This document shows positions 1 to 64,000 of a stretch of 64,000 nucleotides of DNA, piece by piece (within the stretch, counting starts at the first letter, position 1; each line of letters starts with the position of its first letter). Below the pieces are notes generated by a model, which did no database searches, was not told the origin of the DNA, and saw nothing but the letters and a program-made list of their open reading frames with translations. The stretch lies in contig OZ001293.3 in the NCBI GenBank assembly GCA_963921275.4, positions 352,001 to 416,000 on the forward strand. Direction: 5' to 3'. This DNA is from an uncultured Hormoscilla sp. (lineage in GTDB: Bacteria > Cyanobacteriota > Cyanobacteriia > Cyanobacteriales > Desertifilaceae). Both the position numbers and the translations under genes were made by a program.

Positions 1-784
1 TATCGAATACCAGTATGCAGGGTTTGCGCTTGAGAATCTCGATCAGTCTTTGGGTCTTTTGCTGATAATCTTCTGGGGAGATTACTGTTGGGGTGGTTTC
101 GCTTTTTCCTAACAGCGGACAGGCCCCAGCATGACAGCTTGCGGCGATCGCAGTGGAACTGCTTTTCCTCGAAAGGGTGGATAACAAACTTTCAAGGATG
201 CGATCGCATGGGGGTGGTTTGTCGGTGGGCGATCGCAAGTTAGCCCAGGCGGCGGCAAGGAAGGGAGCATTTTCGCTGTGGAGTTCGCGGAGTAGCTGAC
301 TGACGAGGGTAGTTTTGCTGATGGCTGCCATGCCGACGATACTGATACCGGTGATGGGTGCGATCGTAGGATAGGCGTCTCGCCTGTCACTGTTCGTAGT
401 AAGCACTTCAGTGCTTCCCCCCATGACATTGGTATCGAGAATTTGAGCTTTCAGAGTTGCCAGTGCCTGCGTGCGCCCCACCCAGTTCCTCACTGGCGGT
501 AAGTTGTCCGGTAGGGTAAAGCCTCGATCGGACTGATGCGCCTCCGCTTCCATAAACTCGTCGCGCTCAATGATATCTTCCCAGTTATCGATACCTACAG
601 CCTTGCAGATATCGATAAACGTCTCTCGTTTAATTGGATGTCGCTGCCAAAACCGCTTCAAGGTAGCGTTTGAAGTAAAGGCCGCGTCACGCCAACTCTC
701 AGATGATTTCTTCCACCCAAAATTGCGTCTGGCTAGATTAACGATTCTCAGCCCCTCTTCCGATGCTCTGAGTGACCCTGCCAT
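1..784 (-). CDS. N-terminal part of an HTH + NB-ARC/STAND-type P-loop protein; runs off the left edge
   Basis: Manual translation from ATG at 784 is open to position 1 (MAGSLRASEEGLRIVNLARR...TLKRFWQRHPIKRETFIDICKAVG...NWVGRTQAL...IVGMAAISKTTLV...PCILVFD). Walker A is degenerate; a Walker B-like ILVFD is present. Not in the ORF track because no stop lies in the window. Confidence 0.7.
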   Translation of the reverse strand, partial: MAGSLRASEEGLRIVNLARRNFGWKKSSESWRDAAFTSNATLKRFWQRHPIKRETFIDICKAVGIDNWEDIIERDEFMEAEAHQSDRGFTLPDNLPPVRNWVGRTQALATLKAQILDTNVMGGSTEVLTTNSDRRDAYPTIAPITGISIVGMAAISKTTLVSQLLRELHSENAPFLAAAWANLRSPTDKPPPCDRILESLLSTLSRKSSSTAIAASCHAGACPLLGKSETTPTVISPEDYQQKTQRLIEILKRKPCILVFD

Positions 785-851
785 AAGGCTTAGCTCCTGC
801 CGGTGTTCTATCTAGTCTAGATGGGATTATTGGTCATTTTAGCAGGGAATA

Positions 852-946
852 ACTGAGCTAACTGAGCCAAGTGAGACAAGTGAGACAAAATTTTGAGCCA
901 AATGAGCCAAAATTTTGAGCTAAATGAGACAAAAACTGAGACAAAT
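852..946 (+). repeat. About nine tandem copies of TGAG(C/A)(C/T)AA between divergent genes
   Basis: ctgagctaa ctgagccaag tgagacaag tgagacaaaatt ttgagccaaa tgagccaaaatt ttgagctaaa tgagacaaaaac tgagacaaa. Confidence 0.85.
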
Positions 947-1118
947 AAGATTGACAGTTGTTAGGAAAATAAGGCAAGATATAAGAGGGTGAAGTTAAAG
1001 AACCCGATATCAGTTCTCCATGACGGTAGCAGCGACCTTGGGTTAAATGGATACCAATGGTTGTTGCTAGATTGTGGTAGTTAGCTAGCTAAGCGGAATT
1101 CGAGAGAGGTATTTACTT

Positions 1119-1850
1119 ATGAAATTATCTCATAGTAAATTAGGCAGTACAGCAGCCAGTATTGTTCTAGCAGCCGTTTCTACCTTATTAACTGCTTTGC
1201 CTTCTCAGGCAGATGGTTATAGGATTGGTTTTTCTAACGGCTGTCATTCCGCGACTATAAGAGTTGCTGTATCTTGGAAGGATACTAATTCAGGTGAATG
1301 GATCGATCAGGGTTGGTATGAGTTTTCACCAGGTGAACGATCTCTTTTGAATGGGCCTCGGACAAGAAACAGAACGTTCTACTACTATGCAGAATCCACT
1401 GATGGTTCAAAGAAATGGTATTCAAACGATCAGCCTGCATTAGTTGTAAATGGCCGAGTTATAGTCCTAGAAGGGAAGTTGCTGATTTTTCTAATGGCTG
1501 CTAATAACTCTGGTACTAGAGCCACAGTTAATGTTGTTGGGTTAGACAGAAAAGAAAATGTATTATTTGTGTCAAAACACTTGGATATTCCTACAGCTTG
1601 CGGCAGATGGGATACCTGTTCTTCAGATCGAAGGGGTCGTAGAGATCAACAGATTTCACCTGAGATAGCAAAATTTGTAAATCGTCTCAGAATCCACCTT
1701 TCCGATCGTCAAGGTCCGAGCATTTATAGCAGAATGACCCGAGCCATTCGCGAATCTTGCAGTACTTACGACGAACTACCTGTTACAGCTCGGGCCGCTA
1801 TAGCTGCTGAAACTGGCTTTCCAGGCTGCAATCCTGCGGGCGCACCCTGA
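1119..1850 (+). CDS. Secreted DUF1036-like domain protein
   Basis: Signal peptide ending PSQA; motif N-x-C...IRVAV...W...GWY...PGE...FYYYA. Confidence 0.55.
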   Translation: MKLSHSKLGSTAASIVLAAVSTLLTALPSQADGYRIGFSNGCHSATIRVAVSWKDTNSGEWIDQGWYEFSPGERSLLNGPRTRNRTFYYYAESTDGSKKWYSNDQPALVVNGRVIVLEGKLLIFLMAANNSGTRATVNVVGLDRKENVLFVSKHLDIPTACGRWDTCSSDRRGRRDQQISPEIAKFVNRLRIHLSDRQGPSIYSRMTRAIRESCSTYDELPVTARAAIAAETGFPGCNPAGAP

Positions 1851-1917
1851 AGCGCGTGAGCCACTTGAATTGCCAGTGGTGATAAAACAAGTTTACCACT
1901 ACCAAAAAATTATCCTT

Positions 1918-2530
1918 GTAGGGGCGAAGCATTGCGGCTTCGCCCCTACCCCGCGACAGAGGAATTATAGCTTCGTTTCATCATATCCCTTGTCTTCGGG
2001 GGCCGGGCGAAGCATTTGGATCCCATATTATTCATTTATCCCCATCACCGATCGCCCAAATGCGGGCCCCTACAGCTTCTGGTGTTCCCGATAACTTTTC
2101 TGCTGGAGAAAGGGTGCGATCGCCTTCCGTTATATTGACAATACCACGTCCGAGGGCGTCCGAGGGTAGGGGCACGGCATCAAATAACTATGCGATCGCC
2201 CCCGAAAATTAACGTTCCGCCGTGCCCCGACGCGATCCGATCGCAATATCCATCCGGGGCACGGCAATAGATAGATCCGCGATCGTACCCGAAAATCAAC
2301 TGATGCCGTGCCCCTACTACATATTGTGTCAAATTGGTCCAGCGCCGCGATCGCCTTCCATTCTGTTAACAATTTCATCTTTGAATAGGGAAACCCGCTG
2401 GCGGGTTTTATTTTTGTAGACGCGACTGGTGTTCCCGATAACTTTTCTGCTGGATAAAGGGTGCGATCGTGCGATCGTCTTGTAGGGGCGGCCTTCGCAG
2501 CGGCTGCGCAGCAGCTAGCATTGCGGCGAT
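1918..2530. repeat. Cluster of GTAG-type REP-like palindromes
   Basis: GTAGGGGCGAAGC-attgcg-GCTTCGCCCCTAC at 1918-1949; inverted pair GTAGGGGCACGGCATC (2166) and GATGCCGTGCCCCTAC (ending 2317); duplicated ggtgttcccgataacttttctgctgga. Confidence 0.75.
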
Positions 2531-2725
2531 CGAAAAAAGCATTGCTCAAGTTTCAAAAACGCGCTTAACCCTTGCGCTGTGGGAATTTTGCTCTCTCTTT
2601 TTCAAACTACGAACTACGAACTACTTACACCCCACGCACCGATCTCGCAGTCTGGTGTCCCGATCGGGCGCGACCTGTGCTTCTCCCTTTTCTGGCATCG
2701 CCTTATGTGGTATACTATAGAGTAG

Positions 2726-3055
2726 ATGCGCGATCGAACCAAAAAAGACATTCGATATTTTCTTTATAGTTCCGACACCACTGGGCTTTACCGTTCGCAC
2801 TACAGTTTACTACTGGGACTTATTACCACCGACAAGCATCCCATAATGCTGGGTAGAGAAGTTGACGTGCAGGAAACATTGCGAATGATGAAATTTGTCG
2901 GAGTCGAGAAAACCCACATGTATCTTTTTTATCGATTGGAACGTCCCTTACGGTGGCTATGCGCGGTTGCCAAGCGCCTCAACGGCGAAGGTTTTTTGAT
3001 TACTGCTTATCCCACCGATGCAATTAAGGAAGGCGAACAAATATGGGTCAAGTAA
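2726..3055 (+). CDS. Putative toxin partner of the DUF2283 protein; N-terminus probably corrupted
   Basis: C-terminal motif RWLCAVAKRLNGEGFLITAYPTDAIKEGEQIW; overlaps the downstream DUF2283 gene. Confidence 0.45.
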   Translation: MRDRTKKDIRYFLYSSDTTGLYRSHYSLLLGLITTDKHPIMLGREVDVQETLRMMKFVGVEKTHMYLFYRLERPLRWLCAVAKRLNGEGFLITAYPTDAIKEGEQIWVK

Positions 3056-3255
3056 AAATTATTCACGATCGGATTGGCAATACCCTGACGGTTTGGTGGG
3101 GAAATCCACAAAATGAATATGTTTGCGAAGAAACGGGGAATGGTGTTATCCAGATGAAAGACCGCAATGGGCAAGTCATTGGTTTTGAAAAGCTTTATTT
3201 CCAAGTGGATGATTCTGAACCCTTACAGTGCGCTTTGTCAACAGTCGAGATTTGA
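3043..3255 (+). CDS. DUF2283 domain protein (putative antitoxin)
   Basis: MGQVKIIHDRIGNTLTVWWG...EET...MKDRNGQVIGFEKL. Confidence 0.65.
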   Translation: MGQVKIIHDRIGNTLTVWWGNPQNEYVCEETGNGVIQMKDRNGQVIGFEKLYFQVDDSEPLQCALSTVEI

Positions 3256-3469
3256 ATGGTAAAAGTAGTACCGCCCACCAATGCAGTCGAGCGGTAGGGT
3301 GGCAATACTTCTCGGTTAAGCATGGCGGCAGGTACATTGTCATTGCGAGGGGGGGGTACGTAGCGATAACTTATGCTCAATTGAGGTAATGGTGCTTACA
3401 TCTTGCGCCGATCGCCATAACCCTTGGCGGGCCATGAGGCTAATCTCCAATGGCGCAAGTGCGATCGGC

Positions 3470-4093
3470 CTATGGAAACAAGTCGCGGACCCTCAAGGAA
3501 CCCACAGTCCGATCGCCGATCGCCACCTCAACTGCATCGGATAGGCTATAATATTGGCGCTGCTGATAAAGTGGCCCTGACGGAAGCTCAACCGGTTGGG
3601 AATAAACTTCAAGTTGCCTTTCCACAAGATTAACAATCCAATAAACCGGTATTCCCGCCCGCCCATAGAGGCGTTGTTTCAAAGTGCGATCGCGTTCCAG
3701 GGTAGAGTCAGCAACTTCCACCACTAAACTTAAGTCTCGCGCACCTGGATGGCGATCGAGATAATCGCGGGTATCGCCTCGCACGACCACAATATCTGGT
3801 TCCGGCTCGCTATCATCTAGTGTAATGGGTTCTTGCGAGTCTACGTACCAGCCGTCAGGTGCGATCGCTTCCAGAGCATTTCGAGTTAGCTTAGTAGCAG
3901 CGCGATGTTGAGGATTTTTGGGCATTTTCTGAATTAACCAACCTTCCAGCAGTTCGATCGCATCATCGGAGTCGAGGATACCCGATCGAATCATTTGGTG
4001 ATACTGCTCGACCGTCAAGCGCCAAACAGGTTCAGTGGGTACAGCCAGAGGTTGGCTCTTAATTTGCCGATCTGTTTTAGTAGAGACAGACAA
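3470..4093 (-). CDS. Uma2 family endonuclease
   Basis: ELLEGW, EPEPD, LVVEVADSTL, YWIVNL motifs. Confidence 0.9.
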   Translation of the reverse strand: MSVSTKTDRQIKSQPLAVPTEPVWRLTVEQYHQMIRSGILDSDDAIELLEGWLIQKMPKNPQHRAATKLTRNALEAIAPDGWYVDSQEPITLDDSEPEPDIVVVRGDTRDYLDRHPGARDLSLVVEVADSTLERDRTLKQRLYGRAGIPVYWIVNLVERQLEVYSQPVELPSGPLYQQRQYYSLSDAVEVAIGDRTVGSLRVRDLFP

Positions 4094-4209
4094 TTCTTTT
4101 CTCCTGTCAGAGCTTATCCCATCCTAGCACATCCGCTCTGGCTCTATCAGCTTCCTTGACGGTGTCTCCTGGGAGCGCTACTCGCACATTCATAGGAGAC
4201 ACCGCTCAG

Positions 4210-4593
4210 TCATCCGACAGTCTGAGGTTTAGCTATTTTATCTTCTCTATGAGCCCCAGCGTCAACTTCTCCATGCTTGTCCCGATGCACCAACTCGCCA
4301 AACAGCTCAAAAAACCTATCCAAAGCTTCCCTCTCATCTTCAGAATAAAAGAGAATGATTCGATCCCATGACTGAGTTGAAGGTTGGTCAAATCGCCTCT
4401 CGATCCACTCTTGAAACTCTTCAAATTCCCGTTCTTCTTCTGTTATCGGCACTTCCATTTCTCTTCGCGCCAAGCTGTACTCATCCAAAAACACCTGCAA
4501 ATGACTAAGCGATCGTCTCCCCAAATACATAAAATGTCTTTGTTTAATCTTTGTCAACATTTCATAAAAACTGCTCATCTTCTTTTCCCTCAA
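4210..4593 (-). CDS. Conserved cyanobacterial hypothetical protein
   Basis: MYLGRRSL...FQEWIE...SWDRIILFYSEDEREAL; true start may be the internal MSSFYEML. Confidence 0.6.
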   Translation of the reverse strand: MREKKMSSFYEMLTKIKQRHFMYLGRRSLSHLQVFLDEYSLARREMEVPITEEEREFEEFQEWIERRFDQPSTQSWDRIILFYSEDEREALDRFFELFGELVHRDKHGEVDAGAHREDKIAKPQTVG

Positions 4594-4679
4594 TCTTTGT
4601 TACCCAACGAACGCAACCTCAATAACATCTATTGGTTGGGTTTCGTCCGGAAACCCAACCGGAGGGCGATCGTCGCAGA

Positions 4680-4954
4680 ATTAGTCATCACGTAATTCGT
4701 CAGCGATTTGGTCATAGTCTAGGTTGATTACCGGGATTTTCATTCGTCCGATAGCGCAGCGTGGCGCAGCCATGTTCAAACATAAATTGAATTTTGTTCA
4801 TGTGACAAAATTCAGCGGCCTTGCCTAGAGACAACCGCCGTAACTCATACAGTTTTACTGCCAGCAAGAAGACCAGTTCTGCTTCTAAATCTTGGGGTGA
4901 TTTGCCCGAGGTAATGAGTAACTCCTCGGGGTAGGAAATAGACATATCTGGCAT
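4680..4954 (-). pseudogene. UPF0175 family antitoxin frameshifted by a 22-bp insertion
   Basis: LAVKLYE...SLGKAAE motif; removing 4752-4773 restores MFELGRMKIPVINLDYDQIADELRDD*. Confidence 0.75.
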
Positions 4955-5223
4955 AGTTGTCTGAGGTAGTTAATCTGGTGTAATGCGATCGGTATCACTT
5001 GAAAATACATTATACTTACATCTTGCACCGATCGCAACAACCAGCTTTTTCTATAATGTTTTCAGTCGGTTTTAACCGACTTTAGCTATTAGCGGGAGGT
5101 TTTAACCCCCGGCGGGCCATGAGGCTAATCGAGAATGGTGCAATATCTCATTTATAGCATAATTATGCGCTTCTTGAGGTACAGTGAGATCGCCTCTCAA
5201 ATCTTTCCGTTGACTAGATTTTC

Positions 5224-5515
5224 TCACAGCAACACCGCCTCTTGCAATACCCGATCGCGGATGCTAGTTTTCAAACCATTTTCGGTCACCACATCCACAT
5301 TTATCCCCAGCAAGCTTTCCAACTCACGAATTAATCGTACTGGAAACCAAGGACTGAGATTTTCCCCTAAATATATCAAAAAATTAATACGCTTCGCTGC
5401 TATCTGCATCAGCTTCTCCCCTAGCTACCGAACCAAAAACCCGCACAAGCGCCATGTTTCGCCGCTATTTGCAGGATCTTTCTCGCTTTTCTTTCTGCAG
5501 TTACTCAATACCCAT
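5224..5515 (-). pseudogene. MNT-family minimal nucleotidyltransferase (antitoxin), degraded
   Basis: MGIE* early stop and frameshifts; C-terminus LESLLGINVDVVTENGLKTSIRDRVLQEAVLL is typical. Confidence 0.75.
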
Positions 5516-5716
5516 CGCCCGATCGCCTCTATCAACCCATTTTGACTACATCATCCATCTTAGCACAGAACCCAAGATTTCGGCAAGCGCTCGAGAATTA
5601 TTCATACCCAGAAACCCGGTTTCTCCAAGAAACGGGTTTCTTAGACTTGATAATAGACATCCAGGTTAGCTATAATCTACAATAGAAGCGATAGTTCAGA
5701 TAGTGAAGAGGTCGAG

Positions 5717-6013
5717 ATGACAAAAACCGCTACTCATAATGTGCTATTGGCACCGGAACAATATGAAACCCTAGCCCAGATGGCCAGTCAAGAAGGTCGC
5801 AGCATTTCCGATCTAGCACAAGAAATGGTGCGCTTAGGGCTAGAAACTCGGGAAAAGCAAAAACAGCACAACTTGAAAATCCTCGATCGTTTAACCCAGC
5901 GGCGCATCAAATACCATCGCCAGCACGGTATGTATCCAGGCGATCTAGTTGCCCAAGTCCGAGCCGAACGGGAAAAACAAATTGACAGGGTAATCAGAGG
6001 TGAACCAGGCTAA
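5717..6013 (+). CDS. Ribbon-helix-helix/CopG-like protein (probable antitoxin)
   Basis: L..EQYETLAQMASQEGRSISDLAQEMV. Confidence 0.55.
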   Translation: MTKTATHNVLLAPEQYETLAQMASQEGRSISDLAQEMVRLGLETREKQKQHNLKILDRLTQRRIKYHRQHGMYPGDLVAQVRAEREKQIDRVIRGEPG

Positions 6014-6060
6014 CTATAATAGACAAGAGAAGCAAGTGTTCAGATAGTGAAGAAGTCAAG

Positions 6061-6297
6061 ATGACCCCAAAAAATCTAGCACAAGAAATGCTGCGCTTAG
6101 AGCTAGAAACTCGGGAAAAACAAAAACAGCACAACTTGGCAATTCTCGATCGCGTAGCGTGCGCGCAGCGCAATCGTTTGACCCTCCTCCGGGAAGAAAT
6201 ATACCAAACTCACGGTATGTTTCCAGGCGATCTAGTTGTCCAAGTCCGGGCCGAACGGGAAAAACAAATTGACAGAGTAATGAGAGGTGAACCATGA
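6061..6297 (+). pseudogene. Tandem duplicate of the upstream RHH gene, N-terminally deleted, with a 24-bp insertion
   Basis: Near-identical protein and upstream region (~5660-5720 vs ~6003-6063); extra RVACAQRN. Confidence 0.75.
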
Positions 6298-6357
6298 AAA
6301 TCCGATTTATTAATATTAATTAAAATAGCTTTAGAGTTATATAAAGTTATTTAGTTA

Positions 6358-7360
6358 ACGTGAGTTCGACGGACTGGACAAAAGCGAAAGAAAGGCGGAG
6401 ACTGGGTTTGAAGGATTTTCGTCTCTGCCACCATGAGTCAAATTGTATCGCGCCTGGACATCACCAGCATCTTCTGCGATGTAGACGACTTCTGTCAGTT
6501 TTTCGAGCGCCAGTGGAAACAGCAGCCCCAGTTGCCCTCTATGCCAGGGGAACGGCGATTTCGTTCCCGTATGAGTCTATCAGAAATCATGACGATCGCG
6601 ATCGCCTTCCATGGCTCGGGTTTTCGCATTTTCAAGGAGTTCTACACTTTGTGTGTACTCCCCCATTGGCACAAAGCCTTCCCCAATTTGGTCAGCTACA
6701 CACGCTTTGTCGAGTTGATGCCCTGGTGTTTGATGCTATTGTGTTGCTTCCTTCACACCCGAAAAGGGGAAGTAACTGGTATTTCTTTTGTCGATTCTAT
6801 TCCGATAGAAGTCTGTAGCCTTTGTTGTGCCCGGGGTCACATGGTTTTTGAGGGACTGGCTCATTGGGGGAAAACTCGGTGGGTTGGCTCTTTGGATTCA
6901 AGTTGCTCCTGGTTATCAATGCTCGAGGAGAACTGTTGGCTTTCAAACTGACTCCCGGGAATATTGACGATCGGAAACTTGTACCAGACATGGCTCAAGA
7001 TTTGTTTGGTAAGTTGTTTGGCGATCGAGGGTATGTCTCTTAAAAACTATTCGAGGGGTTGTACGAGTAAGGTTTTCAATTGATTACCAAATATAAACGA
7101 AAGATGAAAAACGGCTTTGTTAAGATGGTGGACAAAATTTTCCTCCGGAAGCGAGCCTTGATTTCATCGGTCAACGACCAACTCAAGAACATCTGTCAAA
7201 TCGAACATTCTCGCTATCGTAGCGTGTTCAACTTCCTGGTCAACCTGCTGGCCGGGTTGGTGGCTTACACCTACGCTGATCAAAAACCTCGCCTCGTTCT
7301 GGAGTTCAAAGGCTTACTAGCACTGCCTCCTGCTTTCTTCTAGTTTCGTCGAACTCACGT
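6358..7360 (+). mobile_element. IS982-family insertion sequence with a disrupted transposase (6433-7343)
   Basis: TIRs ACGTGAGTTCGACG / CGTCGAACTCACGT; 7-bp TSD TTAGTTA; IFCDVDDFC, DS and GDRGY motifs; frameshift and stops. Confidence 0.9.
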
Positions 7361-7524
7361 TTAGTTAATATTTCAACAAACTGAAACCCTTACCCTGTGG
7401 GGGTTACAGCTTTTGTATCTTGGCCAGCGATCGCAAAGGATCGACTCGTTATATAGATGGTCTCACCCCTTAGCTGCTAATGTAGGATGGTACCCAACAG
7501 ACCCCTAGCGCCTAACATTTAGTT

Positions 7525-8616
7525 ATGCCCCGACCTGTTTTATACATCGCCATCACCAATCACGGATTCGGTCATGCCGTGAGAGCATCATCGGTGGCCG
7601 CAGCCCTGAAGCAACGGTATCCCGAACTGCTGCTGATTCTGGTGACAGCCGCACCGCGATGGTTGCTAGAATCCTACATTCCCGGGGATTTCATTCATCG
7701 CCCTCGGGCCTTCGATGTGGGCGTGATTCAATCTGATAGCTTGACAATGGATAAGGACGCAACTCTAGAAAAATTGCGGCATATTCGCGCTCAACAAAAA
7801 TCAATTGTCGCCGGAGAAGTCAGTTATATCCGTCAAAATCGGGTAGGTCTAGTTTTGGCTGATATCCCCCCCTTGGCAGCGGAAATTGCCACAGCCGCTG
7901 GGATTCCCTGTTGGATGTTGAGTAATTTCGGTTGGGATTTTATTTATCGAGATTGGGGCGGTGAGTTTCTCGAAATTGCCGATTGGATTGGCCAGTCTTA
8001 CCAAAAGTGCGATCGGCTATTTCGCCTCCCCCTCTACGAACCCATGACTGCCTTTGAGAATATTACCGATGTCGGGTTAACTGGCGGCAACTCGCGCTAT
8101 ACTGCTGCCGAAATCCGCGATCGCCTGGAACTAACAGCACCTCGGGAAAAAACCATCTTACTCACCTTTGGGGGACTGAGTTTGCAGGCCATTCCCTACC
8201 AAATATTGCCACAGTTTCCTGATTGGCAATTCATCACCCTGGATCGACTTGCACCTGACTTACCCAATTTACTGAAAATTTCTGGTCAAGAATACCGTCC
8301 CGTAGACATAATGCCAGCCTGCGGGCGCGTAATTTCTAAACCTGGATACAGCACCTTTGCCGAAGCTATGCAACAGGAAGTACCAATTATCTCTCTGACC
8401 AGGGAGGGTTTTGCCGAAACCCCCCTGTTGCTGGCTGGCATTCAAGATTATAGTTATCATCAAATTATTACCCCCGCTGAGTTTTACTCTAGCAATTGGC
8501 AGTTACTGCGGCAAGCACCCCTGCCCCCCCGCCAGCAGTCACCCTTGGATAAAAATGGCAGCCAGGCGATCGCCCGAGAAGTGGCGAACTATTTTAAGAG
8601 TTTAAATAAAACTTGA
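7525..8616 (+). CDS. Glycosyltransferase-like (GT-B) protein
   Basis: HGFGHA, NFGWD, SKPGYSTFAEA motifs. Confidence 0.8.
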   Translation: MPRPVLYIAITNHGFGHAVRASSVAAALKQRYPELLLILVTAAPRWLLESYIPGDFIHRPRAFDVGVIQSDSLTMDKDATLEKLRHIRAQQKSIVAGEVSYIRQNRVGLVLADIPPLAAEIATAAGIPCWMLSNFGWDFIYRDWGGEFLEIADWIGQSYQKCDRLFRLPLYEPMTAFENITDVGLTGGNSRYTAAEIRDRLELTAPREKTILLTFGGLSLQAIPYQILPQFPDWQFITLDRLAPDLPNLLKISGQEYRPVDIMPACGRVISKPGYSTFAEAMQQEVPIISLTREGFAETPLLLAGIQDYSYHQIITPAEFYSSNWQLLRQAPLPPRQQSPLDKNGSQAIAREVANYFKSLNKT

Positions 8617-8628
8617 CAATTAACCAAG

Positions 8629-9048
8629 ATGAGTCATTATCAACAGCAACTGCGAATCAAAACCAGAGGCAAATCCTTTTGCCGCATCACATCTAACCTG
8701 CAAGAAATAGTCACATATTCAGGGATCCAAACGGGACTATGTACCATATTTTTGCGTCACACATCAGCTAGCTTGCTGATCCAAGAAAACGCCGATCCAG
8801 ACATGCTTAAAGACATGGAAAACTTCTTTGCCAAGCTAGTGCCAGAGGATGGCAAAAGCTACATTCACGATACCGAAGGACCGGACGACATGCCTGCCCA
8901 TATTCGCACAGCCCTCACCAAGACATCAGAACAGATCCCCATTCATCAAGGAAAATTGCTGCTAGGAACCTGGCAGGGCATTTACCTTTGGGAGCACCGG
9001 CAGCAGGGGCATTCCCGAGAAATCATCGTTCACATTACAGGCAATTGA
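8629..9048 (+). CDS. yjbQ: YjbQ/UPF0047 family protein
   Basis: HTSASL..ENADP, EGPDDMPAH, LGTWQGIYLWEHR. Confidence 0.9.
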   Translation: MSHYQQQLRIKTRGKSFCRITSNLQEIVTYSGIQTGLCTIFLRHTSASLLIQENADPDMLKDMENFFAKLVPEDGKSYIHDTEGPDDMPAHIRTALTKTSEQIPIHQGKLLLGTWQGIYLWEHRQQGHSREIIVHITGN

Positions 9049-9088
9049 GCTAAAATAATATTCAGAAACACCCCACTAGAGGGGTGAA

Positions 9089-11236
<2,148 letters not shown>

Positions 11237-11296
11237 AGCTTATCAGGGTGGATGGCCAATCAGAGTATAGATTATTATCCCCAAGGTGATGATTGG

Positions 11297-13745
11297 ATGC
11301 AATCTCTAAACCACTTAATTTCTAAATTTTCTGAAAAAGTTCACCTGCGCACCGTCCTGGTCGTACCCTTCGTGCTCCAGATCTGTGCGGCGGTGGGGCT
11401 GACGGGATATCTCTCGATTAAAAAGGGGCAAACAGCCGTCAACGATGTCGCCACCCAACTGCGTAGCGAAATAACCGATCAGGTTGACCAAAAACTGCGC
11501 AGTTACCTAGGGACACGCCCCATCTAGTTAATCAAAGCAACCAAGATGCCATTACAGCCAGGCTGTTGAGTCTGCAAAACAGCAAACCCTGGGAACAGCA
11601 TTTGTCGCAACAAGTGAAATTATTTGATTCCCTGAGTCTGACGGGCCTAGGGACGGAGCAAGGGGAATTCATCACCGCCGAAAAAGTAACTGATGGTAAA
11701 CTGGTGCGGCAAATAGCGGGTAAGTATACAGATTTAGAACGTCAAAATCAAGATTATCGAGCCACATTATTAACCAAAAACTACGACCCGCGCAGCCAAG
11801 ATTGGTATAAAACAGCTGTCAAGGCAGGGAAACCGACTTGGAGTGCAATTTTTTCCCATTTGGTAGAACCGGAGCTACTGATGGTTGCGGTGCAACCTGT
11901 ATACGACCAACAGGGAAAGTTAGAGGGAGTTCTAGCCAGTAGTATCAGTATATCAGAAATTGGCGAGTTTCTGGAAACTATCAAGGTGGGGAAATCAGGG
12001 CAAACTTTTATTATCGATCAGGCGGGCATGTCGGTAGCCACCTCCACGAGGGAAAAGCCCTTCGCCTTCAATAGACAAGGGCAACGGCTGCAAGCAGATC
12101 GAAGTAGTGACCCCTTAACGAGAGAGACAGCTAAATATTTGCAGACAAGGTTGCCGCAAATTCAAAGTAGGCAGCTCTTAGAATATAATATTCAGGGGCA
12201 GAGGCAATTTTTACAAGTAATGCCACTGCAAGATAGCTTTGGTTTAGACTGGCTGATTGTAGTGGTAGTCCCAGAAGCAGACTTCATGGAGCTTCTCAAC
12301 GCTAACACCCGCACTACCATCGGGCTATGTCTGGCGGCCTTGGTGCTAGCTTACGCCCTAGGCATGGGGACATCTCGCTGGGTGGTCAGGCCGATCCTGC
12401 GCTTAAACATAGTGGTAAGGGCGATCGCCAAAGGTGAATGGGGCAAAAAGTAGATGTGCAATGGCCCGACGAACTAGGGGGAACTAGCTAGGTCATTCGG
12501 TTCAATGGCCGCACAGCTGCAAGAGTCCTTTGCCACCCTAGAGGCTAAAAATCAAGAGTTGCAACGCTTCGACTAGCTCAAAGATGAATTTTTAGCAAAT
12601 ACCTCCCACGAACTCCGCACCCCCCCTGAATGGCATGATCGGCATTGCTGAGTCAATGATTGACGGTGCCGCCGGACATGTATCGGTACTGCAAATGAGA
12701 AATCTATTAATGATCGCTCAAAGCGGAGCAAGACTTGTCAACCTAGTCAGCGACCTCCTGGACTTCTCCAAACTGAAGCTCTAAAAAGTTGAACTCCAAC
12801 TCAAGCCAGTGGGAATCCGAGAATTCGCCGAGGCCGTGGTTTCTCTCAGCCAATTTCTGGTTGGCAACAAAGATTTGCGGCTAATTGACGCTATTCTTGA
12901 GGAGCTATCTCTAGTATATACCGATGAAAATCGCCTGCAACAGATTCTACACAATCTAGTTGGCAATGCCATCAAGTTCACTAATGGCGGCATGGTGGAA
13001 ATCTCAACCAAGATTATTCACGGTTCATCCTTCATTGTTGATGGCAGTGCCAGATCGACCCTCGACAACGAACAATTAGCAATTTCTGTGTCCGATACTG
13101 GCATCGGCGTCCTCAAGGATAAATTAGACCGCATCTTTGAATCTTTTGAACAAGCGGACGGTTCCACAGCCCGCGATGTGGCACAGGTTTAGGGTTTAGC
13201 AATTACCAAACAGCTAGTGGAATTGCACGGGGGAGAAATTCGCGTCTCCTCGATAGTGGGCGAGGGCACCCGGTTTACCTTTACCCTACCATTAGCCCCA
13301 GGCAGAGCCCCGAGAACAAGTGATCGCTCCGCCACCCTTACCGATCCTGCGGTCGTCAATTGGCGTGAAAGCATAATGCACGGCCAAGCACAAAGCAACA
13401 ATCAACAATTAACAGTCAACGGTCAACAGCCTCACCAGTTCAAAATCCTGATAGTTGATGATGAGCCAGTGAATCTTCAGGTACTGGTCAACCATCTTTC
13501 CCTAGAAAATTAGGCGTTGCACAATCACGGGATGATGGGTCTCTTTGCATAAGTCTTAAACGTAGACTATAAGCCACTTTCAGTTATGTGCAAACAATGA
13601 CATCATCCCCAAAATGTGCAACGCCGAAAATTATAGTCTCGCCCTGGCCGAGAATGGCATAGATGCTTTATCAATGTTATCCACCGGTGAAAATTGGCAT
13701 TGGCATCAATACAGGTTCTCTGATGCTGGGGACGATCGGGGGACA
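11297..13745 (+). pseudogene. Cache-HAMP-HisKA-HATPase-REC hybrid sensor with an adenylate-cyclase remnant; multiple frameshifts, stops and a MITE
   Basis: YDPRSQDWYK (Cache), [36 protein letters not shown]; then KIGIGINTGSLMLGTIG (class III cyclase motif) near 13690-13740. Confidence 0.85.
13513..13625. mobile_element. MITE (113 bp)
   Basis: TIR GGCGTTGCACA/TGTGCAACGCC; 8-bp TSD GAAAATTA; related copy at 30764-30879. Confidence 0.9.
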
Positions 13746-13818
13746 TTCCCGCTTTGCTATTGTCTGACAGATGCATGTCAAGTGACGCCGGGTACAGATT
13801 GGCGGAGTGAGTTGAGAG

Positions 13819-14220
13819 ATGCCCAAAAAACCTAGACTACTGGTGGTAGATGACGAGGGTAACAACCTGGACTTACTGTACAGGACGGTTCGGCGTGAAT
13901 TTCAAGTATTTAGAGCCGACAGTCCTGCCAGCGCGATGGAAATTATGGATACGGAAGGCGAAATGGCGGTGATTATTTCCGACCAGAGTATGCCAGAAAT
14001 GACAGGGGTGGAATTTTTGGGCAAGACAAAAGACCGCTTCCCCGATACAATTGGTATTCTGCTCACTGGCTACGACCATGACCAACTGGGTGATGAAGGA
14101 GAAGAGATTGACTTCTCCCATGTTTTCAAATGCATCACCAAGCCTTGGCAGCCTGAGGAATTTAAGGCTGTGATTCAAGAAGCACTGGAAAAATACCTGG
14201 CCGCCAAACCTCCCGGGTAG
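13819..14220 (+). CDS. Single-domain response regulator (REC)
   Basis: LLVVDDE, IISDQSMP, LLTG, TKPW. Confidence 0.9.
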   Translation: MPKKPRLLVVDDEGNNLDLLYRTVRREFQVFRADSPASAMEIMDTEGEMAVIISDQSMPEMTGVEFLGKTKDRFPDTIGILLTGYDHDQLGDEGEEIDFSHVFKCITKPWQPEEFKAVIQEALEKYLAAKPPG

Positions 14221-14719
14221 CGAATACCATGTCAGTTGTTAGTTGTCAGTTGTCAGGATCACGGTACTCGATGTGCTCTGCGCGCTCGATGTCCCCGGGG
14301 AGCGCGCAGAGCACATCGTATTCGCACTACGCATCGCACATCGCCTCGTCACTCGGCCTGGTAGGTGCTCACTGATAACTGCTCACAGGTCACTGGTCAG
14401 CAGTGCAGTCTGCTCATATCCGGTTTGGCCTCCGGAGTTGGCGGCGATGTCTCCTGTGTGCCGAGTCCCCTGGGACAAGAGCAAGGAATCGAAGATCCCC
14501 GATCGATTTTGAGTTGCGTGGCCGTTTTGCCCTTAACTTTGACCCCAGAACTGGCAGCATTAGATCGAGTCTGCTTGCAGACTTCCTGTCCAGAGGCGGG
14601 AACACCACCAAAAGGCGACTTTGGTGCTATTTCCGGGTTTTGGCACTCCAGATGCCACTGGACATGCTCCCATAATTCATCCTTCTTATTGACCTTGATT
14701 TTAATCATTACCCTGCTTC

Positions 14720-15969
14720 CCTTGACACCAAGGTTGTCAGGGACGATCGTCTATGTGAAGAAGGTAAATGGCCGCGAGCTGCGAACGGGGGATTTTGTGA
14801 GAAAAGGGGACCTGCTAGCCCAGGTAGACCCTCGCAAACTGGCTTCGGATGTGACGGTGGCCCAGGCCCAGCGGCAGGATGCCCAGCAGCGGTTGAGTAC
14901 GGCCCTGGCTTCTTTAAGGCAGTCGGAGTCGGCGGTGAGTCAGGCCCAAGCTGAAAAAGCAAGAGCGGAAGCTTCTTTAGCGTCTGCCCAAGCGGACTTG
15001 AAAAGAGCTGAAGCTAATCGCGATTTCGCCCAGACCGATGTTAACCGCTACCAGAAACTTTGGGAAGACGGCGTCGTATCGAAGAGCGAGCGGGACACCA
15101 GAGAAACCCAGTTTGCGGAAGCTCAAGCGGCGGTTGAAGCTGCACGAGCGCAGGTGAAAGCGGCAGCTGCTGGAATAAGGGCAGCGTCGAGCGCTGTCTC
15201 TTCAGTTCAGGCGGCAGTCTTATCCCAACAGGCCCAGGTAGAATCAGCGCAGTCGGGAATTAAATCGGCGATCGCCTCCCTGAACAAAACCCAAGTCATC
15301 CTGGAAGACACGGAGATAGTCGCCCCTTTTGACGGCATTATCGCCCATCTCAACATCAAAGAAGGGGACTATTGGATGCCCCAGGTCATCAACGTCGGAG
15401 GGGACTATCAGCAGATGGTAGAGTCGGTGCCGATAATTGCGATCGACCCGAGTGAGTTTGAGGTAAATGTAGAATTGCCAGCTTTCGATGGTGCTAGGGT
15501 CAGAACGGGTCAACGCGCTTTCATTATTGCCAATGAACGGCTGCACAACCCTGATGCTATGACTGGCTCAGATCTGATTAATTTGGCTAGTGCTGAAGGG
15601 ATTGTGTTCTCTGTCAGTCCTTCGGTGACTCCAGGAGAACGGGCGATCGAGATAAAAATCAGGGTAAATAAAGGCGCCCAAAACCTGAAGAATGGGGCTC
15701 GCGTTTCTACTTGGATCGCCGTAGCAGAAAAGCCGAACGCTACAACGGCTCCTTTCAGTGCTTTTCTCTGGAGGGACCAAGTACCACATGTATTCGTAGT
15801 TAATCAACAAGAGGGAATAGTAGAACAGCGCCGGATAAAAACGGGCATTCGTGGGAACTCCCAACGGGAAATAATCGATGGCGTTCAACCAGGCGAACTG
15901 GTTGTGATTGAGGGAAAAAATCGTCTCGTGGATGGAACACCAGTGGAGGTGATTGAAATAGTTGAATAG
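14720..15969 (+). pseudogene. RND efflux periplasmic adaptor (HlyD/MFP); native N-terminus apparently lost
   Basis: SGTIVYV...GDFVRKGDLLAQVD, long coiled coil, IVAPFDGII, GELVVIEG; sequence upstream of ~14720 in the called ORF does not look like an MFP. Confidence 0.7.
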
Positions 15970-17433
15970 GCGAATTGAGCAATTGAGAATTTAGAATCTG
16001 GAGAGTGCGAAGTTCTCCTGAAAAACGACCTAGTATAAAGAGGGCAAGGGTATAATGGGGGTTTCGGACTCCGCGCCCCAATCACCAAGGCTAGAATGCG
16101 GGTTGCAGCCGTACTCCTAAAATTGTCCGGACTGTTGCAATTGGCTATGAAGAATTAGCAATGAACAATTAGCAATGAACAATGAACGAAGAACATGATG
16201 TTACAGATGTAAGCAAAGCATCCCCGATCGCCAAGTTCTTTTTACTGAATACGGTTTTTGCCATTCTCATGTGCGTCCTACTGGTAATTGGAAAGCTGAT
16301 CGGGGCGGCGACAATAGTGAAAGAAGGCAACCCTGATATCGATCAAACCTTCGCTAGCGTGACGACCATTTGGCCAGGTGCAGATCCAGAAACGATCGAA
16401 AACCAGGTCACGGACAAGCTAGAGAAAGAACTCAAATCCCTCAAGGGACTCAAAAAACTCAGTAGTGCTTCCTTCGATGGCAGTTCGCTCATTATTATCG
16501 AATTCCGCGCCGAAGCACCTGTGGCAGAGTCGATCGCCCTGGTGAGAGCAGAAGTAGATGAAAGCGCAGCAGAGTTAGATTTGTCCTCGGACGCCTCTCA
16601 GCCCAAAGTCGAGCAAATCTCCGCCCAAGACACCCCCGTACTCAGCCTAAGCCTGTTTGGCAATATCGACCAGGCAGTCCTAAGTCGCGCTACAGAAGAC
16701 ATCGAAGAACTGTTAGAAAAAGTCCCCAACGTCAGAAAGGTTGACCTGAGTGGCGATCGCAAAAAAGTGATCCACGTGCAGCTGCTGCCCGATCGCCTCC
16801 TGACTCTCAATATTTCTCCCACTCAGGTGAGAAATGCGATCGCCAGTAGCAACCGAGACCTACCCTAAGACGAAGTAGAGAGAGACCAAATAGGCACCCA
16901 AGTGCATTATTACGGTCGGTTTAGAACCGAAGCAGACCTGCGCAGTTTACCCGTCACCCGCCTAGGGAAGGGCAGAGAGAAGAATAGTGTATCTGTCAGA
17001 AATAGCAAAAGAGCGTCGCGACCTAGAACGAGAACAGACTCGCGCTTTTATTAGTGGTAAAAGAGAAGAATTTGAACCAGTAACTAGCGTAGATGTAGTC
17101 AAGATACCGAGTTCGGACACAATTAAAATGATTAATAATTGCCTAGGGGCGATCAAGCAGGCCAGACAAAATCCCTCAACCCGGCCCTACAGGATAAAAT
17201 ACAAAATCGTCAGCACAGAAGCAGATATTATTAACCAGCAACTGCAGTCTCCATTCAAAAACGCTTGGCAAAGAGTCCTGGCAGTTTTTATCGTATAACT
17301 GTTAGCCCTCAGCTGGCGCGAAGCCATCATCGCTGGGTTGTCTACCCTCCTCTTTATGGGGGCGATCGCCGTCCCTTGGATATTCAGTAACACACTGAAC
17401 AAGATAGTACAAGAGAGTCTGATCCTCGCCCTC

Positions 17434-19314
17434 AGCTGGAGTCGAGCCCATAATCACCTCCCAACCCTCCCTTTCGGAAACATGCATGCAACTCTCACCG
17501 CACACAGCTACCGAGTAGATAGCCCTTGTCCTAAGTAGAATTACTCAGGATTACCCCCCTCATTCCTTTCCTCATGCAATTTCACCCCTTATGGTTAGTC
17601 TCAGACTACATATATGCCCAACCCCGGAAAATTCGCGGGGGATAACAGAACCAACCCATATCATCCGCTCCTTACCAACATTTACCTAACTTATCAGGTT
17701 CTCCAAGTCTTACCCAGTCAAATCTTTAGCCCAACATTCATTACCTAGGATTTCACCTGGACTATAACATTAAAGTTACCTTCACCCCAAGACTCTATCC
17801 ATCACCGACCCACGTCAGCATATCCATAGGAGTTACCCCAGGCGTTCGCCTCTTGGGCCATCTCTCATCTCATAGCCCGCACCTTACATCTAACCCGTCC
17901 AAACAAAAACAGCCCATAAAAAATTACCTCGTTCCCCGATCTCATCTCACGATATCCTTAGACCCTCACCTTACCCCCGCAACTCTTCAAGCACAATAGT
18001 CAAAATCCACAACCAACACTAACCACCTTCCCCTTTTGAGCCAGCACATAAAACCTTACTTCGCTGGTTCTACATTACGAAGCTTACACGAGTTTGTTTC
18101 CTCTGATCTTAGACATCTTTCCTAGCGGCGTCACTGACTTAGGCTATCAGCTACCCTACATTTAAGTCCTCGCTTAGCACCGCGACGATTTGGCTCCGCA
18201 GCACCTCACGCGGTTACCCCATACCTAAGAAAAAGTCGGGGTCGAGCTGTCCCTCGCGGGACAACCCTCCCTTTCGGAACCGTGCATGCGACTTTCACCG
18301 CACACGGCTACTGGGTACTAGGCCCCTTTCACGGGTAGGATTACTAGGGATTACTCCCATTATCCCTTACTACTTGCACGTCCGCCCCTTTCCTGGTTGG
18401 TGAGTGGAGCTGCCGGATAACCTTTAGTATCACCATTTAACACTCCGTTTTACCAGTTAAACATTCCTCAATCCTCAACTCGCTTTCGCTAACGCTGTAA
18501 ATGGGCTTATGACATTTTAGAGCTACTTGTACCAATAGTTTACTAGTATCACCGACCCGCGTCTGCGTATCCATAGGCATTACCGGCGTCTTCCGCATGC
18601 TCTTGTCCTGAAGGACTTTGGCGTCTTCCGCACACTCTTGTCCTGAAGGACTCGGTGTGCTCCAGACACCAAGGCATGCTCCAGACACCGCCTAGGCATT
18701 AGCTTCTCGGGCCATCTCTCCCCTCATGGGCATGCGCTATGCGCTGCGCGCACGCTACGCGGACGCACATCTGACTTGTCCAAATGAGGACAGCACCACG
18801 AGGGTTACTTCGTTCCTCTCGCTGAGGTTACTTCGTTCCCTGATATCATTTCACGATGCCTTTAGGCCCCTACTTTTCCCCGGCAGTTATTTGGGTACAA
18901 TGTTAGCCAATTCCCTAATTAACACTAACTGCATTAACTTTTGTTCCAGCGCATTAAGCCTTATTTCGCTGGTTGAGTTTAACGAGGTTTACATAGGTTC
19001 GCTTGTTCTAGCCATGGACATCTTTCCTAGCAGAGTCACCGGCTTGGGCTGCCAGTTATCCTACATTTGAGTCCTCGCTTGGCACCACGATGATGTTACT
19101 TCGCAGCACCTCACGCGGTTATCCCTGTACCTGGGGAGGGGGAATTAAACCCCCATGATTACCAGAGTTCCTAGTTTCCTAGGCCAGCGTTCCGTATATG
19201 ACTACGTTAGGCTGGAACTCATCGCACGGGAATTTAACCCCATGAGTACCAGAGTTCCTAGTTTCCTAGGCTAGCGTTCCGTATTTGACCACGTTAGGCT
19301 AGAACTCATCGCAC
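17434..19314 (-). mobile_element. ORF-less group II intron D (degraded), antisense in the RND gene; hosts intron E
   Basis: 5' GTGCGATGAGTTC at 19314; DV/DVI at 17434-17510; EBS2 UGUAG pairs with exon CUACA. Confidence 0.88.
18234..19227 (-). mobile_element. ORF-less group II intron E, nested in the same orientation in D
   Basis: 5' GTGCGATGAG, 3' CGACCCCGACT; EBS1 GGGAAUU is perfectly complementary to 5' exon AAUUCCC. Confidence 0.92.
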
Positions 19315-21242
19315 GGACTCCTTGTAGATGTATTCATTCTGATGATGGAAGGGATGCACGAGGGGATTTTCGTTAAAGGTCTGTCTTTCGAGCAAGCTGC
19401 CTTGAAAACTTTTAAAACCTACGCAGTGCCAGCATTGTCCGGTCAGCTAACCACGATCCTGGCAATGGCACCATTGATGGCAATTAGCGGCACCCTGGGC
19501 AAATTTATCCGCTTGATTCCCATTAGTGCGATTACTTGCTTGCTGCTCAGCTACGCGATCGCCCTCTTAGTAGATATCCCTCTCTCCCGCTACCTCCTTG
19601 CTAATGTCAAAGGCGGCGCAAAAAAGACTTTCATTGACAAACTTACAGAAGTCGCTTCCGAGAAGTTTCTGCATTGGAGTTTGCGATCGACTGTCCGCAA
19701 CAAAACTACTGCCCGCTTTTGGACTATGGGGGCGATCGCCCTATTTGTTGGCACCACTATTCTGGTGGGAAACGTACCAGGGACTCTGTTTCCCGACTCC
19801 GACCAACTCAAATTGAGCATCAACATCGAAATGCCCCCCACTACTACTCTCGACAGTTCCCAGATCCTAGCAGATGAAGTGGGGGAAATTCTGCGGAGCA
19901 AGGATTACTTGGAGACGGTAGTCAAATTCGTCGGTCAGCGGAGTAAACTAGTAGGAGAAAGCGGCATCAAACCCAACACTGGCAATTACCTAGTGGGCTT
20001 TTCGGTAAGGTTTGTACCTAAAGAAGACCGCGAAAAATTCTCATTTGAATATATCGACCCGCTGCGGTCCGAGTTAACCCAGGCATTACGCAACTATCCA
20101 GGGGCATCTCTCGTGGTAAATTTAGATGCTGTAGGAGAAGGGGGAGACCCGATCTCCATTGAGCTCACGGGCAGCGACATGGACGAGTTGCGCCGCATTT
20201 CTGGGAACGTGCAGCTAGCTTTGCGACAGATTCCGGGAACAGCAGATGTCCGCGACGACTTAGGTCCGGAACGACCGGACGTGAAACTCCTTCCCCGCCG
20301 GGAAGCGATGAATTTCTATGGCATTACTCCAGAAGATTTCGCCCTCCAGGGGCGCTACCTGATGACTGATAACGATATCGGCGATTTCCCGATCGGAGGC
20401 AGACAGGAAGACTTGGAAATTCACCTCAGTACGAGATGGCAGTCCCGTGGTGGAGCAGTTGGCGGACCCACCCGCATAGACGAACTGGTAACGACTCGTT
20501 TCTTCTCCCCAGACGGGGCAATTGCCGCTACCCAAGTAATCGATATCGTGTCCGATCAGGCACCTTTGTCAATTACCCACCAGGATGCTCAGCGCACGGT
20601 CACCGTTTTGGCGAAGACCAAAGATCGCACAGTCGGGGAGATATTAGCAGATTTGGAACCGCAGCTACAGGAAATGCAGCGCCGCTGGCCGGGAGGCTAT
20701 GACTACAAATTCGGCGGAGAAGCGGAAAGCCAAAGCGAGACTTTTGGTTCGGCGGGACGGATGGCATATGTTGCGCTGTTCCTAGTCTTTGCCGTCCTAG
20801 TGATTCAATTTGGTTCTTTCACCCAGCCCTTTATCATTATGCTGGCTATCCCCTTCGCTTTGATCGGCACTTTTGGCGGCTTCTTTCTGTTCTGGATCCC
20901 GATATCTTTCCCGGCGGTAATTGGGATTATAGCCTTAACAGGAATTGTGGTTAATGATTCAATTGTCATGGTAGAAACGATGAATGCTTATCGCCAGCGA
21001 GGCATGAACCTGCGTGAAGCTGCTGCACGTGGGGCTGCCGATCGCCTCCGTCCTGTCCTGACTACCAGTATTACCACGATCGCGGGTGTGCTTCCCTTGG
21101 CCCTGAACGATCCGGTCTGGTTTCCCCTCTGCATGGCGATCGTCTTTGGGTTGATGGCCTCAACTGCGATCTCTCTTTTAGTCGTGCCCTGTTTGTATCT
21201 CCAATTGACTCCCAGTCATAGCTAATTGTCGATCGCTAATCG

Positions 21243-23452
21243 TTAATTGCTAATTATTATTCTTAATTGATTAGCAATTAGCGATACCAATCGCTCGATT
21301 TCCGACTCTAAGGTAAAATAATGAACGCAAGCACGCACGCAGTTTGGAGCGCGAATTGTCCGTACCATGATGTTCTTTGTCTCCCAAAAATTCACTAGCT
21401 GGGAATGCTTTTTATTAGCTAACCTAAGTTGCGACCTATTAAAAAAAATATGAATTACCCACTTAGACTTTACAGATATTTGGAATATTTCGTAGCTTTT
21501 GATACAAAATTATATTTTTTTGTGCTAGACGGCGGGTTGGCTGTTTATAGGTTATAATGTACTAAAATAATAGTTAATTGCTGGGGGATGTAGATGATGG
21601 AAGATATGATTACAACAATTTTTGTTCTTTGTGACGAGCTACTAAAAGCGTTAAATATAAAAGAAGATCCACAAGTAAAAATGAACAATGCCGAAGTGAT
21701 GACAGTCGGATTAGTTGCTGCATATTTTTTCGGAGGACACCACGATCGCTCTTGTCAATTTATGGTCCAACACAAGTATATAAAAAATCTGTTAAGTAAA
21801 AGTAGGTTCAATCGTCGATTACACAATATTGAGGAACCAATTTGGATGTTTTTCTTCCAAGTTATAGCTCAAACATTTAAGAGCTCAATCCGGGTCAAGA
21901 ATATATTCTTGATAGTTTCCCGGTGCCAGTATGTGATAATATTAGGATTGATAGATGCCAAATTTATAACAAGGAAGAATATCGAGGGTATATTGCCAGT
22001 AAAAAACGTTATTTTTATGGATTAAGAGTTCATATGTTGGTAAACAAAAATGGAAAGCCAATAGAATTTTATCTAGATCCTGGTAGTTATAATGATGTTA
22101 AAGTTTTGCAATCTTTTGGCTTTGACTTACCATCAAATTCAATAGTTTATGGAGATAAAGCTTATAATGATTATCAATTAGAGGATTTACTAAAAGAGTC
22201 GTCAAGTATAATGTTAAAACCTTTGCGAAAAAAGAACTCAAAAAGAAAAGAATATTCTTGTTTTGAATATATACAAAAAGTAACAAGAAAACAAGTTGAA
22301 ACCTGTTTTAGTCGAATCACCAATTTGTTTCCCAAGTCAATTCATGCTGTTACATCTAAGGGATTAGAGTTGAAAATAATTCTCTTTATCATAGCTTTTT
22401 GTATCCAATTTTTATAGGTCGCAACTTGAGTTAGCTAGCTGAAAGGAAACTAAACCCGATAGAGGAGGAGATTCCCGCAAGCAGATAACCCCTTCTACTT
22501 GGGTCAATTTTTGCCAGAGATATGCACTTAATTCACATATGCGTTGATAGCGTTCTTGGGCCGTTCCCCAGGCAGAATGGAGGCCGATCGCCTCTCGCAA
22601 CCCGGCATACAAGGGATAAGCAGATGTAGCAATTTCATACTGCTGTCCATCGGGTTTCCATCCTACGGGATGACCGGTACTATCCATGACTATGCCGCGC
22701 CAACCAATAAAGGTGGGATGCAAATCTTCCCTCGCCTCCTGACTTACATATAAACCACCCACTCCTTCTGGTCCGCACCACCATTTATGACCCGTAAAGG
22801 CATAGAAGTCAACCCCCTCATCAATTAAATTTAAGGGCAAACTCCCCACAGACTGGGCCGCATCCACTAAAATCTTCACATTCCCATTAACCGACTTGCA
22901 AGCTGTGACAATTTCAGCTAGAGGTAATAATTGACCCGTATTCCAGAGGATATGACTGAGTATTACCAGTCTGGTATTGGGTTGCACCGCACCAGCAATT
23001 ACTTCCACGGGGTTTCCCCGATTTAAGGTTGCCATCACCCCACAGGTAGAAACTTTCACATCAAACCGCCTGCTAATTTCTTTGGCAGTTGCGACGATAC
23101 CTGGATGTTCGCAGTCCGTCAGTAACATGCGATCGCCCCCCCGCCAGTCTATTCCCCACATGGCAATATTACAACCCACGGTCACATCTTCCGTCAGGGT
23201 AATCGTTGCTGTTGGCACTTTCAATTCACTGGCGATCGCCTCTCTTGTTTTCTGCTTCTCTTCATCTACCCAGTCATTTATCTGCTGAGAAAACGGTCCC
23301 CGATTTTGGATCTGGTCATAGGAACTGGCGATCGCCTCTCTTGCCCTTTGGGGCATAGGTCCTTGTCCGCCATAATTAAAATAAGCCTTATTTCCCAGTC
23401 CTGGAAACTGTTCTCGATGGCGGAGAGTTTTCGGTGTCCTACTGCTTGTCAT
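21243..23452 (-). pseudogene. Class V PLP aminotransferase (cysteine/cystine lyase-like) interrupted by IS982
   Basis: YFNYGGQGP, VDAAQSVG, GHKWWCGPEG; the C-terminus (...VRACVHYFT...) resumes in frame beyond the IS at 21421. Confidence 0.85.
21422..22431 (+). mobile_element. IS982-family insertion sequence (AT-rich) with frameshifted transposase 21594-22417
   Basis: TIRs ACCTAAGTTGCGACCTAT / ATAGGTCGCAACTTGAGT; TSD TAGCTA; YFYGL.VH, GDKAY, R..VET.FS motifs. Confidence 0.9.
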
Positions 23453-23513
23453 AATTTTAACGCTCCTTCTATGTTCCCAGCATACAGCACTTTTTCCACA
23501 TTTTTGCCACTAA

Positions 23514-24101
23514 TTGCTTTCACCACTAGATCGCCATTGGGAGCAGCAGTCAACTCACATCTACATATCCACCCCGAATGTATCAATCCTGCATCTCCTA
23601 GAAACTACCAAGTCTCCGTTCGCGCAGCGTGGCGCAGCCATTCGCGCAGCGTGGCGCAGCCATAGATGGCAGGGTCGAAAGAGCGCTATTACCATGCACT
23701 TCGACCCGATCCTCTTCAGTCCCCTCCTGCGTACCCAGCAAACAGCCGAAATACTGCAAAAAGCAGGTCTAGCAACCCAGATAGAAACATCTCACCACCT
23801 CGCCCCCGCCGGTGACATCAAAGCATGGCTAGACTGGTTAGACAAATGGCAGCAGACTGGCGGTAGCACCTTAGCCCTAGTCGGTCATCAACCAAACCTG
23901 GGAAACTGGGCAGAAATCTTAGTCTGGGGCGAACCCTACTGTGTCCCCCGGGTAGTGCGAGTAGCGCTCCCGGGGGACACAGGAGGTGCATTAGTCGTGA
24001 AAAAAGCTGGAGTTATCGGTTTGAGTCTCCCTGAAACTGGATCTCCCCTTGGCAGGTGCTCTCTGTTTTTGCTAGCTCCGCCCAAATTTCTCTTATCATA
24101 G
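23514..24101 (+). pseudogene. sixA: Phosphohistidine phosphatase SixA lacking the N-terminal RHG motif, with repeat insertions
   Basis: SPLLRTQQTAEIL, LVGHQP, KKAG motifs; usual position upstream of gltA. Confidence 0.7.
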
Positions 24102-24212
24102 CGAGGGCGATCTTCCCTATAGGGGGGATCGATTAGCGATTTGACAGTAAGGATTTGATGTGATAGGTACTCTGATACAGAAGAAATTTCACGCTCAGTA
24201 AAGGATACAGCT

Positions 24213-25352
24213 ATGTCCATTGCCTGCGAATATAAACCAGGGCTAGAAGGAATTCCCGCTAGTCAATCCAGCATCGGTTTCATCGATGGACACAAAGGAG
24301 TCCTGGAGTATCGAGGAGTTCCCATAGAAGAACTAGCAGCTCATAGTACTTTCATAGAAACGACCTATCTGCTGATCTGGGGTCATCTGCCCAGCGCCCC
24401 AGAGATGGAAGCATTTGAATATGAAATACGCCATCACCGGCGCATCAAATATCGGATCCGGGACATGATGAAGTGCTTTCCCGAAACAGGTCACCCGATG
24501 GATGCTTTGCAATCCTCTGCTGCGGCCTTGGGGTTATTTTATGCCCGTCGCGCCTTGGATGACCCCCAATACATTCGCAGTGCGGTGGTCCGCCTGATTG
24601 CTAAAATGCCCTCGATGGTAGCAGCATTTAATCTGATGCGGAAAGGTAACGATGCCGTGATGCCTAGAGATGACCTCGACTATGCTGCCAATTTTCTGTA
24701 TATGCTCACGGAAAGCGAACCAGATCCCCTAGCTGCTCGGGTATTTGATGTCAGTCTGACCCTGCACGCGGAACATACGATGAATGCTTCGACATTCTCC
24801 GCCAGAGTTACGGCTTCTACTCTAACTGACCCCTATGCGGTGATCGCTTCCGCTGTGGGCACCCTGGCCGGTCCGCTCCATGGCGGGGCTAATGAAGAAG
24901 TTCTGGATATGTTGGAGAAAATTGGCTCGGTGGAGAATGTTCGTCCCTACCTGGAAGATGCGATCGCACGCAGAGCCAAAATTATGGGATTCGGTCACAG
25001 AGTATATAAGGTTAAAGACCCCCGCGCCAATATCCTTCAAAGTCTAGCAGAAAAGCTGTTTGATAAGTTTGGTCATGACAAATACTACGCGATCGCCCTA
25101 GAGTTGGAAAAACAGATCTCGGAAAAACTCGGTCCCAAAGGGATTTACCCGAATGTGGACTTTTATTCAGGCTTAGTATACCGGAAGCTAGGCATTCCCA
25201 GGGACTTGTTTACCCCAGTGTTCGCGATCGCCCGGGTAGCCGGTTGGCTAGCCCACTGGAAAGAGCAGCTAGAAGAAAACCGCATCTACCGTCCCACCCA
25301 AGTTTACACTGGCGAGCATAACATGCCCTACATTCCCATAGACAAACGCTAA
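24213..25352 (+). CDS. gltA: Citrate synthase
   Basis: LHAEHTMNAST, GPLHGGANE, GFGHRVYK, YPNVDFYSG. Confidence 0.97.
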   Translation: MSIACEYKPGLEGIPASQSSIGFIDGHKGVLEYRGVPIEELAAHSTFIETTYLLIWGHLPSAPEMEAFEYEIRHHRRIKYRIRDMMKCFPETGHPMDALQSSAAALGLFYARRALDDPQYIRSAVVRLIAKMPSMVAAFNLMRKGNDAVMPRDDLDYAANFLYMLTESEPDPLAARVFDVSLTLHAEHTMNASTFSARVTASTLTDPYAVIASAVGTLAGPLHGGANEEVLDMLEKIGSVENVRPYLEDAIARRAKIMGFGHRVYKVKDPRANILQSLAEKLFDKFGHDKYYAIALELEKQISEKLGPKGIYPNVDFYSGLVYRKLGIPRDLFTPVFAIARVAGWLAHWKEQLEENRIYRPTQVYTGEHNMPYIPIDKR

Positions 25353-25898
25353 TGTCAGCGAGCAGTGATTCAGCGATATCTCGGGAGTAGTGCGAATAGC
25401 GCTCTCCCGAGATATCAGCTCGATGCTACCAGTGCTAAAATGGCTGTGGGCTCAGAAACCCGGTAAGTTAAGAGTTACCGGGTTTCTGGATGTTCGGTTA
25501 ATTTATACCTGCCTACTTAATGCTCTCGGGTTTCTAGCTCAGTTGTGGAGGGTTTCACCCCCTGCGAAGAATCGATAGCTTCTGTTCACAATGAATGATA
25601 GTGACGATTTCAGGTAATGCTAGCTCTCAGACCTATGAGTCTGAGGGTTTTGTTTTTTCAGGCCGCGAAAGGCAAGGACTAAAGTCCTTACTACGAACGA
25701 GGGTAAGGACTAAAGTCCTTACTACGAACGATCGGCCCGCAGACGGTCCGAAAAATCGCTCGGGATTTCTGGTAAAAGTCGTTAAAAAACTTTAAAATCG
25801 ATCGAGTCAGCCGTCAGCCATCCAGTTACGGTAGCTAGTAAACCGGCAGTTAAGACCGCTGGGATATTGCCCAGCCAGATATTGCGTATATAGGAAAC

Positions 25899-27017
25899 AT
25901 GAACCCAGGAATAGACTTACAAGGAAGTTTTATCCAGTTCTTCAGGGATATTGGCGTCCCTGGGGAAGTGGCCCAAGCAATGTGGCTGCCACTGCCGATG
26001 GTGCTGGTGCTGGTAGGTGCCACAGTAGGAGTGTTAGTAACAACCTGGTTAGAACGGAAAATTTCCGCAGCCGTCCAGCAGCGGATCGGTCCGGAATACA
26101 TGGGCCCATTCGGCGTGTTAGTCCCGGTAGCAGATGGTCTCAAACTGCTGTTCAAAGAGGATGTCATCCCCAATTCCTCAGATCCATTGTTATTCACCCT
26201 CGGTCCCGCCCTCGTAGTGGTGCCAGTCTTTGTCTCTTACCTGATTGTCCCCTTTGGCCAGAATTTGGTCATCACTGACTTGGGTGTCGGTATTTTTCTC
26301 TGGATCGCCCTTTCCAGTATTGCCCCGATCGGTCTGTTGATGTCAGGTTACGCCTCTAATAATAAGTATTCTTTGCTGGGGGGACTCAGGGCCGCAGCTC
26401 AATCTATCAGTTATGAGGTGCCCCTGGCCCTCTGCGTACTGGCGATCGTCATGATGTCCAACAGCCTCAGCACGATCGACATCGTCGAACAGCAATCAGG
26501 TTACGGTATTTTAGGCTGGAATGTTTGGCGTCAACCAGTAGGGTTCGTCATCTTTTGGATCGCCGCCCTAGCAGAATGCGAACGGCTACCCTTTGACTTG
26601 CCAGAAGCAGAAGAAGAACTGGTAGCAGGATACCAGACAGAGTATACTGGGATGAAATTCGCTCTGTTTTACCTCGGTTCTTACGTCAACCTAGTGCTGT
26701 CTGCCCTCCTAGTGGCAATATTGTACCTGGGAGGTTGGGAATTTCCGGTATCGCTCGATTTCTTAGCCAGTTTCCTAGGAGTAAGTGAGACGACGCCTTG
26801 GTTGCAGGTAATCGCAGCTAGCATTGGCATCATAATGGTAATCCTGAAAGCCTACTTTCTAGTATTCCTAGCAATTCTGCTCCGCTGGACTGTGCCACGG
26901 GTGAGAATAGACCAGTTACTAGACCTAGGGTGGAAGTTTTTATTGCCCGTATCCCTAGTGAACCTGCTGTTAACCGCTGGCCTGAAGCTAGCCTTCCCCT
27001 TTGCCTTCGGCGGATAA
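25899..27017 (+). CDS. ndhA: NDH-1 subunit NdhA (NuoH)
   Basis: [30 protein letters not shown]. Confidence 0.97.
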
Positions 27018-27076
27018 GTTAGAATGTAGGGTGGGCACCGCCCACCAACAAGGGAGATGTAGAGAGAGAACACACC

Positions 27077-27664
27077 ATGCTGAAATTCCTCAAGCAAGTT
27101 AGCGAATACACGAAAGAGACATTTCAAGCTGCTAAATACATCGGTCAGGGACTATCTGTCACCTTTGACCACATGCAGCGGCGTCCGATCACAGTGCAGT
27201 ACCCCTATGAAAAACTTATCCCATCGGAGCGCTTCCGGGGTAGGATTCATTTTGAATTTGATAAGTGCATCTCCTGCGAAGTCTGCGTGCGGGTTTGCCC
27301 GATCAACCTGCCAGTGGTAGATTGGGAATTCAACAAGGAAAGCAAGAAGAAACAGTTGAAGCATTACAGCATCGACTTCGGTGTTTGTATATTCTGCGCT
27401 AATTGTATAGAATATTGTCCCACAAACTGTCTATCGGCGACAGAGGAGTACGAACTGGCAGCCTATGACAGGCATGAGTTGAACTATGACAATGTGGCAC
27501 TAGGACGGCTTCCCTATAAAGTCACGAATGACCCCATGGTACAGCCGATGCGGGAACTGGCTTACCTACCAAAGGGGGTCATGGATCCTCATGAAGTGTC
27601 ACATACTCAGCCTCGTGCAGGTAAGCGCCCAGAAGAAATTATCGCAGAAATGGAAAAAAATTAA
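27077..27664 (+). CDS. ndhI: NDH-1 subunit NdhI
   Basis: Two CxxCxxCxxxCP motifs. Confidence 0.97.
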
Positions 27665-27771
27665 GGGTTTGTAGTAAGCACTTTATACTTTAGTGCTTGC
27701 TCTCCGGAAGCACTAAAGTGCTTACTACGAAAAATATACGAACGATGAACAATTAGCAAAGGACAAGCAGA

Positions 27772-28383
27772 GTGAATTTAGCAGAAGGAGTTCAGTTAGT
27801 TGCTTTTGGTCTGCTGGCAGTGATGGCGATCGCCGCAGCATTGGGAGTGGTACTGCTAGAGAATATCGTCTACTCAGCTTTTTTGCTGGGAGGGGTGTTT
27901 ATCAGCATCGCAGGCATGTACATTTTATTGAATGCAGGCTTTGTGGCAGCGGCCCAAGTACTGATTTATGTGGGGGCGGTGAACGTCCTGATTTTGTTTG
28001 CTATCATGCTGGTGAACAAACGGGAAGAGTTGAAACCCCTGCCGCGTGCCTGGATCCGGAAGGGGGCAACGGGTTTGGTATGTGTCGGCCTGTTTGCCCT
28101 ATTGAGTACGATGGTTTTAACAACTCCTTGGTCTCTCTCAACAGGGGCGATCGCAGGAGATGCTTCTACATTAATCATCGGACAGCATTTCTTCAGTGAC
28201 TTTTTACTCCCCTTTGAACTGGCATCAGTGCTGTTGTTGATAGCTTTAGTCGGGGCAATAATTCTGGCCCGTCGCGAGTATTTGCCCGATGAAATGCCTT
28301 CCGGACCGGTGCCGCCAGCTTTGACGCTACCCGAACGCCCACGGGAACTCGTATCAGCATCAGAGAAAACTTCCCAGAATTAA
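27772..28383 (+). CDS. ndhG: NDH-1 subunit NdhG (NuoJ)
   Basis: AAAQVLIYVGAVNVLILFAIML, LPFELAS. Confidence 0.96.
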   Translation: MNLAEGVQLVAFGLLAVMAIAAALGVVLLENIVYSAFLLGGVFISIAGMYILLNAGFVAAAQVLIYVGAVNVLILFAIMLVNKREELKPLPRAWIRKGATGLVCVGLFALLSTMVLTTPWSLSTGAIAGDASTLIIGQHFFSDFLLPFELASVLLLIALVGAIILARREYLPDEMPSGPVPPALTLPERPRELVSASEKTSQN

Positions 28384-28471
28384 TTAAACATAGATAAGCG
28401 CTAAAGCGCTGACTACGAACGCAGAAGCAGCGCTTTAGCGCTGACTACGAACTCAGAAGAAGCAGTAAATT

Positions 28472-28783
28472 ATGAGCATACAACTTCAGGATTTCTTGTT
28501 AATAGCAGCAGCATTGTTCTGCATTGGCATTTATGGTTTGATTAACAGCCGCAATGCCGTGCGGGTGCTGATGTCGATCGAGTTGCTGCTGAATGCAGTA
28601 AATATAAATTTGATGGCATTTTCAAATTTCCTCGACTCCCAAGGGATAAAGGGACAAGTTTTTACAGTGTTTGTGATTACAGTGGCAGCGGCAGAAGCGG
28701 CGGTGGGTCTGGCGATCGTGTTGTCAATTTACCGCAATCGCGATACAGTGGATATGGAGCAGTTTAACTTATTGAAGTGGTAG
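28472..28783 (+). CDS. ndhE: NDH-1 subunit NdhE (NuoK)
   Basis: [22 protein letters not shown]. Confidence 0.96.
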
Positions 28784-28787
28784 ATTA

Positions 28788-29708
28788 GTGGAGCTAAAGC
28801 GGGTCATAATTGCCCATAAAGCTGGAGATGATGAGAGTCGCCGCTGGGCGGAAACATGTGCGAGACAGCTGGAGGATCGGGGTTCTCAGGTGTTGATGGG
28901 ACCGAGTGGGGTCAAGGATAATCCCTACCCGGTGTTTTTGGCTTCCCGAACGCAACCGATCGATCTGGCAGTGGTCCTGGGTGGTGATGGCACGGCTTTA
29001 GCTGCTGCTAGACAAGTGGCCCCAGATGGCATCCTGATTTTAGCTGTAAATATCGGGGGTCATCTGGGGTTTTTGACGGAATCTTTTGAAGCCTTTAAGG
29101 ATACAGAACGGGTTTGGGACAGGTTGATGGAAGACCGCTATGCAATACAGCGCCGGATGATGTTGCAGGCGGCTGTGTTTGAAGGCGATCGCACTAATAG
29201 GAAACCTGTAAGCGATCGCTTTTTGGCCCTAAATGAAATCTGTATCAAGCCTGCGTCTGCTGACCGGATGATTACCTCAATTCTGGAAGTGGCGATCGAC
29301 GGGGAAGTGGTGGATCAATATCAGGGAGATGGGCTGATTGTTGCCACGCCTACCGGTTCGACTTGCTACACCTTGTCGGCAAATGGCCCGATCGTCCATG
29401 AGGGCATGGAGGCGATCGCGGTTACTCCCATTTGTCCTTTGAGTCTATCTAGTCGTGCCATTGTTTTGCCATCGGGTTCTGTAGTCAGTGTCTGGCCTTT
29501 AGAAGACCGGGAGTTAAATACGAAACTCTGGACAGACGGGGTGATGGGAACTGCCATTTGGTCCGGACAGCGAGTGGACGTGAGAATGGCTAATTGTCTA
29601 GCCAAGTTTATTATTCTGCGGGAAAATTATTCTTACTATCAGACCCTACGGGAAAAGCTACAGTGGGCAGGGGCGAGGATTAGCTATAGTAAGGATAATC
29701 GGGATTGA
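28788..29708 (+). CDS. nadK: NAD(+) kinase
   Basis: GGDGT, GHLGFL, ALNE, DGLIVATPTGST. Confidence 0.95.
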   Translation: MELKRVIIAHKAGDDESRRWAETCARQLEDRGSQVLMGPSGVKDNPYPVFLASRTQPIDLAVVLGGDGTALAAARQVAPDGILILAVNIGGHLGFLTESFEAFKDTERVWDRLMEDRYAIQRRMMLQAAVFEGDRTNRKPVSDRFLALNEICIKPASADRMITSILEVAIDGEVVDQYQGDGLIVATPTGSTCYTLSANGPIVHEGMEAIAVTPICPLSLSSRAIVLPSGSVVSVWPLEDRELNTKLWTDGVMGTAIWSGQRVDVRMANCLAKFIILRENYSYYQTLREKLQWAGARISYSKDNRD

Positions 29709-30076
29709 TGGGAAGAAAAGGTTGGTTAATATAATTAATTAGGAGGTTTTTCATGCTGGACAGTACAAAGTTCTGAATTGGTATGTCACCAGCATTACAT
29801 AACGGGACTTGAGAATTTTCTCAGGCAAAAAACGGCTCAAACCCTTACTGAGTGGAGGTTTTATGTCGAAGGGTATTAAATGGCAGCAAACCCTGAGCCT
29901 GCGGAGATCGAGACCCGATCGACCTAAAAATGGCTCTGTCAAAGGGTTTGAGGCTCCTTTAGGCCTATTTTTTCCCAAAGTCCCGTTAGTGACCAAAAAT
30001 CAAGGCCCTTAATCAGGTGCATTCAACCCGACATGATATAAACTGCATGTTGGGGCCTCCGGTAAAATCGAGGCGG

Positions 30077-30194
30077 GTGCATCTCATATTTGCAGATGTA
30101 TCTGTAGGGGCGAAGCATTTCTGCGACAAATTGAGTCATAAACCGACAGATTTACGCTTCGATTTGCTTCGCCCCGTGCGAAAGTGAGATGCAC
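30077..30194. mobile_element. Small MITE-like element containing a GTAG REP pair
   Basis: Terminal IR GGTGCATCTCA / TGAGATGCACC; internal GTAGGGGCGAAGCA ... TGCTTCGCCCC. Confidence 0.55.
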
Positions 30195-30199
30195 CGCCC

Positions 30200-30744
30200 A
30201 TTATGCCGATGGCGTTCATTGGGAATTTGCTGCTCTGATCCTTAACCCAAATCAGCGTGCCGACTACTACGACCAGCTTGATGAGCGGGCAGCTTGGTTT
30301 TACGAGGCTGTAACCATTTCCGACGGTATGGTGATTCAGGAGCCAAGTAAAGAGGGACAAGTTTACCTTGCTGCTTATCAAGACAGCGAGGATAACTGGC
30401 TTGATGGTTCTAACACCTATAAAATGACGGTTCCCGCCAATCCTCCTGCCGAGAAGTTTTGATCGGTTACGGTGTATGACAACAATGCGCGCGTTTTCAT
30501 CAACACCGACACCAAAAAACCCGATCGCTCCTCTAAGGATAAGCTATGCGAGAATCCTGACGGCACAGTTGATATCTACGTCGGTCTTCAAGAACCTACC
30601 GATCCTTGCAAAGCCGCCAACTGGATTAAGAGCAACCCAGGGGAAGGTTGGTTCGCGTACTTCCGACTTTATGGTCCCACGGAAGACCACTTTAATGGAA
30701 AGTGGGTTCTCAATGACTTCGTAAAGGTTGGCGGAACGCTCTAA
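30200..30744 (+). pseudogene. DUF1214-domain protein, C-terminal fragment with an internal stop
   Basis: LDERAAWFY, WLDGSNTY, PPAEKF*SVTVYD, FRLYGP. Confidence 0.75.
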
Positions 30745-30763
30745 ATTCCTCAGTTGATTGAAT

Positions 30764-30879
30764 GGTGTTGCACAATCACCGGATGATGGGTAGATTTGCA
30801 AACGTTTGAAAGCTAGAGTATCAGCCACTTTCAGTTTTCAGTTACGTACCAAAAATACTATCATCCCCCGTGCAACGCC
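30764..30879. mobile_element. MITE, same family as 13513-13625
   Basis: GGTGTTGCACAATCAC...GTGCAACGCC; no clear TSD. Confidence 0.75.
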
Positions 30880-30995
30880 ATGAAAAAGGAGGCCAAATGA
30901 TGGATGGTGCAGCCCGCGATTTGAGAAAAGCTGGAAAAATTATCAAAATCGCCGCAAACAGAAGCACTTCACTACATTGGCCAATTACTCATTCA

Positions 30996-31782
30996 TTATT
31001 CGTGCAGTTCTAATAATTCCCTCAAGAAATCTACAAAACTTGCCAGAATCGGAACCTGCATGTTGGTGGACTCACTTACCCAATTATTATCTGCAAGACT
31101 CACCGTATTCGTCTTTCCTGGTTTGAGAACACTGACGATCGTAGCAATTAGAGCTTTGTCCTGATCGAAAGGTTTCCACTTGAGAGATTTCCTCTCCTCC
31201 TCGGAAAATTGGGCAAGATAGGAATTAGCTCTCTCCGCGTACATAGGATAAGCTACTTCACCACAACTGCATAACAAAGTATCCAGCACCCCCTGAGAGA
31301 CATTATCAGGTAACACATAAATTCCCGTGCGAGGAGAACCTGTATCTACAACGCCTGCTCGATCGGGGAAACCAGGAAATAAATTACTGAAGCCATTACA
31401 GTAGTCTAAGGCTACCTGTTCGGGAGACTGGCGATCGGCATCAGCAACTATCCCGAATGCTGCGATATCAGTTCGATACTCAGGGTAGTTAGAAAAATTT
31501 TGCCTTCAGATTTCGTACTAGCTTACTTCCTTCTCCTGAGTAAATGGCTACCGAAACCGATTCTGTGAATAAGATAGAAGGCATATCCAGACGCTTGTAT
31601 AAGTTTCCCTGTTTGGGATAAGATGGAACAAAATTAATCCAGAAAGGAATGCGCTGCGCGCACGCTGCGCGATCGAGATTGGCTTCATTGCCGTCAAAAG
31701 ATTGACAGCCAAGCAATTTCAGCACTTTGCCCACAAAGGCTTGATCGTGAGGACCTTCTACACCGATGAGTGCATATCTCAC
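30996..31782 (-). pseudogene. DUF3226/TOPRIM-like partner of the AAA ATPase; frameshift near 31495
   Basis: LIGVEGPHDQAF...GIVADAD...PDN..QG.L; GTG start overlaps the ATPase stop. Confidence 0.65.
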
Positions 31783-32939
31783 CGTCGTACCTCCTGTCCC
31801 AGTTCTTCCCGAATTATACACAGGGTTTCTCGATCTAGTCTGATTAATTTAGTCTGGGACTCCTCTGGCCTTAAGCGATAGAGGACTAGATCCACATCCG
31901 AGGAAGTAGCATCCAACATTGCATCAATAGCTTCCAGACTTTGAGTAGTTGCAAATAACTGCACGTCCATCTTACTACACCACTGGACAAGCCAAGAGAA
32001 AACTCCCCGCAGCGCGTCAGTATGAATAGAGGTTTCCAACTCATCAATCAGTAGAACACCCCCTCGCACCTTTGCCAGGGTTAAGGCGTAAAGCAGGAGA
32101 CGACGCACAGCATTACCGCAGATACTCAAAGGTGCTAGCCCCAACTGTTTGTGGTCAATATAAAGGCCCGAACCTATGCCCTGATTATCCAGAATTTCCA
32201 AGCCAACAATTCCTGAGTCTATGACTTGCAGAAGCTTGATGACTTCGGGCTTAAACCTTTGTAAAATGGCTTCTGATAGCAGCCCCACATGCAACTGTTC
32301 GATCCAGTGGTCTAAGGGTGTAACGATTTCAACTGGTAGCATTAGATTCCCTGATGCTAAGTCCTGATGTCGGACTTTCTTAGGGCTAAGGACTTGACTC
32401 CTGGTAATCAAACGCCCAGAGTTCCACAACTGGAAATGTTCGGAATACTCCTGCTTTTCCTGATGCTGTTGTGGGTTGAAGATCGTAGCAACTAATTCTA
32501 TATCCGCTTTATGTTCGCCTGACTCCCCTACACCTATTAACTCTCTGTATCCCCAAGGAACGCTACTCCCACTACCCGGGGGATACAGTCTGTAAATTGC
32601 CCGAGAATCAATGACTGGGAAACTGCCATCGCCAGAGATATGTGTTTGGACCTGGTAAACATCGATTTTCCTGTCGCCATTCTGCTGATTTTGTGGTAAT
32701 GCTGGAAACAGCCATTTGAGCCGTGATAGCAGATATTGACGATCGCCCTTTAAATCTCGTCCCCTAGTCAGCCATTGTAGCGGATCCAAGGGACGACAGT
32801 AGGTAGAGATAGCTTCTAAAACGCTGGTTTTGCCTGAGTTATTGACGCCAACGAGCAGATTTATTTGCCCCAAGGAATCCCAACTCAGATCCCGCAGTCC
32901 CCGGAACTGATGGATAGTAAGGTTTTTGATGTGGCTCAT
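31779..32939 (-). CDS. ABC-type AAA_15/AAA_21 ATPase
   Basis: GVNNSGKTS Walker A; LLIDELETSIH Walker B; FATTQS at the H-loop position. Confidence 0.85.
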   Translation of the reverse strand: MSHIKNLTIHQFRGLRDLSWDSLGQINLLVGVNNSGKTSVLEAISTYCRPLDPLQWLTRGRDLKGDRQYLLSRLKWLFPALPQNQQNGDRKIDVYQVQTHISGDGSFPVIDSRAIYRLYPPGSGSSVPWGYRELIGVGESGEHKADIELVATIFNPQQHQEKQEYSEHFQLWNSGRLITRSQVLSPKKVRHQDLASGNLMLPVEIVTPLDHWIEQLHVGLLSEAILQRFKPEVIKLLQVIDSGIVGLEILDNQGIGSGLYIDHKQLGLAPLSICGNAVRRLLLYALTLAKVRGGVLLIDELETSIHTDALRGVFSWLVQWCSKMDVQLFATTQSLEAIDAMLDATSSDVDLVLYRLRPEESQTKLIRLDRETLCIIREELGQEVRR

Positions 32940-32998
32940 TCGCTGGTGACCCGAATATCTCTATTGATTAATTGTAACATCAACAATCAACCATTTGA

Positions 32999-34333
32999 CT
33001 ATCGAATCACTTCCTCTGCTACTTTCGGTACCGCAGCAGTCAACACCTCACGTCCAGAATCTGTCACCAAAACATCATCCTCAATTCTAACTCCAATTCC
33101 GCGCCATTGCGGGTCTATCTCTGGTTGTTCCTCCGCAGGTTTTGTTTCCGAACTAATGTAAAGACCGGGTTCCACTGTAATTATCTGACCTGGTTGGAAT
33201 GTCAGCCAATCTTCTTCTCCTTCCCCCTGCTTGTAAAACCCCGCATCATGCACGTCTAAACCTAACCAATGACCAGTTCCGTGCATGTAAAAAGGTTTGT
33301 ATTTCTTCTCTTTAATCAGTTCTTCTATCTCACCCACTAGCAGTCCGATTTCTAGCAATCCTTCTACTAGTACTTTTACAGCTGTCCCATGCATATCATT
33401 GTAAGTCTTGCCCGGCTTTACCTGCTCGATAGCCTGTCTTTGGGCTTCTAGTACTATCTCATAAATCACCCGTTGTTGCATGGTAAACTTGCGATTTACC
33501 GGAAAAGTCCGAGTAATATCAGCATTATAATACTCGTAACAACAACCAGCGTCAATCAGCAATAAATCTCCATCTTGCAACTGGCGATTGTTCTCCACAT
33601 AATGTAATATGCAGGCATTCTGACCAGAGGCGACAATGGAAGGATAGGCCGGTCCCATCACCGACTGCTGGCGAAAAATATACTCCATTTCCGCTTGAAT
33701 TTCATATTCGTAAATCCCCGGACGGGCTAATTCCCGGGCCCGCTGATGGGCCTCCACCGAAATGGCGATCGCCTTTTTCATTAACTGCAATTCTGCGGAA
33801 CTTTTGACCGATCGCAAGGGATTGAGAATGAAAGCAGGATCTTCCAGGGCCATCGGTCCAGTGCCCCGTCTGGGATATGCTTTCAATTGCCGTTGCCAAT
33901 GCTTGATGATAGTCTGATTAAAAGCCTCATCCCGCCCGAGATGATAATAAATTCTGTCCGCCTTTTCCAGATACTGGGGCAACTTTTCATCCAGTTCTGT
34001 AATCGGATACACCTCATCGGCACCAAACTGTTCCTTTGCTGCATCGACGCCCACCCGGTAACCATTCCAGACTTCTTTTTCCCACTCCTTCGATCGGACA
34101 AACAGCACAAATTTATGTTCTTGGTGGTAGGGTGCCAAAACCGCCACCGCTGACGGTTCGTTGAAACCAGTCAGATAGAAAAAATCACTATCCTGTCGGA
34201 AATTGTACTCCACATCATTGTGCATCACGGCCATCGGGGCACTTCTAAAGATGGCAGTTCCTTGACCAATCTTCTCCATGAGGCGATCGCGACGCTGGTG
34301 GTATTCTGCTTGCATATATACTTGGCGAGACAA
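32999..34333 (-). CDS. pepP: Xaa-Pro aminopeptidase
   Basis: FRQDSDFFYLTG, DAG...ADITRT, HGTGHWLGLDVHD, VEPGLY, RIEDD. Confidence 0.95.
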   Translation of the reverse strand: MSRQVYMQAEYHQRRDRLMEKIGQGTAIFRSAPMAVMHNDVEYNFRQDSDFFYLTGFNEPSAVAVLAPYHQEHKFVLFVRSKEWEKEVWNGYRVGVDAAKEQFGADEVYPITELDEKLPQYLEKADRIYYHLGRDEAFNQTIIKHWQRQLKAYPRRGTGPMALEDPAFILNPLRSVKSSAELQLMKKAIAISVEAHQRARELARPGIYEYEIQAEMEYIFRQQSVMGPAYPSIVASGQNACILHYVENNRQLQDGDLLLIDAGCCYEYYNADITRTFPVNRKFTMQQRVIYEIVLEAQRQAIEQVKPGKTYNDMHGTAVKVLVEGLLEIGLLVGEIEELIKEKKYKPFYMHGTGHWLGLDVHDAGFYKQGEGEEDWLTFQPGQIITVEPGLYISSETKPAEEQPEIDPQWRGIGVRIEDDVLVTDSGREVLTAAVPKVAEEVIR

Positions 34334-34613
34334 CTCGTGCGACCATCATCCTATCACAGAAAAACTAACGGGTTTTGACCACACCCATCCCGCTATTCTG
34401 ACGACCGCAGATGTCACCGGTTACTACTTGCCACCTGTGGCTCCCTTGCTGGGGCTTGCTGGGGAAGATCTAGCTTTGACTGCGGGGATCTGAACATTAT
34501 GCTGCCGGTGCTCAACGCAGAGAAACCAGGTTTTGAGCGCGACGGCGTCGCCTGACGCCCAACGCGCGGCACTGCGCTTCCCGGAAAAACCGGGTTTTTT
34601 TAATGCTGCGAGG

Positions 34614-34701
34614 TTACTGCTCGCAGGGTGTAACCTTACTGCTCGCAGGGCGTAACCTTACTGCTCGCAGGGTGTAACCTTATTGCTCGCACAGTGTAAC
34701 C
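34614..34701 (+). repeat. Four tandem 22-bp repeats TTACTGCTCGCAGGGTGTAACC
   Basis: Directly visible; no spacers. Confidence 0.9.
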
Positions 34702-34732
34702 GGGTGTAATCAAAAGTAGTTGTATAGGGGAT

Positions 34733-34960
34733 CCCCCCTAACCCCCCTTCTTAAGCTTCTTAAGGGGGGCTTAATAAGCCCCCCCTTTTGTAAGATACTG
34801 TGGGGCAATTAACTGGGGGGTGTAACCCCCCAATACAGCCAAACCCTCACCAAGAGAGGACTTTCTCCCCACTCCCCACTCCCCACTCCCTACTCCAGAT
34901 CGTCGAGATCTCGTAATTCGCCCACAGCATCTTGTAAGGGGGGGTTTGGGGGGGATCCGA
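34733..34960. repeat. CCCCCC/GGGGGG palindromic repeats and heptamer STRR (CTCCCCA)n
   Basis: ccccctaacccccct...taagggggg; ctccccactccccactccccactccc at ~34864. Confidence 0.7.
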
Positions 34961-35394
34961 CGACTGGAAGAGGCCATGAACGATCAACGGGTTTTGACCA
35001 GTTTTGACCACACCCCTTGCCATAACTGCGCTCTCCTATGCTATAATGGCTGAAACGCTTTCAGAGAAAGAGAATGGTAATGATTATTGTTTTTGTGCCT
35101 GGCGACAAAATTGATTCTCTGGCATCACAAGGAAAGCATCCTCTTGAACTTGTTTTTCTCATCTAGGGCATCGAGTAGAAGCGGTGAAACCGGGTTTCTT
35201 GTCAGGCTATCAACGAGATCTCAATACTTTGACCAGAGAAACCCGGTAACATGAGCCGACGTTCTAGGGGGTGCGATCTACTTCGGTATCGAGAAAATCG
35301 GCGATCGCAAGGGGAAATATCACATAAATTTAAGGCGATCGCCTCCCCTCCCAATCCATGTTATAATTGAAACGAAAGTATTATTGTTCCCACC

Positions 35395-35973
35395 ATGACC
35401 AGTACATCTGTTCTAGATTCAACCTTGGAAGCCTTCCTCAAACTGCCTTACATTGAGGAATCCCCTGCATGGGAATATAATGGTCAAAAAATTCAAAAAC
35501 CAATGCCCCAAACCCAACATAGTCGATTGCAATTCAAACTTTGTGAAGCCATCAATCAAGTTGGAGAAGATCGAGAGATTGCTTGTGCTTTTCCAGAATT
35601 ACGGTGTACATTTGGCGATCGCTCCCTCGTTCCCGATATTTCCATATTGCGTTGGGAACGAATTCCCATGACAGTCGAAGGGGATCTCATCAATAAGTTT
35701 AATTCATTTCCCGATTGGACTATTGAAATTCTTTCTCCAGACCAATCTTCCAACCGCGTCACGGCTAATTTTTTACATTGCTTAAAATATGGGAGTCAAT
35801 TGGGTTGGTTGCTCGATCCTAGCGATCGCTCCGTGCTCGTTTTTCAACCCCGGCAAGAACCGACGATTTTCTCACAAAGGGATCCCTTGCCAGTGCTGAC
35901 GGGAATGGAACTGGAAATGAATGCCATGGAAATCTTTGCTTGGTTGAAAATGAAACCAAAAAGAACTAGGTAA
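35395..35973 (+). CDS. Uma2 family endonuclease
   Basis: FPELRCTF, VPDI, PDWTIEILSP, GWLLDP. Confidence 0.9.
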   Translation: MTSTSVLDSTLEAFLKLPYIEESPAWEYNGQKIQKPMPQTQHSRLQFKLCEAINQVGEDREIACAFPELRCTFGDRSLVPDISILRWERIPMTVEGDLINKFNSFPDWTIEILSPDQSSNRVTANFLHCLKYGSQLGWLLDPSDRSVLVFQPRQEPTIFSQRDPLPVLTGMELEMNAMEIFAWLKMKPKRTR

Positions 35974-35985
35974 GCAAGAAGTTGC

Positions 35986-36195
35986 TTATTGTCCGCGTCC
36001 GGGTTGACAATCGACAAAACTCAATGCCTCTGTATCGAGGAAGCTGGCGATCGCCATCTCAATGACTGCTTCAACCGGATACTCAATTTCAGCGGCACGG
36101 GCTATTAGGACCGATCGAATCCGTTCTGGTAAGCGTTCCAAGATAATTTCGGCATCAAAGCCAGAAAGTCTATCCTCTAGTTTTGCTTGCATCAA
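35986..36195 (-). CDS. Small conserved cyanobacterial hypothetical protein
   Basis: YPVEAVIEMAIASFLD...FVDCQP. Confidence 0.6.
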   Translation of the reverse strand: MMQAKLEDRLSGFDAEIILERLPERIRSVLIARAAEIEYPVEAVIEMAIASFLDTEALSFVDCQPGRGQ

Positions 36196-36204
36196 TTGAA
36201 ATAA

Positions 36205-37026
36205 TCAAGAGTTAAACTCATAACTGAGCACTTTAATCTCAGAGCCATTTTCTGGCAAATCAGCAGCACTAAGGGCGATCGCATCTCCATCAATGCGGCG
36301 CACCGACATGCCATCCATCAGGGCCAGAAATTCATTCACCATGACAATATCGCAAGCATTAGCATCAGCAGCAGCCGTGCGGTAATGGGTAGGAATGACA
36401 AGCTTCGGGTTCAGCACCGTCAGGGCCTGCTTGGCTTCCGAGGGATTATAGGCTTTGGGACCGCCTCCTACTGGGATGAATACCACATCCGGAGTCCCCA
36501 TGAGAATCTTCTGTTCGATCGATATTGGTGCCGCGACCCCTCCCAAGTGCAGGATCTTGATTCCTGCTTGGTTCCAGCACCACGCCACATTAGTTCCAAA
36601 CCGGCGTCCCCCTTCCCGATCGTGGTCAGTTTTAATTCCCTGAATCTGTATCTGAGAACCTATATTATAGGCTCCAGGCTGATATAATAACTGTGGCTTG
36701 CCTGGGAGAGATTCGATCGCCCCTTCATCCAGTAACTGACTGCTGATCAACACCACATCCGCCTCTACATTAGGAGGACGATATCTCGCCGTGCAGCCGA
36801 GAGTGCGGAAAGGATTTACCAGGATGCGTTGCCCCTCTCCGGTAAACATAAAACAAGTGTGACCCAACCACTCAATTGACAAGGACTCTGCCTTGGGAAC
36901 TGCAACAGAAGCCTGTAAGGACGCCGCCCTAGCTGTGAGTACAGCAGTGAGTAAACTTGGACCCGCGTAGCGCATCAACTGTCGCCGTTTCATCATCATC
37001 AATTTCTCTAATTTCTCTACAATCAC
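36205..37026 (-). CDS. MBL-fold metallo-hydrolase
   Basis: WLGHTCF, LHLG, IPVGG, IPTHY; start possibly at MMMKRR. Confidence 0.85.
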   Translation of the reverse strand: MIVEKLEKLMMMKRRQLMRYAGPSLLTAVLTARAASLQASVAVPKAESLSIEWLGHTCFMFTGEGQRILVNPFRTLGCTARYRPPNVEADVVLISSQLLDEGAIESLPGKPQLLYQPGAYNIGSQIQIQGIKTDHDREGGRRFGTNVAWCWNQAGIKILHLGGVAAPISIEQKILMGTPDVVFIPVGGGPKAYNPSEAKQALTVLNPKLVIPTHYRTAAADANACDIVMVNEFLALMDGMSVRRIDGDAIALSAADLPENGSEIKVLSYEFNS

Positions 37027-37613
37027 TACAGCTGGTTCAGGAAATTTCGCAGCAACTGCTTGCCTGCTTTTGTGAGAATACTCTCCGGATGGAATTGGAC
37101 GCCCTGAATGTGAGGATATTGCCGATGTCGCACCGACATAATTGTCTCATCTTCCACCCAGGCTGTAATTTCCAGCACCTCTGGACAAGTCTCCCGATCA
37201 ATTACCAAAGAATGATAGCGCGTCGCCATCAATGGACTTTCCACCTCTTGGAATACCCCCACACCTGTATGATGTACTAACGATGTCTTGCCATGCATCA
37301 ACAATGGAGCCGAAACTATCTTACCACCAAACACTTGACCAATGCTTTGATGTCCCAGACAGACACCCAGAATTGGTAAACTCGGTCCCAACTCTCTAAT
37401 CAAATCTAAAGAAATACCCGCATCTTCCGGACGTCCCGGTCCTGGAGAAATCACCACCGCATCTGGTTCCATCTGACGAATCTCTGCGACTGAGATTTTA
37501 TCATTCCGATAGACCTGAATATCTTCAGCTACGGGCAACTCATTGCTTAACTCTCCCAGATATTGTACCAGGTTATAAGTGAAACTGTCGTAATTATCGA
37601 TAACTATGATCAA
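37026..37613 (-). CDS. trpG: Anthranilate/aminodeoxychorismate synthase component II
   Basis: IDNYDSFTYNL, SPGPG, GVCLGHQ, QFHPES. Confidence 0.92.
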   Translation of the reverse strand: MIIVIDNYDSFTYNLVQYLGELSNELPVAEDIQVYRNDKISVAEIRQMEPDAVVISPGPGRPEDAGISLDLIRELGPSLPILGVCLGHQSIGQVFGGKIVSAPLLMHGKTSLVHHTGVGVFQEVESPLMATRYHSLVIDRETCPEVLEITAWVEDETIMSVRHRQYPHIQGVQFHPESILTKAGKQLLRNFLNQL

Positions 37614-37648
37614 CTTTTTTACTCCTAATATCTCTTGTTCATTAACTT

Positions 37649-37832
37649 GGCTCTTCTCAATCTAGTATGCCAAATTTATAGCTAATGTGCCTGAAACCCT
37701 TTACCAGTGAGGGTTACAACACCTGTGCCTTGCCAATCAGCCGATCTTGTTCGACAAAAACCTCAAATCTAGGTATAGCAAGGCTTTGAGGCTATTTTGA
37801 GGGCAATTTAGCATACCATTTCACGAAGAGCC
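37649..37832. mobile_element. ISL3-type MITE (184 bp)
   Basis: TIR GGCTCTTC/GAAGAGCC; 8-bp TSD ATTAACTT. Confidence 0.88.
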
Positions 37833-37863
37833 ATTAACTTTTTCTTTTTATGTTATCTGATTT

Positions 37864-38805
37864 CTATTGCCAAGTTTTTACCATCATAGCGATCAGGGGA
37901 GGAAACAGCAGCAACCCCGCCACCAGCAGAGCTACCAATGCCGAAATCAGCACCGCACCCGCAGCGCAATCCTTAGCTATTTTAGCAAGTTCGTGGTATG
38001 ATTTATTTACGGTTAAGTCAACAACCGCCTCAAGGGCCGTATTGAGTAACTCCATCGTCAAAACCAGTCCACTTGTCAGTTCAATTACAGCTATTTCCAC
38101 TAACTGTAAATGGAAAATAAAGCTGCCGCTCATCGCCAGAGTGCCAAGCACCAGATGAATGCGAAAATTGCGTTGGGTATAAAAAGCGTACCTTACTCCC
38201 TGCCAGGCATATTTGAAACTAACTAGGAGGTTTTCAGCCACCTGCCAGGATGATTCCCGGTTGGGTTTTAGAGCCTGATGAGAGTTGTTTTGAGTCTGCA
38301 TCTCTACCGTCATCCCCGATGGTATAACATTCGTAACAATTCCAGCTGTTTGCAGTAGCATATCTTGCTGCTCCAACATTCGCGTTTTGCTCTCGTCGTC
38401 AGGATGATCCCAGCCCAGGAGATGGAGAAAACCGTGGGCTGCAAGCCAAGCTAGCTCATATGATAGTGAATGTCTTTGCTGTTGCGCTTGTCGGTCAGCT
38501 GTCTCGACCGAAATCACGATATCACCCAGAGTCAGAGGATGCAACTCATGGCACTCGGGAAAGTCCACTTCCAACGCTGCGAAAGCCAAGACATCTGTGG
38601 GCTGATGCTGATGGCAATACTGGGCATTAATTGTCTGAATTTCGGCATCGCTAGTCAGAAGGAGACTCAGTTCATAGCCCTTAGCTAGTGGCAGTTTTGG
38701 ATGCATTTTTTCTAACCATAGATAGAACCAACCCGCCCAAGTTCGATCGTCAATTGGGCAATTGGTACTGGCAAAATGCCTCTGAATACTAACTTCAACT
38801 TCCAC
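37864..38805 (-). CDS. ybeY: In-frame fusion of rRNA maturation RNase YbeY and a DgkA-family kinase
   Basis: PTDVLAF, LGDIVIS, HGFLHLLGWDH (YbeY), then SFKYAWQG..QRNFRIH, ELLNTALE.VVD, AKDCAAGAV (DgkA). Confidence 0.85.
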   Translation of the reverse strand: MEVEVSIQRHFASTNCPIDDRTWAGWFYLWLEKMHPKLPLAKGYELSLLLTSDAEIQTINAQYCHQHQPTDVLAFAALEVDFPECHELHPLTLGDIVISVETADRQAQQQRHSLSYELAWLAAHGFLHLLGWDHPDDESKTRMLEQQDMLLQTAGIVTNVIPSGMTVEMQTQNNSHQALKPNRESSWQVAENLLVSFKYAWQGVRYAFYTQRNFRIHLVLGTLAMSGSFIFHLQLVEIAVIELTSGLVLTMELLNTALEAVVDLTVNKSYHELAKIAKDCAAGAVLISALVALLVAGLLLFPPLIAMMVKTWQ

Positions 38806-38860
38806 TCTGGAGTTCCCTCATACTATTCGTTCCTTGTTGCGCTTTTGCGCCGTTCCTCAA

Positions 38861-39205
38861 GTAAACCTCCGTGAGCTTGGAATCCCCGTCGCGGAGAGCG
38901 CGAAAAGCAAGCGAGCGGCTTTAGTCGCAGTCAGGCTACACATAGTCGGTTATATCTCCTAATTAACTGTACTTTGTTGACGCTGAACTGCCCGACCCGC
39001 TTCCAGTTATGGTCGTAAATGGACAGATTTTTTGTCCTGGCGGTATCGGTATAACCACCAATCCAGCCCCGAGCAACTTTGCCCGCCTTCTCAGCTTGCA
39101 CATAGTCCCCACTTCGGAAACCCCAGGGTGTAACTGTCCCGCCTTTGCGTTTGCAGACGCCACCTTCTTACCCAAGCTCCGTCGCTTCAGCGCGGAGAAG
39201 GTGAC
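38861..39205 (-). mobile_element. Non-autonomous IS200/IS605-type IsrB/IscB (RRXRR) transposon remnant
   Basis: Left end GTCA-CCTTCTCCGCGCTGAAGCGACGGAGCTTG hairpin; fragment KRKGGTVTPWGFRSGDYV...WIGGY...WKRVGQFS..KVQLIRR* (stop 38931); excision restores TTG ACT CGT TGA. Confidence 0.72.
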
Positions 39206-39420
39206 CGAGTCAAATAGGACAAGAGGATGAGGATGCCTACAAGACCAACAGTTGTCAGGACAAAATGCTTTAAGGAAGTGCCGCCTTTACGCACCATGTT
39301 GCGCATCGCTAGCTTGACGTAACTTGGTTGGGGTTCTGTTGCTGCTGGTGCTTCCCGATCTACCACCGGTTCTGCATTAACTGGCGCTTCTACCCGGTCA
39401 GTTGGAGATGATTGGCTCAT
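39187..39420 (-). CDS. DUF3285 family protein; C-terminus altered by the transposon insertion
   Basis: PSYVKLAMRNMVRKG..SLKHF; conserved position upstream of ybeY. Confidence 0.85.
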   Translation of the reverse strand: MSQSSPTDRVEAPVNAEPVVDREAPAATEPQPSYVKLAMRNMVRKGGTSLKHFVLTTVGLVGILILLSYLTRSPSPR

Positions 39421-39567
39421 AAGCTGAGTGCAAACAATTTCTCTCTAGTCTAGCAGTTTTGTTACATTTTGTTAAGTAAAGACCACAAAAAAATCTCTAC
39501 ACCGCCAAGGCACCGGCGTATTGCGGAAAGGGGGATGGGGCGATCTCCCCATCCCCGATCGGCTCTA

Positions 39568-40693
39568 TTAGGCACCAATACTCTCGACCAGCTGGTTTTC
39601 CTGGCGGAGATAAGCTTGGATGAAGGGGTCAAGATCGCCGTTCATCACATCTGTAATGGCTGTCGTTTCCGCAGTAGTACGGAGGTCTTTCACCATTTGG
39701 TAGGGGTGGAAGACGTAATTGCGAATCTGGTTGCCCCAGGCTGCTTCTACCATATCACCCCGGATATCAGCAATTTTTTGGGTGTGCTGTTCCTGGGCGA
39801 TCACCAGTAGCTTGGCTTTCAGGAGGGCGATCGCCTTCTCCTTGTTTTGCAGCTGACTGCGTTCCTGGGTACAGCGCACGGCAATGCCAGAGGGAATATG
39901 AACAACCCGCACGGCAGTTTCCACCTTGTTGACATTCTGGCCGCCCTTGCCACCAGAACGAGAGGTAGTAATTTCCAAATCTTTTTCGGGAAGGTCCAGC
40001 TGCACCTCCTCATCCAGGATGGGCATGACTTCCACCCCAGCGAAGCTAGTCTGGCGCTTGCCATTGGCATTGAAGGGAGAGATCCGCACCAGTCGATGGG
40101 TGCCTTTTTCTGCCTTCAGGTAACCGTAGGCATAGCGACCGGAGATTTCCAGGGTGGCAGACTTGATGCCCGCTTCATCCCCTTCCGAGATTTCGGCTAA
40201 ATTTACCTTATAACTGTGGTCTTTGCCCCAACGATCGTACATCCGCAGTAACATTTCGGCCCAGTCTTGAGCGTCTGTGCCGCCAGCACCAGCATTAATC
40301 GTGAGTACCGCTCCTTTTTTGTCATAGGGGCCCGACAACAATCTTTGCAATTCCCACTGATCGAATTGGCGGCTTAAGTGGGAAATATTAGATTGGGCCT
40401 CTTGGAGCAGCGACCGATCGACTTCTAACTCCAGCAGATCCAAGACGGCCCTCAGATCTTCTATGCTAGCTTGCCATTGTCCAAACTGTTCCCAGTGAGA
40501 TTTCAGCTCGTTGAGTTCTTGCAATGTCTGCTGGGCACCTGTATGGTCCTCCCAGAATTCTGGTTGTGCTGCCAGCTGTTCTAAGTCTTGGATTTTCGCA
40601 GTCAGTGCGGGAATGTCAAAGATAGTCCTGGGTTTTACCCAGGCGCAATGACAAGGTTTCGATTTCCCGCTTGATGTCTAGAAGTTCCATCAT
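39568..40693 (-). CDS. prfB: Peptide chain release factor 2 with programmed +1 frameshift
   Basis: CTT TGA C at 40621-40615 after [28 protein letters not shown] and GGQ motifs. Confidence 0.96.
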
Positions 40694-40754
40694 GGTTTCG
40701 ATGCTTGATTATTGGCGAGTTACTCTCTGGTCGATCTTAGCTTTTTTTTCCACT

Positions 40755-40788
40755 AAAAAATGGCAGGCAACTGTTGCCTGCCATTTTT
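40755..40788. terminator. Intrinsic terminator-like hairpin
   Basis: AAAAAATGGCAGGCAA-ctg-TTGCCTGCCATTTTT downstream of the YccA gene. Confidence 0.7.
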
Positions 40789-40809
40789 GCTCTATTCGAC
40801 TACCGCTTT

Positions 40810-41562
40810 TTAGTCGCGACTACCACCACTAATGGCAATCAGCAACCGCAGGATGAAGATAAACAGGTTGATGTAGGTCAGGTACATCGACAAGGCAGCG
40901 GATAGATACTGGTCATCGTTATAGGTCCGGGGCAGAATGTAGAAATCCACCACGGCGACACCGGCAAACAGAAAGACGCCGAAGCCGGAGATGGCAATTT
41001 CTAGCCAAGTAGGTGTGTAGACCCCGAAGATGGCAAACAAGAATTGGGCAACGATGACTATGAAGAAGCCAATCATTGCTATAGAGATCGCTTGAGTCCA
41101 GGCTAGACCATCAGTATCTGAGAGATTGGATCCTATCTGCCTGGCGACCACAAAGGTAATCCCACAACCGAGGGCGGCGATCGCAATTCCTTCGGCGCCA
41201 ACCCCCTGTGTCCCCAGGGCTACATAAATTAAGCCGCTGAGGGTGTAGCCGGACAACAGGCTGTAGAGCGCCAGCAGGGGCAGGGCCGTGCTGTTATTCC
41301 CATTTACCGCGACGCTACGGGCAACAAAGAACAAGGCTAGTTCTGCAATTATGGCCACAAAGAAGGTGGACATGAACAGCCCTGGGTTGCTATTGATCAT
41401 GCCAATGCCCCCGTAGCTGCCAACTGCGGTTAACAACAGACCGCCACCCACGTAGGGCAGGGCGTTGGGGATGACATTGGGGCCAATAATTGCCTGACCT
41501 CGGGCTTCGCTTATCGCTTGCCGGAAATTGCTGCTATTACTCATGATACTTCTTTTTGACAA
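40810..41562 (-). CDS. Bax inhibitor-1/YccA family membrane protein
   Basis: About 7 TM segments; AALSMYLTYINLFIFILRLL. Confidence 0.9.
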   Translation of the reverse strand: MSKRSIMSNSSNFRQAISEARGQAIIGPNVIPNALPYVGGGLLLTAVGSYGGIGMINSNPGLFMSTFFVAIIAELALFFVARSVAVNGNNSTALPLLALYSLLSGYTLSGLIYVALGTQGVGAEGIAIAALGCGITFVVARQIGSNLSDTDGLAWTQAISIAMIGFFIVIVAQFLFAIFGVYTPTWLEIAISGFGVFLFAGVAVVDFYILPRTYNDDQYLSAALSMYLTYINLFIFILRLLIAISGGSRD

Positions 41563-41737
41563 ACCACTTTACTACCGTGACTTTTATGATAACACAAATC
41601 TCTAAGAGCTGAGCTGCGGTACCTGGAGCATGTCATAACTCATTGTCACCTCTTGGGGATCTGCTCCCTTGATTATAGGATTTTTCTCTCACTATACTCT
41701 GAACGGTCAGAAACTGCGCATATGAAGGCAGGCAATA

Positions 41738-41945
41738 TGTCATTGCGAGGGGGGAGTAATTGAGCCTTGTGCTTTTTGAGTAACTGAGTAACGTCCTCCC
41801 CCCCGAAGCAATCTCCCAGCGCGTGGAGATTGCTTCGGGGGGGTCTGATAGTTGTGCTCTCCAGAGTTACTGCTGCGGTAGCCCCCCTCGCAATGACACC
41901 AACAATGCCTTAAGCGCAAGTCGATGCCTTTCAAAGTATAAATCA
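41738..41945. repeat. GTCATTGCGAG...GAAGCAATCT/AGATTGCTTC...CTCGCAATGAC palindromic (CGTC-REP-like) element
   Basis: Nested inverted repeats; 3' half repeated at ~48290-48420; partial copies at ~3338 and ~43488. Confidence 0.7.
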
Positions 41946-42130
41946 ACTCTGCCCGCTCGCAGCTCTAAAAATATCCCCTTGTGTATACTATTAATATTTA
42001 ATTGTGCTAATATCAAGTAGGGATATCCCCTCGATTATGTGGGAGCGAGGAGGCTGCCCCCGGATCTACGATCTGATTCACCAGTAGCCCAGAAACCCTG
42101 TTTTTCCAAAAAACAGGGTTTCTTAATTCT

Positions 42131-43322
42131 TTAATGCTCCCGAATATTACCAAAGGCGCAGTGGAATCTCAATGACAAATTCCGCTCCTTCACCGTGGAA
42201 ATGCATGATAACTTACCACCATGACGCTGTACCACGATCTGGTAGCTAGTAGATAACCCCAACCCAGTCCCCAACCCCACAGGCTTAGTGGTAAAGAAGG
42301 GATCGAATATTTTCTTCTGAACCGACTCACTAATACCAGTACCATTATCTGCAATTGAGATTTGCACTCCCTCATCTTTAATTAACAAGGTGCGAATTCT
42401 AATTTCCGGAGAGGGGATGTCCGCCGTCGATCGCATTGGCGAGCAAATTCATAAACACCTGATTCAGTTCCCCGGCGTAGCACTCCACCAGGGGTAACTT
42501 GCCGTATTCCTTGACCACCTGAATGGCTGCCCGATCGGCCTTAGCTTGCAGACGGCTTTCTAGGAGTATTAAGGTACTATCGATTCCCTCATGCAGATCT
42601 ACTGCTTTATGTTCCGCTTCATCTAACCGGGAAAATTTCCGCAGGGACTGAACAATCTCCTGAATGCGTTTAGTTCCTATCTGCATCGAGTCAAATAGCT
42701 TGAGTAGGTCTTGTTTGATAAATTCCAGGTCAATTTCTTCTATCCGATCCTGAATCTCTGGGGCTATGTAACTGGATTGGTTTTTCTCTAATATTTCTAA
42801 CAATTATAGCAATTTTTGGGTGTATTGCATAGCGTGGAACAGGTTGCCGTGAATAAAATTTACCGGATTATTTATTTCGTGAGCCACCCCTGCCACTAAT
42901 TGTCCCAAGGAGGACATTTTTTCACTATGCACTAACTGTATTTGAGCTTTTCGCAGTTGGATATGGGTATTGATCCGCGCTAAAACCTCTTGGTTTTGAA
43001 AGGGCTTGGTGATGTAATCCACTGCCTCCATTTGCAACCCTTTAACCTTGTTCTATACATCCGCAAGTGCTGTGATAAAAATCACGGGTATTTCTTTAGT
43101 TTTCCGGTCCGCTTTCAGCCGACGGCAGGTTTCAAACCCGTCCATTCCTGGCGGCATCATCACATCTAGCAAAATCAGGTCTGGTAATGTATTTTGCAGC
43201 CTTTTGATTGCACTTTCACCACTTTTCGCTACTGATACTTTGAACCCGGCATGATGCCAAAAATAAAAAAGCGAGATTCGTTGGGTTATCATCCACAATT
43301 AAAATAGAGCTTTTTTGAGCAT
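42131..43322 (-). pseudogene. REC-histidine kinase hybrid with several frameshifts
   Basis: [47 protein letters not shown] spread over four ORF pieces. Confidence 0.88.
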
Positions 43323-43557
43323 TTTCCAGATCTTTTACTCTCCCGATCGGATTGCCGATCGTATTGCTTAACGTGAGTTATACAGTTACTCAAACCCTCT
43401 CAACTTCCCTCCGGCACTCCGGCCTGGCAACCGGAATTCTTACCTTTGGATAGCTCTAACTATGAACTACGAACCGCGTAGCGTTGCGAGGTACGAAGCA
43501 ATCTCGAACTACGAACTCATCTTGCTTAGGGGCGATCTCCGCTGCTAAAATAATTTA

Positions 43558-43745
43558 GGCTCTTCGGTACTTGGTTGGCAAATTAGGGGTTCAAAAATCT
43601 CCGAAAGCCTTGCTCTGTAAGGCTTTAGCGACTTGCTAGACCCAATAGTTGCCTAAAAAAGACAGTCTATCGTCTGAAAGCCTTGCTGCGCAAGGCTTTC
43701 AGCCTAAATCTATTGCTAAAATACCATACTAAGTACCGAAGAGCC
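43558..43745. mobile_element. ISL3-type MITE (188 bp)
   Basis: TIR GGCTCTTCGGTACTT/AAGTACCGAAGAGCC; 8-bp TSD ATAATTTA. Confidence 0.9.
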
Positions 43746-43890
43746 ATAATTTATATCATTGTCCTTCACCTGCTGACATATTTTCGACAAAGTTCAGAAT
43801 TTCTTTATATTCAAACTCATCAGCCTCCAGCAGCTGGCGGGCAGGAAATGGATCCCGTTTCAGTCACTGGCCCATGCTGATTCTGGACAA

Positions 43891-46800
43891 TTACTTCATC
43901 TGATGAGGAATCTCGATCGCAAAGGAGGTTCCTGCACCCGGTGCGGAAATACAGGATAACTTACCGCCATGATGTTTCACCACAATAGAATAGCTTGTCG
44001 ATAAACCCAAACCAGTCCCGGAACCCACTGGTTTTGTGGTAAAGAAGGGGTCAAATATCTTGGCCTGCACTTCCTCACTCATACCAGAACCATTATCAGC
44101 AATCATGATTTGCACGGAGGAGGCATCAGTCACTTTTGTGCTAATAGTAATGGTAGACGTCCAGTCTGACTTTTCTCCCTGAGACTTGGCTGAGGATATG
44201 GCATCAATGGCTTTTGTCAGAATATGCATAAATACTTGATTCAGCTCACCTGCGTAGCATTTGACTTTGGGTAGCTGACCATACTCTTCGATCAGTTTAA
44301 TGTCTTGCAGCTGACTCTGCAAGATTACTAAAGTGCTATCAATTCCTTCATGAATATCTACTGTCTTTAGTTCTGACTCGTCTAAGCGAGAGAAATTCCG
44401 AAGCGATCGCACAATCTCGGCAATTCTTTCCGCCCCGATCTGCATGGAAGAGATAATTTGAGGTAAATCTTCTTTGATAAATTCCAGGTCTCTCGCTTCT
44501 ATCTCCTCTTGAATCTCCGACACTGGCTCTGGGTAATACTGCCGATAAATCTCGATAATGTTGAGTAAGTCTTGACTATAGCTATCGGCATGATTGAGAT
44601 TCCCAAATATGAAGTTAACCGGGTTGTTAATTTCATGGGCTACACCTGCTACCAGCTGTCCTAAACTAGACATCTTTTCAGTTTGAATCAGTTGTGTCTG
44701 AGTGCGGCGCAGTTCCTGCAAAGCTGATTCTAACTCCGTTGCTTTCTGACGCGCCCGCTCTTCTGCTTCCCGCAATGCTGACAAATTACACAACTCAATC
44801 TGCGTTTTAATTCGTGCCAGCAATTCATTTTTGGCAATAGGTTTAGTTAAATAATCATTAGCCCCCGCATCTAATCCTGCTACCAGATCCTTGACTTGAT
44901 TTTTGGCCGTCAACATTAAGATTGGTAGTTCATCCAACTCATACTGTTCGCAGATTTTTTCGCAGACTTCATAGCCAGTCATGCGCGGCATCATCACATC
45001 TAGTAAGATTATATCTGGTTTACCTTCCGACTCAATTACTGCTAACGCTTCCTCTCCATTCGTGGCTGAGACTATGGTATAGTTTTCTAAGGAAAGATAG
45101 TTTACCAGTACCTGGAGATTTACTGGCTCATCATCCACAATCAGGATTTTGAACTCTGATTGGAAATTGTCAATTGTTAATGGTGAATTGTCAATTTTTT
45201 CGGATGTATTGGCAAGCGCTTGTTTCACAGCAGGTGGAGAATAGATAGGTTGGTCATGGACAATTCTTTCCCTGGAGACGATCGCCATTGGCAGAGTAAA
45301 GGTAAATCGAGAACCAACGTTAACAGTTGAGGCAACGCTAATTTCGCCGCCGTGCAATTCCACTAGCTTTTTGGTAACAGCTAAACCTAAGCCAGTCCCA
45401 CCATACTCTCTAGCTGTGGAACCATCAGCTTGTTCAAAAGATACAAAGATGCTGTCTAATTTATCTGCGGGAATCCCGATGCCAGTATCAGACACGGTAA
45501 TTGCTAATTGTCGATCGGGCCTGTTTGCTGCTGATATTTCTACCCTGCCGCTGCTTGAGAACTTAATCCCATTCCCAATCAGGTTAATGCAGAATCTGCT
45601 GCACCCGATTTTCGTCTGCATTTGCTAGTGGTAAGTCAGGAGGAATGGCGTTAATTAGCTGCAAATCTTTATTGCCAATCAGAGGTTTGCTAAGGGTAAG
45701 TACGACCTCGGCCACTTCTCGCATGCCCACAGGAAGCAATTGTAGTTCAATATCTTTGTGTTTCAGTTGAGAAAAATCGAGGATGTCATTAATCAGATTA
45801 GACAGACGCTTACCGCTAGCAACAATCAGGGATAGATTAGATTTGGTTGAAGTGGGCAGTTCTCCAGTAACTCCTTCCATCAGGGACTCAGCAATACCGA
45901 TAATGCCATTCGTCCGCAGTTCGTGGGAGGTATTCGCCAAAAACTCATCCTTTTGTTCAGACGCTGCAATTCCCGATTTTTGGCTTCTAAGGTAGCAAAA
46001 GACTCTTGCAGTTGTCTGGCCATAGCATTAAATGACTTGGCCAGTTCCCCTACCTCATCAGAACGTTTAAATTCTAAAGAGTCCCCTTGCTTCCATTCAC
46101 CTTGGGCCAGTTTCTTCGCAGCTGTATTTAACCGCCCGATCGGTCGGATAACCCACCGCGAAGTGAGAATACCAATGGCGATCGCCACCCCCAAGGCCGC
46201 CAGACATAGGAGAATTGTGGTGCGAGTATTAGCATTAATTTGCTCCATAAAGTCCGCTTCTGGGATGACTACCACCACGATCCAGTCAATTCCGCGACTG
46301 TCAGAAAAGGGCGTCACTTGCAGGAATTGTCGATCGCCCTTGAGTACAAAGGTCAGTTCCTTGGGAGTATCAATGTTGCTAAATTCACCAAACTCTGCCT
46401 TTAAATATTGGGCTGTAGCACTAAGGCAGGCCGCTATCTATGGCCCTGAGGCGACTGACTTCATCGATATTTTCGCTTTTGAGCGCGGGTTGATCTGAGG
46501 TAGAACTTGCCACGAGCAGTCCCGAACGTTCTATAATAAAGGTCTCTCCCGATCGACCAATTTCTAAACCTTGCAGGAACTCACCAATTTGTGATAGCAG
46601 TAGATCTATTCCCAAGACTCCCTGCAAAGTTCCAGTGGAGTCGTAAACAGGCTGGCTAATGGTGATCGCAGGTTGCCAGCTGAGAAAATCTGTATAAATT
46701 TCACCCCATGTGGCTTGACCGGTTTGCACGGCAGCTTTGTACCAGGGTCGCTGACTTGCGTCATAGTATTTACTGACAGACAACAGTTTTTGGCGATCGC

Positions 46801-48118
46801 CCAAATTATCTGTAGAATAGATGTGCCTGATCCCACTTTTTTGAGGGTTTTCTGAGACTTTAATCGTCACAGGTGAAGCCACAGTTCCGCCGTCAGGAGT
46901 AACCCCAACAAATCCTCCCTGGGAATAGCCAAAATAAATGTCATCTAGATTTTGTGCTAAAGCAAAGACGCGGTATTGTTGCCATAAGTGACGCTCTATA
47001 TCTCTGCCCTCTTGTATATCTAACAAACCGATTCGGATCGCCTCAGCGGTGCTTTGATTGAGTGCAATTGGTTTTGCCAAATAATCAGTCAGGTGTTGCT
47101 CGATGCGAGCCGTTATTTCCCTACGCAACTGATTAGGGGTCGAGCTGGGAATCGCTTCGGAACCCTCCCGTTCGGAACCTAAAGAGCGACTTTCACCGCA
47201 TCCGGCTACTGGGTAGTAGGCCCAAGTCATTGGTAGGTAACTTTTGGATTACTCCCTTTGTCCCTTATCTCATGCAATTTCGCTCCTTTCCTGGTTGGTG
47301 AGTGGCCGGAAAACCTTTAGTATCACCATTATCGCGTCCGTTTTACCAGTAATCTATTCCTCAATCACCGAAGTGACGGGCTTATAACGTATCTAGAGTT
47401 ACTTTCACCTGAGACTTCCTACTATCACCCACCCTCACCGCACGTCGGCGTATCCTAAGCATTACCCCAGGCATTTGCTTCTTGGGGGCAGGCTTGGGCT
47501 CCCACTCGTGGCTTACGCTTCACATCTGACTGGTCCAGTTGGACAGCTCACGAGGGGTTACTTCGTCCCCTGGTCTCCGGAGCGCGATGCCTTTAGGTCC
47601 CTACTCTACCCCGGTAGTTCTTTGAGTACGATGTTAGCCAACAACAAAGACTAACACTAATTACGGTGACTTTTGTCTCCGGCGCATAAAGCCTTATTTC
47701 GCCGGTTTGAGGTAACGAGGCTTCTATAGGTTTGCTTGATCTAACCTTGGACATCATCGAGCGCGGAGTCGCCAAGGCTGCCAGCTATCCTACATTTAAG
47801 TTCTCGCTTAGCACCACGATGATGTTACTTCGCAACACCTCCAACCGGTGTTACCCCCGTACTTGGGGAGGCGGAATTTAACCCCCATGAATACCAGAGT
47901 TCCTAGTTTCCTAGGCTAGCGTTCCGCGTTTGAACAGGTTAGACTAGAACGAATCGCACGGTGGTAACCTCATTGACAGCTTTCTGTCCGTTGCGTAAGG
48001 AAAGATAGCCTGTCAATCCTACCGCTGCGCAGATTTGCAGCACAAAGGGGACGATGAAGACGGTTCGCAGCCCGACAGTTCCAGAAAGTTTGTCAACTAG
48101 ACGGTTGAGAGTTTTCAT
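43891..48118 (-). pseudogene. Cache-HAMP-HK-REC-HK hybrid sensor kinase with a sense intron and frameshifts
   Basis: Paralog of the 11297 gene; splicing 47959-47132 gives AVNEVTT|QLRREIT; further frameshifts near 46425, 45950 and 45595. Confidence 0.88.
47132..47959 (-). mobile_element. ORF-less group II intron F, sense and phase 0 in the sensor kinase gene; DV degenerate
   Basis: 5' GTGCGATTCGTT, 3' CGACCCCTAAT; EBS2 CCUCA pairs with exon UGAGG. Confidence 0.92.
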
Positions 48119-48435
48119 GGGAAAGGTCTCGTGGTATGGGACTATACTGCTAAAGGTCAGAAACTGCGCTTCACAGTGCAACCAATATGTCCGGAGCGAG
48201 GGGGAACTTTTTTCGAGATCCTTGTGAGCGCAAGAGTAACACCCCCCGTAGCGCTACGCGCACTTCGTAAAAGCGCACGTAGCGCTACGGAGGGTCTGAC
48301 GGCTGTGCTTACTAGAGTTACTGCTGCCAGAGCCCCCCCTCCCAATGACACCAACAATGCAATAAAGCGCAAGTCGTATCCCTTACGGGACGCGCAGCGC
48401 AATCCCTTTCAAAGTATAATCCATTTTAACTCGAT

Positions 48436-50424
48436 CTACCTGGACTTCAGGTCGGCGATCGCCCCCTTCGTCAGCCCCGCGATCGCATTATCCGTGGCCT
48501 TGCGTAAGTGATAATATTTCCCCCCGGCTGTTTTCGCCAACTCCTTCGCGAACCCAGTAGAAATAAACTTATTTTCCGTATCGATCGCCAAAAGTTGTAT
48601 CCCCAAAGCTCTAATTTTGGCTGCAATTTCCAACAGTTCCCCTTTAATATCTGGTTTTTCTCCTGGTTCCATCGCTTCGCCCAAAGAACGGGCCAAGGGA
48701 ATATTACCCCGTCCGTCAGTAATGGCCACCAGCACTACTTGCCCGATATCTCCCGACTGTTGAGCATTCACCCCCACCCTGACAGCAGTAGTCAAACCAT
48801 GAGCTAAGGGCGAACCGCCACTGCAAGGCATAACTTCCAAACGTCGCCGCGCTGCCGCGATCGACCTGGTCGGCGGTAGCAACACCTCCGCCTGTTCTCC
48901 CCGAAAGGGAATCAAGGCCACTTGGTCGCGATTTTGATAAGCTTCCGTCAGCAGTTGCATCACCGCCCCCTTGGCCGACTGCATCCGATTGAGGGCCATT
49001 GAACCGGATGCGTCCACTAGGAAAATCACCAAAGCACCCGCCTTTCTGACTAACCGCTTGGCACGCACGTCCCCCGATTCTACAATTACCTTCCTACTCG
49101 GTTGGCGCGATCGCCTGGCCTGCTGATAAGGTGCCGCTGCTCTCAAGGTCGCATCCACGGCAATGCGGCGCACCTTTCCTTTCGGCAACATGGGTTTCAC
49201 GTACCGTCCCCGATCCTCAGAAAAAATCACGCTGCGACTGCCGGACTTACCCTGCCTTTGTGCCATCTGAGCAAAGTACAGCACGCTGTCATCCAGAATT
49301 ACTCCCTCTGGATCGAAGACAAACTCTTCGGGAATGCTAGTTTCTTCTTCTTCTGGTTCTTCGGGACTGTTCTCATCATCCTCATCATCCTGCTGTTCGT
49401 CGGACGGTGGCGGTGGTGGAGGGGGCGGCGGTGCCTCATCTGGTGGCGTTTGCACGACTGTGGCCCGGGGGACGATTACCAATTCCACCGCACTGCGCAA
49501 ATCTTCCGCGCTGACATAGGTCCGTCCCTCCAGTGCAGCGCTAGCTTTGGCCACTTTCACGGCAAATAATTCCGCCCGATGTCCCTGCACCCCAGCCCGA
49601 ATGGCCTCCTCTACTAGATAGGTAATTTGTTCGCTCTTTATGCGGACATCTTTGAGCCATTCCCGCCCCAGGAGAATTTGAGTTTTCAAGTCCTCCATAT
49701 CTTCGCCGTACTGCTGGAGAAATTCCTGGGGAGATTTGGCGTAGGCCAGGGCCCGATCGACCGCTTGCACCCGATCTTCCAACCCCAAAACCCCATCAGC
49801 TGAAAGGTTAATGGCAATGCGATCGAGTAAATGGCGGCGCAGGGGACCTTCTTCCGGGTTGTAGGTAGCAATTAACAGAGACTTGCTCTGATGTTCAAAA
49901 CTAATCCCCTCTCGTTCAATTAGGTTCCGTCCTTCACTCAAAACCGTTAGCAGCTGGTTGCTGATTTGGTTATCGAGTAAATTAATTTCATCCACATACA
50001 GGACGCCTCGGTTAGCAGCGGCAAGCAACCCTGGTTGAAATACCGTTCTCCCTTGCTGCACCGACTTTTCCACATCCACTGAACCTAAAAGTCTGTCTTC
50101 CGTTACCCCCAGGGGAATTTGCACGAAAGGCGCGGGAATAATCTCTGTATCCTGACTTTCTTGGGTAGGTTCTTCGTTGCTCAGGGTTCCTTTCACCACT
50201 TCAATGGGTGGCAGTAAGGCGTGTAAAGCCCGTGCCATTACTGATTTTGCCGTGCCCCGACGACCCGCGATCGCCACTCCTCCCAATTCCGGGTCGATCG
50301 CCGCCAGCAGCAGCGCTAATTTGATCGCTTCTTGACCGACAACAGCCGTGAGGGGAAAGGTTGTGATAGTAGACGACATTGCAGGCATGATTTGAATGAT
50401 TGTTTTTCCGTGCTCAAATAGCAT
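48436..50424 (-). CDS. chlD: Magnesium chelatase subunit D
   Basis: GRRGTAKS, poly-Pro/acidic linker, vWA DASGSM; true start probably slightly downstream. Confidence 0.96.
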
Positions 50425-50462
50425 AGCAATATCGATAATATCAGTGCGACTCGTTCAGTGTA

Positions 50463-51297
<835 letters not shown>

Positions 51298-51897
51298 AAC
51301 CACCGGTGATAACCGAAGGGGGACCACTGGCAAGGCTCCATTAGCCTTGATAACTTTTAGATGATGGTGGTGAAAGCCCACCCCTCCAGGTGCAGGAGTG
51401 ACAGCACTTACCCCACGGTAGCGATGGCATCAATCCGTGAAGCGGGTACGAAAGGCGCCCTGGCTGGTAGCCTAAACCGGTCATCGCCGATTTTTCGCGC
51501 AGCGTGCAAGTAGTCACGGTGAGCGAAAGCAAAGATTTACAGTGTCGTTACGACAAACCAGCGTAATAAGGCTAAACACGCTGGCCCAAAAGGGAAAGGA
51601 TAATGGTCATTGGCGGTTTGAATTCTGACCAATAAGCACCGACAATAAACCCGGCATAAGGAATCCACCTAAAACTACGACCAATCATCTAGAGGAACGA
51701 AGTAAACCAGGTACATACTCTCAACCACCGGTCGATAGGTTGAGCAGCCACCAAAGGCGCAACATCTGCTTACATTCGGCAGGTTATATCTGGGAAAGAT
51801 TTCGCGGAGAAGCTAACGCCTTTCTGTAATGGATGGGATATGCTGACGCCCTCACGGTAACGTCAATTGTAAAGTTGTAAGTAGCAATACATACGTC

Positions 51898-53671
51898 ATG
51901 AGCACGATGTCAAAATCGATGAATGAATGGAAGGATATCCCCTGGCCTCGGCTGGAACGGGTAGTCTTTAAGTTGCAAAAACGAATTTACAGAGCGGCAC
52001 AAGAAGGCAATAAGCAAAAAGTTCGCAGGCTCCAAAGGTTACTGGTAAGCTCCCGGGCTGCCAAATGTCTAGCGGTACGACGGGTTACACAAGATAACCA
52101 GGGAAAGAAGACAGCCGGTGTGGATGGTGTGAAATCACTAACCCCAAAGCAACGCCGAGAACTGGTAGGACAGATTGAAATCTCAAACAAGGCTAAGCCT
52201 ACACGTCGTGTATGGATTCCTAAGCCAGGGAGAGAAGAAAAACGTCCTTTAGGAATACCCACGATGCACGACCGCGCGAATCAAGGGCTCCTCAAGATTG
52301 CGCTTGAACCCGAATGGGAAGCATATATGGAGGGGAACTCATACGGATTCAGACCGGGTCGGGGATGCCACGATGCAATTGCGGCAATATTCAGCAGCAT
52401 TAAACAGAAACCCAAATGGGTATTAGATGCAGATATTGCGAAATGTTTCGACAGGATAGACCACAAAGCGCTAGTCGAAAAATTAAATACTACGTCACCA
52501 ATCCGTAAACAAGTACGGGCATGGTTAAAAGCCGGGGTGATTGACAAGAAGATATGGCACACAACTGAGGCAGGAACGCCACAAGGGGGTGTCATATCCC
52601 CACTGCTAGCCAATATAGCCCTACAGGGGTTAGAGGAAGCAGTAATGGAATTAGCAAAGACACAAAGGGAAAAGCGAAAGCTGACGGTAGTCAGATACGC
52701 AGACGACTTTGTGATCATGCATGAAGACAGGGAGATGATAGACAGAGCGCAAACAGTGGTGGCAGAGTGGCTAAGAAGAATAGGGCTTGAGTTGAAGGCC
52801 CGAAAAGACAAAGATAGCCCACAGGCTAAATGGAGAAAACCCGGGATTCGACTTCCTAGGATTCAACATAAGGCAATATAAAGAGGGAAAATACAGAACC
52901 GGCAAATCAACAAACGGAACACCCCTAGGATTCAAAACCCTAATCAAACCCAGTAATAAGTCCATAGGGAAGCATAAAGAACGGTTATCAGAAATGGTAA
53001 CTAGCCATATAACAGCACCACAAGCGGCCCTAATAAGCAGGCTAAACCCGATAATAAGGGGATGGTCAAACTACTTTAGGACAGTGGTAAGCAAGGAAAT
53101 TTACAGCGATATGGACAACTACCTATGGAACATCCTATGGCAATGGGCCAAAAGGAGGCACCCTAACAAGTCAAGTAACTGGATAACCTATAAATACTGG
53201 TCTGTAAACCAGGATGCTAAATGGCGATTCCGAAGCAAGACAAAAGAGGGTGATATGAAGATACGTAAACACTCCGAAACTGAGATAATCAGACACGTAA
53301 AAGTGAAAGGGACCGCAAGCCCATACGACGGGAACCTCACATATTGGAGCACAAGATTAGGCAAAAGCCCCGAACTGAGTAAAAGGGTAGCAACGCTACT
53401 CAAGCAGCAAAAGGGAAAATGCCAACAGTGCGGACTAACGTTTATGGATAGTGACAAATGGGAAGTTGACCATATCATGCCCCTTTCACTAGGAGGTAAG
53501 GACCGGTATGACAACCTACAGTTGCTACACAAACACTGCCACGACAAAAAGACTGCCAGCGATGGCAGTAGCCGTACCCATGACAAGGGTGGCGTGACCG
53601 AGGAGCAGGATGAGGCGAAAGTCTCATGTCCGGTTTTGAAGACGAGTCGGTCCGGTGACGGACTGGCTTAG
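51898..53671 (+). pseudogene. ltrA: Group II intron RT/maturase/HNH endonuclease with a single frameshift near 52797
   Basis: RPLGIP, SYGFRPGR, GTPQGG, RYADD; after the shift GFDFLG, LNPIIRGWSNYF, CQQC...DH...GG...NL..LH..CH. Confidence 0.92.
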
Positions 53672-53677
53672 TTTAAT

Positions 53678-54444
53678 TAGGTACGGCAACTACCATCGTT
53701 AGCAGTCTTTACGTCGTGGCAGTGTATTGCCACGTTGTGCCGCTCTGTAAATTCGCTTTTGCAGCTTGAAAACCCTCCGTTCTAACTTTCGCCAGGGGAT
53801 GGTCTTCCATTCATACATCGGTTTTGAAACCTTGTTCATAACGTTTGTACTGTTACTTGCAACTTTACCTTTGACATTACCGTGAGAGCGTCAGCGTATC
53901 CTACTCATTACAAATAGGCGTTTGCTTCTCCACTCAATCCTTTTCCGGCTACGACCTGCCTAATGAGAGCAGATGTTACGTCTTTGGTGACTACTCTACC
54001 TATCGACCGGTGATAGAGAGTGCGTAACCGGGTTACTTCGTTCCTACAGATGATTGGTTGTAGCTTTAGATGGATTCCATACGCCGGGTTTATTGTCAGT
54101 GCTTGTTGGTCAGAGATAAACCTGCCAACGACCATTATCCTTTCCCTTTTGGGCCAGTGTCTCAGCCTTATTACACTGGTTCATATTTACGACGCTGCAA
54201 ATCTTTGCTTTATGCTCATCATGGCTACTTGCTTGACGTTGACTGGTTTAGGCTACCGGCCAGTGCGCCTTTTATTCCTGCTTTACAGATTGATGCCATC
54301 GCTACTGTAAGGAATATGCTTTCACTCCTGCACCTGGAGGGGTGGGCTTTCACCACCATCATCTGTAAGTTGTCAGGGCTAATGAAACCCTGCTAGCGGT
54401 CCCCCACCAGTTATCACTGGCGGTTTATGCTAAACGAATCGCAC
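53678..54444 (-). mobile_element. Group II intron I (relative of G) with internally deleted IEP; DV/DVI missing
   Basis: 5' GTGCGATTCGTTTAG at 54444; homologous to G domains I-IV; MNKVSKPMYEWKTIPW...AAQRGN joined directly to the HNH tail CACTGCCACGAC. Confidence 0.88.
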
Positions 54445-54623
54445 TTACCAATATATAATATACCATCAACCCGATGACGGATAGCATACAAACCCGGTCT
54501 AACCATCAGATGGGAAAATTGTTTGGTCAAGGGCCAGCAGTCTTCAAACGGTGTTACATAAAGTATCTCCAGCAGTCTTTCTGCTTCGGCGCGAATTTGG
54601 GAATAGTCCATCTTATCTATCAA
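54445..54623 (-). pseudogene. N-terminal fragment of a GIY-YIG nuclease-like gene, cut by intron I
   Basis: PGLYAIRHRVDGILYIG immediately followed by GTGCG. Confidence 0.65.
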
Positions 54624-54946
54624 TTATAGTCTACAATTGTCATCGCAGATGCCCTGCATCAGTGAAGATGGTTTTACCATTAATTGAGCTTCGTGGGAAT
54701 GTCCTCAATTTGACAATTCCAAATCTCTCCAACGATCCTCATGTCCGGCGATCGCACCGGCGGATGGGAGGCCATGGATCGCCGTTCTCAAAGCAAACGA
54801 TCGCGCTTCCTGATGATATCATAACTCAGTACCGCCCACCAGAAGCTAAATCTAGGACTCGGTTTGACAATTTGCCTCAGTCCTGTATATAATTTACTAG
54901 GACCGTCGCCGGGGATACAAAATAACCAGTTTACGGAGGCCAAACA

Positions 54947-55699
54947 ATGGGATTAAAGCTAGATAACGTAGTCCCCTGGGGCCGATCGCACTCTGAATAC
55001 CTGAGAATGTTCGACATTACTATACCAGAGTTAGATTTAAAGATCCTTGATTCTGGTGGCGGTCCTGCTAGCTTTAATGCGGAAATGACGCGGCGATGTG
55101 CGAGGGGTAGTGCGAGTAGCGTGCCCCGAGGGCATCGAAAGGGCTACAATAATGTGATTTCCTGCGATCCAGTTTATCAATTCAGCGCTGATGAAATTGC
55201 CCGACGCATTCAAGCAACTTATCCAGTTATTGTCGAGGGAGTAAAGGCAAATCAAGATCAATATGTTTGGCAAGGAGAAATCACCTCTCCCACTCAGCTA
55301 GGACAGGTGAGAATGGCAGCCATGCAGCAGTTTTTGGCTGATTTTACCGAGGGGAAAAAGTCAGGGCGTTATGTGAAAGCTAAATTGCCAGTACTACCTT
55401 TCAATAAAAAAAAATTTGATTTAGCCCTCTGTTCTCATCTATTATTTCTTTATTCCGACCAACTTGATGCAGCATTCCATTTCCATGCTATACTAGAACT
55501 ATGTCGAGTCGCTAGGGCAGTCCGCATCTTCCCCCTGCTGGATCTATCGGGAGAACCTTCTCCACACCTGTCAGGTACTATAATGGAATTAAGACAGCAG
55601 GGTTATCATGTAGAAACCCGGCAGGTGGATTATGAATTTCAGCGCGGCGGCAACCAAATGTTGCGAATTGAGAATGGCGAATGGAAAATGGAAAATTGA
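54947..55699 (+). CDS. SAM-dependent methyltransferase-like protein with a 15-aa repeat-derived insertion
   Basis: ILDSGGGPASF, LPVLPF...FDLALCSH. Confidence 0.75.
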   Translation: MGLKLDNVVPWGRSHSEYLRMFDITIPELDLKILDSGGGPASFNAEMTRRCARGSASSVPRGHRKGYNNVISCDPVYQFSADEIARRIQATYPVIVEGVKANQDQYVWQGEITSPTQLGQVRMAAMQQFLADFTEGKKSGRYVKAKLPVLPFNKKKFDLALCSHLLFLYSDQLDAAFHFHAILELCRVARAVRIFPLLDLSGEPSPHLSGTIMELRQQGYHVETRQVDYEFQRGGNQMLRIENGEWKMEN

Positions 55700-55701
55700 G
55701 A

Positions 55702-56100
55702 ATGGCGAATAAACAAATTACTAGGACATTTTCGGGAACGAGTTGGGAGGAAAAAGCGGGTTACTGTCGCGCCCTCAGAGTGGGAAACCAGATTTATGTT
55801 TCCGGGACCGCACCTATCGATCAATCTGGAGGCGTATTCGCCCCCGGAGATGCTTACGCCCAAACTAAATATTGCTTGTCAATTATCCAAAAATCTTTGC
55901 AGGATTTGGGGGCTGACTGTAGCGATGTTATCCGAGTACGCTTGTTTGTGACTGATATTAGTCGCGCCCAAGAGTTTATTCAGGCCCATCGCGAATTCTT
56001 TGCAGAACATCCCCCAACCAGTACAATGGTTGAAGTTAGCGCTTTAGTAGATCCGGCGATGCTGGTTGAGGTGAAAGTAGAAGCAATTTGTTTCTCATAA
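55702..56100 (+). CDS. RidA/YjgF family protein
   Basis: WEEKAGYCRA.RVG, VSGT, PTSTMVEVSAL. Confidence 0.88.
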   Translation: MANKQITRTFSGTSWEEKAGYCRALRVGNQIYVSGTAPIDQSGGVFAPGDAYAQTKYCLSIIQKSLQDLGADCSDVIRVRLFVTDISRAQEFIQAHREFFAEHPPTSTMVEVSALVDPAMLVEVKVEAICFS

Positions 56101-56159
56101 TTGCATGACGGAGGTAAGGACTAAAGTCCTTACTACGAACGAATGATAAGGATAAAAAA

Positions 56160-57356
56160 GTGAAATTAGGAGTATTTTGGCGACAGATAGGTCAACCAAT
56201 GGTATATTATCCTCAGGTGGCTAAAGTTACTGGTGGGGTAACTGCTGCCGTGTTTTTCTGTCAACTGTGTCAGAGTCATTCCTCGGGTAATTCTCAAGAA
56301 TGGATATCCATTACTGTCGAGCAAATGGAGGCGGAAACCGGTTTGAATTCTTCGGAACAAGATCTGGCACGCCGCCAACTTAAGGCCCGATCGCTCTTGA
56401 AAGAGAAAATAGTTAGCGGGAAAAGTGGGGCCCTGGAGTTTTGGCCGGACCTGGAGGTCCTAGAAAAAAGATTAGAGGATAATTTGATTACACCAGAGGA
56501 ATCTCAAGCATCTCTAATTCAGGTTCAAGATAAAACTCCCAGAACAATTAAAGAAGATAAATATTTCCCGGTGCGACGTCAAGCTATTGCCGTGCAAGTC
56601 ACTCCGAATTATCAATTTAGCGGTCCCTGGAAGTCTCCTGCTGAATTAGAGGAATTTCAACGGACTTTATTAGAGTATGCTAAGATCCAAGGGTATCCTA
56701 ACCCTTCGGGATGGGTTTTTAAGGTGATCGATGGCATGACTAAAGGGTTATTGTCTCCCTTTTGGGATGAATTTGTCGCCGGAATAGCTTTAGGTGAAAG
56801 TCAGAAAGTTAAGCGGGACTGGGAGATAGAACCTGGTGTTCCTTATCCCGCCTTTGAAGAAGAACGCATTCAATATTACGTTAGCAAAGGAGAACCCCTA
56901 GAAGCAGCAGTCTCTAAAGCCAGTCACGATCTCAGAAACCCCGTTATGGGACAAGATTTGTGGTCCGGGTTCCTCCGCAAGTGCGATCGCATCGCTGAGG
57001 AGGCGTTAGCTGCGAAGAAAATGGGCGTGCAGACCCCCTATCTGCCCTCTTCCTTTACGGAGAGACCGGAAATTACTAAGGAAAGTGTCATGCAGAAGCT
57101 AGCAGCAGTTAATCCGCAATTTTCCCTGGAAGCATCTCCTTCCGACTCCCTGAACGAACTAATTTTAGCAGCGGTGGATAAATCAGCAGAACAGAAAGAA
57201 CAGAAACCAGCATCCGATGTTCCGCCTCTTGCTACTTTGCAGGAGATGTTTAAAACTGCGATCGGGCGATCGCTGGTGAAAAAGCAAATTGCCGAACACC
57301 CGGAATGGGGATATGAAATAGTTGACGGGAACGTGGTAGACTCAATTCCTTTTTAG
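56160..57356 (+). CDS. Hypothetical protein with an N-terminal winged-helix-like segment
   Basis: Long ORF; ETGL...EQ..AR..L motif. Confidence 0.6.
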   Translation: MKLGVFWRQIGQPMVYYPQVAKVTGGVTAAVFFCQLCQSHSSGNSQEWISITVEQMEAETGLNSSEQDLARRQLKARSLLKEKIVSGKSGALEFWPDLEVLEKRLEDNLITPEESQASLIQVQDKTPRTIKEDKYFPVRRQAIAVQVTPNYQFSGPWKSPAELEEFQRTLLEYAKIQGYPNPSGWVFKVIDGMTKGLLSPFWDEFVAGIALGESQKVKRDWEIEPGVPYPAFEEERIQYYVSKGEPLEAAVSKASHDLRNPVMGQDLWSGFLRKCDRIAEEALAAKKMGVQTPYLPSSFTERPEITKESVMQKLAAVNPQFSLEASPSDSLNELILAAVDKSAEQKEQKPASDVPPLATLQEMFKTAIGRSLVKKQIAEHPEWGYEIVDGNVVDSIPF

Positions 57357-57366
57357 AGGGAGAAAC

Positions 57367-57603
57367 ATGAGAAAAGTTAAAGATATTGATGGCTTTAGTT
57401 CCGCCGGACGTCCTCTTCTGTCAGCAAAAGAATGTCAAAAACTGCGTCAGGAGAAAATTCAGCAACAGCAAGAGTCAAACTATCAACTGTTGGCAGAACT
57501 TTGTCGCTTAGGGGAGGAGGACGCTGCCAAGCTACTGACAAACCGCAATTATAGCTGGGGTTATGAAGTAGTTGACGGAGTGGTCAGGGAAAGGTTAGAT
57601 TAA
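57367..57603 (+). CDS. Small hypothetical protein
   Basis: RBS-like GGGAG upstream; shares WGYE.VDG.V with the C-terminus of the upstream protein. Confidence 0.55.
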   Translation: MRKVKDIDGFSSAGRPLLSAKECQKLRQEKIQQQQESNYQLLAELCRLGEEDAAKLLTNRNYSWGYEVVDGVVRERLD

Positions 57604-57782
57604 TTGCAAATTGGGAATTGAGAATGGCGAATTATTTGATGGCAAGTGGGGGCGATGATTGGAAAATTTTTGGCGATCGCATGTGGTTGGTGTACGCAGG
57701 ACATTGGCGTAAGCATGTGGCCGGGGCACAAATCAGTAATATAATAATATGAACCGAAAGATCTCTGATGCCGTGCCCCTTG

Positions 57783-57788
57783 TATACT
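57783..57788 (+). promoter_or_regulatory. -10 half (TATACT) of the IS110 circle-junction promoter; -35 TTGACA at 60159-60164
   Basis: The circular junction reads TTGACA-18 nt-TATACT. Confidence 0.75.
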
Positions 57789-57794
57789 AAGATT

Positions 57795-58851
57795 AGTCTG
57801 GTGGAGTGCGATTCGTTCTAGTCTAACGTAGTCAAACACGGAACGCTAGCCTAAGAAATTAGGAACTCTGGTAATCATGGGGGTTCAATTCCCCCTCCCC
57901 AGGTACGGGGGTCGAGGGTACTACCGGTCGGAGGTGCTACGGAGCGACATCGCCGTGGTGCCTCCCGAGGACTTAAATGTAGGATAACTGGCAGCCTAAG
58001 CCGGTGACGCCGCTAGGAAAGATGCTAATGGTTAGAACAAGCGAACCTATGTAAACCTCGTTAACTAGAACCAGCGGAATAAGGCTTATGCGCTTGCCCA
58101 AAAAAAGGGAAATGGTAGTTAGTATTAGCTCTTCTATCTGGCTAATAACGTACTCAAAGAACTCCCGGGGTATAGTAGGAACCTAAAAGCATCGTGAAAT
58201 GATACTAGGGAACGAAGTAACCCATCGTGTGCTGTCTACCGAGACCAGTCAGATGTGAAGCGCAAGCTACGGTGGGAGGGATGGCCCAAGAAGCAAAAGC
58301 CCTAATTAATGCCTGGGATAAGCAAACAGGGGTCGGTGACAGTAGGAAATCTCGGGCTAAAGTAACCCTAATACGCCCCAATACCTAGCATGCGAAGGTG
58401 GGATAACTGGTGAAACGGACTCAGATAAATTGGTAATACTAAAGGTTATCCGGCAGCGCCACTTACCAACCAGGAAAGGGGAGAAATTACATGAGATGAG
58501 GGACAACGGGAGTAATCCCCAGTAATCCTACCAATGACAAGGCCCTACTGCCCAGTAGCCGGGTGCGGTGAAAGTCGCAAGCCCGGTTCCGCTCTTGGAG
58601 GGTTGGGGAGTGATTCCCAGCTCGACCCCGACCAGAGCACTCAAACACTCTCTCTACTTCGGTCAGGTGAAGCTGGCGTGCCCCTAAGACACCTTAAGGC
58701 TAAGTCTGTTGTGTAGATTAGCTCCCTGCAGGTGAATCACGACTGGTTTGATCCTGATACTGTCCAGTATCTTAGGCCACCCACGCTTTGTTGAGCCTGC
58801 TAAACCGCGGTTAGTTGCATTGACCAGTCAGCATACAATTTGTATGCTATC
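57795..58851 (+). ncRNA. IS110 bridge RNA locus (exonic parts ~57795-57805 and 58634-58851)
   Basis: Target guides CGTGCCCCT (58677-85) and TGTAG (58712-16) match the empty site CGTGCCCCTACA; donor guide CAGTATCT (58765-72) matches the right end. Confidence 0.8.
57806..58633 (+). mobile_element. ORF-less group II intron J inside the bridge-RNA 5' region
   Basis: GTGCG...CGACCCCGACC; intact-looking DV; EBS1 UCUAUCU/exon UGGUGGA; EBS2 ACUAG/exon UUAGU. Confidence 0.93.
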
Positions 58852-59686
58852 GTGCGATTCGTTCGGACGTAAACCAGTAATGGTGAAAGTCTGATCTGGT
58901 TCAGTAAGCCAGATAACTCTGGTCATCATAGGGGTTAAATTCCCCTCCCTCAGGTACGGGGGTGACACCGGTCGGAGGTGCTGCGGAGTAACATCACCGT
59001 GGTGCTGAGCGAGGACTTAAATGTAGGATAGCTGGCAGCCACAGCTGGCAACTCCGCTTGTTAGAGGCTCATGGTTAGAATAAGCGAATCTCTGTAAGTA
59101 TCGTTAACGCAAACCAGCGAAAGGGCTGTTACGCTGGCCCAAAATGGGAAAGCAGTTAGTATCAATGTTGGTATCTCATTGGTATCGTACTCGAAGAACT
59201 GCCGGTATAGAGGAGAGACCTAAAAGCCTCGTGAAATGATATCAGGGAACGAAGTAACCCCACGTGAGCTGTCCAGTAGGACCAGTGAGATGTGAAGCGC
59301 AAGCCACGTGTGGGAGAGATGGCCCAAGAAGCTAATGCCTAGGGTAATGCCTATGGATATGCAGACGTGGGTCGGTGATGTCAGGAAACTACTGGAATAA
59401 GTAGCCTTAAAACGTCATAGGCCCATTCACAGCGTTAGCTAAAGTGAGTTGAGGAATGTATTACTGGTAAAACGGATATGTAAATGGTGATACTAAAGGT
59501 TTTCCGGCGGCGCCACTCACCAACCAGGAAAGGGGCAAACATGTAAGTAGTAAGGGACAACGGGAGTAATCCAAAAGTTACCTACCATGAAAAAGGGCCT
59601 GGCACCCAGTAGCCGTGTGCGATGAAAGTCGCATGCACGGTTTCGAAAGGGAGGGTTGGTACGCGAGTACCAGCTCGACCCCGGCT
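58852..59686 (+). mobile_element. ORF-less group II intron K between the bridge RNA and the transposase
   Basis: GTGCGATTCGTT...CGACCCCGGCT; intact-looking DV; EBS1 GGUAUCU/exon UGCUAUC. Confidence 0.93.
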
Positions 59687-59721
59687 CACTTAAAATTGAG
59701 TTAAAATTGAGGTACAGTGCT

Positions 59722-60162
59722 ATGACACAAACAGTTCTAGGCATCGACAGAGCGCAAAAAGACATTTCATGTCGCTCTGATGCTTGAGAACGGCAAAACT
59801 CTCACCAAAACACTTCTACAACGACGACAAAGGGTTCAGCCAGCTGAGCACCTGGCTAGAGAGACATGAGGTAACGACAGTCCATGCTTGTATGGAAGCC
59901 AGAGCGCATCTATGGCGAAGCATTGGCAGAATATTTGTACTCTGCTGGTCATATTGTTAGTATCGTGAATCCCGTTCGCATTAAAGCTTTTGCGCTCCGA
60001 CATAATTCTTTGCTCAAAGCGTTCAGCGACCGATTGCTGAATCGCGGTAAGGTAAAGATGCAGGTGATTGGAGCGGTGATGCGCAAGTTGTTACATATGG
60101 CTTTTGGAATATTAAAGTCCCAAAAGCCCTTCGATCCGAATTTTTTATCGGCAACCCCTTGA
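59722..60162 (+). pseudogene. IS110 recombinase, frameshifted and internally deleted
   Basis: MTQTVLGID...HACMEA...YGEALAEYL...VNPVRIKAFA joined to RGKVKMQVIGAVMRKLLH...KPFDP. Confidence 0.88.
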
Positions 60163-60180
60163 CAGTTCGACACAGTATCT

Positions 60181-61265
60181 ACATTTAATTGGCGCTCGCC
60201 ACCCGATGCGAGCGCATCGGGGTCGGGGCACAGATAATATTGGCGATCCCATGTGGCCGGGGCACAGATAACATTGGGGATCGGATCTCTTCCCTGACAT
60301 CTATGGTAGGGGTACGGAAGAAATTTATCAGGATATAAACTAAAAGATATCTATTGCCGTGTCCCAGCCCTAAATTTGCGATCTCCTCCTGACATTTGAT
60401 TGACATTATATTCGCGATCGGGCATCGGGTGGCGAGCGCATCGGGCCGGGGCACGGCGTATTTATCATAATAATATGAACCGAAAGATATCGGATGCCGT
60501 GCCTCTACGGAACATTGGCGATCGGATGCAGACAGAACATTGGCGAGCGCATGTTGTCGGGGCACAGATAATATTGGCGAGCGCGTGAGACCGGGGCACG
60601 GCGTTTTAAACATTTTCATTATTAGGGAAAATTTTCGGATACGCTGGCGCTGTGCTCCTACAGGAAATTGGCGATCTCGCATCAGGGGGCGAGCGCATGT
60701 GTTCGGGGCACAGATAATATTGGCGAGCGCATGTGTTCGGGGCACAGATAATATTGGCGATCTAATTTATTTCCTGACCAGCATTGTAGGGGCATGGCAT
60801 CGATAAATTAGGATAGAAACTGAAAGATATATATCACCGTGCCCCGGCCCCACGAATGAGTGACATTTAATTGGCGATCAGGCATTGAGGGGCCATCGCA
60901 TGTTGTCGGGGTACAGATAATATTGGCCATCGTAAGCTGTGATGCATCTAAATTGCATATTTCCCTATCAGGTTAAATCGTGGCAACCCTGTATACATAA
61001 GCGTTTCCGCCATAATGGCCAACGCATGACTATGCATTTTAAATGCGCGACAGCTTATGTTGTCGGGGCACAGATAATATTGGTGATCGCATGTGGTCGG
61101 TGTACGCAGGACATTGGCGATCGCATGTGGCCGGGGCACTGCGGATTTAATATCATAATATGAACCGATAATCTGCGCTATGCCGTACACCTACAGTTCA
61201 TATGAGATCGCATCCAGACATAATATTGGCGATCGCATATGAACGTTGACATTATATTCGCGATC
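60181..61265 (+). repeat. Degenerate array of ~33-bp units (GGCGA(T/G)CGCATGT..CGGGGCACAGATAATATT) mixed with GTAG REP halves
   Basis: More than 10 visible units; the same family occurs at 57670-57780 and 63895-64000. Confidence 0.8.
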
Positions 61266-61282
61266 GCCCCCGCTTCTTAAGA

Positions 61283-61457
61283 CCAAGAAACCGGGTTTCT
61301 TTGAGAATTTTATCATCGACACCGAGAGGTGACTTAAGAAACCCGGTTTCTCAACTCATACGCGATCGCTCCCCGCGCCGTCAGACCAAAAAACCGGGTT
61401 TATGCTAGAATTATCGCATCGACACAGAGAGGTGACTTAAGGAACCCGGTTTCTCAA
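61283..61457. repeat. Two tandem ~100-bp units bounded by GAAACCGGGTTTCT / AGAAACCCGGTTTC
   Basis: The same motif occurs at ~5610, 25456, 34520-34600, 35187 and 42091. Confidence 0.75.
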
Positions 61458-61618
61458 GGACCGCGCGAAAGCCAGTGATTCGCCGGAGGCCATCATCGAT
61501 GCAGCCTCTTGTCCAAACCAGTTTCTGGGATTATGCTAGTTAACAAAATTTAACACACCCGACAACGGCCAAAGAGTTAGAATGACAGCATGTTTCCATC
61601 AGTTGAGATAGGTGAAAG

Positions 61619-62704
61619 GTGATGATGAATACATTGTATAAATCATTAATGGCGATGCTGGCAGCAGGGGTACTGGCAGTGGGAAGCAGCAGCTACGCTA
61701 CCACTCGCACAGAGTCTAACCCAACGGTGAAGTCCGACAAGGTGGAGTTCCGCTGTCTTAATGGTTACGATATAGTCCTGGGCAAGCGTGTTTGGTATGC
61801 ACGTGGGTTAGCGCTGAAATCACAGTTGAAACCTCAAGAAGCATTTGTATCTTTTGATAAAGCTACCGAAATTAATACTCAGTTTGTTCAGGCTTGGCGT
61901 GAGCGAGGTGAGATGCTTTTATGGTTGAGGCGATACCAAGAGGCGCTAGTATCTGTGGATAAGGCGCTCTCTCTCAAGTCTGAAGATTTTATGCTTTATT
62001 ATTGGCGAGGCATGGTGCTGCATGCATTAAAAAGGTACACAGAAGCAGTGGAGGCTTACAGTCAAGCCATTAACATTAACCCGACTTATTATTTATACAA
62101 GGTCAGGTCTGCAGCACACCAGATGTTAGGAAACCATCAAGAAGCGCTTGCAGATTCCAATAAAGCGATAGAGCTTAACCCAGAATTAGCCCCAGAATTA
62201 GCCGAAGGAGGCGTCAACTCGGAAAATGAAAGCAGAGACTCGCAAGAATTACAAAGGGCGCTCGCAGAACAAAGGGCGCTCGCAGATTTAAATCAAGCGA
62301 TAGAAATTAACCCAGACAATGCCGAAGCATACTTCAATAGGGGTGTGGCACGCTATAACTTGGTAGACTTATACGGGGCGCTTGCAGATTACAATAAAGC
62401 AATAGAAATTAAGCCAGACTATGCCGAAGCATACTCCAAAAGGTGGATGTTACGCTTATTAATCTTGGGAAACTCACAAGGGGCGATCGCAGATTTCAAT
62501 AAAGTGATAGAAATTAAGCCAGACGATGGAAAAGCTTATTACTATCGTGCGGTTTTATATAATCTACCAGGAGGAGATAGGCAAAAAGCGATCGAGTATC
62601 TGCATAAAGCTGTACAACTTTTCCGCGAACAAAAGGATTGGATTTGGGGCTACTTAGCTGAGGATTCACTCAGACAGCTTCAGCAGCAGTTAGACATGGA
62701 CTAA
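61619..62704 (+). CDS. Secreted TPR-repeat protein
   Basis: Signal peptide; repeated A.ADYNKAIEI.PD.A.AY. Confidence 0.85.
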   Translation: MMMNTLYKSLMAMLAAGVLAVGSSSYATTRTESNPTVKSDKVEFRCLNGYDIVLGKRVWYARGLALKSQLKPQEAFVSFDKATEINTQFVQAWRERGEMLLWLRRYQEALVSVDKALSLKSEDFMLYYWRGMVLHALKRYTEAVEAYSQAININPTYYLYKVRSAAHQMLGNHQEALADSNKAIELNPELAPELAEGGVNSENESRDSQELQRALAEQRALADLNQAIEINPDNAEAYFNRGVARYNLVDLYGALADYNKAIEIKPDYAEAYSKRWMLRLLILGNSQGAIADFNKVIEIKPDDGKAYYYRAVLYNLPGGDRQKAIEYLHKAVQLFREQKDWIWGYLAEDSLRQLQQQLDMD

Positions 62705-62914
62705 CTCCTGGGACGCCAGCCGATCGCCTTAACATCAGAGGCGATCGGGCCTAGTCGGAGATCGGGACTTTGTGGAGAAGATGAGGTGCGATCGCATCCG
62801 GTCCTTGTCCAGAACAAAAGCATAGGAACTGAAAGATATCTAACTATCGGATTTGATATTACCGCTTGATTCGGTGCTATATTGGTAATTGGAGAAAGCA
62901 TATCTGGAGGAATC

Positions 62915-63163
62915 ATGCAAACGATCGCTTTACGCACCCGGATCGGAGGCGATGGGATCTTACATTTGGAAGTTCCCGTCGGGCTAACTGATACTGAATT
63001 AGATGTCAAGGTTACGATGCAACCTGTCAAAGAGGAAATAGATAGTCCTGAAGGACGGGGATGGCCTCCTGGCTTTTTTGAAGAGACTTTTGGTTGTTAT
63101 CAAGATGACCCTTTGATAATTGATTTTGAAGGAGAATTCGAGGATCGCGAAGCGTTACTATGA
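62915..63163 (+). CDS. Putative antitoxin; downstream toxin reduced to a stub
   Basis: IGGDGILHLEVP...GWPPGFFEETFG; the overlapping next ATG reads MRY*YDT (PIN-like start). Confidence 0.6.
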   Translation: MQTIALRTRIGGDGILHLEVPVGLTDTELDVKVTMQPVKEEIDSPEGRGWPPGFFEETFGCYQDDPLIIDFEGEFEDREALL

Positions 63164-63394
63164 GGTATTAGTACGATACAGTAGTTGGGCGCGAAGGGAG
63201 AGGCGATCGAGGGAAGGAGATCGCAGATAGTTCCCAGGTTCGCAGGTTAAAACCTGCGGCTACACAAACAAAGCCTGCCTGCGCAGGCTAAGATTCAGAT
63301 AAAGGGGCGATCGCATCATTGCAGAAAGCAGCACAACATCTTACATAGGAATGATTTGGGCTATAATAAGAGAAATTAAGTTGGAGAAAGGCTC

Positions 63395-63874
63395 ATGAGT
63401 GAAAGACTAGACAGAATTGAAGCTATTCTAGAGCGGATGGCAGAACAGCGAGAAGCGGATCGCCGTGCGATGGCAGAACAACGAGAAGCCGATCGCCGCG
63501 AACGAGAAGCAGAATGGCGCAAGATGGCAGAACAACGAGAAGCCGATCGCCGTGCGATAGCAGAACAACGAGAAGCCGATCTCCGTGCGATGGCAGAACA
63601 ACGAGCAGCCGATCGCACGGAGATGGCAGAACAGCGAGAAGCCGATCGCCGGGAGATGGCAGAACAGCGAGAAGCCGATCGACAAGAGATGGCAGAACAG
63701 CGAGAAGCCGATCGACAAGAGATGGCAGAGTTAAGGAAAACCGTCACAGCTTTAGTCCAGATAGTTGAGATCCATCAGCGTAACTTTGATGAAATCATGA
63801 CTTATGTTAGAGGTATACAAGTCGAGAACCGTCGCATTTTAGAGCGGGTGTTTGGTCCTGATTTCGATAGGTAA
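63395..63874 (+). CDS. Coiled-coil protein with 11-aa (33-bp) tandem repeats
   Basis: MAEQREADRxx repeated about 7 times. Confidence 0.75.
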   Translation: MSERLDRIEAILERMAEQREADRRAMAEQREADRREREAEWRKMAEQREADRRAIAEQREADLRAMAEQRAADRTEMAEQREADRREMAEQREADRQEMAEQREADRQEMAELRKTVTALVQIVEIHQRNFDEIMTYVRGIQVENRRILERVFGPDFDR

Positions 63875-64000
63875 TAAGATGGAAATGAGGGTGAGCGATC
63901 GCATGTTTTCGGGGTACAAATAGCATGTGCGATCGGGCATGTGGTCGGTGTAGGGCGGATTTAAAATTATCATATTAACCGATAGCGGATGCAGAGGCAC

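Follow-up and report, generated by a model that had tools for sequence, protein, structure and literature searches.

A probable fossil of an IS621-type bridge-recombinase element, interrupted by two group II introns, in a repeated unit of a cyanobacterial genome

In the 64,000-nt stretch of cyanobacterial DNA that was analyzed here as a whole, hereafter called the window, about 2.4 kb lack a good gene call, and the question that this locus raises is what occupies them. The original prediction placed an IS621-like element of the IS110 family at 57770-60190; an element does lie there, but the span takes in some flanking DNA and the element proper extends from 57781 to 60180. On the sequence evidence detailed below, it is very probably the fossil of an IS110-family, IS621-type (bridge recombinase) element, and in terms of annotation the stretch would consist of three nested mobile elements. 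Its parts and immediate flanks are the following.

57772-57780, + strand: left target half plus core, CGTGCCC-CT, lying in a repeated unit and identical in 9/9 positions to the left target guide at 58677-85
57781-60180, + strand: probable IS110-family element of IS621 type, 2.4 kb, with CT on each side
57781-57805, + strand: left end, exon 1, with the right donor TGTAT and the -10 box TATACT (57783-88)
57806-58632, + strand: ORF-less group II intron 1, starting GTGCG; RF00029 (domains V-VI) matches at 58554-58632, 41.9 bits
58650-58831, + strand: bridge RNA core (target-binding and donor-binding loops) inside exon 2 (58633-58851), found with covariance model R1
58677-58685, + strand: left target guide (LTG) CGUGCCCCU, placed in the LTG columns by alignment A5; agrees with the left flank at 9/9 positions
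58710-58718, + strand: right target guide (RTG) UGUGUAG plus handshake AU
58764-58772, + strand: left donor guide (LDG) CCAGUAUCU, equal in 8/9 positions to the right-end terminus ACAGTATCT at 60172-80
58805-58811, + strand: slot of the right donor guide (RDG), mutated, CCGCG + GU as against ACAAG + G(U) in the family
58830-58848, + strand: hairpin after the donor loop (AGCAUACAA-UU-UGUAUGCU)
58852-59685, + strand: ORF-less group II intron 2, starting GTGCG; RF00029 matches at 59608-59685, 47.4 bits
59722-60162, + strand: remnant of the recombinase gene, residues 1-90 (frameshifted) and 268-323, from tblastn with P0001
60159-60180, + strand: right end, with the -35 box TTGACA and the left donor plus core ACAGTATCT
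60181-60185, + strand: right target half ACATT

The boundaries follow from the ends themselves and from their relatives. The left flank, ...GATGCCGTGCCCCT, reaches to 57780 and the element begins with TGTATACT at 57781, the same start as in the relative L001 (TGTATGTT) and in other relatives (TGTATCTT); the terminus ...TTGACAGTTCGACACAGTATCT lies at 60180, with the right flank ACATTTAAT from 60181 on. CT is present on both sides, as had been claimed (cores at 57779-80 and 60179-80), and the ends, TGTAT... and ...ACAGTAT, bear no relation to one another; terminal inverted repeats are absent. A terminus of the form ...ACAGTATCT/AC occurs within 80 nt of the gene in 26 of 32 cyanobacterial relatives, and TTGACA (60159-64) overlaps the stop codon of the recombinase. 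When the right and left ends are joined in silico, the RE-LE junction would read ACAGTATCT/TGTAT, and 60159-80 followed by 57781-88 would form the predicted promoter TTGACA-N18-TATACT that had been proposed for a circular form. A search of the window for a contiguous donor junction returned just chance matches with 2 and 3 mismatches, and neither a junction nor a tandem copy.

Once rejoined, the flanks restore a repeat, as the original prediction implied: across the junction they line up with two uninterrupted paralogues (about 60466-60525 and 61147-61211), and 57741-80, in the left flank, agrees at 94.6% with the paralogue spanning 60467-60503. The repeat copies lie between long ORFs (predicted gene calls), and the unit of about 60 nt is probably intergenic. 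Empty copies of the target had been noted as well, and the exact 11-mer CGTGCCCCTAC is indeed present at 2166-76 on the - strand and at 2307-17 on the + strand. With up to one mismatch, the 11-mer occurs nine times in the window (0.73 expected), one occurrence being the guide itself, whereas GCCGTGCCCC occurs 17 times (3.45 expected in the 64 kb). The label REP that the repeat had been given is only loosely right: the repeated unit and its inverted GCCGTGCCCC/GGGGCACGGC pairs, found for instance at 2165-2265, make it a candidate REP in a wide sense.

To recognize the bridge RNA we relied on a covariance model (R1) built from 24 relatives, which gives a single strong match in the window (58650-58831, 182 nt, 101.8 bits, E 3.9e-25) and matches 72 homologues in 81 sources from several phyla. 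The hallmarks of this class of non-coding RNA, namely a folded structure with two internal loops and a place ahead of the gene within the left end, are all found with R1. A scan of 57000-61000 with Rfam 15 (E up to 1) returned a weak tmRNA fragment besides domains of group II introns, with no bridge-RNA family among the matches, and the assignment of the RNA therefore rests on R1 and on published descriptions. The structure was specified by hand from the RNAalifold consensus of 24 sequences; cells specified as paired are so in 95.4% of cases, compared with 28-40% in slid controls, seven pairs have changed on both sides, and none of 500 shuffles attained the covariation score. The pairing of part of the LTG with GGUG that RNAalifold had proposed was rejected in favor of a GG.G.AGCU/AGCUCCC helix, unbroken in 20 of the 24 sequences. 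LTG and RTG lie in an internal loop between conserved helices with compensatory changes, as anticipated, and the expected closing stem is present in the window, CAGG..AGCT (58664-74) pairing with AGCT.CCTG (58720-28). Alignment of the left end to a bridge-RNA covariance model, which had been suggested as a check and was done here with R1, places the guide in the LTG columns of the family but does not recover the outermost helix of the target-binding loop (TBL), a helix that is unconserved in both the window and L001. The family structure is also absent from the single-sequence fold of the window's target loop (z = +1.4) and from the minimum free energy fold of the left end spliced in silico.

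The reading of the guides proved sound in most respects. CGTGCCCCT at 58677-85 is identical in 9/9 positions to the left target plus core at 57772-80, TGTAG is found at 58712-16 on the opposite side of the target loop, and the donor-matching CAGTATCT is present at 58765-72. On the right, the reverse complement of the RTG, CTACACA, agrees with the real CT+ACATT in the core and in three of five further positions; among cyanobacterial relatives the RTG seldom matches beyond AC. Positions 6-7 of the donor (AT) are the complement of the handshake AU. The right donor guide had been described as not clearly visible, and this is because its slot is mutated: CAAG is present in 58 of 70 rows of the alignment, CCGCG in one, the window, where the slot can pair with two of the five positions of CTTGT, as compared with ACAAG or GCAAG in relatives. 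A further variant of this slot, ACTCT(C/T)G, is found in six loci of the Microcoleus group. We also considered the hairpin at 58830-48, in which AUACAA would fit 6/7 as the missing RDG, and rejected it since the RDG of relatives lies inside the stem of the donor loop and an unrelated hairpin occupies this place in relatives, for example CUGCAC-UU-GUGCAG in L001.

That homologous elements insert where their guides indicate could be verified on the 72 bridge RNAs, in which guides track flanks across several phyla. On the left side, all nine positions match in 32 of 59 rows, and the 35 distinct pairs match at 247 of 315 positions (shuffle mean 136, maximum 171); on the right, all five match in 19 of 52 rows, with 126 of 185 positions matching (shuffle mean 75, maximum 98). 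The observed agreement was reached in none of 2000 shuffles, controls that disregard the relatedness among sequences. Covariation is apparent in individual LTGs, each equal to its own flank: CGTGCCCCT in the window, CGTGTCCCT in L001 and CCCACCCCT in L008. The window copy follows the target-loop rule of its family, completely on the left and in part on the right.

The gene has fared worse than the RNA. Recombinases of this family combine a DEDD (RuvC-like) domain at the N terminus with a Tnp domain, bearing the catalytic serine, at the C terminus. Intact relatives of 323 residues (e.g. P0001) carry PF01548 and PF02371, whereas the gene pieces of the window gave no match when scanned against Pfam and the window copy lacks this combination. 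Relative to L002 and L006 it has three +1 insertions, one of which is common to L001, and relative to L001 about 534 nt are absent. As far as its sequence tells, the window copy descends from a member of the family yet encodes no enzyme; it is non-functional and unable to move by itself.

Two group II introns account for much of the remaining length. Both show the hallmarks of their class, a GUGYG 5' end, the catalytic domain V and a domain VI of the type that bulges an A close to the 3' end, with RF00029 scores above the gathering score of 40, and they are 74.5% identical to each other over 788 nt. They belong to a family of about 830 nt without a reading frame that has many copies in the window, nested ones included; a split RT and maturase/HNH reading frame lies at 51898-53668. 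Intron 1 interrupts the left end about 25 nt from its start, without counterpart at the homologous site of L001, and intron 2 lies 3 nt past the hairpin behind the donor loop; none of 80 relative loci carries these introns. The EBS1 loop of intron 1, UCUAUC, pairs 6/6 (two G-U) with the 5' exon GGUGGA, and 12/13 when extended, which a shuffled exon equals in 8% of trials; in two other intron copies, too, these hairpin-loop columns suit the exons. For intron 2, EBS1-IBS1 pairing is 5/6 by eye and the 3' end is GGC, not GAC. ORF-less group II introns relying on a maturase supplied in trans are known from cyanobacteria, and the window introns share with them the GUGCG end, the domain V/VI match and the nearby RT/maturase frame, but differ in their site inside the transcription unit of a bridge RNA. 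A literature search for introns inside such a unit found no paper describing them; they are only a modest curiosity of this copy.

From the observed anatomy, homology and guide-flank rule, a history can be proposed in which circle formation and catalysis are borrowed from the biochemistry of IS621. By this analogy, an active ancestor would have been excised as a circle whose junction created the sigma-70 promoter, and this promoter would have transcribed the bridge RNA from the left end. Its target-binding loop, through the LTG and the RTG ..GUAG, would have paired with both strands of CGTGCCC-CT-AC in the repeat while the donor-binding loop paired with the junction, and the DEDD/serine recombinase would have exchanged strands at the CT core, which would explain why CT stands on both sides and inverted repeats are missing. 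Subsequently, the copy lost about 177 codons, including two DEDD acidic residues and the serine region, gained frameshifts, suffered mutation of its right donor guide and was invaded twice, in sense orientation, by ORF-less introns of a family that is multicopy in the window.

An alternative to a dead fossil is that the copy, albeit non-autonomous, is still mobile, the recombinase and bridge RNA of a sibling excising and reinserting it in trans with its introns included. The two termini have stayed intact, as has the junction promoter, and the donor loop is near-invariant in the family, so that a sibling's RNA would recognize the ends; nevertheless, no intact sibling was seen within the window, and frameshifts, mutated guide and a divergence of about 20% from the nearest relative look like the outcome of long neutral decay, which makes continued mobility unlikely. 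We consider it distinctly improbable that, once spliced, the left end remains a source of useful RNA, either as a TBL acting in trans for siblings or through splicing-dependent production of bridge RNA. The TBL is intact (9/9 LTG), the introns lie in sense, intron 1 has good EBS1-IBS1 pairing and the split RT and maturase/HNH frame is at hand, but with its mutated RDG slot the RNA cannot bind the donor properly, a transcript from the junction promoter would have an estimated 5' exon of about 11 nt before intron 1, intron 2 has the GGC end and the weaker exon pairing, and no relative shares the introns.

Slighter still is the credence that we would give to a broader proposal, according to which intron colonization makes the guide RNA, or intron transcription from the junction promoter, dependent on splicing and, separately, the alternative RDG-slot sequences (CCGCG, ACTCT(C/T)G) may represent a recurrent natural lock on such elements; if true, such dependence would link two unrelated mobile-RNA systems. 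An accidental likeness, arising from a repeat-rich intergenic region, intron copies and a stray transposase fragment, has next to no probability. Short repeats containing GTGCCCC do crowd the region and make a 9-mer match to the flank less rare than in random DNA, but this 9-mer falls exactly in the LTG columns of the family-model match, the ends coincide with the conserved termini of the family and the flanks restore an uninterrupted paralogous repeat. The fossil of an IS621-type element is the reading that we retain. The element opens no new mechanism; it provides a clean natural example of a bridge RNA outside enterobacteria, the guide of which can be read from the DNA and predicts the insertion site, and it implies that intron-interrupted copies will escape any search that assumes a constant spacing between the bridge RNA and the end of the element.

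The comparison with IS621 of Escherichia coli bears out the features that had been ascribed to that element: the supplement of PMC11208160 gives ACAGTATCTTGTAT as its donor specificity, CT as its core and a bridge RNA containing CCUGUUGCGUAGAUUU, in a TBL context similar to that of the window, and the 14-mer of the window junction is identical to the donor published there. Exact strings of the window or Microcoleus bridge RNAs did not turn up in the searched portions of that supplement, a negative of little weight. A blastn search with the bridge-RNA exon against all complete E. coli genomes and PLSDB plasmids gave no match, and likeness to IS621 was hence evaluated through the published supplement. 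At the protein level, relatives of the gene remnant align with the IS621 recombinase, P0001 doing so without gaps along 311 residues at about 45% identity (E 3.6e-79), as the designation IS621-like required. The two elements have in common a bridge RNA upstream of the gene, a junction promoter split between RE (-35) and LE (-10), LTG/RTG and LDG/RDG in two internal loops, a short genomic repeat as target and an AU after the RTG, which in IS621 is likewise complementary to donor positions 6-7 (PMC11208160, PMC11208158). They differ in the target guide (AUCGGGCCU in IS621, CGUGCCCCU in the window) and host, a cyanobacterium for the window copy, which also has no working recombinase, a mutated RDG and two group II introns. 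The IS621-type donor is not special to the window element, since the donor loop is conserved in almost every one of the 72 homologues, which span several phyla.

Among other members of the family, the recombinase relative matches ISCro4 (PDB 9t56) with E 1.4e-78, and ISPpu10 is a REP-targeting IS110 element that reportedly inserts wherever a particular conserved intergenic sequence recurs (bioRxiv 10.64898/2026.03.19.712850); the likeness of these two to the window copy lies in the recombinase family. Closest are the IS110 elements of Microcoleus and Tychonema (L001-L054), which have the same termini, the same bridge-RNA architecture and targets of the xxxGCCCCT/AC type, forming with the window copy a clade of cyanobacterial elements that keeps the donor of IS621 but aims at GCCCCT/AC repeats. 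The nearest of them, L001 from Microcoleus asticus IPMA8, shows 80% identity across 702 aligned nt and shares the layout of LE, its bridge RNA lying about 40 nt from the end, whereas in the main Microcoleus group a 20-nt tandem array separates the start of LE from the bridge RNA; unlike the window copy, these relatives possess a full-length gene, a mostly canonical RDG and an uninterrupted left end.

The element at positions 57781-60180 belongs to the IS621-type clade of IS110 elements and has decayed; it was inserted into a cyanobacterial repeat by its own guide logic, and two ORF-less group II introns invaded it afterwards. Its boundaries were read directly from the sequence, as follows.

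Boundaries of the element
Ending at 57780, + strand: end of the left flank, ...GATGCCGTGCCCCT
From 57781, + strand: start of the element, TGTATACTAAG
Ending at 60180, + strand: end of the element, ...CCCCTTGACAGTTCGACACAGTATCT
From 60181, + strand: right flank, ACATTTAAT

These flanking and terminal sequences place CT on either side of the element. Fusing the two ends in silico, right to left, produces ACAGTATCT followed by TGTAT, and also a promoter-like arrangement in which 18 nt separate TTGACA (60159-64, overlapping the stop codon) from TATACT (57783-88). All strings quoted in the original prediction were found where it had placed them, and the facts it gave for IS621 are correct according to the supplement of PMC11208160, in which the donor specificity is ACAGTATCTTGTAT, the target-loop specificity is ATCGGGCCTAC, the bridge RNA includes ...CCUGUUGCGUAGAUUU... 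and the left end begins with TGTAT.

The bridge RNA was analyzed in an alignment of the regions upstream of the gene in 23 cyanobacterial loci together with window 58650-58832; a scan of genome contigs with an alignment of 20 relatives had confirmed 562 loci, of which the best 80 were retrieved. In the RNAalifold consensus, the outer helix of the target loop is followed by an inner hairpin (UAGAC...GUCUG). The donor loop has an outer helix (GACAGGC/GCCUGUC, replaced by GACUGGU/ACCAGUC in the window and in its nearest relative, the Microcoleus asticus IPMA8 locus L001) and an inner one (AGGC/GCCU), after which comes a variable stem. We edited this structure by adding the helix GG.G.AGCU/AGCUCCC and dropping two predicted helices that lay within the guides. 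The edited structure has 95.4% of 789 cells paired and double-sided changes in 7 of its 33 pairs; its covariation score was reached by none of 500 shuffles, and control structures slid by 1-3 columns had just 28-40% of cells paired. The added helix is broken in four loci (L005, L015, L024 and L038), in which the target-loop stem has GCGGACA in place of GCUCCCA.

The covariance model of the bridge RNA built from this alignment (R1) gave 72 matches with E <= 0.01 among 81 sources. Cyanobacteria, Acidobacteriota, Chloroflexota and other groups are represented, and nearly all of the matches lie immediately upstream of the recombinase gene. Its single match in the window, at 58650-58831 (101.8 bits), retains every helix except the outermost one of the target loop. 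Thermodynamic folding of the window target loop alone did not recover the family structure (z = +1.4); the outer stem of the donor loop was recovered (z = -3.0). Two relatives carry duplicated bridge RNAs, namely L012, with identical copies at 3295-3464 (+) and 5383-5552 (-) and a gene whose 3' end enters its own reverse complement, and L075, with tandem copies at 3346-3501 and 6401-6556 (3055 nt apart); rearrangement or misassembly could account for them. In L006 a 20-nt tandem array (2979-3216, 11.9 copies of the unit CCGACAATCAGGCGATCGAG) separates the left-end start from the bridge RNA, and similar arrays occur in L004, L007, L011, L013, L016, L038 and other Microcoleus-group elements. Owing to these arrays the bridge RNA starts 125-489 nt from the end in the Microcoleus group, whereas in other phyla it starts about 25-50 nt from the end.

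The guides of the window copy were taken from the guide columns of the 72-row bridge-RNA alignment.

Guides of the window bridge RNA
58677-85, + strand: left target guide (LTG) CGUGCCCCU, equal to the left flank at 9/9 positions
58710-16, + strand: right target guide (RTG) UGUGUAG, with complement CTACACA against the real CT+ACATT
58717-18, + strand: AU after the RTG, opposite donor AT
58764-72, + strand: left donor guide (LDG) CCAGUAUCU, equal to the right-end terminus at 8/9 positions

PMC11208160 and PMC11208158 describe an IS621-type geometry in which the 3' side of the loop is complementary to the top strand and donor positions 6-7 are paired by the two bases that follow the RTG. The bridge RNA had been predicted to be readable, and its LTG, RTG, handshake AU and LDG indeed agree with this geometry. 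The right donor guide (RDG), originally reported as not clearly visible, departs from it, the slot reading CCGCG (58805-09) in the window alone among the 70 rows having a slot. The sequence CAAG is present in 58 of these rows (as ACAAG or GCAAG, complementary to CTTGT), and the others show ACTCT(C/T)G (six, cyanobacterial), AUAAG (two), ACGAG (two) or an incomplete slot (one). The two bases upstream of the window slot, partners of donor positions 13-14, are changed too. This mutation explains why the RDG was missed, and with it the bridge RNA made by this copy would be unable to hold the element's own donor. As DNA, the mutated region (58800-58814) is a near-perfect palindrome, CTAAACCGCGGTTAG, with CCGCGG at its centre. 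The six bridge RNAs with ACTCT(C/T)G for ACAAGG belong to L003, L012 (two copies), L014, L015 and L048, the left ends of which still begin with TGTATCTT, except that of L015, which lies off its contig. Four loci (L011, L015, L021 and L024) have the LDG CAGGCGGUAUCU in place of GGACAGUAUCU.

The correspondence between guides and flanks extends to the relatives. Left-end starts were located by the nearest upstream occurrence of the LTG-independent motif TGT[AG]T.[TC]T, present in 59 of the 70 rows (out of 72) with a 9-nt LTG, and right ends with the LDG of each row. The LTG matches the left flank at 9/9 positions in 32 of the 59 rows, 8/9 in 14, 7/9 in 7 and 6/9 in 1; five rows have three matches or fewer, two of which are one-base register slips and the rest probably wrong motif picks. 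Right guides match at 5/5 positions in 19 of 52 rows, those of the cyanobacterial group usually matching just AC plus one or two bases. In shuffles that ignore relatedness among rows, the agreement of 35 distinct left guide-flank pairs (247/315 positions; shuffle mean 136, maximum 171) and of 37 distinct right pairs (126/185; mean 75, maximum 98) was never reached in 2000 trials each. Guides thus track flanks in the homologues. The rows include many unrelated guide classes, for example GCTCGAATT, GTTTCACCT and ACCCAACCT, and close relatives covary, each LTG being equal to its own flank (CGTGCCCCT in the window, CGTGTCCCT in L001, CCCACCCCT in L008). The donor loop and the termini are nearly invariant over the 72 rows, so that sharing the donor of IS621 is a family trait. 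Two loci on one contig have exchanged specificities: L009, with LTG CCTGCCCCT, sits in a CCCGCCCCT site, and L027, with LTG CCCGCCCCT, in a CCTGCCCCT site, which suggests trans action or tolerance of one mismatch; in both, ~420 nt separate the stop codon from the right-end terminus.

The target belongs to a repeat that is over-represented in the window, where GCCGTGCCCC occurs 17 times with up to one mismatch (3.45 expected; maximum of 10 in 100 shuffles) and CGTGCCCCTAC nine times (0.73 expected), the guide itself being one of the nine. Copies lie between long ORFs (predicted frames), in both orientations, with inverted pairs at 2165-2265.

Exact copies of CGTGCCCCTAC
2166-76, - strand
2307-17, + strand

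Once the element is excised in silico, its flanks rejoin into the repeat, aligning over the junction with uninterrupted paralogues within the window at ~60466-60525 and 61147-61211 (...ATAATATGAACCGAAAGAT.TC.GATGCCGTGCC.CTAC...ATTGGCG.TCG). A like target, ...TGCCGTGCCCCTAC..., with another bridge RNA, is already present in the published data set of PMC11208160.

The decay of the element is evident in its gene. A 92-codon frame (59884-60159) matched 694 of 912 candidate proteins at E <= 0.001; among the 120 matches listed, most are of 323 aa and nearly all have PF01548 and PF02371, Microcoleus being the source of many. The top match, the intact recombinase P0001, shows 93% identity over 61% of the query (a C-terminal stretch of 56 residues). 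By tblastn, its residues 1-90 correspond to 59722-59994, where stops occur, and its residues 268-323 correspond to 59992-60159; the same search found no second recombinase copy in the 64-kb window. The gene is ~534 nt shorter than that of L001, the lost segment having held the conserved KTD..D motif and the SSGSS region, and its own pieces have no Pfam match. DNA alignment reveals three single-base insertions relative to L002 and L006, one of them common to L001. This +1 insertion, near codon 13 (window 59786 region, L001 ~2215), is shared although the genomes differ; either the ancestor of both copies was already frameshifted, or the start is read differently in this lineage. The remnant also contains AGAGCGC at 59748-59756 and 59902-59910, where relatives have A(T/C)CAGC-type codons; the latter falls on a +1 frameshift, perhaps by coincidence.

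The two introns in the left end, intron 1 (57806-58632) and intron 2 (58852-59685), both start with GTGCG, contain no long reading frame and terminate in group II domains V-VI (58554-58632, 41.9 bits, and 59608-59685, 47.4 bits; Rfam gathering score 40). They are 74.5% identical across 788 nt by blastn, with a mean column identity of 83% for their regions in MAFFT. L001, the nearest locus without introns, is continuous across both insertion sites with similar spacer lengths, which sets the exons at 57781-57805, 58633-58851 and 59686-60180. The sequence CAGAGC just after intron 1 (58633) resembles the AGAGCGC of the gene remnant, perhaps coincidentally. The introns belong to an ORF-less family of ~830 nt, with at least five full-length copies besides nested or fragmentary ones in the 64 kb; it is absent from the 80 related IS110 loci.

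Further copies of the intron family
50463-51296, + strand: full-length copy
9409-10242, - strand: full-length copy
47136-47959, - strand: full-length copy
9089-11235 and 17438-19314: nested or fragmentary copies

At intron nt ~315-345, the loop of a hairpin behaves like EBS1. The loop sequence UCUAUC of intron 1 is complementary at 6/6 positions (two G-U) to GGUGGA, the six bases that end the 5' exon, and the pairing extends to 12/13, but this is weak taken alone since shuffled exons reach as much in 8% of trials; in intron 2 the pairing, judged by eye, is 5/6. The copy at 9409-10242 (-) is inserted antisense in a sibling intron, exactly at the complement of the sibling's EBS hairpin, and its 5' exon pairs with its own EBS region at 13/13 positions (equalled by 0 of 200 shuffled exons); the EBS of an intron, read in reverse, is a ready-made homing site. 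Directly downstream of the copy at 50463-51296 lie the adjacent frames 51898-52881 (RVT_N and RVT_1) and 52994-53671 (GIIM and HNH), both +, which look like the two halves of a divided group II intron-encoded protein; it may serve the ORF-less copies as a trans maturase, or may be broken.

Judged by titles and opening lines of abstracts, the papers found on group II introns and bridge RNA, or on IS110, cyanobacteria and bridge RNA, describe no case of an intron-interrupted bridge-RNA unit. P0001 aligns with the IS621 recombinase (PDB 8wt6) gap-free across 311 residues (E 3.6e-79), with 139 identities counted (~45%). The type of element is already known, and its interruption by introns is a minor curiosity.

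Follow-up and report, generated by a model that had tools for sequence, protein, structure and literature searches.

Introduction

The closest described counterparts of the RNA gene analysed here are the bridge RNAs of IS621 and the IS110 group (Durrant 2024, PMC11208160; Hiraizumi 2024, PMC11208158). As in IS621, the guide RNA of our locus lies in the left end of the element, upstream of a gene of the DEDD/Ser recombinase type, and the core dinucleotide is CT. A sigma-70 promoter split across the RE-LE junction, documented for IS621 (PMC11208160), can be read in our element as well. A succession of a 5' stem-loop, a target-binding loop and a donor-binding loop is predicted here too. In the IS621 arrangement, guides on the 5' side of the loops repeat the top strand of the left halves of target and donor and those on the 3' side are reverse complements of the right halves; the 5'-side guides of our locus follow it, and the 3'-side guides may do so in part. 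The predicted RNA is about 207 nt long, against 177 nt in IS621. Unlike IS621, the gene has a group II intron in its 5' stem-loop and an unmatched right donor guide, and its recombinase is dead.

Group II introns within insertion sequences are already known, and RmInt1 in ISRm2011-2 of Sinorhizobium meliloti is the model case (PMC4238363). The two introns of our locus, named J and K, resemble RmInt1 in being sense group II introns inside an IS, so that full expression of the IS would need splicing and the intron could ride the IS. RmInt1 codes for a protein of its own and is found in many copies at one site, within the transposase ORF of an IS630-type element. J and K are ORF-less, occupy non-coding parts of an IS110-type element, its guide RNA and leader, and were seen once, in a dead copy. 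They are also similar to the ORF-less introns and twintrons of Thermosynechococcus elongatus (Mohr 2010, PMC2882425), which are cyanobacterial, about 0.8 kb long and mobilised in trans, have lineages diverged in their EBS sequences, and insert into each other, mostly outside genes; the word 'transposase' does not occur in the main text of that report.

Site-specific insertion into REP-like units is a property of the IS110-family elements ISPpu9 (PMC12288879) and ISPpu10 (10.64898/2026.03.19.712850), and REP-like targeting by insertion sequences was also treated by Tobes and Pareja 2006 (PMC1525189). Our element shares this kind of target and differs in its cyanobacterial host and in the HIP1-rich REP-like array that it entered. 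An intron inside a transposon guide-RNA gene was not described in the literature searched. Full texts gave only co-mentions of bridge RNA, IS110 and group II intron, in agreement with an earlier note on this DNA, which knew of no intron-split bridge RNA.

Results and Discussion

An IS110-group element inserted in a REP-like unit

The window, a stretch of 64,000 nt from an uncultured Hormoscilla sp., contains a degenerate insertion sequence with the following outer features.

57781-60180, + strand: degenerate IS110-group element, 2400 bp (738 bp without introns), at a CT core in a REP-like unit
57783-57788, + strand: -10 box TATACT of the predicted junction promoter, which forms only across the RE-LE junction

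Sequence comparison was used to place the left boundary. Homology with two related elements, L001 (Microcoleus asticus) and L002 (Hormoscilla sp.), begins after ...GCCGTG(C/T)CCCT. On the right, all 11 of the 11 right ends compared finish ...ACAGTATCT and are followed by AC. When the IS was taken out, the flanks were colinear in alignment with the REP-like units at 60415-60545 and 61095-61230. The CT core stands on both sides of the element (57779-57780 and 60179-60180). The left end measures 280 nt with introns removed and the right end 18 nt past the stop codon, and there are no terminal inverted repeats. A long left end, a short right end and a core dinucleotide on both sides are characteristic of the IS110 group; the left end precedes a recombinase remnant, which is the placement of a bridge RNA. 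The element, which is IS621-like, entered the CT core of a REP-like unit through recombination guided by a bridge RNA, and it exemplifies a bridge RNA clade of filamentous cyanobacteria that targets such units.

At the sequence level, the junction promoter would consist of TTGACA at 60159-60164, an 18-nt spacer and the TATACT box. It is kept in L001 and L002 as TTGACA...TAT(G/A)(T/C)T, and its position predicts a transcription start near 57795. A sigma-70 scan of 57300-60400 gave 4 promoter-like sites where 3.4 were expected, and a terminator scan of the same region gave none. A promoter-like site made up of TTGACC, 17 nt and TATGCT (58820-58848) stops just short of intron K; its -10 is poorly kept in L001 and L002.

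Two ORF-less group II introns in the left end

57806-58633, + strand: intron J, ORF-less group II intron, 828 nt, in the bridge RNA gene, where it splits the 5' strand of the 5' stem-loop
58852-59686, + strand: intron K, ORF-less group II intron, 835 nt, in the stretch that separates bridge RNA and recombinase start

J begins with GTGCG at 57806, 25 nt past the IS left end at 57781. K begins with GTGCG at 58852, and its last base, 59686, lies 35 nt upstream of the recombinase ATG (59722). These positions agree with the earlier note, which had put J 25 nt inside the left end and K just before the recombinase start and had described both as sense to the junction promoter with an intact-looking domain V. 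That description was borne out by D5/D6 matches to Rfam RF00029 on the + strand, at 58554-58632 for J (41.9 bits against a gathering score of 40) and at 59608-59685 for K (47.4 bits). D5 is paired in both introns except for one non-standard pair flagged in each, and D6 has a GA bulge. With a 5' GUGYG and domains V/VI, J and K are group II introns.

Their 3' ends read ...CCCCGACY, one base beyond the end of the Rfam model. The terminal T was counted as intron because only then does copy b (9408-10242, minus strand), 99.8% identical in the family, sit exactly between positions 321/322 of the other copy in which it is nested. The Rfam model end (GAC) was rejected as the 3' splice site, as the nested copy b and the empty sites need one more base.

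A consensus structure was obtained with RNAalifold from 5 copies, these same introns included, and of its 220 pairs J retains 205, K 204 and the active copy E 214. Identity to recently active copy E is 77.8% for J and 71% for K, the two share 74.5% with each other, and their identity to the active type is given by a range of 72-78%. An ORF of at least 60 aa with a protein match was found in neither intron, so they are without an intron-encoded reverse transcriptase/maturase. Elsewhere in the window a reverse transcriptase (51898-52878) and a maturase/HNH protein (52994-53668) are encoded by two separate ORFs. The window holds about 10 ORF-less intron copies or fragments and one protein-encoding intron, and some ORF-less copies are 99-100% identical to each other and nested in one another. 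The intron family is proliferating in the source genome. Because it has been mobile recently, a functional reverse transcriptase or maturase must be present somewhere in that genome.

Good EBS/IBS pairing had been claimed for both introns, and this held only in part. Covariation among copies E, H, J and K gave the position of the EBS1 loop. In J, EBS1 TCTATC (58133-58138) pairs with GGTGGA at 6/6 positions, including 2 G-U; in K, EBS1 GGTATC (59170-59175) pairs with IBS1 GCTATC (58846-58851) at 5/6. EBS2, placed from only two E-type sites, gave 4/6 in J (CCGGTG at 58001-58006 with GATTAG) and 3/6 in K. A second sequence, GATAGC at alignment column 184, matches IBS1 of K at 6/6 and was set aside, since it is conserved in all copies whatever their flank.

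The left ends of L001 and L002 are uninterrupted and become colinear with that of the window once J and K are removed. Removal of 57806-58633 leaves a GGTGGAAGAG-type sequence as in these two relatives, and J and K are clean insertions, base-exact against both empty sites. Introns are repeats that break assemblies, and the contig of a related defective copy, L005, begins and ends inside introns, so that repeated intron sequence might have been misjoined into the IS during assembly. Such an artefact is extremely improbable here. J and K are unique in the window, where the best match of either to any other copy is 81%; their boundaries are base-exact against two empty sites; and EBS1 of each is complementary to its own 5' flank.

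Intron J splits the bridge RNA's predicted 5' stem-loop

57795-58829, + strand: bridge RNA gene, 207 nt without J, with a predicted fold of 5' stem-loop, target-binding loop and donor-binding loop
58675-58685, + strand: left target guide GGCGTGCCCCT; the left flank that it matches is GCCGTGCCCCT (57770-57780)
58710-58716, + strand: right target guide TGTGTAG, reverse complement of the right flank CTACA...
58765-58772, + strand: left donor guide CAGTATCT; the right end that it matches is ACAGTATCT (60172-60180)
58801-58809, + strand: right donor guide position, reading TAAACCGCG, unmatched to the element's own left end
58830-58848, + strand: hairpin between bridge RNA and recombinase leader, an inverted repeat whose 3' arm overlaps IBS1 of K

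The strands of the 5' stem-loop are 57801-57805 with 58634-58637 on one side and 58648-58657 on the other, and J separates the two parts of the first. When J is excised, the sequence becomes GTGGA|AGAG and is complementary to CTCTCTCTAC (58648-58657), as the earlier note had proposed. The rebuilt hairpin has a folding energy of -8.1 kcal/mol, and 26 of 500 shuffles were as stable. The homologous hairpin of the uninterrupted relatives is more stable in L002 (-10.7; 10/500) and weaker in L001 (-6.5; 169/500). RNAalifold of the spliced left end of the window together with those of L001 and L002 gave the 5' stem-loop and, after it, two stem-loops with internal loops; its 67 pairs, from three sequences only, comprised 44 invariant, 10 variable on one side, 2 compensatory and 11 broken in one sequence. 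A contiguous full-length bridge RNA can come from this locus only if J is spliced out. J starts about 11 nt past the predicted start of the junction promoter; judged by the position of the -10 box, a transcript from that promoter would leave J a 5' exon of about 11 nt, lacking most of IBS2.

K lies 22 nt beyond the stem (58823-58829) that closes the donor-binding loop and is outside the bridge RNA body. The earlier proposal that two introns interrupt the bridge RNA and must be spliced for it to form therefore stands for J and not for K.

No bridge RNA family of Rfam 15 was matched in 57700-60250 at E <= 5, or in L001, L002 and L005 at E <= 1, so that the comparison with IS621 is one of architecture and guides. 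The bridge RNA was identified by its guides, which fit the target flank and the right end of the element itself. The locus is in this respect a natural example of bridge RNA guides that can be read directly against their own target and donor.

The match of the left target guide, on the 5' side of the first internal loop, runs over 9 contiguous nt including the core and was reached by 3 of 2000 shuffles; in L001 guide and flank covary, with C changed to T in both. The right target guide faces it from the 3' side of that loop, and its match of 5 nt was equalled by 422 of 2000 shuffles and is not significant alone. The left donor guide, on the 5' side of the second internal loop, matches 8 nt of the right end, core included (9/2000 shuffles), extended to 9 nt in L001 and L002 (1/2000 and 2/2000, respectively). 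At the right donor guide position the window has CCGCG, whereas L001 and L002 have ACAAG, the reverse complement of CTTGT at 5/5 (231/2000 and 394/2000 shuffles). A right donor guide match of at least 4 nt was found nowhere in the bridge RNA of the window. The CCGCG variant is common to the defective copy L005. It is on that account a trait of the lineage, not a mutation peculiar to this copy, and something other than simple decay might lie behind it.

The arms of the hairpin at 58830-58848 covary, being TGCAC/GTGCA in L001 and AGCAC/GTGCT in L002. The sequence ATACAA within it was considered as a substitute right donor guide and rejected, as it is not conserved in L001, L002 and L005.

The recombinase is a pseudogene and the element is non-autonomous

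59690-59711, + strand: recombinase leader, tandem duplication of 11 nt (TTAAAATTGAG twice) that overlaps the GAGG ribosome-binding site
59722-60162, + strand: recombinase pseudogene, its first 270 bp broken by at least 3 frameshifts, codons about 91-268 deleted

The pseudogene was read by three-frame translation against relatives of 323 aa that carry PF01548 and PF02371. Such intact relatives are present in the protein database. One of them, P0001, is 93% identical to the C-terminal remnant, a 92-aa ORF (59884-60162), over 61% of its length. Residues D100, D103 and S238/S239 of P0001 fall in the deleted segment, the one that holds the nucleophilic serine and two of the four catalytic acidic residues. 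Pfam gave no family at E <= 0.01 for the two longest recombinase ORF fragments, and for this reason the family assignment rests on tblastn and phmmer. An autonomous IS110 element has an intact DEDD RuvC-like domain and a Tnp domain with catalytic serine; neither is intact here, and the element is non-autonomous. The 11-nt leader sequence is single-copy in L002.

The window copy is now dead, its recombinase being frameshifted and without its catalytic segment and its right donor guide unmatched. Since the element ends and two of the four guides (left target and left donor) are intact, mobilisation in trans is conceivable. The earlier note had gone further and let the introns hitch-hike on a non-autonomous IS110 element mobilised in trans; the non-autonomous state, the ends and the two guides fit this, and a second copy with J or K was not found among 17 related loci. 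The corresponding reading for the present day is that the locus is transcribed, J and K are spliced, the mature bridge RNA works with a recombinase from an autonomous copy and the introns spread by riding the IS. In addition to the intact ends and guides, it could draw on the intact D5 and D6, on an intron family that is active in the genome, and on upstream genes of the same strand, from which read-through is possible; integrated IS621 yields bridge RNA by read-through transcription (PMC13626964). It is nevertheless very unlikely, given the unmatched right donor guide, the absence of a second copy with J or K from the 17 loci, the position of K outside the bridge RNA, and the frameshifts, deletion and duplication, which suggest long neglect. 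Deleting the 5' stem-loop affects IS621 recombination only slightly (PMC11208158), and because that stem-loop is non-essential in IS621, splicing of J would not strictly gate function.

Related loci and the history of the insertions

Seventeen related loci were compared, a set from which the source genome is absent, and three of them have left-end sequence. L001 and L002 are empty at both intron sites and L005 at the K site. The earlier note had suggested a search for the same introns in other IS copies; among these 17 loci neither J nor K was found at these sites a second time. L005 is 90% identical to the window over 58743-58851. Its left end is abutted by the 5' end of a minus-strand intron, antisense to the IS, and it is the sole other intron-bearing copy of the lineage found; this antisense intron points to landing-pad behaviour. 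In a blastn search of plasmids with 58634-60200 as query, 11 records were found, none covering more than 5% of the query, and there were no left-end relatives. A Shigella plasmid record contained a C-terminal recombinase fragment only, without the left end of an IS621-like reference.

A historical role of the introns, similar to that of RmInt1, was also considered. The introns would have entered a live IS and the need for splicing would have damped its transposition, with the window copy as a decayed descendant. In that case 1.66 kb of intron would have stood between the junction-promoter start and both guide loops and the recombinase gene, and maturation of the bridge RNA and expression of the recombinase would both have depended on splicing. 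Several features are consistent with such damping. Both introns are sense and spare the guide loops and the ORF, J lies close behind the predicted junction-promoter start, the same IBS1 (GGTGGA or AGTGGA) is available in the conserved left end of L001 and L002, and inefficient splicing of RmInt1 limits ISRm2011-2 (PMC4238363). We regard it as rather unlikely, because the J site is empty in L001 and L002, the K site is empty in these two and in L005, and no other copy of J or K occurs among the 17 loci; the sole other intron in the IS lineage is antisense; EBS2 pairing is at or near chance; and a single copy carries no record of the timing.

The locus is probably a fossil nest in which mobile elements have accumulated in DNA that the cell can do without. 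Two diverged ORF-less group II introns would have entered the left end of the IS through EBS-IBS pairing, with a reverse transcriptase supplied in trans. The functional reading is weakened by the destroyed recombinase, the unmatched right donor guide, the position of K outside the bridge RNA and the lack of a second J or K copy among the loci compared. If read-through from upstream + strand genes were combined with splicing in trans, a contiguous bridge RNA would be regenerated; having no right donor guide and no cognate recombinase from the locus, it would give splicing no role in transposition here. Against a fossil origin, both introns are sense and have missed the two guide loops as well as the reading frame; with placement and orientation random in the 280-nt left end, the chance of this is about 0.04, a figure calculated post hoc.

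D5/D6 look intact, EBS1-IBS1 pairing is kept and the family has been recently mobile, observations that also go against a fossil. With a fossil nest, intron insertion and death of the IS may have occurred in either order.

It is also unlikely, though less so than activity of the window copy itself, that live copies in the same genome carry a sense intron in the 5' stem-loop, that splicing in trans gates both guide RNA and recombinase, that the intron is carried to new REP-like sites, and that the window copy is a decayed member of this group. If a live version were true, guide-RNA maturation could depend on self-splicing. The spread of a retroelement would then be coupled to an RNA-guided recombinase, in a two-way partnership of retroelement and RNA-guided DNA transposon.

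On the preferred reading, a fossil nest, the introns may have persisted since the DNA was dispensable, like the other intron-in-intron and intron-in-pseudogene nests of the window, and the locus illustrates how dispensable mobile DNA gathers more mobile DNA in an intron-rich cyanobacterial genome. Elsewhere in the window, minus-strand intron copies split an AcrB-like gene of the + strand.

Boundaries and condition of introns J and K

At the gathering threshold, Rfam gave nine matches in the window, eight of them to group II intron D5/D6 (RF00029). As shown by BLAST of 57600-60400 against the window, 57806-58633 (intron J) and 58852-59686 (intron K) are members of a family of ORF-less introns of about 830 nt; 58637-58913 and 59690-60178 have no second copy in the window.

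Group II intron features in the window
58554-58632, plus strand: D5/D6 of J (RF00029, 41.9 bits)
59608-59685, plus strand: D5/D6 of K (RF00029, 47.4 bits)
9089-11236, 17434-19314, 47135-47959 and 50463-51297: further copies of the ORF-less family (BLAST against the window)

The Rfam model stops at GAC in both introns (58632 in J, 59685 in K). A minus-strand copy at 9408-10242 is 99.8% identical to E (50463-51297, 835 nt), the recently active type of the family. Its insertion point falls precisely between another copy's positions 321 and 322 only when the terminal T is counted as intronic. The GGTGGAAGAG-type sequence of two related loci, L001 (Microcoleus asticus) and L002 (Hormoscilla sp. GM7CHS1pb), was regained only by excising 57806-58633. 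J was therefore placed at 57806-58633 and K at 58852-59686, which bears out the extents implied by the earlier note.

Both introns start with GTGCG. In each, D5 is paired and contains the AGC triad, a 2-nt bulge and a GAAA loop, and D6 has a bulged GA. The ORF check found no protein encoded in either. Of 220 pairs in a five-copy consensus fold, J kept 205 and K 204 (E 214, G 200 and H 204, the last two being other copies in the window). Identity to E was 77.8% for J and 71% for K, and 74.5% between J and K. EBS1 was placed where intron copies covary with their 5' flanks: TGCACT of E pairs with AGTGCA, AGTGTA and GGTGAA, and GGGAAT of H with ATTCCC. EBS1 of J (TCTATC) pairs with GGTGGA at 6/6 positions, two of them G-U, and that of K (GGTATC) with GCTATC at 5/6. 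EBS2, placed from only two E-type sites, pairs at 4/6 positions in J and 3/6 in K.

The host IS110 element

The window has a cyanobacterial look, with REP-like arrays rich in GCGATCGC, and the closest relatives of its IS were from Microcoleus and Hormoscilla. A scan of genome contigs with P0001, a 323-aa IS110-family recombinase relative, matched 80 stretches, 17 of which encode relatives and were taken as loci. BLAST of 57400-60600 matched 12 of these (none in L003, L004, L006, L007 and L009). Left-end sequence was found in three of the 17, L001, L002 and, partially, L005 (Hormoscilla sp. SP12CHS1); right ends were found in L001, L002 and L010-L017. The sole match in L008 was a REP-like stretch.

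In each of the 11 right ends compared, ...ACAGTATCT is followed by AC, beyond which the sequences diverge; the 3/3 left ends start with TGTAT, preceded by ...GCCGTG(C/T)CCCT. Because these exact boundaries are shared, the element was assigned to 57781-60180, with CT on either side. With the element deleted, its flanks aligned to two REP-like units that are intact (60415-60545 and 61095-61230). When J and K were cut out by coordinate, the left end was colinear with L001 and L002.

The GCGATCGC-rich array of REP-like units occupies 57640-57780 and 60185-61250. At least two empty units in it contain near-cognate target sites of this IS, GCCGTGCCTCTAC near 60490-60505 and GCCGTACACCTAC near 61172-61190. 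The related IS copy of L002 (5192-5559) lies about 180 nt downstream of an RNase P RNA gene (RF00010, 245 bits), and a cobalamin riboswitch is at 3981-4125 of the same locus.

A 92-aa ORF (59884-60162) matched IS110-family recombinases in 1336 plasmid records (tblastn) and, out of 912 candidate proteins, in 694 at E <= 0.001. The top matches were 323-aa proteins with PF01548 and PF02371, mainly from Microcoleus; P0001 was 93% identical, with 61% of the query covered. Three-frame translation against an alignment of 13 relatives showed the N-terminal ~90 codons scattered across three frames, implying at least three frameshifts, and fused directly to codon ~269. The deleted segment includes the positions of D100, D103 and S238/S239 of P0001, positionally equivalent to IS621's D102 and S241 loops (PMC11208158). 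The two recombinase fragments tested matched no Pfam family at E <= 0.01. In L005 (1-470, aligned to window 58741-60000) the recombinase deletion begins right after GCTATC, the same base at which K is inserted in the window, and recombinase homology ends at codon 268, where the window copy's deletion has its right edge. L008 has the same codon-268 breakpoint.

The predicted bridge RNA

Transcription of IS110-group bridge RNAs begins at a promoter rebuilt over the RE-LE (right end-left end) junction, and the RNA is ordered as 5' stem-loop, target-binding loop and donor-binding loop (Durrant 2024). Guides on the 5' side correspond to the left target's or left donor's top strand, core included, and those on the 3' side to reverse complements of the right halves (Durrant 2024).

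Predicted bridge RNA features
60159-60164 (TTGACA), 18-nt spacer, 57783-57788 (TATACT): junction promoter, assembled only over the RE-LE junction
58675-58685: left target guide, GGCGTGCCCCT, 9-nt match to the left flank (3/2000 shuffles)
58710-58716: right target guide, TGTGTAG, 5 nt against the right flank (422/2000 shuffles, not significant alone)
58765-58772: left donor guide, CAGTATCT, identical to the right end over 8 nt (9/2000 shuffles)

From the promoter position, the RNA would start near 57795. In L001, the left target guide and the flank share one C-to-T change. ACAAG, which is CTTGT in reverse complement, occupies the right donor guide position in L001 and L002; in the window this position reads CCGCG, and no match of at least 4 nt was found anywhere in the window's bridge RNA. 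RNAalifold of three sequences (the spliced window, L001 and L002) predicted the expected IS110-group architecture with thin covariation: of 67 pairs, 44 were invariant, 10 one-sided, 2 compensatory and 11 broken in one sequence. No Rfam family matched the bridge RNA, uninterrupted relatives included. A promoter-like site at 58820-58848 (TTGACC, 17 nt, TATGCT; 9/12 matches) overlaps the closing stem of the donor-binding loop and the next hairpin, and its predicted start coincides with K's opening bases; overall, the scan did not rise above chance.

J separates GTGGA (57801-57805) from AGAG (58634-58637), within the 5' strand of the predicted 5' stem-loop, whose partner strand is CTCTCTCTAC (58648-58657). 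Once J is removed, the hairpin has -8.1 kcal/mol, and 26/500 shuffles were equally stable (L002, -10.7, 10/500; L001, -6.5, 169/500). The target- and donor-binding region (58659-58829) is without interruption. K follows GCTATC (58846-58851) directly, 22 nt beyond the closing stem of the donor-binding loop (58823-58829) and shortly after a covarying hairpin (58830-58848); its end is 35 nt from the recombinase ATG (59722). The donor-binding loop of IS621 comprises nucleotides 110-177 of a 177-nt RNA (Durrant 2024; PMC11208158). Since that RNA terminates with this loop, K is by analogy in the recombinase leader, outside the bridge RNA. The earlier note had both introns interrupting the bridge RNA; this holds for J, which splits the 5' stem-loop, and not for K.

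Fossil or functional copy

The window copy with its introns probably represents a fossil. Its signs of decay are a dead recombinase, a right donor guide that lacks a match and, at 59690-59711, an 11-nt duplication absent from L002. The CCGCG variant, however, also occurs in L005, which belongs to the same sub-lineage and is defective (90% identity over 58743-58851); the variant is thus no private lesion. Deletion of the IS621 5' stem-loop lowered binding and only slightly reduced recombination, and the loops that bind target and donor functioned as separate molecules (PMC11208158), which suggests that splicing of J would not strictly gate function. If transcribed from the junction promoter, J's 5' exon would span about 11 nt and include IBS1 but little of IBS2. 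The left end of L005 adjoins GTGCGATTCGTT on the minus strand, the 5' end of the intron family, near the equivalent of window 58741, so that introns enter the left end in either orientation. The same habit elsewhere in the window, with an intron in an intron and minus-strand introns in a plus-strand AcrB-like gene, also supports a fossil. Against this, J and K are both sense and leave the guide loops and the ORF untouched, the IS ends and two guides are intact, the intron family is active, and intact recombinase relatives exist. The boldest reading, that live copies of this IS lineage in the same genome carry a sense intron in the 5' stem-loop and mature their bridge RNA only upon splicing, appears improbable. 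The anatomy described in the earlier note was thus right, and its functional interpretation is conceivable but unsupported for the window copy.

Among the papers listed for IS110 with group II introns, no title or abstract opening dealt with an intron within a bridge RNA, in agreement with the earlier note. The only listed paper to name bridge RNA, IS110 and group II introns alike treats them separately, and the word 'intron' was absent from a preprint on IS110 cargo. An intron-split bridge RNA gene is undescribed as far as the searches reach. RmInt1, an intron in ISRm2011-2, comes closest as a precedent: mobility of that IS needs intron splicing, which is inefficient (PMC4238363). Cyanobacterial ORF-less introns mobilised in trans, and their twintrons, were described by Mohr 2010 (PMC2882425).

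Intron nests elsewhere in the window

A twintron occupies 50444-53680. Its outer group II intron starts with GTGCGACTCGTTC at 50444, encodes reverse transcriptase (51898-52878) and maturase/HNH (52994-53668) in two separate ORFs, and has a D5 of a different type (53600-53677, RF04357 and RF00029); copy E interrupts this outer intron 19 nt from the 5' end. The nest at 9089-11236 consists of copies 99-100% identical. Its full copy (9408-10242, minus strand) is inserted into the antisense strand of the EBS1 loop of another copy, a sequence bound by definition to resemble the inserted copy's IBS1; positions 336-462 are absent from the host copy, and a 5'-truncated copy (10630-11236) follows directly.

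An AcrB/AcrD/AcrF-type transporter gene (16182-21222) is split into ORFs 16182-16865 (profile 1-213) and 19342-21222 (profile 405-1019). Intron copies and fragments at 17434-19314 on the minus strand separate the two ORFs and run antisense to the gene; one copy is inserted at ATTCCC within another's 5' part. Copy G (47135-47959, minus strand), with a visibly damaged D5 and a shortened 3' end, overlaps the start of a dCache sensor ORF (46421-47227, minus strand) and may be an intron inside the sensor gene. A 159-aa ORF (63395-63874, plus strand) consists of MAEQREADR-like tandem repeats; across the repeat region (63376-63874), other frames and the opposite strand contain long ORFs too.
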